Assembly (NCBI RefSeq): GCF_000009705.1
Contig: NC_003272.1
Coordinates: 4,170,001-4,202,000, forward strand
Length of the DNA: 32,000 bases
Origin: Nostoc sp. PCC 7120 = FACHB-418
Lineage (GTDB): Bacteria > Cyanobacteriota > Cyanobacteriia > Cyanobacteriales > Nostocaceae
Direction: 5' to 3'
Part shown: positions 1 through 32,000 of the stretch, piece by piece
Position numbering within the stretch: the stretch's first letter is position 1
How the letters are laid out: each line of letters starts with the position of its first letter
Notes under the pieces: model-generated
Told to the model about the DNA's origin: nothing
Database searches by the model: none
The model's input: the letters and a program-made list of their open reading frames with translations, nothing else
Position numbers and translations under genes: made by a program

Positions 1-225
1 TGTTAAGACTTCCGCCAAATTTTGTTCACTAATAACAGCCGCTTCCTTTGGTACAGCGTCAGGTGTCTCTGTTTCCGTACTGATTTTAGCGATCGCTTTC
101 GATGGCTTTGCTGAACTAGAATGACCTGATGCTGCCACTAAGGGAGCAATTAACATGATAACAACAACATAATTAAGAAATGGTTGCACGCGGAACCATC
201 CTGACAGCAAGAGGGGTTTAAGCAT
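1..225 (-). CDS. Partial CDS (N-terminal 75 codons, continues past the left window edge); hypothetical exported or membrane-anchored protein
   Basis: A reverse-strand ATG at 225-223 opens a stop-free frame down to position 1 (MLKPLLLSGWFRVQPFLNYVVVIMLIAPLVAASGHSS...). It has a hydrophobic signal/anchor-like stretch. It is absent from the supplied ORF track because the window edge truncates it. Confidence 0.4.
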   Translation of the reverse strand, partial: MLKPLLLSGWFRVQPFLNYVVVIMLIAPLVAASGHSSSAKPSKAIAKISTETETPDAVPKEAAVISEQNLAEVLT

Positions 226-1023
226 GGGTGGGACTCTCCAGAGGGGCGGTTGCTGTATGAGGCGCAAGTTTATTCGACTAAGGAAGCAGGCTGTTGATTA
301 CAGGTATAACAACAAACTCAAGGATTTAACTAGATTAAATGAGATTATTTTTTTAAATTTGCAGATTTTTACAAAAGTACAGTTTCATTCTTTACACCTT
401 GTAATTCAAAGTATCGGTTATTACTGAAAAATGCCAACAAAAAACATCAGCAGATTTACTGCCGATTTATTACTTAAAATAGGGATTTTCTACTCTTCAA
501 ACAAAGAGCATTGAAGGGATAATCTGAGCCACAGATTTCTGATAGCCCAAAACATAAACGATAGCTGGACTGTCCGGTTAGCGTGATTAACAGCGAAGCA
601 TAAAAAATTACTCTGTTGATATTCAGCTACAACAGTACAGACCCTGATAATGGTTTAAGTGAGGCGTTACTTTGAAAATTGGGAAAGCTGACGCACAAGA
701 TATATTACCCGAAAAACCACATTATCATCTACCCTTAGGTAGAAATTAATATTGGGTTTTTGAGTAACTTCGCTACAATCTTAGCTAAATAGCTGAGAAA
801 ATAGCCACAGAAATTTGCTTGGTAGACGTAGCTAAATAATTAAAGTCACTAGCTCCACAGACAGTTATTAGCCATCTAGATGCTGGTTAACTTAGTCACA
901 AGTTTACCAAGAAAATCTTAGTTTTGCCACCGTATATTCAATTATTCGTTGCCAATAAAAAGTGCATATTGGGTAATGAGAAGTGGTGAGGACAAGAAGT
1001 AGGGGAGCGAAGGGAAAAGATAT

Positions 1024-1058
1024 ACTGGCAACTGACCACTGGCAACTGACCACTGATT
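1024..1058. repeat. Heptameric STRR-like tandem repeat (ACTGGCA/ACTGACC x5) directly upstream of fmt
   Basis: Read directly: actggca actgacc actggca actgacc actgatt. Short tandemly repeated heptamers are typical of heterocystous cyanobacteria. Confidence 0.7.
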
Positions 1059-1066
1059 AATAACTA

Positions 1067-2095
1067 ATGAAAATTGTATTTTTTGGTACACCTGAATTTG
1101 CTGTTCCTACTTTAGAAAAATTGCTAATTAACCCTGAATTTGATGTTTTAGCCGTTATTACTCAACCGGATAAACGTCGGGAACGTGGGAATAAATTAAC
1201 ACCTTCGCCTGTAAAAAATGTGGCGATGTCCTACAGTCAGTGGGAGAACATCGCTCATGATTTACCAGTATGGCAACCGGAAAGGATAAAAAAAGATACT
1301 GAAACTTTGAATAGACTTAAGGAATTAGACGTAGATGCCTTTGTTGTGGTGGCCTATGGGCAAATTTTGCCACAAAAAATCCTTAATATACCGAAATTGG
1401 GTTCCGTGAACGTACATGGGTCGATTTTGCCCCAGTACCGAGGTGCTGCACCTATTCAATGGTGTTTGTATAACGGGGAAACAGAAACGGGGATCACGAC
1501 AATGTTAATGGATGTCGGTATGGATACTGGGGCAATGCTACTGAAAGCAACCACACCCATAGGCTTGCTCGATAATGCTGATGATGTAGCCCAGAAACTA
1601 TCTGTGATTGGTGGAGATTTATTAATAGAAACCTTACACAAGCTACAGCAAAAGGAGATTCAACCAATCCCGCAAGATAATGCTGCTGCGACTTATGCTT
1701 CTTTAATTCAAAAGCAAGATTATGGTTTAGATTGGTCAAGGAGTGCGCTGCAACTGCACAATCAAATTAGAGGATTTTACCCAAATTGTATAACTACCTT
1801 CCGTAACCAACCTCTGAAGATTACAGCCTCCTTTCCCCTTGGTGCTGCTTACCGTGAGGAACTACCACCAGAATTACAGAAAATGTTGCAAAAATTGCCT
1901 GATTTATCACAGATATCGGGTAGCCCAGGAGAAGTAGTCAGCATAACCAAGGGAGTTGGTGCGATCGCTCAAACTGGCGAAGGACTTTTACTTTTACGAG
2001 AGGTTCAGCTACCTGGCAAACGCCCCCAGTCGGGCTGGGATTTTGTTAATGGTACGCGGCTGACGGTGGGGGAAGTGTTAGGAAATGGCAGCTAG
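1067..2095 (+). CDS. fmt: Methionyl-tRNA formyltransferase
   Basis: 342-aa ORF. Its N-terminus [19 protein letters not shown], the [19 protein letters not shown] catalytic block and the C-terminal Fmt domain layout are all characteristic. Confidence 0.95.
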
Positions 2096-2446
2096 TGAGG
2101 TTTCATAATAACGGCAGGACTCGCAAGGGCCGTGGGGATTGACTGCACAGCGAATGATTTCTGAGTGGGCATTAAATCTACAGGTGGCATCACCTACTAC
2201 CCAACGCCCTGCTACTAAAGTTTTTTCTGATGGTCTTTGGGCAGACTGGACGTAAAGAGCTATATTATGCAAACGATAACGCCCCGATTTAAGTTGATAT
2301 CTATGGCGGCGTTCTAGAACTGCGTAGGTGTTGCCTTCAAAATCGAGATAGTTTCCGGGTTGGGGTGTCCAGTCAAGTTGGACTTTACCGAGGGAGCGAC
2401 GTGGATGCGTCAGAATCACCTCGGTTGGTAAAGAATCTGGCTCCAT
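2078..2446 (-). CDS. Conserved hypothetical small protein with a C-terminal Cys cluster
   Basis: 122-aa ORF, convergent with fmt and overlapping its 3' end by 18 nt. The C-terminal half has C..C....C..C spacing ([28 protein letters not shown]). I recognise no catalytic motif. Confidence 0.55.
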
Positions 2447-2790
2447 AAGTTTATGTGATGTGGTTTACATTATAAAAATAGTATCGCAGCAGCCTACCTT
2501 TGCTGATCCGACTTCGACTATAATTAATAACTCACTCTATTATTGAAAAATCTGTCCGTAGCGATCGCCTCCCGCTTAGGGACTTCCAGATAAACAATAT
2601 CCAAAATATCGAAAGAGAATATAGGGTACGTCAGTGGGAGAAAACCTAACTGTACAAGAAATTATTCATACTGACGCACTCTACTAACTATAGCGATCGC
2701 CTACGGTGGGGCGGAGCATCGTCGCCTCACGCTGACAATCGCCGCAAAATTAATACCATCTTTGTATGCTTGCATCAGTGTGGGAGTATG

Positions 2791-3537
2791 TCAGCGCAGT
2801 TCCAACCCCGTTGCCGTGAACCGTAACCGATCTGGTCGCACCCCCAAGGCAGTCTCAAGAGCTACCCCGGCAATATTGCGGTAGGTATTGAGCAACTCTT
2901 GGTCGTTCTGCTCGGTTGCTACCGTGTAACCTGCCAAAGGCAGGGTCGCCATCAGTACAAAGGTCTCATAGAGTTTTTGGCGCTCTTGGTTGTTCAGTGC
3001 TTTGAAGGCCGTCGAGGAACCGAAGGCCGCGTCGCTGTTTGCTTGGAGGTTCATCAGCGCGGTTTCGGTGGGTTCTTCGCCGTAGTGTACCATGTAGCAA
3101 ACCCCCACCAAGTAGGCGAAGGCCATCGCCACGTTGTTGGGGCGGCCTAAACGCCGGGCTTCTGCCTCGAAGGCTTTAAAGCCCTCTGTGAAGGCTTTGG
3201 TTGACTGGCTTACTATAGTGGGGTCACTGCTCAAGCTGCGGGCGAATTGCGTCACCAGCAAGCGCTGCGAGCTTGGTCGAAAGGTGGTTCTTGGGGCAGT
3301 TTGGGCTTGGGTGCGGGCGGTGGCTTGGGCGCGCTGACTGCTGTTGTTGCGTCGGTTGATGCTGTTAAGATTTGACTGAGCTTGACGCACCAGTGCAGCA
3401 TTTTTCTGAACGCTGAGGTAGGCGTTCATGTTGCTGAAGCTGAGGCTACTGGGTGCGCCAAACTGCGCTACAGCAGGTCTACCAGAGACAGCAGTGACGA
3501 GGGCGGTAATGAGGATGACTTTGATTGATTGGTTCAT
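2791..3537 (-). CDS. Hypothetical secreted protein in a GC-rich gene; start probably at the internal Met (MNQSIKV...)
   Basis: The ORF is open to 3573, but a signal-peptide-like MNQSIKVILITALVTAVSGRPAVAQ begins at the ATG at 3537. The mature part has a Q/N/S/R-rich linker followed by a helical domain. The GC content is clearly higher than in the neighbours. Confidence 0.6.
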   Translation of the reverse strand: MNQSIKVILITALVTAVSGRPAVAQFGAPSSLSFSNMNAYLSVQKNAALVRQAQSNLNSINRRNNSSQRAQATARTQAQTAPRTTFRPSSQRLLVTQFARSLSSDPTIVSQSTKAFTEGFKAFEAEARRLGRPNNVAMAFAYLVGVCYMVHYGEEPTETALMNLQANSDAAFGSSTAFKALNNQERQKLYETFVLMATLPLAGYTVATEQNDQELLNTYRNIAGVALETALGVRPDRLRFTATGLELR

Positions 3538-3890
3538 CGGTTTTTCTAACGGTGAACAGTGAGCAGTGAACACTCATCAATAAATATTTAAAATTTTGTT
3601 ATGAAGTTGTTTTCTTGGGCAAGCCATAGCAATCATCAAATAACTACCATAGACAACTAACTCAAATCGCTTTTTTGAGTCTGACTTATGCTTCATATAT
3701 CTTTACAACAAGTATTGAGCATAGTTTAGTGAATGAGGTAAACACGCTCCTGTCATGTAGCTGATTTATAAGGAAAGAGAGAAATTCCGCAAATCGTAGT
3801 TTTTAAAAGTGTCTATTACATTGTTTAAAGTTATGTAGCCTTTTACTTACGGTGGATAAGCGACTGCGGTAAACTATGCCTTGATTATGA

Positions 3891-4178
<288 letters not shown>

Positions 4179-4244
4179 GGAATTCACTACCGATTCCTTT
4201 TTTGCTCACAATTAAGTGTCTCGATAGCAAGCCTCTTTAGCTTT

Positions 4245-4297
4245 GTAGGGTGGGTAGTAATGGCGTTCCGCTCGCCGTAAGCCATCGCCCATCCTAC
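4245..4297. repeat. Imperfect palindromic element in the psaC 3' region
   Basis: GTAGGGTGGGTAGTAATGGC ... GCCATCGCCCATCCTAC form inverted arms around a roughly 16-nt centre. The GTAGG...CCTAC termini resemble the small palindromic dispersed repeats seen at 27.7-30.0 kb. Confidence 0.5.
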
Positions 4298-4333
4298 AAC
4301 ATCATGAGAAATTTATAAAAATACCTAGTGGTT

Positions 4334-4359
4334 AAAGGAGCAGGTTGCTCCTTTTTTTC
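4334..4359 (+). terminator. Rho-independent terminator, probably for psaC
   Basis: The stem AGGAGC/GCTCCT with a short loop is followed by a T7 run (aaaggagcaggttgctccttttttt). Confidence 0.6.
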
Positions 4360-4386
4360 TTTCGTAGTCAATAGTCCATAGTAATA

Positions 4387-4435
4387 ACTGTTGACCACTG
4401 ACCACTCACAACGAACAACTGACAAATGACTATAC
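4387..4435. repeat. Degenerate heptameric STRR-like repeat upstream of glmS
   Basis: 7-nt periodicity read directly: actgttg accactg accactc acaacga acaactg acaaatg actatac. Confidence 0.55.
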
Positions 4436-4472
4436 TGGATTTAATTATCCTGAAAAAAGGGTGGTGTGAGCA

Positions 4473-6374
4473 ATGTGTGGCATCGTTGGGTATATCGGAA
4501 CTCAAGCAGCAACCGAGATTTTGTTGGCTGGGCTAGAAAAACTAGAGTATCGCGGTTACGATTCCGCAGGTATAGCTACGGTTTGGGAAGGAGATGTAAA
4601 TTGTGTCCGAGCCAAGGGCAAACTCCATAACCTGCGTTCTAAACTAGAACAACTGGCTACTCCATCTCAAATTGGTATTGGTCATACACGTTGGGCAACT
4701 CATGGCAAACCAGAGGAGTATAACGCCCATCCCCATTTAGATACAGCTATGCGAATCGCTGTTGTGCAGAATGGGATTATTGAAAATTACCGCGAGTTAC
4801 GCGACGAACTGAAACAGAAAGGACATGAGTTTCGTTCGGAAACTGATACAGAAGTTATTCCTCACCTTATAGCCGAATTTTTAAAAAACCTCCCTTCCCC
4901 CCCGCTTCCTACTTCTTCCTCCCCCTTCCTAGAAGCAATACGCCAAGCTGTTAAGCACCTACAAGGGGCATTTGCGATCGCTGTTATCTCTGCTGACTAT
5001 CCTGACGAATTGATTGTTGTCCGCCAGCAAGCGCCCCTGGTGATAGGATTCGGGCAAGGGGAGTTCTTTTGCGCCTCCGACACGCCAGCGATCGTTTCCC
5101 ATACTCGTGCAGTCTTACCCCTGGAGAATGGCGAAATTGCCCGTCTGACACCCCTGGGAGTGGAGATTTATAACTTTGCTGGGGACAGACTGAAAAAACA
5201 ACCCCGCCTGCTTAACTTGAATCCCACAATGGTAGAGAAGCAGGGATTCAAACACTTCATGCTCAAGGAAATTTATGAGCAACCAGGAGTAGTCAGAGCG
5301 AGTTTAGAAGCATACTTTAATCCCGATACTAATACTGATGAATCCTTTACATCACCAGTTAATTTGGGTTTATCTGAAGAAATCTATGCAGATTTAGAAC
5401 AAATTCATATTGTCGCCTGTGGTACGAGTTGGCACGCTGCATTGGTAGGAAAGTATTTACTTGAACAATTAGCAGGAATCTCCACTCAGGTACATTATGC
5501 TTCTGAGTATCGCTATGCCCCATCACCATTAACAGCGAATACATTAATTATTGGTGTTACTCAGTCAGGGGAAACTGCTGATACCCTAGCCGCCTTAGCG
5601 ATGGAGAAAGAACGCCGCCAAGGCAAAGAAGCCAAATATCAAGCGCGACTCTTGGGGATTACCAATCGCCCAGAAAGCAGCCTTGGTCATCTTGTACCCC
5701 ATATTATTAATACCCTGGCAGGAATTGAAATTGGTGTGGCAGCGACCAAAACCTTTGTTGCCCAACTGATGGCGTTTTATGCTCTAGCTTTGGATTTAGC
5801 CTATCATCGCCAAACAGTAGCACCAGATAAACTCGCAGATATTATTCAAGGTTTACGTCAGATACCTAAGGAAATCGAAGCTACCTTAGAACGTCAGGAA
5901 AAACTAACAGAACATCTAGCCCATGAATTTGCAGAAACCAAAGACTTCATCTTTTTGGGCAGAGGAATTAACTTCCCTATTGCTTTAGAAGGAGCATTGA
6001 AATTAAAAGAAATCAGCTACATTCACGCAGAAGGTTATCCAGCCGGGGAAATGAAACACGGCCCCATTGCATTATTAGATGCCAAAGTGCCGGTAGTGGC
6101 GATCGCCTATCCTGGTAGTGTGTATGAAAAAGTGATTTCCAATTCCCAAGAAGCCAAAGCCAGAGATTCCCGCTTAATTGGGGTGACACCAGTCAACGAT
6201 GGCGAAGCGGCGGAAATCTTTAATGATTTACTACCTGTTTCATCTGTGGATGAATTACTATCGCCGATCCTCACAGTAGTACCATTGCAACTATTGGCTT
6301 ATCACATTGCCGCCCGTCGCGGTTTGGATGTGGATCAGCCTCGGAACTTAGCAAAATCAGTGACTGTGGAATAG
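4473..6374 (+). CDS. glmS: Glutamine--fructose-6-phosphate aminotransferase (isomerising)
   Basis: 633-aa ORF. It starts MCGIVGY (catalytic Cys2 of Ntn amidotransferases), has two SIS domains (GTSWHAALVGKY..., GRGINFPIALEGALKLKEISYIHAEGY) and the canonical C-terminal ...LAKSVTVE. Confidence 0.97.
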   Translation: MCGIVGYIGTQAATEILLAGLEKLEYRGYDSAGIATVWEGDVNCVRAKGKLHNLRSKLEQLATPSQIGIGHTRWATHGKPEEYNAHPHLDTAMRIAVVQNGIIENYRELRDELKQKGHEFRSETDTEVIPHLIAEFLKNLPSPPLPTSSSPFLEAIRQAVKHLQGAFAIAVISADYPDELIVVRQQAPLVIGFGQGEFFCASDTPAIVSHTRAVLPLENGEIARLTPLGVEIYNFAGDRLKKQPRLLNLNPTMVEKQGFKHFMLKEIYEQPGVVRASLEAYFNPDTNTDESFTSPVNLGLSEEIYADLEQIHIVACGTSWHAALVGKYLLEQLAGISTQVHYASEYRYAPSPLTANTLIIGVTQSGETADTLAALAMEKERRQGKEAKYQARLLGITNRPESSLGHLVPHIINTLAGIEIGVAATKTFVAQLMAFYALALDLAYHRQTVAPDKLADIIQGLRQIPKEIEATLERQEKLTEHLAHEFAETKDFIFLGRGINFPIALEGALKLKEISYIHAEGYPAGEMKHGPIALLDAKVPVVAIAYPGSVYEKVISNSQEAKARDSRLIGVTPVNDGEAAEIFNDLLPVSSVDELLSPILTVVPLQLLAYHIAARRGLDVDQPRNLAKSVTVE

Positions 6375-6421
6375 GTTGATACGAATATTTAAGTAAATAT
6401 TTCTAGAGTAGATAAGATAAT

Positions 6422-6461
6422 TTCTAGGTGTGACTACCATATCACATCTAGAATTTTTTTT
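6422..6461 (+). terminator. Rho-independent terminator of glmS
   Basis: A 12-bp stem TTCTAGGTGTGA / TCACATCTAGAA (one mismatch) with an 8-nt loop is followed by T8. Confidence 0.7.
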
Positions 6462-6531
6462 GGGCATCGCTTAAAGTAATGCTGTGTCTATCTCGCCAGA
6501 ACTGATTTGTCAGATGGTAATGTCAGGTTGT

Positions 6532-9500
6532 CTAACCACATATCAATTCCCATAGCAAATCTATCCCATTTCCAATATATTCAGAATCTTGGTTTTCATT
6601 AATCCATCGAGGAAGATTAATGACTACACTATGAGTTTTTTCATCGATTTTCTTCAGCATACCTGCGGCACTAAAACGCACTTCAGATTCTGAGTCTTTG
6701 AGAAGTTTTAGTAAGTCAGGAATTGTGGCTTCTGCACCTATTTGACCTAACGCAACTGCGGCACTGGAACGCACAATAGATTCTGAGTCTTTGAGAAGTT
6801 TTAGTAAGTCGGGAATTGCTATTTCTGCACCTATTTGACCTAACGCAACTGCGGCACTAGAACGCACAATAAATTCTGAGTCTTTGAGAAGTTTTAGTAA
6901 GTCAGGAATTGCGGCTGCTGTACCTATGTCACCTAACGCAATTGCAGCTCCAAAACGCACAATAAAATTTGAGTTTTTGAGAAGTTTTAGTAAGTCAGGA
7001 ATTGCTATTTCTGCACCTATTTGACCTAACGCAACTGCGGCTTTAAAACGCACATAAAATTCTGAGTCTTTGAGAAGTTTTAGTAAGTCAGGAATTGCTA
7101 TTTCTGCACCTATTTGACCTAACGCTTCTGCGGCACTAGAACGCACAACAGATTCTGAGTCTTTGAGAAGTTTTAGTAAGTCGGGAATTGCTATTTCTGC
7201 ACCTATTTTACTTAACGCATTTATAGCACTAGAACGCACAATAGATTCTGAGTCTTTAAAGAGTTCTAGTAAGTCAGGGATTGCGGATTCTGCACCTATT
7301 TTACCTAACGCTTCTGCGGCACTAGACCGCACATTAGATTCTGAGTGTTTGAGGAGTTCTAGTAAGCCAGGGATTGCGGATTCTGCACCTATTTTACCTA
7401 ACGCTTCTGCGGCACTAGACCGCACATTAGATTCTGAGTGTTTGAGGAGTTCTAGTAAGCCAGGAATTGCTGCTTCTGTACCTATGTTACCTAACGCATT
7501 TGTAGCACTAAACCACACATTAAATTCTGGGTCTTTGAGGAATTCTAGTAAGCCAGGAATTCCGGCTTCTGTACCTATGTTACCTAACGCATCTGCGGCA
7601 CTAGACCGCACATTAGATTCTGAGTGTTTGAGGAGTTCTAGTAATCTATCAACTGCCGCCTTTTTTTCTCCTAATGCAGCACAATATTCTTGAAATCTTA
7701 CTTGAGCTATTTGTGGCTCTCTCTCTTTTAACAGTTGCAAAGCTTGGGTTTGAAAAGCCGTTTCATTCAGGCTACATAAAATTTGAAATACTTGTGATTT
7801 AATTTGAGAACTAACTTGCAACGAATCGCTTACTTCAAGATTTACTAAATCTTGTAAAATTTCTATAGCTGGAGAATCTTTGGCAGTTTTTAAATTTTTG
7901 ATATCTTCAGCAAGGCAATTCCCAGCAAATAATAAGTCACGATGAAGCCATTTTTCATATTCGCTATTCCTGTTGAGAACTCTTCTAATAGCTGTAGCCG
8001 CTTTGTTTGGTGCTTGCTGAGTAATTAATAGCAGTAATACCTCTCGCCAATGAGGGTCATGGAGATGCTGATCAATATAATTTAAAACAATCTCAAAATC
8101 GTCTTGATCATCTGCTTGATAATTAATTTCTCCAGCACACAGATATTCCTGAAAGGTTTTATGCACAAAAGCATAGCAATCTTGACCTTGTTCATTAAGT
8201 AGTCCAGTACGTTCCTGAATCAAACTTAAAAACCGTTTTGCTTTTTCCTCTGCTTTATAAAGTTCAATTTCCTTCAAAGATTTGATTTCTCTTTTTAATT
8301 GATCAAGCAAATCTTCACAAGCAATTAGTGTTCCCCCTTCTTTATCTGCTGTACTACCTTTTCCATGAATCCAAAAGGCTAATTTTCGCATCAAAAATAG
8401 TAAATCTTCAATATCAATATCTTGCAAGAAATGGTTAACGCTAATTTCTTTATTAGCGTCCCAAGAAGTTAAGAGAGTTTCTACAGCTTTCTCATAAAGT
8501 TTGTGGCGACCTTTAGGCAAAACTGCCTGGTAGCGATGAATCAGAGCAATAATAGTCAACAGCAAAGGGTTACGCGCTAGTAATTTGAGACGCTCATTTT
8601 TATTTAATGCTTCTCGTAAAGTTGTTTTACGTCGCTCCGCCTCTGACTTATCCTGAATACGACTGTCATACCAACAGTTAATAAACTTTTCTATTTTCTC
8701 ATCATCAAAAGATAAAAGCTCGTAATGGGCAAACTCTTGAGTATTGAAAAAATCGCGTTTATAGCCAGCAGGACGAGAAGTAATAACTGCACAATTTTTC
8801 GGAAATTGTCCTAAAAAATTCTCAATTTTCCGCACTACATCATATCGTTTATTTTCCTGAGCAATTTCATCCAATCCATCAAAAAAGATAAAAGTGTGTC
8901 CATCTTCTAACCAATATTCAAAAAAACCTACAGGTAAGGTTTTAACACATAGATTTTTTTCAACAAATTGCTTAACATATTCAATAACGCTAATATTTGC
9001 TTGCCTAGCAAAATCTCGTATAGGAATTATAATAGGTAAATAGTCTGATGCTGTTATATTCAGTTGTTCAATCTGCTTCTGAGCTAACATCACCACAAAA
9101 TAACTCAGTAAAGTAGTTTTTCCAGAGCCGGGCGCACCTAAAAGAACAAACTTTTGGCAGTTGGTTTGACTTAAAATTTGGGAAGCTAAAAATTTTCTCC
9201 CAGAAGAGTTTCTTAAAGCACGCTGTCTCTGTTCCCAGAGTAATTGTTGCTGATTTTGGCTCAAATTGGATGACAATAACTCTGTTTCGATGCTGGAGTT
9301 GAGATTATTTATATCCTTGTGGTTATCCTCCTGCACTTCTGGTAATACAAAAATATTTACTAGCTTCTCCGATTTTTCTACTTCTTGTCCTGGTACAGCA
9401 ATACCAGCAAACTTAACATCATCAAACCAATTGACTAATTGCTGAAGATAGTTTTCCTTGGCAATCTGAAACCTTATACAATTATCTGTATTCTGAAAAT

Positions 9501-9891
9501 AAGTTGTAACAAAAACCTCCATCCATGAATAAACATACTCAATTTTAATTTCTTTCATTTTTGAGTCAGCTAAAGCCGCTTTTTTGAAAACTTCAACTAA
9601 ATAATCTAAATCAGGCTTTCCTTCATTTTTTAAAGGCCTCTGTAGCTCTGACAATCCTTGTTCTTTAAAAAAATTACATAAAAATTTTGGTATAAAGTCT
9701 GGTGGACAAGAATAAAATAATCGGGTTTCTTGTTTACAAGCTTCTATAGTTGCAGTTTTAATCGCCTTATCTAAATCACTAGGGTTAAGTTTGCTCGTAA
9801 CACCACTCAGCAAAGCTTTAGAAACTTCTACTGTGACTAATTCTCCTACCCATGCACCAACCATTGCACCAATCATTATGATGGTCTCCAC
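6532..9891 (-). CDS. STAND NTPase: N-terminal glycine-zipper/helical domain, NACHT P-loop NTPase, and 11 C-terminal HEAT (PBS-lyase-type) repeats; NLR-like
   Basis: 1119 aa. The Walker A motif LLGAPGSGKTT is encoded around 9115-9140, and the Walker B-like motif is IFFDGLDE. The text around CAVITSRP and LARNPLLLTIIALI is typical of a NACHT core. The C-terminus has 11 x 31-aa repeats AIPDLLKLLKDSESxVRSSAAxALGQIGAE. Confidence 0.85.
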   Translation of the reverse strand: METIIMIGAMVGAWVGELVTVEVSKALLSGVTSKLNPSDLDKAIKTATIEACKQETRLFYSCPPDFIPKFLCNFFKEQGLSELQRPLKNEGKPDLDYLVEVFKKAALADSKMKEIKIEYVYSWMEVFVTTYFQNTDNCIRFQIAKENYLQQLVNWFDDVKFAGIAVPGQEVEKSEKLVNIFVLPEVQEDNHKDINNLNSSIETELLSSNLSQNQQQLLWEQRQRALRNSSGRKFLASQILSQTNCQKFVLLGAPGSGKTTLLSYFVVMLAQKQIEQLNITASDYLPIIIPIRDFARQANISVIEYVKQFVEKNLCVKTLPVGFFEYWLEDGHTFIFFDGLDEIAQENKRYDVVRKIENFLGQFPKNCAVITSRPAGYKRDFFNTQEFAHYELLSFDDEKIEKFINCWYDSRIQDKSEAERRKTTLREALNKNERLKLLARNPLLLTIIALIHRYQAVLPKGRHKLYEKAVETLLTSWDANKEISVNHFLQDIDIEDLLFLMRKLAFWIHGKGSTADKEGGTLIACEDLLDQLKREIKSLKEIELYKAEEKAKRFLSLIQERTGLLNEQGQDCYAFVHKTFQEYLCAGEINYQADDQDDFEIVLNYIDQHLHDPHWREVLLLLITQQAPNKAATAIRRVLNRNSEYEKWLHRDLLFAGNCLAEDIKNLKTAKDSPAIEILQDLVNLEVSDSLQVSSQIKSQVFQILCSLNETAFQTQALQLLKEREPQIAQVRFQEYCAALGEKKAAVDRLLELLKHSESNVRSSAADALGNIGTEAGIPGLLEFLKDPEFNVWFSATNALGNIGTEAAIPGLLELLKHSESNVRSSAAEALGKIGAESAIPGLLELLKHSESNVRSSAAEALGKIGAESAIPDLLELFKDSESIVRSSAINALSKIGAEIAIPDLLKLLKDSESVVRSSAAEALGQIGAEIAIPDLLKLLKDSEFYVRFKAAVALGQIGAEIAIPDLLKLLKNSNFIVRFGAAIALGDIGTAAAIPDLLKLLKDSEFIVRSSAAVALGQIGAEIAIPDLLKLLKDSESIVRSSAAVALGQIGAEATIPDLLKLLKDSESEVRFSAAGMLKKIDEKTHSVVINLPRWINENQDSEYIGNGIDLLWELICG
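6637..7659. repeat. Tandem array of 11 x 93-bp units encoding the HEAT repeats
   Basis: The units are very similar at the DNA level, and two adjacent units (about 7277-7369 and 7370-7462) look identical over at least 90 bp. The array also produces the spurious + strand shadow ORF 7163..7693. Confidence 0.9.
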
Positions 9892-10278
9892 ATAATTGAT
9901 TTAAATGAATAAGTATAGATTCTACATTGATACTAATGATACTAGTATATCTACCATATTAGTTAAATCACTCGTGAGGGGTTAGATTAAAGTGTATTTT
10001 GTCAATGAGCTAAAATACTCAAATTTATCTAAATAAAAATGATAATCATGCGGTGGGGGAGGGGAAGGAGGCAAGACACTCGCCTCATTCCCCTATTTTT
10101 GATTATCATTATCAGCAAAATTCTTAGCAGGTAAAATATGGAACGAAAAAGTATTGTAACAACACAATAACTTGGGAAAAATTGAACCACATTTTTAGGT
10201 AAATTTACCCTAAACAGACCCAATTTTTTGTTCAAATATGGTACATGGGTACCATTGTATTAAGTATCTTATAAACAC

Positions 10279-10316
10279 AAAAAACCCTTGCAAGGGTCAA
10301 CTCACAAGGGTTTTAA
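10279..10316 (-). terminator. Hairpin plus T-run immediately 3' of the tRNA-Gly fragment (native tRNA terminator)
   Basis: On the minus strand, cccttgtgagttgaCCCTTGCAAGGGtttttt contains the palindrome ACCCTTGCAAGGGT (10284-10297) followed by T6. Confidence 0.45.
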
Positions 10317-10322
10317 GATGAA

Positions 10323-10368
10323 AGCGGGCGGCGGGAATCGAACCCGCATTAATAGCTTGGAAGGCTAT
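10323..10368 (-). tRNA. Truncated tRNA-Gly(UCC): only the 3' 46 nt (anticodon arm to discriminator); non-functional, probably an att-site remnant
   Basis: The minus strand reads ATAGC-CTTCCAA-GCTAT-TAAT-GCGGG-TTCGATT-CCCGC-CGCCCGC-T. That gives a perfect 5-bp anticodon stem, a loop with U33 and anticodon UCC, a canonical T-arm, the 3' acceptor strand and U73. The sequence 5' of it (..aaaggattttat) has no D-arm and no 5' acceptor strand. Confidence 0.8.
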
Positions 10369-10807
10369 ATAAAATCCTTTATTTACAACAGTTTCAGCTT
10401 ATTTTTACAATTTCTACACCCAATTTACACCCAACAGAACAATATTAAAATTTCCTGACTTTCAGATTTTTAATCAAGACTATTGATTGACAAAAGTAAA
10501 TCAATGTGTGTTTGAAATATTGAAGAAAATAGAATTGAATTTAAGTGATCGCCAACTTTCTCATTTTTAGCGATCGCGTGGTTCTACTACCCTATTACAA
10601 ATGGCGTTAATACAACAAATTGGAGATTTTTGTGACTGCCACCACCTACAGTGGGCGCTCTGCGCCATTGCTACCCATAAACCTTCAAACCGACAATCAG
10701 GTAATGCTTGAGAAAGTATAAAAGAAAACTTTTATATCTCAGATATCCCTTGTAATAGTATTGAAGCATTATTTAGCAAGATAGCTCTGTATTTTCGGGG
10801 TGTCGTG

Positions 10808-13800
10808 ATGAGCTTAATTAACCTGGATCTAGTTATCAGCGCAGTTACTAGCATTGCCAATCCTGTGATTAAAGAAAAAATTCTGCGTAGTGAGACAGTA
10901 ATTAAGTTACTCCAGCAATTTAACCTTGATCCAGAGCATCCACCTGCGGATTTTAGCGGTGTTTACGCCTACACCTTAGTCGAGTACGGTGTTGGCAAAC
11001 CAAAAGCATTTCTGGAATTATTTCGACAAGAGGCAATTAAACAGGCTTTTCGCAAAGCATTAGATCATAATAACCCCTCAATTCTGCTGTCTGAGGTTGA
11101 TACTTTTCTTGATGCTTGTACTTTGGGTGATGAAATCAGAAGCTTAGAACTGGACGTGAGAAGAGAGGTAGCTGCATTTGCGACTGTGTTTATTGAAGTC
11201 GCCAAACGCAGTCGCACACCTGCTGATGTCTTGATGAATCAACAGATTGGTTCTTTGCATAAAAGGATTGCTGGTATTCAAGAACAACTGGAGAGATTGC
11301 CTACACTGGAAGGAATTCGGACAGAAATAGCACGATTAGCAGCCCAGAATTATCCAGCATTAACCCCAACTGCCACTGAAAATCAATGTAGAGCGATCGC
11401 CTTAGCCCAACAAATGCGAGGTTGGTTTGAAACCTTGGGCTACCGCCTAGAAAAATATGAAATCTGGGCAGAAGAATATTTTGAATGGATTATCAACGTT
11501 CCCGTCCGCCGCAGTTATGACCGCATTCTTGTACGTGGCGTTGCGGGAGAAGTGAGACTGAGTGATGTTATGGCGTTGTGTCAATCAGTTAATCAACAAA
11601 AAACTGATGAAGGCTGGTTAGTAAGTACCCGTCGCATTTCCCGCGCAGCCAGGGATGAAGTCAAGAAAGAAGAAAATCGTCACCTTGACTGCTTTACATT
11701 TGACGAACTGATTGATTTAGATGCTGACTTTAGTGGTTATCTTGATTGGTTAGAAGCGGAAATCAAACGCCGCAAGATTGATCAAAAATATGTACCCCTT
11801 GCTTGTACTAAAGAAGAAATTGATCCAGTAACTAAAAGGCGAATTGGTATCAGCCGTTATGAAGCAGAAGACGGTTGGATTGATGGTTACATCGACCTTT
11901 GGCTGGATGACCCTGCTAAAGAACATATTTCTATTTTGGGAGAATTCGGTACAGGTAAAACTTGGTTTGTCTTTCACTATGCTTGGACAGCACTCCAACG
12001 TTACAAAGATGCTCAAAGACGTGGTGTTGAACGTCCCCGTTTACCTTTAGTAATTACCCTGCGTGACTTTGCCAAGGCTTTAAATGTAGAAAATGTTTTG
12101 GCGGGTTTCTTCTTTACTCAACACAATATCCGCTTAAATAGCGAAGTTTTTGACCAACTCAACCGGATGGGTAAATTGCTGCTCATTTTCGATGGTTTTG
12201 ACGAAATGGCAGCAAAAGTTGACCGCCAACAGATGATTAACAATTTTTGGGAACTGGCAAAGGTAGTAGTTCCTGGTTCTAAAGTTATCCTCACCTGCCG
12301 TACTGAACATTTCCCAGAAGCGAAAGAGGGACGTGCTTTACTCAATGCAGAATTGCAAGCCTCTACAAACAAACTAACCGGGGAAACACCACAATTTGAA
12401 GTTTTGGAACTGGAGAAATTCAACGATGAACAAATACGGCAGGTTTTGTTATACCAAGCTGAAGAAGCTACAGTTGAACAAATCATGGGTAATTCGCAGT
12501 TATTAGACTTAGCCCGTCGTCCTGTGATGACTGATTTAATCTTAGAAGCATTGCCAGATATTGAGGCCGGTAAACCTATTGATATGTCACGGGTTTATCT
12601 GTATGCAGTGCGGCACAAGATGGAACGAGATATCAAAGCAGAACGTACTTTTAATTCCTTGGCAGATAAATTGTACTTTTTATGCGAACTATCTTGGGAG
12701 ATGCTGTCTACTGACCAAATGAGTCTGAATTATCGCTTGTTCCCAGAACGTATTCGTCGCTTATTTGGTTCTGTTGTGCAAGAAGAGAAAGATTTAGATC
12801 ACTGGCATTATGACATGATGGCGCAGACAATGCTTGTCCGTAATGCTGACGGGGATTACACTCCTGCCCATAGGTCGCTGTTAGAGTTTTTTGTGGCGTA
12901 TAAATTTGCCGCAGAATTAGGAGCGTTAGCTAGGGATTTTACAGAAGTAGGTCAGGCACAGTCAGGTTTGGATAGTAGTACAGCATCTATTGACTATACT
13001 TGGTCTGGTTATTTTTCACGTCAGTTAGACTCTACTGGTTGTAGAGAAGTAATTGCACCACTAAGGCAATTTAAAAGTGAATTTCTGGATAAGTTGAGAG
13101 AAACTTTTGGTAAAGCAAAACTTACCAAAGCAGTGATAGATCTGTTGTTGCCAATGTTAGATGATAACGAGCCTCTTATTAAAATTATTGAGGCAACGCG
13201 AGGGAGAACTGAGGATGAAGTAAATTATGTTGGCGGAAATGCAGCTACGTTGCTAGTAAAGTTGAACAAGATGGTATTAGAGGGGAGAGACCTTTCTCAT
13301 ACTGTAATTATAGGTGCGGATTTTACTAATACCAGTTTGCGGTGTGTTAATTTTACAGAGGCGAATCTAGCTTATTCTGTTTTTACGAAAATCTTAGGTA
13401 GTGTTTTGACTGTAGCATTTAGTCCAGATGGTAAACTTTTTGCTACGGGCGATAGTGGGGGCATAGTTCGCTTTTGGGAAGCGGCTACTGGGAAAGAACT
13501 TTTGACTTGTAAAGGACACAACAGTTGGGTAAATTCTGTTGGCTTTAGTCAAGATGGAAAGATGCTTGCCAGTGGTAGTGACGACCAGACAGTACGGCTA
13601 TGGGATATCAGCAGTGGTCAATGCCTTAAGACATTTAAGGGTCACACCAGTAGAGTACGTTCTGTAGTGTTCAGTCCAAATAGTTTAATGCTGGCCAGTG
13701 GTAGTTCTGACCAGACAGTGCGACTATGGGATATCAGCAGTGGTGAATGCCTTTATATCTTTCAAGGTCACACTGGCTGGGTATATTCTGTGGCCTTCAA

Positions 13801-15385
13801 TTTAGATGGGTCAATGCTTGCTACTGGTAGTGGTGACCAAACAGTACGTTTATGGGATATCAGCAGTAGCCAATGCTTTTACATTTTTCAGGGACATACC
13901 AGTTGCGTACGTTCCGTAGTATTTAGTTCAGATGGAGCAATGCTTGCCAGTGGTAGTGACGACCAGACAGTACGGCTATGGGATATCAGTAGTGGCAACT
14001 GCCTTTACACTTTGCAGGGACACACTAGTTGCGTACGTTCAGTAGTATTTAGCCCAGATGGAGCGATGCTTGCCAGTGGTGGTGACGACCAGATCGTGCG
14101 CTTATGGGATATCAGCAGTGGCAACTGCCTTTACACTTTACAGGGATACACCAGTTGGGTACGTTTTTTAGTCTTCAGTCCAAATGGGGTGACGCTTGCC
14201 AATGGTAGTTCTGACCAAATAGTGCGATTATGGGATATTAGCAGTAAGAAATGCCTTTATACCTTACAAGGTCACACTAATTGGGTAAATGCCGTCGCCT
14301 TCAGCCCAGATGGGGCGACTCTTGCGAGTGGTAGTGGTGACCAAACAGTGCGGCTATGGGATATCAGCAGTAGCAAGTGCCTTTACATCTTGCAGGGTCA
14401 CACAAGTTGGGTAAATTCTGTCGTCTTCAATCCAGATGGATCAACGCTTGCAAGTGGCAGTTCTGACCAAACAGTGCGGCTATGGGAGATCAACAGTAGC
14501 AAATGCCTTTGCACCTTCCAGGGTCACACAAGTTGGGTAAATTCCGTCGTCTTTAATCCAGATGGGTCAATGCTTGCTAGTGGGAGTTCTGATAAAACAG
14601 TGCGGCTATGGGATATCAGCAGTAGCAAATGCCTTCACACCTTCCAGGGACACACCAATTGGGTAAATTCCGTCGCCTTTAATCCAGATGGGTCAATGCT
14701 TGCTAGTGGTAGTGGTGACCAAACAGTGCGGTTATGGGAGATTAGCAGTAGCAAATGCCTTCACACCTTCCAGGGACATACCAGTTGGGTGAGTTCTGTT
14801 ACCTTCAGTCCAGATGGAACAATGCTTGCCAGTGGTAGTGACGACCAGACAGTACGGCTATGGAGTATCAGTAGTGGTGAATGTCTTTATACTTTCTTGG
14901 GACATACTAATTGGGTAGGTTCCGTCATCTTTAGTCCAGATGGAGCAATACTTGCCAGTGGTAGTGGTGACCAAACAGTGCGCCTATGGAGTATCAGCAG
15001 TGGGAAATGCCTCTACACCTTGCAGGGTCACAATAATTGGGTAGGCTCCATTGTCTTTAGTCCAGATGGAACATTACTTGCCAGTGGTAGTGACGACCAA
15101 ACAGTGCGGCTATGGAATATTAGCAGTGGAGAATGCCTCTACACTTTGCATGGACACATCAATTCGGTACGTTCTGTAGCTTTTAGTTCAGATGGGTTAA
15201 TCCTTGCTAGCGGTAGCGATGATGAGACAATTAAGCTTTGGGATGTTAAGACGGGTGAGTGTATAAAAACTTTGAAAAGTGAAAAAATTTATGAGGGTAT
15301 GAATATTACTTCCGTTAGAGGTTTAACAGAAGTGGAGAAAGCTACTCTCAAAACACTAGGCGCAGTGGAAAACAGGGAAATATAA
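10808..15385 (+). CDS. STAND NTPase: N-terminal helical domain, degenerate Mrr-like restriction-endonuclease-fold region, NACHT, pentapeptide repeats and 15 WD40 repeats; NLR-like
   Basis: The ORF opens at GTG 10805, and ATG 10808 is the likelier start. The Walker A motif GEFGTGKTW is encoded around 11938-11965, and Walker B is [47 protein letters not shown] is pentapeptide-like. It is followed by 15 x 42-aa WD40 units ([28 protein letters not shown]) and the typical cyanobacterial tail YEGMNIT..GLT...LKTLGAVE. Confidence 0.9.
13400..15286. repeat. Tandem array of 15 x 126-bp units encoding the WD40 blades
   Basis: Direct reading shows long stretches shared between units (e.g. gaccaaacagtgcggctatgggatatcagcagtagcaa(a/g)tgcctt recurs). 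Differences cluster at a few codons per unit. Confidence 0.9.
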
Positions 15386-15519
15386 ATTAATTTATGATGT
15401 AAAAATAAACTAAATCAATTAATCCGTGACCAAAAAAACACCACTAGTGTAGAATGTTCGTTCCACCCTCACAATCTAGTCTGACAGCGATATTTTGGTA
15501 ATCGCCCACACCTTCCTGA

Positions 15520-15632
15520 CACTGGAATAGTAAAAGAGATCGCCCATATGAACGTATGAATATTAAAGGGTTAAGGGTTTAACCTCATCTGAAATCGCTA
15601 CCATCAAAGCACTTGGCGCAGTTGAGGAATAA
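15520..15632 (+). pseudogene. Relic of the C-terminal tail of a second (paralogous) WD40/NACHT-type protein
   Basis: Two frames together read ..KRDRPYERMNI / (1-nt frame shift, in-frame TAA) / RVKGLTSSEIATIKALGAVEE*. This parallels the tail of the intact upstream gene (..[33 protein letters not shown]). Confidence 0.6.
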
Positions 15633-15692
15633 AAAATGTAAAAATAAGAGTAAACAAATTGCCAATTTATAATCATCAAATTTCCGCAATAT

Positions 15693-15956
15693 ATGGAAAT
15701 AACCAAAATATCAAATGAAGGACAAGTGATTCTTCCTGAAGAATTACTAAAAGCCTCTGGCTGGGAAATCGGACAGGAATTAATAGCAATTAATATGGGT
15801 GATGGGATTCTTATCAAACCCAAGAAGCCCTTTGCAGAAACTACATTAAATGATGTTGCAGGCTGCTTAAAATATCAAGGTGCACCCAAATCTTTAGAAG
15901 ATATGAATGATGCCATCCGTCAAGGTATTGAGGAATCATGGCATGGTTGCAGTTGA
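15693..15956 (+). CDS. vapB: AbrB/MazE/SpoVT-fold type II antitoxin (VapB-like)
   Basis: 87 aa. MEITKISNEGQVILPEELLKASGWEIGQELIAINMGDGILIKP is a typical SpoVT-AbrB swapped-hairpin motif. It overlaps the start of a PIN remnant. Confidence 0.75.
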   Translation: MEITKISNEGQVILPEELLKASGWEIGQELIAINMGDGILIKPKKPFAETTLNDVAGCLKYQGAPKSLEDMNDAIRQGIEESWHGCS

Positions 15957-15999
15957 TACTAATATAATTGTGCGTCTATTGACTCAGAAAAAAACCTAG
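15943..15999 (+). pseudogene. Truncated PIN-domain (VapC) toxin remnant, 18 codons
   Basis: ATG 15943 overlaps the antitoxin 3' end and reads MVAVDTNIIVRLLTQKKT*. The xVDTNIxVRLL start is the canonical first acidic motif of PIN toxins. The rest is replaced by a HIP1-dense spacer. Confidence 0.55.
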
Positions 16000-16152
16000 C
16001 TTCAAAATATTTGATTAGGCGATCGCCCACTTTTTCCCTTACATTAATTTGGTAAGAGCGATCGCATGACCAATTCTGACACATTTCTAATGTGCGATCG
16101 CCATAACAACTCTATGCCAGGATATGAATATCCTTGTTATTAACAACTATAT

Positions 16153-16404
16153 ATGTACAGCCTAGAAATCCCAGAAGGTCAAGCTGAATTTGCTGAACTA
16201 CTCCGTCGAGTGCGAGACGGAGAAGAAGTGATTATTTCTCAAGCAGGCACTCCTATCGCGCGTATAGTCCCAATTGCGGAACAGAAATTACCTCGAATTC
16301 CAGGTTTAGACCGTGGTCAGGTAACAATTTCCCCAGACTTTGATGCTCCCCTCCCCGACGAGGTGCTAAATGCTTTTATCAACCCAACAGACGCAGAAGC
16401 ATGA
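16153..16404 (+). CDS. Phd/YefM-family type II antitoxin
   Basis: 83 aa. It contains ..AEFAELLRRVRDGEEVIISQAGTPIARIVPI.. and a C-terminal DFDAPLPDEVLNAF motif. It overlaps the downstream PIN gene by 4 nt (ATGA). Confidence 0.8.
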   Translation: MYSLEIPEGQAEFAELLRRVRDGEEVIISQAGTPIARIVPIAEQKLPRIPGLDRGQVTISPDFDAPLPDEVLNAFINPTDAEA

Positions 16405-16787
16405 GAGCATTACTTGATACCCATACGTTTATTTGGTGGGTTATTGACGATAACCGACTCTCATCTACAGCTAGAAATATAATTGCTGACCCAGGGAATA
16501 ACTTATTTTTTAGTGCTGCAAGCGCATGGGAAATTGTAATTAAAGTTCGTTTGGGTAAATTAAATTTACCAGAACCACCAGAAACTTACATTCCCAATCG
16601 GTTGACTATAAATCGATTTGAAAGTTTGCCTATTCAAATGAATCACGCTTTACAAGTCGTTAATCTACCTGCTTTACATCAAGACCCTTTTGACCGAATA
16701 ATTATCGCTCAAAGTCAAGTGGAAAAAATGCCCATAATTACTGTAGATAATAAAATCACACAGTATCCTGTTGATGTAATTTGGTAG
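16401..16787 (+). CDS. vapC: PIN-domain toxin (VapC family)
   Basis: 128 aa. It has LLDTHTFIWW (first Asp), SAASAWEIVIK and DPFDRIIIAQ, and is translationally coupled to the antitoxin. Confidence 0.85.
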   Translation: MRALLDTHTFIWWVIDDNRLSSTARNIIADPGNNLFFSAASAWEIVIKVRLGKLNLPEPPETYIPNRLTINRFESLPIQMNHALQVVNLPALHQDPFDRIIIAQSQVEKMPIITVDNKITQYPVDVIW

Positions 16788-16855
16788 CCAAATTAAAGAT
16801 GAATAAAACTCAATCAGTGGCAGAAAGGAAAGGATAGCCCATCGCCGCAGTCAAG

Positions 16856-17041
16856 CTATTCTTCATCGTCTCCCTCTTCACCATACTGTGCTGGTGGTTC
16901 GCCATGATATTCAAGAATCTTGGGCTTTTTCATTTTGACATTGGCAGGCTCAATCTTTTCTAGCTGCAAATCAAACTCCCACTCATCCAGTAAATCAAAG
17001 GTAAATTGCAGATGATTTCTCAGGAATAGTCGTTTAATCAT
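16856..17041 (-). CDS. Small ORF, possibly a gene fragment (acidic C-terminus)
   Basis: 61 aa. DEWEFDLQLEKIEP...PKILEYHGEPPAQYGEE is faintly reminiscent of the C-terminal part of pRiA4b-ORF3-like proteins, but it is far too short to be a full domain. Confidence 0.25.
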   Translation of the reverse strand: MIKRLFLRNHLQFTFDLLDEWEFDLQLEKIEPANVKMKKPKILEYHGEPPAQYGEEGDDEE

Positions 17042-17145
17042 CTCAATGAAAATCTAATTGTGTTGTTGGTTTTTAAATGTGAGCTACTAGCAGGAAGTGG
17101 GAATACTTATTCATAAGGCTATTTAATATATTCTCATGGCTCAGT

Positions 17146-19311
17146 ATGATTCCACAAACTCTTGAAGAAGTCGTCTCAGATATTCTCAATCAATTTTTTC
17201 AGAACAAAGGTATAGGTGCTACTGCTACTTCTAGGAACACGTTACTTAAAATTATTTTAGAGTCTGCTGAAATTCCAGAGCCAGAAAGTACAACAGCACT
17301 CATTTTAGACGAAGTTTCTAGGTTAAAAACAACATCATGTAAAAAAATTAAGATACTTGCAAAGCAGAAAAATACTTTTGATGTTGCTTGGTGTCGAGCA
17401 TTTGATATCAAATCTCAGGCTGAACCTATAATAACTGAGCCAGAATTAGAAACAGAAAACCATAGCTCAAATCGGATATCTAATGATGAATTTCAGCAGG
17501 CTCTGGAAGAATCTACGAAGACTGCTAAGAATGCTTATCAAAAAACTTTCAATTACTATAAAGAAATCGAGGCAATTTTAAACAATCTTAACCTTGATTT
17601 AGATAAAAGCGTATTTCATTTATTAAAACAAAAAGATGCTAATAACTTCGACTTTGCACAGGTTTTGAAAAAAATAGCAGGTGAGATTGAAAGCCATGCT
17701 AGTGAAGGGCTTCAAGAACTAAAGAAATCCTTAGAAGCAAAAAGGCAACATTTAGCAGATTTTACGGTTGTTTTATTTGGTAGAACTAAAGCTGGAAAAA
17801 GTACTATTCGTGAAGCTTTAACCCGTGGCGATGGCAGTACAATTGGCACAGGTTCACAACGAACAACTAGAGATGTCAGAGAATATAAATGGAAAGGATT
17901 ACGCTTAATAGATACACCAGGCATTGAAGCTTATCAAGGAGACGAAGATAAACAAAAAGCTGTAGAAATCGTACATGAATCTGACATAGTTATCTTTCTT
18001 ACTAGTGATGACTCTGTTCAGCCCGGTGAATTTAATGCTATGGCTTGGCTGCAAGAAATCAAAAAATACTTTTTTGTAATTCTTAATATTAAGTATGATA
18101 TTGATAATCCAAAACGCCTGGAAAGGTTTATTAAAAATCCCGAAAAAATCTTTGATTCACAAAGGTTAGATGAACACAAACGTCATATTCGTAATTATAT
18201 TCATCACAGTTTAGGCATGGAAGAAGTAGCAATTATTTGTATTCATGCTTATGCAGCATTTCTAAGCAATCAGCCTCAATATAGTAATGTTGCTAATAAA
18301 CTTTGGGAATTAAGCCGGATAGAAGAAATTTATAGTTTAATCGTATCAGAAATCTACGCAAGAGGAAAACAAAGACGCTGGAATACCTTTTTTGATGCAA
18401 TCATATATTTCCTCGATGTAATCATAAAGATGTTAGAAAGGCATAAAGAATCTCTAGTGTCTCAGGCAGATTTTATGCAAGATAAGCGATCAGAGATTGA
18501 AGGTGTTTTTCAAGAGAGTGTTAAAAACGGAAAAATTAAAATTCAAAGATCATGTAAAAATTCATTTAGCAGAATCAAACAATGGATTCCTAACTTTGTT
18601 GATGAATATCTAGGGAAAGACATTGCTCAGTCTGAGTATCAAAAGCGTATGAATAAAGAAAAACAAAAAATTGAAACTGCTATGGAGAACTTATTTGAAG
18701 AGATAGTCCAGGAATTAGTGGCTGCTTTAAAGGAGTTTCAAAGGCAATATCAATATGATATGGGAACTATTAAATTAGAATCTACTGATTTTGGAAACTA
18801 TCAACAATGGCAAACTGGAAAAATTATGAAGTGGGTAGGTGTTGGGTTAAGTACAACCTCTGCTGTTGCTTTTGGTATCGGTGCTTTTGCAGCAGCTAAT
18901 TTTTGGAATCCTGTAGGATGGATAGCTGGTGTGACATCTATCGTCGTTGGAATTGTCAGTTGGTTCTTTGGTGAGCAAGATAAAAAATTATGGCAAAAAG
19001 CTAAACAAGAAGCTAAAGAAAATCTTTGGAAGAGCTTGGATCAATCAGAGCAAGAAACTTGCAAAAATTACCAAAAATTACTAGATACAAATATTGCTGT
19101 TAGGGCTAAAACTGAAGTGCTGGAACAGGTGGATATTTATATTAAAGGAATTCTAATCATTGTGGATGATATAAAAAAAGCAATTTCACAACTTGAGAAA
19201 ATCAAAAAAGAAATGAAGCGAGAGTCAGATTATACAGGAGTAAGGGATAGATTGCCAAATCCAAGAAATTTCAAGGGTAATTCGTCAGTTATAGCTGATG
19301 AATTATTGTAG
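17146..19311 (+). CDS. Dynamin-like / TRAFAC-class GTPase with a C-terminal transmembrane hairpin ('paddle'), 721 aa
   Basis: The G1 motif FGRTKAGKST is encoded around 17779-17805. G3 is LIDTPG and the G4-like motif is LNIKYD. There are long helical regions and the hydrophobic hairpin WVGVGLSTTSAVAFGIGAFAAANFWNPVGWIAGVTSIVVGIVSWFF (around 18832-18972), followed by a helical tail. This is the domain order of BDLP/DynA/LeoA-type proteins. Confidence 0.8.
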   Translation: MIPQTLEEVVSDILNQFFQNKGIGATATSRNTLLKIILESAEIPEPESTTALILDEVSRLKTTSCKKIKILAKQKNTFDVAWCRAFDIKSQAEPIITEPELETENHSSNRISNDEFQQALEESTKTAKNAYQKTFNYYKEIEAILNNLNLDLDKSVFHLLKQKDANNFDFAQVLKKIAGEIESHASEGLQELKKSLEAKRQHLADFTVVLFGRTKAGKSTIREALTRGDGSTIGTGSQRTTRDVREYKWKGLRLIDTPGIEAYQGDEDKQKAVEIVHESDIVIFLTSDDSVQPGEFNAMAWLQEIKKYFFVILNIKYDIDNPKRLERFIKNPEKIFDSQRLDEHKRHIRNYIHHSLGMEEVAIICIHAYAAFLSNQPQYSNVANKLWELSRIEEIYSLIVSEIYARGKQRRWNTFFDAIIYFLDVIIKMLERHKESLVSQADFMQDKRSEIEGVFQESVKNGKIKIQRSCKNSFSRIKQWIPNFVDEYLGKDIAQSEYQKRMNKEKQKIETAMENLFEEIVQELVAALKEFQRQYQYDMGTIKLESTDFGNYQQWQTGKIMKWVGVGLSTTSAVAFGIGAFAAANFWNPVGWIAGVTSIVVGIVSWFFGEQDKKLWQKAKQEAKENLWKSLDQSEQETCKNYQKLLDTNIAVRAKTEVLEQVDIYIKGILIIVDDIKKAISQLEKIKKEMKRESDYTGVRDRLPNPRNFKGNSSVIADELL

Positions 19312-19384
19312 TTATTTGTCTTGTCTTTAAATCACACTTAAGTGTTTGCATATTTTTTTTAGAAAGCAGTAGAGGTAGTGAGAA

Positions 19385-21058
19385 ATGTCTGAAATGAAAT
19401 TTAAGCAAGTTGCTAAACAAGTAGAAGATGTATGTTCTGAAAGTTTGAGAATATTATCTTCATCTACCGATAGTGAGATAGATGTATTTGCAAGAGATTT
19501 TGAAATTTTCATTCATGAATATCAACAAAAAGCACAATTAACTATTGCCTTTGTTGGTCAATATAATGCGGGTAAGTCTACTTTGATTAAAGCTCTTACG
19601 GGCGATACATCTGTCCGAATCAGTGCTGAAATTTGTACAGATAGGATTACTGAATATCTCTGGAAAGAAGTTATTCTAATTGATACCCCAGGAATTTATG
19701 CAGGTAGAACAGATCACGATCAAATCACTCTAGAACAAATTTCAAAAAGTGATTTACTCATCTTTGTTGTTCCCAACGAATTATTTAACCCTCAAGGCGG
19801 AGATTTTTTTAAAAGAGTTGCCAATGAAATGCAGCGAGTTGGTCAAATGCTCTTAGTAGTTAATAAAATGAGTCGTGAACGCGGTAAGCCAGAAGATTTG
19901 CTTAAAAGCCTTTTGGAAGTTGTAGAGCCTCATCACCCTAATGATTTTCATACTTGTTTTATTGATGCTGATTCTTATTTTAATACTCAGTGTGAAAAAG
20001 ATGAAGATGAAAAAGAATTTTTACTCGAAGAAGCTAATTTTGATGCTTTCCTGACATCGTTACATAAATTAATCGATAAGAATAAATTCTATGCAAGACT
20101 GTTAACACCTCTCAACCGTGCCTTAGATATATTAGAACGGTCTTACAATATTTTGAGTACAGATAATAAATCCGCTAGAGATTTCTTAGAACTACTCCAT
20201 CGGAAAATGTTACTTATTAAGACATCTCAAATAAGATTTAGAAATTGTTATATAGCTGAATTTAACAATCTTGAACACGGAATATTAATGATTGGCGAAG
20301 GTGTTGCTAGTAAAGTTGACGGGAGACATAGCGAAAAAGATATTAACTTGACAATTAAAAAAGCCGAGAAAGAAATAGAATCAACTACAAAGCAAACAAT
20401 AGAGAAAATACAGTTGGGCTTGGAAGAGGAATTAAGTAAACTTCAAATTCAACTCGAACAATTATTACAATCAAGGTTGGGTCGCTCTTTAGTCGAAGAA
20501 GTGCAAGTTTCATCAACAGGTAAAAAACAAGTTGATTATGAAGAAGTTGAGAAAACTCCAGAAATACCATCCTTTTTAAGAAAAAGTCCTGAAACTGTAC
20601 GGGCTATAGGAAATTTTGCGTCGGCAGTTTCTAGAGACCTAGTTTATAACGTCGGTAAATTTTTTGGTGTAAAATTTCGTCCTTGGGGAGCAGTGAACGG
20701 GGCTAAATTCATCAGAGGTTTAGGGCCTATTATTGGAGGTGTTGGTCTAATTCTAGAAATTTTTCTTAATGCTAAACAGGAACAGGATGAAGCAGAATAT
20801 GAGCAGAAACTCCGGGAAGCAAGATCAGATTTACGCCAGAGTTTTCGACAATTAGCTTCAGAAATTAGAAGTGAATATGAAGAGAATATTAAAAGTGAGA
20901 TTATTTCTGGCTTTTATGAATCTGAACTTCAAGATGTTGAACGTCAGCGAGATGAATTGCGAAATGATGAAGGTTCAAAAATTGAAATAGTTAATCGAAT
21001 CAAACATATAATCCAAAAAATTAAGAAGCAAATAGTCACAATAGAAAATAATGCTTAA
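19385..21058 (+). CDS. Dynamin-like GTPase, second member of the pair, 557 aa
   Basis: The G1 motif VGQYNAGKSTLIKALTG is encoded around 19556-19582. G3 is LIDTPG and the G4-like motif is VVNKMS. It has a helical stalk, the hydrophobic segment GLGPIIGGVGLILEIFL and a charged coiled-coil tail. It lies 73 bp downstream of the first GTPase and has a GAGG-type RBS. Confidence 0.8.
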   Translation: MSEMKFKQVAKQVEDVCSESLRILSSSTDSEIDVFARDFEIFIHEYQQKAQLTIAFVGQYNAGKSTLIKALTGDTSVRISAEICTDRITEYLWKEVILIDTPGIYAGRTDHDQITLEQISKSDLLIFVVPNELFNPQGGDFFKRVANEMQRVGQMLLVVNKMSRERGKPEDLLKSLLEVVEPHHPNDFHTCFIDADSYFNTQCEKDEDEKEFLLEEANFDAFLTSLHKLIDKNKFYARLLTPLNRALDILERSYNILSTDNKSARDFLELLHRKMLLIKTSQIRFRNCYIAEFNNLEHGILMIGEGVASKVDGRHSEKDINLTIKKAEKEIESTTKQTIEKIQLGLEEELSKLQIQLEQLLQSRLGRSLVEEVQVSSTGKKQVDYEEVEKTPEIPSFLRKSPETVRAIGNFASAVSRDLVYNVGKFFGVKFRPWGAVNGAKFIRGLGPIIGGVGLILEIFLNAKQEQDEAEYEQKLREARSDLRQSFRQLASEIRSEYEENIKSEIISGFYESELQDVERQRDELRNDEGSKIEIVNRIKHIIQKIKKQIVTIENNA

Positions 21059-21203
21059 TTAAAGTTATATAGTGGTTTGCTGAATGCGATAAGACTCTAT
21101 ACTGGCATAGTTTGTCAGTTCAATGGGGAGGCGATCGCCCATTAGTATACAGTGGCAGCAGCTAGCTAAACCAACGCATCTATCAACAATATTAGTAGCT
21201 AAT

Positions 21204-21234
21204 TTGACATCGAGAGGTTGATATATAGCATAAT
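21204..21234 (+). promoter_or_regulatory. Candidate sigma70-type promoter for the hsd operon
   Basis: TTGACA at 21204-21209 is followed 16-19 nt later by TAGCATAAT. It lies about 80 nt upstream of the hsdR ATG. This is a pattern match only. Confidence 0.3.
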
Positions 21235-21315
21235 ACAAGTTAAATACCTAACATTCTCTACGGTAGGCTATGTAATTTCACTGCTTATACTCCTCAACTC
21301 TCAATCGACCCTTTT

Positions 21316-23646
21316 ATGTCAGAAGCAATTGACAAGAAATCTTTGAGCGAACGTGATATCTGTACAAAGTACATTACGCCTGCTCTAGTTAATCGCGGCT
21401 GGAATATCAACACTCAGATTCGTGAGGAAGTGACGCTGACAAAAGGTAGGGTGATTGTTAGGGGTAAGCTTACTAGTCGAGGTGAGCAGAAACGCGCTGA
21501 TTATGTGCTGTATCACAAACCCGGTGTACCACTGGCTGTAATTGAAGCTAAAGATAATAATCACTCGGTCAGTGCGGGAATGCAACAGGCGATCGCAACT
21601 GGTGAACTAATTGATGTACCATTCATCTTTAGCTCGAATGGCGACGCTTTTATGATGTGTGACTGTACAGTCACCGACGGACAGCGAGAACGGGAAATCC
21701 CCCTTGACCAGTTCCCAACACCGGAGAAACTTTGGCAAAAATACTGTGATTGGAAGGGAATTGACACCGACATTCAGCCAATTGTTTCTCAAGATTACTA
21801 TCCCAGTCCTGATAAAAAACAGCCACGCTATTATCAACAGATTGCCATTAACCGGACAATTGAGGCGATCGCGAAAGGAGAAAACCGCATTCTGTTAGTG
21901 ATGGCGACGGGTACGGGTAAGACTTTTACAGCTTTTCAGATTATCTGGCGGTTGTGGAAGTCAGGGGCGAAAAAGCGTATCCTGTTCTTGGCAGACCGCA
22001 ACATTTTGGTTGATCAAACTAGAGTCAATGACTTTAAACCCTTTGGCTCAAAAATGACCAAAATTAAGCAGCGACAGATAGATACATCTTACGAGATTTA
22101 TCTATGTCTGTATCAGGCGGTAACGGGAAATGAAGAGGCGAAAAACATTTATCGGCAGTTTTCACCAGGTTTTTTTGACTTAATTATTATAGATGAGTGC
22201 CATCGGGGAAGCGCGTCTGAAGATTCGGCATGGCGAGATATTTTGGCATATTTTAGCAGTGCAACGCAGATTGGCTTGACTGCTACCCCAAGGGAAACAG
22301 AAGAAGTTTCTAATAGTCTTTATTTTGGCGATTCAATTTTTACCTATTCGCTCAAACAAGGGATTGAAGATGGCTTTTTAGCTCCCTATAAAGTTATTCG
22401 CATTGACTTTGATACAGATTTGAGTGGCTGGAAACCGAAGCCAGGACAAAGAGATAAATATGGTAAAGAAATTCCTGACCAAGTATTTAATCAGCGAGAT
22501 TTTGATAGAACTCTGGTTTTAGAGAAGCGTACCGAGTTAGTCGCGCGGATTATTTCTGATTATCTCAAATCAAGCGATCGCTTTGCCAAAACTATCGTTT
22601 TTTGTGAGACGACTGACCACGCAGAACGGATGCGGGTGGCGTTGGTGAATGAGAATGCTGATTTGATGGCGGAGAATAGCCGCTACATTATGCGAATTAC
22701 TGGGGATGATGCTCAGGGTAAAGCAGAATTAGATAATTTCATTGACCCTGAAAGTAAATATCCTACGATTGTTACTACCTCTGAGTTACTGACGACTGGC
22801 GTTGATGCTAAAACTTGCAAGTTGATTGTTTTAGACCAGCGCATCCTGTCTATGACTAAATTTAAGCAAATTGTTGGTCGCGGTACGCGCATTGATGAAG
22901 ACTATGGCAAAATGTTCTTCACCATTATCGATTTTAAGAAAGCAACACAGTTATTTGCTGACCCTGAGTTTGATGGTGAACCTGTACAAATTTATCAGCC
23001 CAAACCAGTTGATCCAATTGTTCCACCCGATAATGGAGACGATGAGGTAATCATTGATGGTGAGATTACCCGCAAGCAAAAGCGGGAGAAGTATGTAATT
23101 GCAGACGAAGAGGTGTCTGTTGCTTTTATTCGTGAGCAGTACCACGGTAAGGACGGTAAGCTGATTACGGAATCGATTAAAGACTATACTCGCAAAACAG
23201 TTAGTCAGGAGTACGCCTCATTAGATGCTTTCTTGAAGAAATGGCACTCTACCGAACAAAAGCAGGCTATTATCCAAGAGCTACAGGAATTGGGTGTACC
23301 TTTGGAAGCGTTAGAAAAAGAGATTGGCAAGGGTTTTGACCCATTAGACTTGATTTGTCATGTTGTCTTTGACCAACCGCCACTAACACGGAAAGAAAGG
23401 GCGAACAATGTCCGCAAGCGTAATTATTTTAGCAAGTATAGTGAACAGGCTCGTAAGGTAATAGATGCGCTTTTGGATAAATATGCGGATGAAGGGATTG
23501 AAGATATTGAAAAATTGGATGTGCTGAAGGTTCATCCTTTTGATAAAGTGGGTACACCAATAGAAATTATTCAGCTTTTTGGCAGTAGAAAAGAATATCT
23601 TAATGTACTTCAGCAGCTAAAAACGCAACTTTATGAGATAGCCTAG
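21316..23646 (+). CDS. hsdR: Type I restriction enzyme R subunit (EcoEI-like C-terminal domain)
   Basis: 776 aa. The N-terminal PD-(D/E)xK nuclease region reads ADYVLY...AVIEAKD. The SF2 motor has VMATGTGKT, and IIDECH is encoded at 22192-22203. There are also TATPRE and helicase C motifs (TTGVD, QIVGRGTR). The C-terminal block ..KYADEGIEDIEKLDVLKVHPF.. is typical of the EcoEI R C-terminal domain. Confidence 0.95.
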   Translation: MSEAIDKKSLSERDICTKYITPALVNRGWNINTQIREEVTLTKGRVIVRGKLTSRGEQKRADYVLYHKPGVPLAVIEAKDNNHSVSAGMQQAIATGELIDVPFIFSSNGDAFMMCDCTVTDGQREREIPLDQFPTPEKLWQKYCDWKGIDTDIQPIVSQDYYPSPDKKQPRYYQQIAINRTIEAIAKGENRILLVMATGTGKTFTAFQIIWRLWKSGAKKRILFLADRNILVDQTRVNDFKPFGSKMTKIKQRQIDTSYEIYLCLYQAVTGNEEAKNIYRQFSPGFFDLIIIDECHRGSASEDSAWRDILAYFSSATQIGLTATPRETEEVSNSLYFGDSIFTYSLKQGIEDGFLAPYKVIRIDFDTDLSGWKPKPGQRDKYGKEIPDQVFNQRDFDRTLVLEKRTELVARIISDYLKSSDRFAKTIVFCETTDHAERMRVALVNENADLMAENSRYIMRITGDDAQGKAELDNFIDPESKYPTIVTTSELLTTGVDAKTCKLIVLDQRILSMTKFKQIVGRGTRIDEDYGKMFFTIIDFKKATQLFADPEFDGEPVQIYQPKPVDPIVPPDNGDDEVIIDGEITRKQKREKYVIADEEVSVAFIREQYHGKDGKLITESIKDYTRKTVSQEYASLDAFLKKWHSTEQKQAIIQELQELGVPLEALEKEIGKGFDPLDLICHVVFDQPPLTRKERANNVRKRNYFSKYSEQARKVIDALLDKYADEGIEDIEKLDVLKVHPFDKVGTPIEIIQLFGSRKEYLNVLQQLKTQLYEIA

Positions 23647-23671
23647 TTAATCATCTTTAAATTTGTTTTGT

Positions 23672-24664
23672 ATGGACGATCCAATAAAATACATTGACTC
23701 ATCTATTAAAGGTTTACAGGATAAACTATCTACATCTAATTCGGTGTTAGATATTGAAGTACAGGCAGAACTTTCTCATATTTTATCTATCTACCGACGA
23801 TTAAAAACTGCTTTTTTAATTGCCAAGGTTCAAGATAACAAAAATAAGCTAGAACATATTGAAGCAATAGCGCCTAATCTTAATTTGGCAATTTCTGCAT
23901 TACAAGTAAATTCTAACAAGGTTTTGGCAAGGAACATTAGGCGAGATGCAGAATACTTCATACGGAGAATTGAAAATCCTGTCACTGCATTTTTCGTGAA
24001 TAATTTCTTTAAATTTCTTTATTCTACAGAAACTCATACAAAAGTAGTTATCGGTCTGTTTTTAGCTTTACCTATTCATCTATTAGCACCGATTGTTTTA
24101 GCATATATACTTAGTACATCCAATCTTTATTTAAAACCTTTATTTAAAGAACAATTAACAAAGCCCATATCTTCAGAAAATTTAGTAGAAGCACAAAAGC
24201 CAGAAGTAAAAACTCAAATAAAGTTGACAGAATATGAGTTTTATGAGGCATCCGTGCTGCTGGTATTATCAGCAATGTCAGGAGCGACTGGTAGTGTTGT
24301 AAGTATTATGTTGAGGCTGGATCAATATGGCAATCCACGGTATAAAGAAACCTTACTTCCTATATTTGTGGGAGCATTCAAGCCAGCAATTGGGGCATTT
24401 TTAGGGATTTTTGTTTTTGCTCTCATCAATTCTACACTTCTGCCTATTACAATTTCTAAAGATGAGGAAAAGCCAATTAATAGATGGTTGGCGTTTTTAG
24501 CAATTACTTTTGTTGTGGGCTTTAGTGAAAGACTAGCAAATGATGTTGTTAGTCAAGCAGAAAGAATTGTACCAGGGAGAGGTGCTTCACAGGAAAAAAG
24601 CGAAACTTCTGCATCACAATTATCTGCACCTACAGAAGAAGATAAAGAAAACGATAAAAGTTAA
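23672..24664 (+). CDS. Hypothetical multi-pass membrane protein (helical N-terminal domain plus about 4 TM segments) inserted between hsdR and hsdM
   Basis: The ORF opens at TTG 23663, and ATG 23672 is the likelier start. The hydrophobic segments are VVIGLFLALPIHLLAPIVLAYIL, ASVLLVLSAMSGATGSVVSIML, LLPIFVGAFKPAIGAFLGIFVFALI and WLAFLAITFVVGF, followed by an acidic/Ser-rich tail. It lies 25 nt after the hsdR stop and ends 7 nt before the hsdM start. Confidence 0.7.
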   Translation: MDDPIKYIDSSIKGLQDKLSTSNSVLDIEVQAELSHILSIYRRLKTAFLIAKVQDNKNKLEHIEAIAPNLNLAISALQVNSNKVLARNIRRDAEYFIRRIENPVTAFFVNNFFKFLYSTETHTKVVIGLFLALPIHLLAPIVLAYILSTSNLYLKPLFKEQLTKPISSENLVEAQKPEVKTQIKLTEYEFYEASVLLVLSAMSGATGSVVSIMLRLDQYGNPRYKETLLPIFVGAFKPAIGAFLGIFVFALINSTLLPITISKDEEKPINRWLAFLAITFVVGFSERLANDVVSQAERIVPGRGASQEKSETSASQLSAPTEEDKENDKS

Positions 24665-24671
24665 GTAAGCA

Positions 24672-26114
24672 ATGTCAATTAGCACTACAATTAAGACTAT
24701 TCAAGATATCATGCGGAAAGATGCGGGCGTTGATGGTGACGCGCAACGCATTAACCAGTTAGTTTGGATGATATTCCTCAAGGTTTTTGATGCCCGTGAA
24801 GAAGAATATGAACTGTTAGAAGATAATTATAAATCTCCCATTCCTGAAGGTTTGCGTTGGCGGAACTGGGCAGCAGATTCCGAAGGTATCACAGGAGATG
24901 GTTTACTAGATTTTGTAGATAATGCTTTATTTAAAACCCTTAAAGAACTAAGAACTACGGCAACTGATGCCCGTGGGCAGATGATTGGTAAAGTGTTTGA
25001 GGATGCCTACAACTATATGAAAAATGGCACTCTCATCCGCCAAGTAATTAATAAGCTCAATGAAGTTGATTTTAATAAAAAAGACCAGAAAAAACAGTTT
25101 AGCGAAATTTACGAGAAAATTCTCAAAGATTTGCAGAGTGCGGGAAATGCCGGAGAATATTATACTCCCCGTGCGGTGACAAAGTTTATTGTAGATAGAA
25201 TCAAGCCGCAATTAGGGGAAATTGTATTTGATCCAGCTTGCGGTACAGGTGGCTTTTTAACAGCAGCAATTGATTACATTCGCCAACATTTTCAAAGTGC
25301 TGATGTACCAGAAATTCTGCAACGGACGATTCGCGGAACTGAGAAAAAGCCGTTACCTTTTAACCTTTGTGTCACGAATCTGATTTTAAATGGTATTGAT
25401 GTGCCGTCAGCAGAACATGATAATACTTTGGCACGACCATTGCGCGATTACAGTCCTCACGAACGGGTGGATGTAATTATCACTAATCCGCCTTTTGGTG
25501 GGATGGAAGAAGATGGAATTGAGGACAATTTCCCAGCTACCTTCCGCACCAGAGAAACGGCAGATTTATTTCTGGTGCTGATTGCTCATTTACTCAAGGA
25601 AGGCGGTAGAGGTGCAATAGTTTTACCAGATGGTACGCTGTTTGGCGAAGGTGTAAAAACGCGGATTAAAGAAAAACTCCTGCAAGATTGCAATCTGCAT
25701 ACAATTGTGCGCTTACCAAATGGCGTATTTAATCCCTACACAGGTATTAAAACTAATCTGCTATTTTTCACTAAAGGGGAACCCACAGAAACGATTTGGT
25801 ATTATGAACACCCTTACCCAGCAGGTTATAAGTCATACTCGAAAACTAAGCCGATTCGCTTTGAGGAGTTTGCACCGGAGCAAGAATGGTGGGATAACCG
25901 CGAGGAAAATGAATTTGCTTGGAAAGTTTCAATTGCAGATTTGAAGGCGAATAATTACAACCTAGATATTAAAAATCCTCACAAAGTTGATGTAGAACAC
26001 GCTGATTTAGATGAAATGTTAGCAGATCATCAAAAACTTATGGCTGAATTGGGTGAGGTGCGGAGTAAGTTGAAATTTGAATTAATGGAAGCGTTGGAAA
26101 GAGATGAAGCTTGA
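24672..26114 (+). CDS. hsdM: Type I R-M system N6-adenine DNA methyltransferase subunit
   Basis: 480 aa. It has an HsdM N-terminal domain (IMRKDAGVDGDAQRINQLVWMIFLK), the AdoMet motif I DPACGTGGFL, and motif IV IITNPPFGG encoded at 25485-25499. Confidence 0.95.
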   Translation: MSISTTIKTIQDIMRKDAGVDGDAQRINQLVWMIFLKVFDAREEEYELLEDNYKSPIPEGLRWRNWAADSEGITGDGLLDFVDNALFKTLKELRTTATDARGQMIGKVFEDAYNYMKNGTLIRQVINKLNEVDFNKKDQKKQFSEIYEKILKDLQSAGNAGEYYTPRAVTKFIVDRIKPQLGEIVFDPACGTGGFLTAAIDYIRQHFQSADVPEILQRTIRGTEKKPLPFNLCVTNLILNGIDVPSAEHDNTLARPLRDYSPHERVDVIITNPPFGGMEEDGIEDNFPATFRTRETADLFLVLIAHLLKEGGRGAIVLPDGTLFGEGVKTRIKEKLLQDCNLHTIVRLPNGVFNPYTGIKTNLLFFTKGEPTETIWYYEHPYPAGYKSYSKTKPIRFEEFAPEQEWWDNREENEFAWKVSIADLKANNYNLDIKNPHKVDVEHADLDEMLADHQKLMAELGEVRSKLKFELMEALERDEA

Positions 26115-27731
26115 AAGTTTTTTTGATAATTTTGAATTGTTAACTGATGCGCCAAATGCGAGCGCAAAGCTGCGGGATTTGATTTTGCAATTGGCTGTTA
26201 AAGGTAAGCTAGTTAATCAAGATTTAAATGATGAATCAGCCTCAATTCTTTTGGAGAATGTCCAAGCTCAAAAAGAAAAAATAACTGGTGGGCGAAAAAT
26301 TGAAAAAGAAAATTTTTTGTTAGAAATTGAAGAGAAAGAATATTTTTATAATATACCTCCAAAATGGATATATACAAGATTAGAAAATATTAGCTTTTTT
26401 TAGGAGGATATGCTTTTAAAAGTAATTCCTACGTACAATACTCAAATAACCAAATAATAAGACTAGGAAATGTAAAAAATGACGAAATACTTTTGAATCA
26501 GAATCCAGTTTTTATAACAGATGAGGTTGCTAGTGAGAGCGATAAATTTTTAATTCATGAGAATGATATTCTCATAACTATGACTGGGACAAAGAATAAA
26601 AGAGATTTTTGTTTTACTGCCATAGTAGATGCAACTCACATTGCTGAAAAGAAGCTTTACTTAAATCAAAGAGTTGGCTGTATAAGAATAATTAAACCAG
26701 TTTATAACCAATTAGTTAACATTTTTTTGAAATCTCCCATAATTGTAGATTATCTACTATCATCTGCAACTGGAACTGCAAATCAAGCCAATATAGGAGC
26801 CAATACTCTACGGGAACTCCCATTCCCTCTTCCACCCCTTGCAGAACAAAAACGCATTGTAGAGAAGTGCGATCGCCTGCTTTCCATCTGCGACGAAATC
26901 GAAAAACGGCACCAGCAAAGGCAAGAGAGCATTGTGAGGATGAATGAGAGTGCGATCGCTCAACTCCTCTCATCCCAAAATCCCGACGATTTCCGCCAAC
27001 ACTGGCAGCGCATTTGCAATAATTTTGACTTACTCTACAGCATTCCTGAAACTATTCCTAAACTGCGTCAGGCGATTTTGCAATTGGCTGTGCAGGGTAA
27101 ACTAACTAATCAAAGTAGTAAAGAAATCAAAAAAATATCAGATACTCACAAAGTATCTGATTATGTCAGCATCTTAAATGGTTATGCGTTCAAAAGCACT
27201 TGGTTTATCAATGATGGGATTCGTCTTTTGCGGAATGCAAACGTTGGTCATGGTGATTTAAGATGGGACGATGTAGCCACAATATCTGAAGAAAGAGCGC
27301 AAGAATTTCAAAGATTCAAGCTAGATATAGATGATATAGTTATATCCCTTGATCGTCCTATCATTTCAACCGGATTAAAAGTTGCAAGAATTACTAAGAA
27401 TGACCTTCCATGCCTTCTTTTACAGCGTGTTGGAAAATTCGAGTTTAAAACCGATAAAGTTATCCCTGATTTTTTCTTCCTGTGGCTACAGTCTCCAATT
27501 TTCATAAATGCGATAGATCCAGGCAGAAGTAATGGAGTACCACATATTTCATCCAAAAGTATAGAAGCGATTCTCTTCAATCCTCCTTCCAGAGAAGAAC
27601 AAAAACGGATTGTAGAGAAGTGCGATCGCCTGATGTCTCTCTGTGATACCCTAGAAGCCAAACTAAAACAAGGGCGAGACAGCAGCGAGAAACTGATGGA
27701 AGTTGCAGCAAAACAGGTTTTAACAGTCTAA
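26104..27731 (+). pseudogene. hsdS: Type I R-M specificity subunit, interrupted by a frameshift in a T7 tract (ORFs 26104..26403 and 26493..27731)
   Basis: The first ORF carries the N-terminal conserved helix (LRDLILQLAVKGKL) and the start of TRD1, and stops at ..ENISFF*. The frame offset by one nt continues from 26400 as LGGYAFKSNSYVQYSNNQIIRLGNVKNDE.., which parallels TRD2 (ILNGYAFKSTWFINDGIRLLRNANVGHGD). The central and C-terminal conserved regions (EQKRIVEKCDRL x2) are present. The start overlaps hsdM by 11 nt. Confidence 0.85.
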
Positions 27732-27743
27732 TAGCCATTTTCC

Positions 27744-27805
27744 GTAGGGACGGGTTTAAAAATCTGCTCGATTATTAATGATGATCTTGGTGAACCCGCC
27801 CCTAC
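27744..27805. repeat. Small palindromic dispersed repeat, copy 1 (GTAGGGACGGGTTTA ... TGAACCCGCCCCTAC)
   Basis: About 15-bp inverted arms flank a roughly 32-nt centre, 13 nt after the hsdS stop. Related copies lie at 28680 and 29988. Confidence 0.75.
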
Positions 27806-27875
27806 AAACGGCGTTTAGGCTTACGATAAGGCAAAATTAAGATATTAGCCCTGACATTTAACAGTCAAGCCAACC

Positions 27876-28145
27876 ATGACCTCAATCAAAGCAAAACTCA
27901 TCGAAGCGATCGAAACAGTACCAGATTCGATTTTAGAGCAAACCCTTGATTATCTCGAATATCTCAAAACCAAAGAACAGAAACCTCAGACTTTATCTCA
28001 AGAAATTCCTCAAAAAGAGGGAGAGCCGATTTTGCGTGGTTCTAAAGCCAAAGATTTACTCAAGTTTGCAAAAACATGGCAGGGAGACGACTTCGAGGAA
28101 TGCCTTCAGCTTGTTTATGACACCCGTTCCCAAGCAGAGTTCTAA
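27876..28145 (+). CDS. Putative type II antitoxin partnered with the downstream PIN toxin
   Basis: 89 aa. Its stop overlaps the ATG of the PIN gene by 1 nt (TAATG). N-terminal MTSIKAKLIEAIETVPDSILEQTLDYLEYLK is typical of small cyanobacterial antitoxins. The assignment rests mainly on position and coupling. Confidence 0.65.
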   Translation: MTSIKAKLIEAIETVPDSILEQTLDYLEYLKTKEQKPQTLSQEIPQKEGEPILRGSKAKDLLKFAKTWQGDDFEECLQLVYDTRSQAEF

Positions 28146-28594
28146 TGTATTTGCTTGATACCAATCATTGTAGCCGCATCATCTTTGGTGATTCTAACCT
28201 GATCCAACAACTACAGCTTAATAGCGAAGCAGGAATTGCTACCAGCGTTGTAGTATGTGGAGAACTCCTATACATGGCAGCAAAATCTGATCGCAGTGTT
28301 GCCAATCTTCAGCAGGTCAGAGTATTTTTAGACACAATCGATATTTATCCCGTCAATTTCTCAATTTCTGAGGTTTATGGCAATCTCAAAGGCAAGTTGG
28401 TGAATGCTTTCGGGCCTAAAGAAAAAGCCCAGCGACGAAATTTCAACCTGCAAGCCCTTGGTTTTGGAGATAATGACCTCTGGATCGCAGCCACAGCAAT
28501 TCACTATAATCTCACTGTAGTTTCCACAGACAATGATTTTCGACGGATTCAGCAAGTAGAAACTTTGCTTTTGGAATCTTGGCTTGCCAGTTAA
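28145..28594 (+). CDS. vapC: PIN-domain toxin (VapC family)
   Basis: 149 aa. The four acidic PIN positions are recognisable: YLLDTNH, CGELLYMA, GDNDLWIAATA and VSTDNDF. Confidence 0.85.
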   Translation: MYLLDTNHCSRIIFGDSNLIQQLQLNSEAGIATSVVVCGELLYMAAKSDRSVANLQQVRVFLDTIDIYPVNFSISEVYGNLKGKLVNAFGPKEKAQRRNFNLQALGFGDNDLWIAATAIHYNLTVVSTDNDFRRIQQVETLLLESWLAS

Positions 28595-28679
28595 TTTACT
28601 TAGAAAAATTACTAATTTGTATTAGATAATCGCACTCTCATAACTGAAAAGCGATCGCCCATGATGGATTCCAGAGGTT

Positions 28680-28742
28680 GTATGGGCGGGTTTACAGATA
28701 TGATTCAATCATTCACCACTATCTTGGTTAACCCGCCCCTAC
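28680..28742. repeat. Small palindromic dispersed repeat, copy 2 (GTATGGGCGGGTTTA ... GTTAACCCGCCCCTAC)
   Basis: It has the same architecture and terminal sequence as copy 1, and sits in the vapC/RHH intergenic region between two HIP1 sites. Confidence 0.75.
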
Positions 28743-28805
28743 TGCTTGTGAAAAATGCGGGATAGGTTTTGTAGAAAAGCGATCGCCACTTCAACCAACT
28801 ACAAA

Positions 28806-28967
28806 TTACTTTGGTGTAATAGTCCCATCATTCTGAGCTTGTCTAATCGCTCGTTTCAAAATTAACACCGCCATTTGAGACAAAGAACGCTCCTCTACAT
28901 CAGCCAATTGTTGCAGGGCTTCTTTGTCTGTTTCTTCCATGTAAATAGTTACTGTCACTTTTCCCAT
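28806..28967 (-). CDS. Ribbon-helix-helix (CopG/Arc-type) DNA-binding protein
   Basis: Starting from the internal Met, MGKVTVTIYMEETDKEALQQLADVEERSLSQMAVLILKRAIRQ fits a beta-strand/helix/helix RHH pattern. The ORF is open to 29021, but that extension would run over the putative operator repeats. Confidence 0.6.
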   Translation of the reverse strand: MGKVTVTIYMEETDKEALQQLADVEERSLSQMAVLILKRAIRQAQNDGTITPK

Positions 28968-29003
28968 ATCACCATCATAAGCTATCTTGTGTCTTTTTAT
29001 ATT

Positions 29004-29044
29004 AAATACACTAAGACGCATAAATTAACATAGAAATACACTAA
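29004..29044. promoter_or_regulatory. Two 11-bp direct repeats (AAATACACTAA, 30 bp apart) in the divergent RHH / ORF-29139 control region; candidate operator
   Basis: The repeats sit at 29004-29014 and 29034-29044. CATAAATT..AATTTATG inverted motifs and a TATAAT box at 29052-29057 are also present. Confidence 0.35.
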
Positions 29045-29138
29045 ATTTATGTATAATTACTGATAAGTCAAAAGCCAGCTATCCACTTTCCGACGGCAGA
29101 CGCTGGCTTTTGGCCCCTCTATTCAGGAGTCATATACA

Positions 29139-29696
29139 ATGTTAAACCCTGTTCGCTATAAAACAGAAGAACACCGAGCTGATCAACAAGCTTTAGATGA
29201 TTTCGGCATCACCGAATTACTAGCCAAACTCAAAAACTACTCTGATGCAGACTTTGATAGCACCTGGATGCAACTCCAGCCGCCAGAAATAGAAACTCTA
29301 GCGGCAATTCTGATTTCTGCGTTAACTCACAGCATCAATGGTAAATTGCTTGCTGCTTATCTCCATCTCATGCGGCACAATCACCAAGATATAGTCCCAG
29401 GTTTGATTAACCTGAAATACCCAGACACATCTATTGAGTTTCCCGCTAACTTTCCTGATGTCGCCAAGACACCCAGATTTTTATATGGCGATCGCCTGCG
29501 TTGGCTTAGTAATGAAAGCGATACTGACTGGGGTATTGTCATCGGTCGATTTTATAGCTTTGCTTCCCATCGCTGCGCCTGGAGTTGGTGCTACCTGATT
29601 TGGTTAAGCAAAAATTGCCCCAGTGCAGCTTGGACATCTGCGGATATTGCTTGGGAAGAAGATTTAGAACCAATCAGTGAGGAGGCATACGAATGA
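29139..29696 (+). CDS. Hypothetical protein (185 aa)
   Basis: A long ORF with a 4-nt ATGA overlap to the next ORF. I recognise no motif. It is Trp/Cys-rich near the C-terminus. Confidence 0.5.
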   Translation: MLNPVRYKTEEHRADQQALDDFGITELLAKLKNYSDADFDSTWMQLQPPEIETLAAILISALTHSINGKLLAAYLHLMRHNHQDIVPGLINLKYPDTSIEFPANFPDVAKTPRFLYGDRLRWLSNESDTDWGIVIGRFYSFASHRCAWSWCYLIWLSKNCPSAAWTSADIAWEEDLEPISEEAYE

Positions 29697-30025
29697 ATCC
29701 TCATCCACTCAAGCAGCGAGAGCAAGATTTGATGCAACTGTACATTTATTGTCAGTTGGGTATGACTCCCAAGCAGTTTTATACCAAGTGGCAGGTGAAC
29801 CACGAAGAAATGGCGCAGATTTGCTCTCGCTCCCTTTCCACCGTGCGACGCTGGTTTGCTAGAGGTAAAAACTACCGCCGCCCCATGCCAGCCGATTTAC
29901 GCCACTTGGCACTGATGAACTTTCTACTGGAACACTTTGAGGAGATTCCCCAAGAACTGTTGCAGAACCTGTGTTTCCCAGACGAGAGTAGGGACGGGTT
30001 CATAGATATGTTTAAGGATAAATGA
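29693..30025 (+). CDS. Hypothetical small protein with a probable helix-turn-helix
   Basis: 110 aa. NHEEMAQICSRSLSTVRRWFARGKN looks like an HTH. The last ~13 codons are supplied by palindromic repeat copy 3. Confidence 0.5.
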   Translation: MNPHPLKQREQDLMQLYIYCQLGMTPKQFYTKWQVNHEEMAQICSRSLSTVRRWFARGKNYRRPMPADLRHLALMNFLLEHFEEIPQELLQNLCFPDESRDGFIDMFKDK

Positions 30026-30049
30026 GGGTATTTGTCAACCTGCCCCTAC
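29988..30049. repeat. Small palindromic dispersed repeat, copy 3 (GTAGGGACGGGTTCA ... GTCAACCTGCCCCTAC)
   Basis: It belongs to the same family as copies 1 and 2, and overlaps the 3' end and stop codon of ORF 29693..30025. Confidence 0.75.
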
Positions 30050-30083
30050 TGCATTTAATTGCAATATCAAAATGATATTTCTT

Positions 30084-30114
30084 GCCAGCCACCTTCACAG
30101 TAGGCTGGCTTTTG
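30084..30114 (+). terminator. Rho-independent terminator-like hairpin
   Basis: GCCAGCC-accttcacagta-GGCTGGC is followed by TTTTG. A similar AAAAGCCAGC...GCTGGCTTTT hairpin sits at 29070-29111. Confidence 0.5.
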
Positions 30115-30148
30115 TCTTGGAAATTGCAGATATTACCAGGAGGACTTT

Positions 30149-30343
30149 ATGACTTACCTAGAAAAGCTCAATCCTTGGTGTATAGTACGGTTGTTACCAA
30201 ATATGCAGAACCGGATTGTTGCTCGTTTTCGCCGCCGCAGCGATGCCGAAGCTCATCTACAAGTTTTGCGCCGACTCATTCCCAGTGTCAGTTTTAGACT
30301 GATTTTCGATGTGCATTTAGAACAGCAAAATCTAACTGCCTGA
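30149..30343 (+). CDS. Hypothetical small basic protein (64 aa)
   Basis: An AGGAGG motif lies 6 nt upstream of the ATG. I prefer it over the overlapping ORF 30082..30297, which starts inside the terminator hairpin. Confidence 0.45.
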   Translation: MTYLEKLNPWCIVRLLPNMQNRIVARFRRRSDAEAHLQVLRRLIPSVSFRLIFDVHLEQQNLTA

Positions 30344-30674
30344 AGTTAACGGTATCAATATCTAACGATCGCAATGATCCAAATATATCGTTAGTTAGGG
30401 TGCGATCGCTGATCGCGTTCCGCCTAGCGTAGCCGATCGCACAACTCAGCAGCGAAAATCTGGCCGATGTCCGGTATTGCTAAGACAAAAGGTTTGGCAA
30501 TTGTAGATCAGTATTACTCAATTTGCTGTGAGGTTAGGCGATCGCCTCTGTACTCTGCTTTGCTAATTACCGACAGTCGGCACTTAATACCATTACCACT
30601 CAAGATTAATTTTTCACAGCTATTCAAAAAAATGTGCAGTAAAAAGCTTTTAACCTAAGCAATCCTGCGAATTA

Positions 30675-30800
30675 ATGCTCGAAAATGCACAACGAATGCT
30701 CGAAAATGCACAACGAATGTTCAAAAATGCACAGCGAATGCTCAAAAATGTACAGCGAATGCTCAAAAATGTACAGCGAATGTTCAAAAATGTACAATTA
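30675..30800. repeat. Six tandem 21-bp direct repeats (iteron-like), each made of two ~10.5-bp AATG(C/T)(T/A)C half-units
   Basis: The units are ATGCTCGAAAATGCACAACGA x2, ATGTTCAAAAATGCACAGCGA, ATGCTCAAAAATGTACAGCGA x2 and ATGTTCAAAAATGTACAATTA. The array ends 10 nt before the ATG of ORF 30811. Confidence 0.9.
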
Positions 30801-30810
30801 ATGTCTCAAT

Positions 30811-31431
30811 ATGTCTCACATTTTGCAAGCAAAAGTCTCAATTGTGGGAACTAGAACCCTTGCCATACACCATTTTGGCATTGATGCTTTACCGCTACAA
30901 GCAACTGAGAAAGATGGTGTAGCTGGTAATAGTCCCAATGAGTGGAAAAAGACTGTTCTCATGGATGAGGAACGCCAGTTATTTCTGTTGCCAACGTATT
31001 TTTTCGGCTGCATTAAGTATGGCGGTAAAACTGTCAAACGGGGCAAAGGTAACTTACTTGCAGATATTGCCAGCACTTTACAAGTCATGGATGACCAGAT
31101 TTATATCTGTAATAGCGATGGGGCGATTCAGTTACCAGATCCACCTCAAGTAATTGAGGCGGGGACTATCAAAAATGAGAAACTACCTGATAGCTATGTT
31201 GAAGTGATTGGTGTGCGTAACCCATCAACTAAAGCGAGGAATATTCGTTACCGCGTGGCTGTGAAACCTGGATGGCAATGTTCATTTACTATTCTTTGGG
31301 ATTCGGTTGTCGTTGATCGAAAGTCATTGGAAACAGCAATTATCAACGCTGGAACTTTAGTAGGTGTTGGTGATGGTAGGCAAAGCATTGGCTACGGAAG
31401 ATTTGAGCTAAAAGAATTTAGCATTCTTTAA
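30811..31431 (+). CDS. Hypothetical protein (206 aa), function unknown
   Basis: A long ORF with ordinary, non-repetitive amino-acid composition, directly downstream of the repeat array. I cannot assign a family. Confidence 0.6.
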   Translation: MSHILQAKVSIVGTRTLAIHHFGIDALPLQATEKDGVAGNSPNEWKKTVLMDEERQLFLLPTYFFGCIKYGGKTVKRGKGNLLADIASTLQVMDDQIYICNSDGAIQLPDPPQVIEAGTIKNEKLPDSYVEVIGVRNPSTKARNIRYRVAVKPGWQCSFTILWDSVVVDRKSLETAIINAGTLVGVGDGRQSIGYGRFELKEFSIL

Positions 31432-31525
31432 ATATCCGTCTCGTTTCGTCAGGTCTCCTTAAGGCGAGTCCCGTCACCTTCCGTTTCGTCACGTCATGTT
31501 GTGTCAAGTCGAGTTTGGTTAAGTC

Positions 31526-31909
31526 ATGTCTGTTGAACTTTACAAACAAGTCAAACAAAAACGCCAACATCCAAACCTGCCTGTTTACCAATGGAAGCGT
31601 CAACCCCTTGAACAATGGAAAATCACTCGGCATTCTATCTACACCAGAGATGAGGGATTGTGCCAAAGTCCAAATAACCAGCCACCAAAAGTCAATGGAT
31701 TATGTCAAAGAACAGTCAGTTTAAAGACTGCTCACATCGACTACATTCGCCCGTTGTCATCTGGTGGTAGTAACCATGCGTCCAACTTGAGAACTCTTTG
31801 CCCCGTCTGCCATGCGCTTAGGCTTGACCGCAAGCATGATGGCATGAGACATAAACTGGTCAAGAAAGGTTTAATCCCTGTCAACTGGAAACAGTTTGTT
31901 TGGGATTAA
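31526..31909 (+). CDS. HNH endonuclease
   Basis: 127 aa. A Cys pair (GLCQSPNN.., GLCQ) precedes AHIDYIRPLSSGGSNHASNLRTLCPVCHA, which is the HNH motif with its flanking zinc-binding Cys pairs. Confidence 0.85.
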   Translation: MSVELYKQVKQKRQHPNLPVYQWKRQPLEQWKITRHSIYTRDEGLCQSPNNQPPKVNGLCQRTVSLKTAHIDYIRPLSSGGSNHASNLRTLCPVCHALRLDRKHDGMRHKLVKKGLIPVNWKQFVWD

Positions 31910-31951
31910 ATTGTCGGCAATCGCCCGACAAGCGACTGAAACAAATGATAA

Positions 31952-31989
31952 AGCCCCTAGCCCTGTAAGGGCTAGGGGCTTGGGTTTTA
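31952..31989 (+). terminator. Rho-independent terminator after the HNH gene
   Basis: A perfect 12-bp stem AGCCCCTAGCCC / GGGCTAGGGGCT with a 5-nt loop is followed by TGGGTTTT. Confidence 0.7.
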
Positions 31990-32000
31990 GGAAAAGGGTT

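Follow-up and report, generated by a model that had tools for sequence, protein, structure and literature searches.

A likely Eleos cassette of two paralogous dynamin-like GTPases in a defence island of Nostoc sp. PCC 7120

A two-gene system named "Dynamins" has been described by Millman et al. 2022 (bioRxiv 10.1101/2022.05.11.491447) and was renamed "Eleos" (LeoA + LeoBC) by Cury et al. 2022, who tie LeoBC to the GIMAPs (bioRxiv 10.1101/2022.12.12.520048). The pair of Bacillus vietnamensis NBRC 101237 protects against the jumbo phages AR9 and PBS1, and P-loop mutants of either gene abolish the protection. Eleos occurs in ~1% of genomes, including Cyanobacteria, and 60% of its copies adjoin known defence systems (bioRxiv 10.1101/2022.05.11.491447). 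The LeoABC system of ETEC H10407 has been assigned a part in vesicle release or virulence, and its LeoA alone bound no nucleotide (Michie et al. 2014, PMC4159319). In Bacillus subtilis, the dynamin-like protein DynA has been shown to act against phages, for which it must bind membrane; it forms membrane clusters and delays lysis (PMC8844932; PMC12998192).

The locus analysed here lies in a 32,000-nucleotide stretch of the Nostoc sp. PCC 7120 genome, hereafter the window. Its gene pair (Table 1) represents the known Eleos system in a cyanobacterium and is not a new system. A first-pass annotation, made from the letters of the DNA, had reported two co-directional open reading frames 73 bp apart that encode dynamin-like GTPases, and both points are confirmed. 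The PADLOC "Dynamins" models match the two proteins over nearly their full length: LeoBC with E 1.1e-108 (residues 127–687 of ORF1 on model positions 11–577 of 601) and LeoA with E 3.6e-112 (residues 3–553 of ORF2 on model positions 7–554 of 559). ORF2 passes the Pfam gathering scores of Dynamin_N (43.2 bits, cut-off 27) and DLP_helical (43.3 bits, cut-off 25.5), while ORF1, for which 546 homologues were found, stays below the Dynamin_N cut-off (16.5 vs 27 bits) and ORF2 below that of NCBIfam LeoA/HP0731 (85.6 vs 325 bits). Membership of the pair in the Eleos family is highly probable, and positions 17040–21059 very probably form a self-contained anti-phage cassette of leader, leoBC and leoA.

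Table 1. Coordinates of the cassette features in the window.
Feature	Position	Strand	Evidence or remark
Leader/promoter region, 106 bp	17040..17145	+	Conserved; upstream edge of the mobile unit
LeoBC-type dynamin-like GTPase (ORF1), 721 aa	17146..19311	+	Eleos subunit, predicted to be membrane-anchored; PADLOC LeoBC and AF2 fold
α-β-β-α-β-β module, aa 1–89	17146..17412	+	Followed by disordered linker, aa 90–110; specific to cyanobacterial clade
LeoBC GTPase domain, aa ~205–390	17758..18315	+	Pfam MMR_HSR1, E 3.2e-14
Hydrophobic two-helix hairpin, aa 564–610	18835..18975	+	Kyte-Doolittle and alignment conservation
Intergenic spacer, 73 bp	19312..19384	+	AGAGG/GGTAGTGAG ribosome-binding region ahead of the ORF2 ATG; from sequence
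LeoA-type dynamin-like GTPase (ORF2), 557 aa	19385..21058	+	PADLOC LeoA; Pfam Dynamin_N and DLP_helical
Glycine-rich paddle of LeoA type, aa 442–463	20708..20773	+	Single segment

The GTPase motifs quoted in that annotation are present and conserved in their families, apart from one residue of the ORF1 G4 motif. Both P-loops are intact: GRTKAGKST in ORF1 (G212–220, positions 17779–17805) and GQYNAGKST in ORF2 (G58–66, positions 19556–19582). The G3 motifs are D256-TPG-259 and D100-TPG-103, respectively. The G4 motif of ORF1 is atypical (N314-I-K316-Y-D318), since the "NxKxD" pattern is invariant at N314 and K316 only and D318 is not conserved. In the alignment, the invariant columns of ORF1 are G212, T214, G217, K218, S219, T220, T241, D256, P258, G259, N314 and K316. 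In ORF2, N160-KMS-163 belongs to the family signature "NKMSRE", which does not contain the canonical G4 aspartate. As G4 is non-canonical in both proteins, their sequences do not assure guanine specificity in either.

A 19-residue Kyte-Doolittle window finds two hydrophobic segments in ORF1 (564–584 and 586–610) and one in ORF2 (442–463, FIRGLGPIIGGVGLILEIFLNA), and no further hydrophobic segment in either protein, as expected from the paddles described earlier. The turn of the ORF1 hairpin, N585-x-W587-N588-P589-x-G591-W592, is nearly invariant in the alignment; counted by homologues, G1–G3 are invariant in 46 and the turn in 38. The hairpin is flanked by the two longest helices in the AF2 model, where its pLDDT falls below 50 (low confidence), and is predicted to be a membrane anchor at the tip of the stalk. 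The earlier description of both proteins as membrane-anchored fits ORF1. ORF2, with no more than one glycine-rich, LeoA-type paddle, is probably peripheral to the membrane instead.

The two proteins are full-length paralogues of each other within the dynamin superfamily: ORF1 163–696 aligns with ORF2 1–552 (hhalign probability 99.2%, E 1.4e-19). The AF2 model of ORF1 (mean pLDDT 76) has the anticipated BDLP/LeoA-type fold, with BDLP (2j69, E 3.9e-10) and the ETEC LeoA crystal structure (4AUR, 1.5e-9) as its first and second Foldseek matches, followed by IniA, the MFN1/2 mitofusins, SynDLP, Cj-DLP, IRGs and GIMAP2. BDLP is the best match by E-value and Cj-DLP by TM-score (0.41/0.48). Neither LeoA nor BDLP in the PDB was reached by sequence, with single sequences or with family profiles, so the tie to the solved dynamin-like proteins (DLPs) comes from the HMM libraries and the predicted fold. 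The best PDB sequence match of ORF1 is the animal IRG protein Irgb10 (E 1.9e-5), but similarity to IRG, GIMAP and Mx proteins does not extend past the G domain and the helices next to it and does not imply orthology.

Upstream of the GTPase domain, an N-terminal extension of ~200 residues had been proposed as a possible sensor or adaptor domain, and this has to be revised in both extent and role. The added part is a folded module of ~89 residues (pLDDT 85–91 in two models) and a disordered linker of ~20 residues; residues 113–200 are neck helices common to all LeoBC proteins and, from ~163, also to LeoA. The module is missing from the Bacillales and Nodularia homologues. It is present in 197 other cluster representatives in one to four copies, is N-terminal in 142 of 147, and is elsewhere fused to EcsC, GUN4/TPR, WD40, pentapeptide or DUF726 domains. 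Neither Pfam nor NCBIfam has a name for it, and its fold has no significant PDB or viral match. The module is a promiscuous, general cyanobacterial N-terminal domain and not an evident phage sensor. Most likely, it is a cyanobacterium-specific interaction or localisation module that replaces the KH domain carried by the sampled Bacillales homologues at their C-terminus.

By comparison with B. vietnamensis Eleos, the Nostoc pair has the same two-gene operon order, LeoBC then LeoA, with intact P-loops and a defence-island setting. The core identity to Bacillales homologues is ~40–45% for LeoBC and 46–48% for LeoA. Unlike these homologues, the cyanobacterial LeoBC adds the N-terminal α/β module and linker (~110 aa) and does not have the C-terminal extension of ~120 aa, bearing a NusA-type KH domain (PF26594), of the sampled Bacillales proteins. 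The Nostoc host also differs from B. vietnamensis in having thylakoid membranes. ETEC LeoABC resembles the locus in its order leoC-leoB-leoA, paralogous partners and glycine-rich LeoA paddle (PMC4159319), but its upstream component is divided between two genes, leoC and leoB, and LeoC carries an N-terminal transmembrane anchor, whereas the window has one gene without such an anchor. DynA, in contrast to the two separate accessory genes of Eleos, is one fused two-headed polypeptide encoded by a housekeeping core gene and acts on phages generally at the population level, while Eleos was jumbo-phage-specific in the sole test done (bioRxiv 10.1101/2022.05.11.491447). The BDLP1/BDLP2 pair of Nostoc punctiforme and the DLP1/DLP2 pair of Campylobacter likewise consist of paralogous DLPs in tandem that combine a neck/trunk stalk with a hydrophobic paddle. 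However, similarity to them is not detectable in sequence outside the G domain, and the LeoBC anchor differs from theirs in being a two-helix hairpin that has a signature of its own, N-x-W-N-P-x-G-W.

The leader and gene pair make up a ~4-kb unit with sharp boundaries. With Mojavia (L001), Tolypothrix (L002) and Nostoc P12649 (L003) alike, the homologous DNA begins at exactly 17040, with unlike DNA 5' of this position, and homology to relatives stops 0–38 bp past the LeoA stop codon. The leader matches no Rfam family, and a promoter scan of it does not rise above shuffled expectation. The pair is consistent with an operon, because homologous LeoBC-LeoA pairs are co-directional in every case with gaps of 21–125 bp. 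Five further Nostocales genomes contain the same unit at 77–89% DNA identity, next to differing neighbours, mostly restriction-modification, STAND or toxin-antitoxin genes. It lies within a type I R-M locus in Mojavia and beside NACHT-WD40 and a different type I R-M in Tolypothrix, and adjoins ParE and PIN in L007 and a transposase in L008; in Nostoc P12649, leoBC and leoA are both pseudogenes. More distant homologues lie by PIN/HicAB modules (L004), a helicase/methylase cluster (L009) or BREX and NERD/TOTE (L010). The contexts of L008, and of L003 before its decay, are not clearly defensive. In the window, the neighbours are NACHT-HEAT and NACHT-WD40 STAND proteins, MazE, Phd/PIN and type I R-M HsdR/M/S, in agreement with the defence island first suggested; comparison with L001 and L002 shows that a toxin-antitoxin module and the remnant of a gene have been inserted directly upstream of the leader.

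The base composition also sets the unit apart. The AT-richness noted at the outset is borne out (GC 0.33–0.34 vs 0.40–0.48 in the flanks), and the pair lies 6–12 GC points below its flanks across seven cyanobacterial loci, although this may partly reflect a Lys/Glu/Ile/Asn-rich coiled-coil composition and not foreign origin. The window has 23 HIP1 sites, against a chance expectation of 0.21, and none falls between 16101 and 21131, a stretch that includes the 3.9 kb first noted as free of HIP1. No other gap in the window is as long as this one of 5.0 kb, but three come close at 4.3–4.6 kb, and the HIP1 argument is therefore weak within the window alone. It is strong across the seven loci, where the pairs hold 2 sites in ~27 kb and the flanks 0.44–1.59 per kb. 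The cassette is accessory and mobile, deviates in composition and occurs in defence islands.

The pair is probably an active anti-phage defence in its Nostoc host. Following the proposal of Michie et al. for LeoA/LeoBC, the two proteins would bind each other by their GTPase domains in a heterotypic complex, which LeoBC would hold on the cytoplasmic face of a membrane. Upon phage infection, GTP-driven oligomerisation would remodel, tether or seal the membrane and so block productive infection or lysis, and the P-loops of both proteins would be needed, as in B. vietnamensis. For this effector step DynA serves as the model; sealing or remodelling of the membrane, as opposed to an Mx-like trapping of a phage structure, is put forward tentatively.

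A housekeeping role in thylakoid biogenesis or repair, septation or the heterocyst envelope, like that of Nostoc BDLP1/BDLP2 or Streptomyces DynAB, with the pair placed in a variable region by chance, would draw on the fold class common to BDLP, SynDLP and IniA, on the abundance of often tandem cyanobacterial DLPs (PMC5827413) and on a ~40%-identical clade widespread in bloom-forming Nostocales. It is unlikely given the patchy close relatives, the sharp cassette edges in differing neighbourhoods, the decayed pair of Nostoc P12649, the absence of a sequence-level BDLP match and the strong matches to PADLOC defence models. In addition, Anabaena sp. WA102 has a separate BDLP-type cluster (Dynamin_N/YjcZ/Dynamin_N) alongside its Leo pair. 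The pair is not a syntenic core locus in other Nostocales, and the first-pass reading of an imported defence module instead of the housekeeping BDLP is supported.

Membrane-vesicle release instead of phage defence, as proposed for ETEC LeoABC, is very unlikely. Knockouts of ETEC leoA or leoB lower vesicle-associated OmpA and Tat-GFP by ~50% (PMC4159319), and gene order and paralogy are the same. However, ETEC LeoC is N-terminally TM-anchored and LeoA is reported as periplasmic (PMC4159319), whereas no N-terminal hydrophobic segment or signal peptide is found here; ETEC LeoA is beyond the reach of sequence search, its similarity to the window proteins being too low for detection by phmmer or hmmsearch; and the Leo operon has been reinterpreted as defence by Millman et al. 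(bioRxiv 10.1101/2022.05.11.491447). Release and defence are also compatible, since vesicles can be phage decoys. Ordinary translation- or ribosome-associated GTPases (Era/EngA/MnmE/RsgA-like) are suggested by Pfam MMR_HSR1 and RsgA_GTPase and NCBIfam Era/Der/MnmE matches to the G domain, and by source names of homologues such as "50S ribosome-binding GTPase" and "MnmE/TrmE". These matches span only ~110 G-domain residues far under the curated whole-protein cut-offs (Era 32 vs 237 bits), and a helical DLP stalk whose tip is hydrophobic accounts for ~450 more residues; together with the PADLOC matches, AF2 model, Foldseek results and hhalign paralogy, this refutes a reading that had next to no probability. 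An inactive relic, in which the cassette is present and its function lost, is highly improbable in Nostoc sp. PCC 7120: the related copy in Nostoc P12649 is clearly decayed and the insertion upstream of the leader points the same way, but neither reading frame is interrupted, no family-invariant residue is lost and the 106-bp leader is still there.

The two genes of the Leo pair, LeoBC (ORF1) and LeoA (ORF2), very probably belong to Eleos, the two-gene anti-phage system formerly called ‘Dynamins’. ORF1 is matched by the PADLOC LeoBC model PDLC03841 (E 1.1e-108, 362.9 bits; residues 127-687, model positions 11-577 of 601) and ORF2 by the LeoA model PDLC03839 (E 3.6e-112, 374.3 bits; model positions 7-554 of 559, essentially full length), where PADLOC supplies no curated cut-off for its models. 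The ‘Dynamins’ models proposed in the first-pass annotation have in this way matched both proteins over most of their length. The other profile proposed there, Pfam Dynamin_N, holds for ORF2, which passes the gathering cut-off (43.2 bits against 27), and not for ORF1, which stays below it (16.5 bits). ORF2 also passes Pfam DLP_helical (43.3 bits against a cut-off of 25.5). The NCBIfam model NF041922, ‘LeoA/HP0731 family dynamin-like GTPase’, gives 85.6 bits on ORF2 (E 3.8e-24, best stretch residues 248-524), which is under its 325-bit curated cut-off; the sources nevertheless use the LeoA/HP0731 name for a fragment (P0232) at 82% identity and for a Bacillus protein (P0196) at 48%.

The AlphaFold2 model of ORF1 (mean pLDDT 76) opens with a small α/β domain, which a disordered linker joins to two neck helices; the G domain comes next, and then two very long helices, a hairpin modelled at low confidence and, at the C-terminus, one more long helix (helices 113-160, 169-200, 393-488, 494-540 and 609-695). 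In the modelled stalk, the helical neck and trunk take in stretches from before and after the GTPase domain, and ORF2 aligns with ORF1 end to end. The two proteins are paralogues, with ORF1 163-696 paired to ORF2 1-552 at a probability of 99.2% in a profile-profile comparison. The best PDB fold matches of the ORF1 model all belong to the dynamin superfamily: Nostoc BDLP, ETEC LeoA, IniA, mitofusins 1 and 2, SynDLP and Campylobacter DLP, followed by the IRG and GIMAP immunity GTPases. When the PDB is searched by sequence, with single proteins and with family profiles, the matches are generic TRAFAC G-domain ones only (EngA, Era, FeoB, Irgb10); LeoA is not reached, BDLP (2J68/2J69) is not matched at E <= 0.01, and family profile A1 gives zero matches. 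Because these searches reach the generic G-domain core only, the assignment rests on the HMM libraries and the predicted fold. The earlier dynamin-like reading of both genes agrees with the near full-length PADLOC matches, the DLP fold of the ORF1 model and the full-length paralogy. The public names in the homologue tables (‘50S ribosome-binding GTPase’, ‘Era’, ‘MnmE/TrmE’, ‘RsgA’, ‘EngB’, ‘septin’) are mostly misleading because they are driven by a ~110-residue G-domain match alone, and ‘ribosome-binding GTPase’, ‘Era’ and ‘MnmE’ are wrong names for the full-length homologues.

The conservation of the GTPase motifs has been judged on family alignments of 46 (ORF1) and 38 (ORF2) homologues. 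ORF1 carries GRTKAGKST (212-220), the conserved Thr241, DTPG (256-259) and N314-x-K316, and ORF2 carries GQYNAGKST (58-66), Thr85, DTPG (100-103) and NKMS(RE) (160-165). Both proteins have G1, the G2 threonine and G3, none of which varies in the alignments, and both P-loops are intact with invariant G, K and S/T positions. The motifs quoted in the first-pass annotation are therefore real and conserved except at G4, which is atypical in both proteins: the aspartate of the ORF1 ‘NIKYD’ (D318) is not conserved in the family, and ORF2 has a serine at the aspartate position of NKMS.

On the Kyte-Doolittle scale (19-residue window), the only hydrophobic segments are 564-584 and 586-610 of ORF1 and 442-463 of ORF2, in agreement with the earlier claim of a two-helix hairpin in the first protein and a single segment in the second. 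The turn of the ORF1 hairpin has a nearly invariant signature in the family alignment, N585-x-W587-N588-P589-x-G591-W592, and the ORF2 segment aligns with the second arm of this hairpin in the profile-profile comparison. Both regions (ORF1 564-610 and ORF2 442-463) lie between long helices and before the C-terminal, GED-like helix, which is the position of a paddle. They are predicted from sequence to be membrane-interacting paddles at the tip of the stalk, with the ORF1 hairpin as an anchor; the ORF1 model has low confidence there. Signal peptides are absent from both proteins.

The arrangement of the two genes is operon-like. They are co-directional and 73 bp apart, as described in the first-pass annotation, and the LeoBC-like gene precedes the LeoA-like gene in all related loci compared. 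The gene order of the prototype ETEC Leo operon is identical, but its first gene is split into leoC and leoB (PMC4159319). A promoter and terminator scan gives counts equal to the shuffled expectation, with a weak stem-loop overlapping the end of ORF1. Rfam and tRNA scans find no match in the leader or the spacer.

Millman et al. described LeoA and LeoBC as the two-gene ‘Dynamins’ system. In B. subtilis, the Bacillus vietnamensis operon gave protection that was confined to two jumbo phages, AR9 and PBS1, and was lost when the P-loop of either gene was mutated. The system occurred in ~1% of genomes, with Cyanobacteria among them, and 60% of its copies adjoined known defence systems (bioRxiv 10.1101/2022.05.11.491447). 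Cury et al. renamed the system Eleos and tied LeoBC to the human GIMAPs (bioRxiv 10.1101/2022.12.12.520048). Since Eleos has already been described, the Leo pair is a further cyanobacterial member with a clade-specific accessory module and a predicted defence role, and not a new system. It is otherwise ordinary and would be picked up by standard defence-finder software. Eleos counts among the systems through which immunity in bacteria is tied to the dynamin-family immune GTPases of animals (Mx, IRG, GIMAP), and a cyanobacterial member offers as handles intact motifs, a clearly delimited cassette and the strongly conserved N-x-W-N-P-x-G-W hairpin signature.

A defence role of the Leo pair in this host is probable. 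LeoBC and LeoA would form a heterotypic complex on the cytoplasmic face of a membrane; ETEC LeoA alone bound no nucleotide, and for this reason Michie et al. propose that LeoA is activated by heterodimerisation with LeoBC (PMC4159319). Upon infection, GTP-dependent assembly of the complex might remodel or seal the membrane, by analogy with B. subtilis DynA, a fused housekeeping DLP whose clustering at the membrane delays phage lysis (PMC8844932). Alternatively, the effector step might be the trapping of a phage structure, an Mx-like idea put forward by Millman et al., who left the mechanism open (bioRxiv 10.1101/2022.05.11.491447). No mechanistic study of Eleos came up in our literature search. 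Membrane sealing or remodelling is offered as a tentative choice for the effector step, with slightly less than even chances.

The first-pass annotation had argued from position and composition that the pair is an imported module and not the housekeeping BDLP. The window is cyanobacterial by its HIP1 count (23 sites against 0.21 expected). The absence of HIP1 from the Leo pair is weak evidence within the window alone because the gap exceeds three others of similar size by a small margin only. The argument gains strength across seven cyanobacterial loci, where the pair holds 2 sites in ~27 kb, a length over which the flank density of 0.44-1.59 per kb would predict tens of sites, and where its GC content is 6-12 points under that of the flanks. 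The closest relatives are all Nostocales. DNA homology begins exactly at the equivalent of window position 17040 in Mojavia pulchra, Tolypothrix FACHB-123 and a Nostoc MAG (P12649), and ends 0-38 bp past the LeoA stop codon (84-89% identity). The block starts slightly later in Scytonema (position 17086, 87% identity) and at position 17113 in Anabaena azotica (77%). The orthologues are not syntenic core genes, since the block has sharp edges and its neighbours differ among loci. A search of the cassette for terminal repeats and for signs of integration gave nothing convincing. A 16-nt inverted repeat (16087/21130) was considered as a terminus and rejected, as it is an extended HIP1 palindrome that is not conserved at the borders of the relatives.

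The flanks of the cassette vary. The pair lies inside a type I R-M locus in Mojavia (hsdR-hsdS-PRiA4-like, leoBC-leoA, hsdM-hsdM), beside ParE and PIN toxin genes in Scytonema and beside a transposase in A. azotica. In Tolypothrix it has a NACHT-WD40 orthologue on one side and, on the other, a type I R-M system that is a different one and runs in the opposite orientation. Among more distant homologues, the neighbours are PIN and HicAB modules in Anabaena WA102, a helicase/methylase cluster in Phormidium, and BREX and NERD/TOTE genes in Saccharibacillus. The Nostoc MAG copy is clearly decayed and sits among housekeeping genes: its LeoBC has an early stop and a ~734-bp deletion (equivalent to window 17247-17980) in which the P-loop is lost, and its LeoA has a stop at codon 51. 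An assembly error is possible in a MAG, though the lesions are independent. Seven of the eight intact loci have R-M, BREX, STAND, toxin-antitoxin or helicase/methylase neighbours, a descriptive count from a small sample. The window itself holds a type I R-M system, two NACHT STANDs and toxin-antitoxin genes, in line with the defence-island placement proposed earlier. Its gene order is fmt and glmS (both housekeeping genes), two divergent NACHT STANDs, an orphan MazE-like gene, Phd/PIN, the Leo pair, the type I R-M operon and a further PIN gene.

Features of the window and of two related loci (coordinates are those of the window unless a locus is named)
Feature	Position	Strand	Size	Remarks
glmS	4473-6374	+		GATase and SIS domains; defence island starts immediately downstream
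NNH2-NACHT-HEAT STAND NTPase	6532-9891	-	1119 aa	HIP1-poor stretch
NNH5-NACHT-WD40 STAND NTPase	10805-15385	+	1526 aa	at least 15 WD repeats; HIP1-poor stretch
MazE-like antitoxin gene	15693-15956			orphan, no adjacent toxin
Three HIP1-containing repeats	16014-16136		~40 bp each	after the MazE-like gene
Phd/PIN toxin-antitoxin pair	16153-16787			
PRiA4_ORF3-like remnant	16856-17041	-	61 aa	just upstream of the LeoBC leader
ORF1 (LeoBC)	17146-19311	+	721 aa	
N-terminal module of ORF1	17146-17412		aa 1-89	α-β-β-α-β-β, pLDDT 85-91, then disordered linker
ORF2 (LeoA)	19385-21058	+	557 aa	
hsdR	21316-23646			type I R-M operon
ORF between hsdR and hsdM	23663-24664	+	333 aa	several hydrophobic segments; no Pfam/PADLOC match
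hsdM	24672-26114			
ORF between hsdM and hsdS	26104-26403	+	99 aa	47% over 51 aa to Mojavia HsdS; no Pfam match
hsdS	26493-27731			
Full PRiA4_ORF3-like gene	Mojavia locus 14067-15341	-	424 aa	downstream of LeoA
Dead cassette copy	Nostoc MAG locus 10001-13226			

A housekeeping tandem of the BDLP type is an unlikely rival for the identity of the pair. The similarity of the Leo pair to BDLP lies at the level of the fold only, with no match at E <= 0.01 by sequence. Anabaena WA102 has a separate Dynamin_N/YjcZ/Dynamin_N cluster 4 kb from its Leo pair, and the coexistence of the two argues that the Leo pair is not such a tandem, as the first-pass annotation had held. The 4-kb leader-leoBC-leoA unit might move as a discrete cassette that prefers sites inside or beside type I R-M loci, by a mechanism that leaves no terminal repeats. 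It is unlikely, taken as a whole, that cyanobacterial Eleos is a functionally distinct variant, with an N-terminal module exchanged for KH, a different trigger or target, and an R-M-seeking cassette.

The N-terminal extension of the first protein had been put at ~200 residues, which is too long: residues 113-200 are conserved neck, and compared with the minimal LeoBC of Nodularia (106 residues before the P-loop) and the Bacillales proteins (~104), the window protein has ~105 extra residues. This extra part contains an ~85-aa domain (consensus ..AIAxxLNQxLxxxGIxxKVSxKxDCLKVVLES....VKVYGxQ...FDxxW.) that turns up, in a sensitive search, in 197 or more cluster representatives (58-1120 aa). Among the representatives listed (P0241-P0387), the module is N-terminal in 142 of 147, in 1-4 copies that are often in tandem, and only a handful are LeoBC-like. 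Its partner domains are very diverse (EcsC, GUN4 with TPR, WD40, pentapeptide repeats, DUF726), and the named proteins that bear it are cyanobacterial. Pfam, NCBIfam and cluster names provide no name for it, and comparison with the PDB and with viral predicted structures gives nothing significant (best E 0.02). For this extension, earlier taken as a possible sensor or adaptor domain, a putative general function in interaction or localisation seems more likely than a dedicated phage sensor.

The sampled Bacillales LeoBC proteins (Saccharibacillus sacchari locus, 10001-12148; P0024, P0026, P0040, P0045, P0057 and others) have instead ~120 additional residues at the C-terminus, with a NusA-type KH domain (PF26594) and weak KH_1 and KH_NusA_C matches; this extension is absent from the cyanobacterial LeoBC clade. 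This hints at nucleic-acid binding in the Bacillales branch of Eleos. Because of this KH domain, a resemblance of the N-terminal module to type II KH domains (S3, Era; TM 0.5-0.6) was considered; it was rejected, as the E values are 0.2 or worse and the α-β-β-α-β-β topology differs. The accessory module is thus clade-specific and swappable, and the swap could give a different trigger or membrane target, e.g., thylakoid or septal. The N-terminal α/β module and the C-terminal KH domain make a natural comparison for what recruits or triggers Eleos.

The position immediately downstream of glmS is well known from other bacteria as a hotspot of integration (attTn7); none of the genes seen in the window is Tn7-like. 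An Rfam tRNA call between the NACHT genes (10323-10392, minus strand; 31 bits against a gathering score of 29, with none found by ARAGORN) is possibly the remnant of a tRNA from a past integration. The orthologue of the NNH5-NACHT-WD40 protein that adjoins the Tolypothrix pair is 67% identical. HIP1 repeats like those of the window also precede the cassette in Mojavia (9672-9899 of that locus) and Tolypothrix (9629-9903), where they abut the LeoBC leader directly. In the window a ~900-bp block, an insertion relative to these two loci (16137-17039), lies between and holds the Phd/PIN pair and the PRiA4-like remnant. The remnant is an internally deleted version of the 424-aa gene, with both 5' and 3' ends kept. 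Since the full gene is downstream of LeoA in Mojavia, the order looks circularly permuted; this model was set aside, as it depends only on ~65% similarity over ~35 bp in that locus (9895-9930 against 15340-15375), a weak similarity that is no more than a hint of recombination at this site. In Tolypothrix, too, the type I R-M operon holds an extra ORF (344 aa), unrelated to the 333-aa ORF of the window, and the 99-aa ORF between hsdM and hsdS may be an hsdS fragment from a rearrangement of the specificity gene.

Follow-up and report, generated by a model that had tools for sequence, protein, structure and literature searches.

Gene X, a putative autonomous membrane protein gene nested between hsdR and hsdM of a type IB-like restriction-modification operon of Nostoc sp. 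PCC 7120

Same-strand genes nested in defence systems are mostly defence-related themselves, which is the basis of guilt-by-embedding (bioRxiv 10.1101/2024.01.29.577857). PrrC occurs almost exclusively inside type I restriction-modification (R-M) loci (bioRxiv 10.1101/2024.01.29.577857). Autonomous embedded cargo is represented by TgvAB of Vibrio cholerae VPI-2, BrxU, and the HEC/PDC candidates of Payne et al., and the hosts of such cargo are type I R-M, BREX or Hma systems (PMC11411939; bioRxiv 10.1101/2024.01.29.577857). The gene described here, designated X, has core genes of a recognized multi-gene defence system on both sides, in the same orientation, and by guilt-by-embedding it can be considered a reasonable defence candidate.

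The window, which is the whole analysed stretch of 32,000 nt, holds a defence island of about 22 kb with two NACHT STAND NTPases, PIN genes, Eleos, a type I R-M operon, and a toxin-antitoxin (TA) pair. Because filamentous cyanobacteria are rich in conflict genes, membership in the island is weak evidence for a defence role. The genes around X are arranged as follows:

17146..21058, + strand: Eleos (dynamin-like) genes leoBC and leoA, directly upstream of hsdR (PADLOC LeoBC 1e-108, LeoA 4e-112)
21316..23646, + strand: hsdR, 776 aa, EcoAI/EcoEI-type (Pfam ResIII, HSDR_N, EcoEI_R_C; PADLOC REase_I E=0)
23510..23646, + strand: last ~110-140 bp of hsdR, the stretch kept as a relic upstream of solo X copies
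23672..24664, + strand: gene X (BAB75173.1, Nostoc sp. PCC 7120), 330-aa membrane protein between hsdR and hsdM
24672..26114, + strand: hsdM, 480 aa (N6_Mtase 2e-73)
26104..27731, + strand: hsdS (Methylase_S), in two frames, 26104-26403 and about 26404-27731
27876..28594, + strand: DUF2281-like antitoxin and PIN toxin pair downstream of hsdS (Pfam)

Pfam and PADLOC matches agree with the first-pass annotation, in which the flanking genes were named hsdR, hsdM and hsdS. The source name of HsdR is 'EcoAI/FtnUII family', and the operon is type IB-like. The frame of hsdS changes at a run of seven T residues (26395-26401), and the intact 544-aa HsdS of a related operon, L024, used as tblastn query, matches the window hsdS in two frames.

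The ORF of X ends at 24664 and may start at 23663 (TTG) or 23672 (ATG). The ATG, from which 330 aa are counted, is favoured by the aligned N-termini of homologues (MDD/MED...), and the RefSeq form of 306 aa is too short. All three genes are on one strand: hsdR ends at 23646, X follows after 25 nt, and hsdM starts at 24672 after a further 7 nt, so the length and spacing originally given for X were correct. The statement that X must be co-transcribed with the R-M genes was too strong, but co-transcription is plausible. In a promoter and terminator scan of 21000-28700, the counts equalled the shuffle expectation and nothing convincing was found at either X junction.

The AT-richness of X was also confirmed. 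Its G+C content is 33.8% (GC3 21.8%), against 42.1% (GC3 39.9%) in hsdR and 40.4% (GC3 33.9%) in hsdM, and the contrast is stronger at third codon positions. The deficit is present in each host examined (in Stenomitos 45% vs. 51-54%), as is the atypically low GC3, and low G+C thus belongs to the gene itself and does not mark a recent arrival. The Eleos genes are AT-rich like X, with 33.7% and 33.6% G+C. HIP1 octamers were counted as before: three in hsdR, none in X, and three in hsdS. Their absence from X is uninformative, as HIP1 is likewise missing from hsdM and from both Eleos genes, and the density of the window (23 per 32 kb) predicts only about 0.7 sites in 993 nt. HIP1 and G+C content, from which a separately acquired cassette had been proposed, were therefore rejected as evidence of recent acquisition. 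A site-specific insertion element or mobile cassette was rejected as well, since the flanks of X contain no notable direct or inverted repeats and no duplicated hsdR 3' end is located downstream of it. PCC 7120 has two identical copies of X, each adjoining an hsdM.

The AlphaFold2 (AF2) model of X (pLDDT 73.7) and hydropathy divide the protein into five parts, and the soluble helical N-terminal domain, about four hydrophobic segments, and acidic/Ser-rich tail described earlier are borne out:

23672..24025, + strand: residues 1-118, soluble five-helix N-terminal domain
24032..24145, + strand: residues 121-158, first transmembrane (TM) helix (hydropathy maximum 2.55; AF2 helix 121-158)
24146..24229, + strand: residues 159-186, variable disordered linker, predicted periplasmic
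24230..24568, + strand: residues 187-299, conserved 3-TM module common to the whole superfamily
24569..24664, + strand: residues 300-330 and stop codon, disordered acidic/Ser-rich tail by charge count (302-330 in AF2, pLDDT about 30)

The helices of the N-terminal domain (4-21, 28-53, 57-79, 83-101, and 103-118) are modelled with pLDDT about 90, and conservation in this domain is seen at E33 and in a motif around N82/L85/R91. A K/R-rich stretch precedes TM1, and by the positive-inside rule the domain is predicted to be cytoplasmic; the topology as a whole is one that we infer. Residues T121, K124, V125, G128, L129, L133, and P134 of TM1 are invariant in the close family. The linker has pLDDT below 50 at residues 161-182 and differs in length and sequence among homologues. 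Invariant residues of the 3-TM module are G204, G207, S211, R215, G234, P238, F280, and G283-F-S-E-R287, together with E297, and they form the pattern G..GS..S...R / G..KP..G / GFSER.

No significant match of X was found among the Pfam, NCBIfam, PADLOC, and PHROGs profiles. The PADLOC set (PADLOC-DB v2) comprised 5027 models including the embedded-candidate PDCs; its one match to X was to Cas5, at chance level (E 0.0022), and no PDC or HEC profile was matched. The first-pass annotation had suggested a structure comparison for the N-terminal domain; Foldseek with the AF2 model gave nothing with E<0.09 in PDB or BFVD, and neither did a sequence search of PDB. By homology (PADLOC, PHROGs, Pfam, NCBIfam, PDB, and BFVD), X has no link to any proven defence protein. 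It had no tblastn match in the phage and plasmid collections and is thus not recognizable as phage or plasmid cargo there. The literature search found nothing on the PCC 7120 locus tags.

Close homologues of X number 32, and the distribution is patchy: a pattern-based scan that covered 185,579 species genomes gave 9 loci. Profile search placed X in a large unnamed superfamily of 1676 cluster representatives (50% identity) centred on the 3-TM module, with short matches falling on query positions about 190-305. With the 3-TM module alone as query, 185 further short unannotated proteins were found, none of them with a precomputed Pfam domain. The only recurrent Pfam signal was YLATT (PF20303), matched at E<=0.01 by 6 of 140 X relatives (best E 4.7e-4) over profile positions 4-97 of 107 and in register with the GFSER module. 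Every match was below the gathering threshold (20.4 bits in the best relative vs. 26.7), and X itself had none, so that the 3-TM module can be said to resemble YLATT weakly. No paper describing YLATT was found in the literature search, and no YEATS-like partner appeared among the top neighbour families or called neighbours of X relatives. Weak matches to ZorA were scattered over single distant relatives only.

The order hsdR-X-hsdM is intact in two other operons, L024 and that of Stenomitos frigidus. Identities with the window proteins are 91.5% (HsdR), 92% (X), and 97.5% (HsdM) in L024 and 67%, 50%, and 77%, respectively, in Stenomitos, and the gap between X and hsdM is tight in all three (window 7 nt, L024 7 nt, Stenomitos 3 nt). 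Three solo copies of X, in Calothrix, in Nostoc NMS8, and on a plasmid-like metagenome contig (L019), have an hsdR 3' relic of ~110-140 bp directly upstream. The relics were recognized by nhmmer (E 4e-23 to 4e-25), by tblastn, where they correspond to HsdR residues 743/745-776, and in the DNA alignment. Next to the solo copy of Nostoc NMS8 there is also a 65-aa HsdM relic, and in Calothrix the region of the hsdM start codon was kept. X is thus a genuine extra gene of a type I hsd operon, as had been recognized from the window, and its embedding recurs. The hsd-linked and relic-flanked copies fall into two distinct clades, supported at bootstrap 100 and 99, and embedding is therefore ancestral for the close family. 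X entered the hsdR|hsdM junction before the diversification of the close family and has travelled with the operon afterwards; it has repeatedly remained intact when hsdR and hsdM decayed.

Several further solo copies have no hsd trace at all. X is under purifying selection, with dN/dS of 0.17-0.27, which is two to four times that of HsdR and HsdM, and in the solo lineage of Calothrix, where hsdR and hsdM are gone, dN/dS is still 0.17-0.21. None of the 32 homologues is from the genera with HsdM at least 90% identical to that of the window, and the distant relatives have no hsd link. The junction also receives other cargo. A related type IB operon on Pseudanabaena plasmid pPg_02 carries IS1380 with a PIN TA, Uma2, and Phd/YoeB instead of X, and in Stenomitos, MNT/HepT is present as TA-type cargo at the hsdR|hsdM or hsdM|hsdS junction. 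Our verdict is that X is cargo of an autonomous kind, located in a defence island at a junction of a type IB R-M operon that is prone to take up such genes. An effector guarded in the manner of PrrC finds no support in the selected solo copy of Calothrix, the missing homologues in the genera with HsdM at least 90% identical, the different cargo of the related operon, or the wider superfamily.

The explanation that we prefer, with confidence a little short of even, is that X encodes an autonomous accessory membrane protein, that it rides as cargo where hsdR and hsdM meet in a type IB-like operon of filamentous cyanobacteria, and that the protein serves as a self-acting conflict or defence effector. 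X would be transcribed with hsdM-hsdS from a promoter that may lie within the final ~100 bp of hsdR, a placement taken from the recurrent boundary of the relics. Its product would act alone at the cytoplasmic membrane, where the N-terminal domain would sense a trigger or keep the protein closed and the 3-TM modules might oligomerize into an ion-conducting or membrane-perturbing assembly. Infection would then be aborted or entry of phage DNA blocked, and X would complement restriction as TgvAB or BrxU do, with no need for the restriction enzyme. We infer both the pore mechanism and the placement of the promoter.

A quite possible, if somewhat doubtful, alternative is that X is a non-defence membrane protein (stress, ion homeostasis, or envelope) that was fixed once at a permissive junction and hitch-hikes with hsd or mobile DNA. 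The size of the superfamily agrees with it, as most members lie outside defence contexts beside ordinary genes. In the neighbourhoods of 17 distant members and 4 stand-alone 3-TM proteins, no recurrent family and no type I R-M were found, and the neighbours of the 17 are mostly ordinary metabolic or transport genes, so the superfamily overall is not visibly linked to defence. Recurrence of homologues by hsd or other defence genes, for which the first-pass annotation had suggested a survey, is seen in the close family, where hsd embedding recurs, but not visibly in the wider superfamily. Even in close relatives some surroundings are ordinary; the closest solo copy is flanked by ndhL/trpA and NUDIX/zwf, and further solo copies adjoin chlB and ATP sulfurylase. 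Purifying selection tells that X is useful but not for what. Against a mere hitch-hiker, the close clade has the patchy distribution of an accessory gene and is repeatedly linked to hsd, TA pairs, IS elements, and plasmid-type genes; a HigB/HigA-like pair, STAND-WD40 genes, and a caspase gene are among the other contexts. The atypically low GC3 in all hosts examined and the placement of both PCC 7120 copies by an hsdM speak against it too.

An effector guarded by the R-M complex, as had been proposed from the window, is improbable. X would be held latent by HsdR/M/S in the manner of PrrC and would depolarize the membrane when an anti-restriction protein inhibits the enzyme. The ancestral embedding and the spacing to hsdM, conserved at 7, 7, and 3 nt across operons with X only 50% identical, would fit such coupling. 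But a toxin silenced by a complex should not outlast the loss of that complex, while at least three lineages retain an intact and selected X after loss of hsdR and hsdM, several solo copies have no hsd trace, and the genera with HsdM at least 90% identical gave no homologue. X also lacks the near-exclusivity of PrrC for type I R-M loci (bioRxiv 10.1101/2024.01.29.577857), and hsdS is frameshifted in the window itself. Least probable of all is an accessory R-M subunit, such as a regulator of the type I enzyme or an anchor that fixes its position at the membrane: the 3-7 nt spacer upstream of hsdM suggests coupled expression and membrane association of type I restriction enzymes has been reported, but X survives solo, is apparently absent from the genera with HsdM at least 90% identical, has a wider superfamily free of hsd links, and evolves with dN/dS two to four times that of HsdR and HsdM.

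If the self-acting effector is taken further, X would found a new single-gene membrane anti-phage family with an N-terminal helical sensor and a YLATT-like 'GFSER' pore. The family would occur widely, in cyanobacteria and outside them, and in one lineage it would be hard-wired at the head of a type IB hsdM-hsdS transcription unit. This extension is rather unlikely, and in its boldest version X would also read the state of the R-M complex. If it were true, each cell that makes the methyltransferase would also carry a second barrier at the membrane. Should X be a defence gene, a superfamily of 1676 unannotated clusters, with no Pfam family or solved structure, would obtain a name and a function, and a membrane-acting type would be added to R-M-embedded genes, so far dominated by nucleases and ATPases. 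The host, Nostoc/Anabaena PCC 7120, is a genetically tractable model in which, to our knowledge, few defence systems have been tested. A passenger that outlives its host operon while dragging an hsdR relic can mark where R-M loci once stood, and the pattern of X warns that 'embedded' should not be taken to mean 'functionally coupled'.

Compared with known systems, X resembles PrrC of EcoprrI in being an extra same-strand gene inside a type I hsd operon, but PrrC belongs to a type IC locus, whereas the system that holds X, after hsdR and before hsdM, is type IB-like. A soluble ATPase-nuclease, PrrC depends on the R-M complex for its latency; its ABC-ATPase-like N-terminal domain and C-terminal anticodon nuclease are absent from X, an all-helical 4-TM protein with no nuclease or ATPase domain. 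In contrast to PrrC, near-exclusive to hsd loci, X has many solo copies and a superfamily with no hsd neighbours. YLATT ('YEATS-Like-Associating Three TM') is a three-TM module of ~107 residues, and residues 187-299 of X likewise form three helices, although the matches of relatives stay under the gathering score and X has none. RexB, Kiwa KwaA, Zorya ZorA, and the TM effectors of CBASS and retrons are, like X, multi-pass, non-enzymatic, and located in defence loci, and the action proposed for X, membrane-level arrest or exclusion, would resemble theirs, but X has no PADLOC similarity to them and stands alone, without a conserved partner gene. MNT/HepT of Stenomitos and the IS1380, PIN TA, Uma2, and Phd/YoeB cargo of pPg_02 occupy related type IB-like junctions, as X does; they are of known TA or mobile-element families, whereas X is one membrane protein from a family without a name. 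Among TgvAB, BrxU, and the HEC/PDC candidates, GmrSD-like nucleases, ABC ATPases, and RNases with shown anti-phage activity predominate, whereas X is a membrane protein and a candidate only; with them X shares the same-orientation nesting, a probable co-regulation, and the apparent ability to work independently of the host system.

X, the gene lying between hsdR and hsdM of a type I restriction-modification (R-M) operon in Nostoc sp. PCC 7120, codes for a genuine membrane protein with four helices, which is under selection and belongs to an unnamed superfamily. The ORF of 330 aa runs on the plus strand from an ATG at 23672 to 24664, 25 nt past the stop of the 776-aa hsdR and 7 nt ahead of the 480-aa hsdM, as placed by the first-pass annotation. 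Its product is exactly BAB75173.1 of this organism, while RefSeq lists a protein of 306 aa (WP_231865474.1) beginning at an internal GTG (V25, 23744). An in-frame TTG is present upstream of the ATG, at 23663. The N-termini MDD or MED and the next 20 residues are conserved in the alignment of 32 homologues, which supports the ATG at 23672 as the probable true start (330 aa, as in BAB75173.1) rather than the RefSeq GTG.

The window is a conflict island with the following arrangement:
Ahead of the island genes: fmt, DUF6683 and glmS
6532-9891, minus strand: NNH2-NACHT-HEAT protein of 1119 aa
10805-15385, plus strand: protein of 1526 aa with an NNH5 (NACHT N-terminal helical) domain and then many WD40 repeats
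16401-16787: lone PIN gene
17146-21058, same strand as hsdR and directly upstream of it: Eleos (dynamin-like) genes leoBC and leoA (PADLOC 1e-108 and 4e-112)
After the Eleos genes: hsdR (21316-23646), X (23672-24664), hsdM (24672-26114) and hsdS
26104-27731: hsdS, in two reading frames with the switch at a T7 run (26395-26401)
After hsdS: DUF2281/PIN pair

The 1119-aa and 1526-aa repeat proteins, both very large and with NACHT N-terminal helical domains, belong to a type reported from conflict systems of multicellular bacteria. X is AT-rich relative to the hsd genes, with 33.8% GC and GC3 of 21.8% versus 42.1% and 39.9% in hsdR and 40.4% and 33.9% in hsdM; the Eleos genes are as low in GC as X (33.6-33.7%, GC3 21-23%). 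The HIP1 motif (GCGATCGC) has 23 sites in the window, three each in hsdR and hsdS, and none in X, hsdM or the Eleos genes (3.9 kb). The AT-richness and the tallies for X, hsdR and hsdS agree with the first-pass annotation, but the lack of HIP1, which it took as a mark of a separately acquired cassette, is uninformative, as hsdM and the Eleos genes also have none, and is without weight because only about 0.7 sites are expected per 993 nt. No repeats marking X as a mobile cassette were found around it.

An AlphaFold2 model from the 32-sequence alignment (mean pLDDT 73.7, pTM 0.61) is wholly helical and has the following parts:
Residues 4-118: N-domain of five helices, pLDDT about 90
Residues 121-158: long helix
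Residues 161-182: disordered stretch
Residues 187-214, 229-253 and 269-299: helices of a three-transmembrane (3-TM) module
Residues 302-330: disordered tail

Three strongly hydrophobic stretches were recognized by hydropathy (121-153, 192-216 and 227-263), and the protein is predicted to have four membrane helices, one plus three, with the modelled helix from residue 269 as the fourth. Judged by the positive-inside rule, the cytoplasmic parts are probably the N-domain (N-in), the loop at 214-228 and the C-terminus. Residues invariant across distant relatives (G204, G207, S211, R215, G234, P238, F280, G283-F-S-E-R287 and E297) are concentrated in the 3-TM module; K237, G241 and D291 are almost so.

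X belongs to a new, unannotated family. Scans of Pfam, NCBIfam, PADLOC (including the "embedded" PDC candidates) and PHROGs gave no match, a PDB sequence search found no relative, and a fold search had no match in PDB (best E 0.098) or BFVD (best E 0.22). The 32 close homologues came from a word-indexed search, and those with an organism name are all cyanobacterial (Anabaena/Nostoc, Calothrix, Scytolyngbya, Stenomitos). When 1.84 billion cluster representatives were searched exhaustively with a profile, 1676 relatives were recovered at E<=1e-3, of which 630 reached <=1e-10 and 93 reached <=1e-30. Many members are of 240-300 aa with a plan like that of X (helical N-domain, TM1, 3-TM module), others are the 3-TM module alone, and some named sources are non-cyanobacterial (Polyangiales, Burkholderiales). 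The sole recurrent Pfam family was YLATT (PF20303, "YEATS-Like-Associating Three TM"), in six of 140 relatives (best E 4.7e-4), where the match lies right on the GFSER module (profile positions 4-97 of 107) and always stays under the gathering score; this similarity is a lead for distant homology, not membership. No paper describing YLATT was found in the literature collection searched.

The hsdR product has ResIII, HSDR_N and EcoEI_R_C domains (PADLOC REase_I, E=0), that of hsdM has N6_Mtase (2e-73) and HsdM_N, and that of hsdS has Methylase_S. The system is type IB-like, since one source names its R subunit "EcoAI/FtnUII family". Two other intact hsdR-X-hsdM operons were found, on metagenome contig L024 (HsdR 91.5%, X 92%, HsdM 97.5% identical to the window) and in Stenomitos frigidus (67%, 50% and 77%, respectively), the latter carrying an MNT/HepT pair at its hsdM/hsdS junction (L006 12522-13008). 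The X-hsdM spacer is 7 nt in the window and L024 and 3 nt in Stenomitos. In both of these other operons, a MerR-family gene that may encode their regulator lies just upstream of hsdR (L024 745-1251, L006 6896-7384), where the window has the Eleos genes. Aligned with the window, the intact HsdS of L024 (544 aa) follows frame 3 until about 26400 and frame 2 from there on. The split of hsdS may reflect a pseudogene, an error in sequencing or a tract subject to phase variation; a genuine split would leave the R-M system of the window without a full specificity subunit. The first target-recognition domain of HsdS is about 42% identical (window 26104-26500, L024 6161-6550) versus 72-79% for the remaining HsdS and 97.5% for HsdM, which suggests a swap of this domain between otherwise near-identical operons.

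Three solo copies of X have kept relics of the operon (nhmmer E for the hsdR relics 4e-23 to 4e-25). In Calothrix NIES-2098, X is 86% identical and flanked by ndhL/trpA and NUDIX/zwf, with a frameshifted hsdR 3' end of about 115-140 bp just upstream, the same stop codon and spacer, and the hsdM start codon region just downstream. Nostoc sp. NMS8, where the locus adjoins an IS transposase, has the last 32 hsdR codons upstream and the first 65 hsdM codons downstream, and metagenome contig L019, with plasmid-like genes (KfrA, AAA_22, YdjM, DUF87/TrwB), has the last 34 hsdR codons upstream. No hsd relic was found at solo X of an uncultured cyanobacterial MAG, Scytolyngbya, Fischerella, Nostochopsis or Crinalium, at the copy adjoining chlB, or at a relative of 463 aa whose contig measures 373 kb. 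A same-strand gene for a 730-aa caspase (Peptidase_C14)-DUF4384 protein directly precedes X in Nostochopsis and Fischerella muscicola (L011 5658-7850, L012 5602-7794), and an XPB-type helicase is on the other side. Another homologue (L023 1144-2485), beside a Gp49/HTH_37 (HigB/HigA-like) pair, is cut to 206 aa and matches from X residue 121; its N-domain was apparently lost to insertion or rearrangement. In a neighbour-joining tree of the close family, hsd-linked copies are in two separate clades (bootstrap 100% and 99%), and therefore the embedded state is most simply ancestral and the solo copies derived.

Two independent losses of hsdR, that of Calothrix and that inherited by NMS8 and L019 from their ancestor, have endpoints inside the gene about 10-15 codons apart at most (HsdR residues ~735-745). 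In type IA/IB loci, hsdM-hsdS has its own promoter, separate from that of hsdR. Because of this and the nearly coinciding endpoints, a promoter of X-hsdM-hsdS is placed putatively in the final ~100 bp of hsdR; a working X would remain only after deletions that spare it. A promoter scan spoke neither for nor against it. X is probably co-transcribed with hsdM-hsdS.

PCC 7120 has a second, protein-identical copy, BAB75318.1, followed in accession order by a 484-aa HsdM (BAB75319.1) 99% identical to that of the window; no HsdR paralogue at >=90% identity was found in this genome. PCC 7120, NIES-23 and FACHB-709 each list the identical 330-aa protein under two accessions. These findings point to recent duplication or gene conversion of X-hsdM.

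X was kept intact under purifying selection after hsd loss, with dN/dS of 0.21 (window versus Calothrix) and 0.17 (L024 versus Calothrix), compared with 0.27 between the two embedded copies; values for HsdR and HsdM are 0.10 and 0.06. HsdM at least 90% identical to that of the window occurs in Scytonema, Richelia, Hassallia and other Nostoc genomes, none of which is among the X homologues carrying an organism name (a minority of the 32), and X is likely absent from those operons. In a related type IB-like operon of Pseudanabaena plasmid pPg_02 (HsdR 63%, HsdM 60% identical), the hsdR/hsdM junction holds an IS1380 element and a PIN toxin-antitoxin pair, and the hsdM/hsdS junction an RNA-binding protein, Uma2 and Phd/YoeB (L049 4751-6916 and 8453-11080); both junctions are general cargo sites. 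Because X is selected after hsd loss, is likely absent from those operons, shares its junction with other cargo and stands beside a split hsdS, it is not tied to the restriction enzyme and appears autonomous of the R-M genes.

The best-placed reading, held tentatively, makes X a defence or conflict effector that would act autonomously at the membrane; this can be tested in a model cyanobacterium. A non-defence hitch-hiker is less probable but still credible. In the wider superfamily (17 loci and four stand-alone 3-TM genes), neither type I R-M genes nor a recurrent neighbour was found nearby; the neighbours are mostly metabolic or transport genes, with scattered Uma2, GIY-YIG, transposase and integrase genes. 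The first-pass annotation saw in X a possible effector guarded by the R-M complex like PrrC. This interpretation is supported in part. The embedding it described seems from the compared loci to be ancient, conserved and recurrent, but the coupling to R-M is disfavoured by the same comparison, and such a guard is improbable: a toxin silenced by the complex should not survive hsd loss as X did, and PrrC is reported as almost exclusive to type I loci (bioRxiv 10.1101/2024.01.29.577857). An R-M accessory subunit is the most doubtful reading, as X is not tied to the enzyme.

PrrC depends on the R-M complex for silencing, whereas X is retained intact after hsd loss. Published work on "guilt-by-embedding" found that most of the genes carried inside type I R-M, BREX, DISARM and Hma systems are related to defence and are able to work on their own, as TgvAB and BrxU illustrate (bioRxiv 10.1101/2024.01.29.577857; PMC11411939), and this is the best available prior for X. 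X matches none of those embedded candidates (PDC set in PADLOC); as a candidate defence gene lodged within an R-M operon, it is of a known kind.
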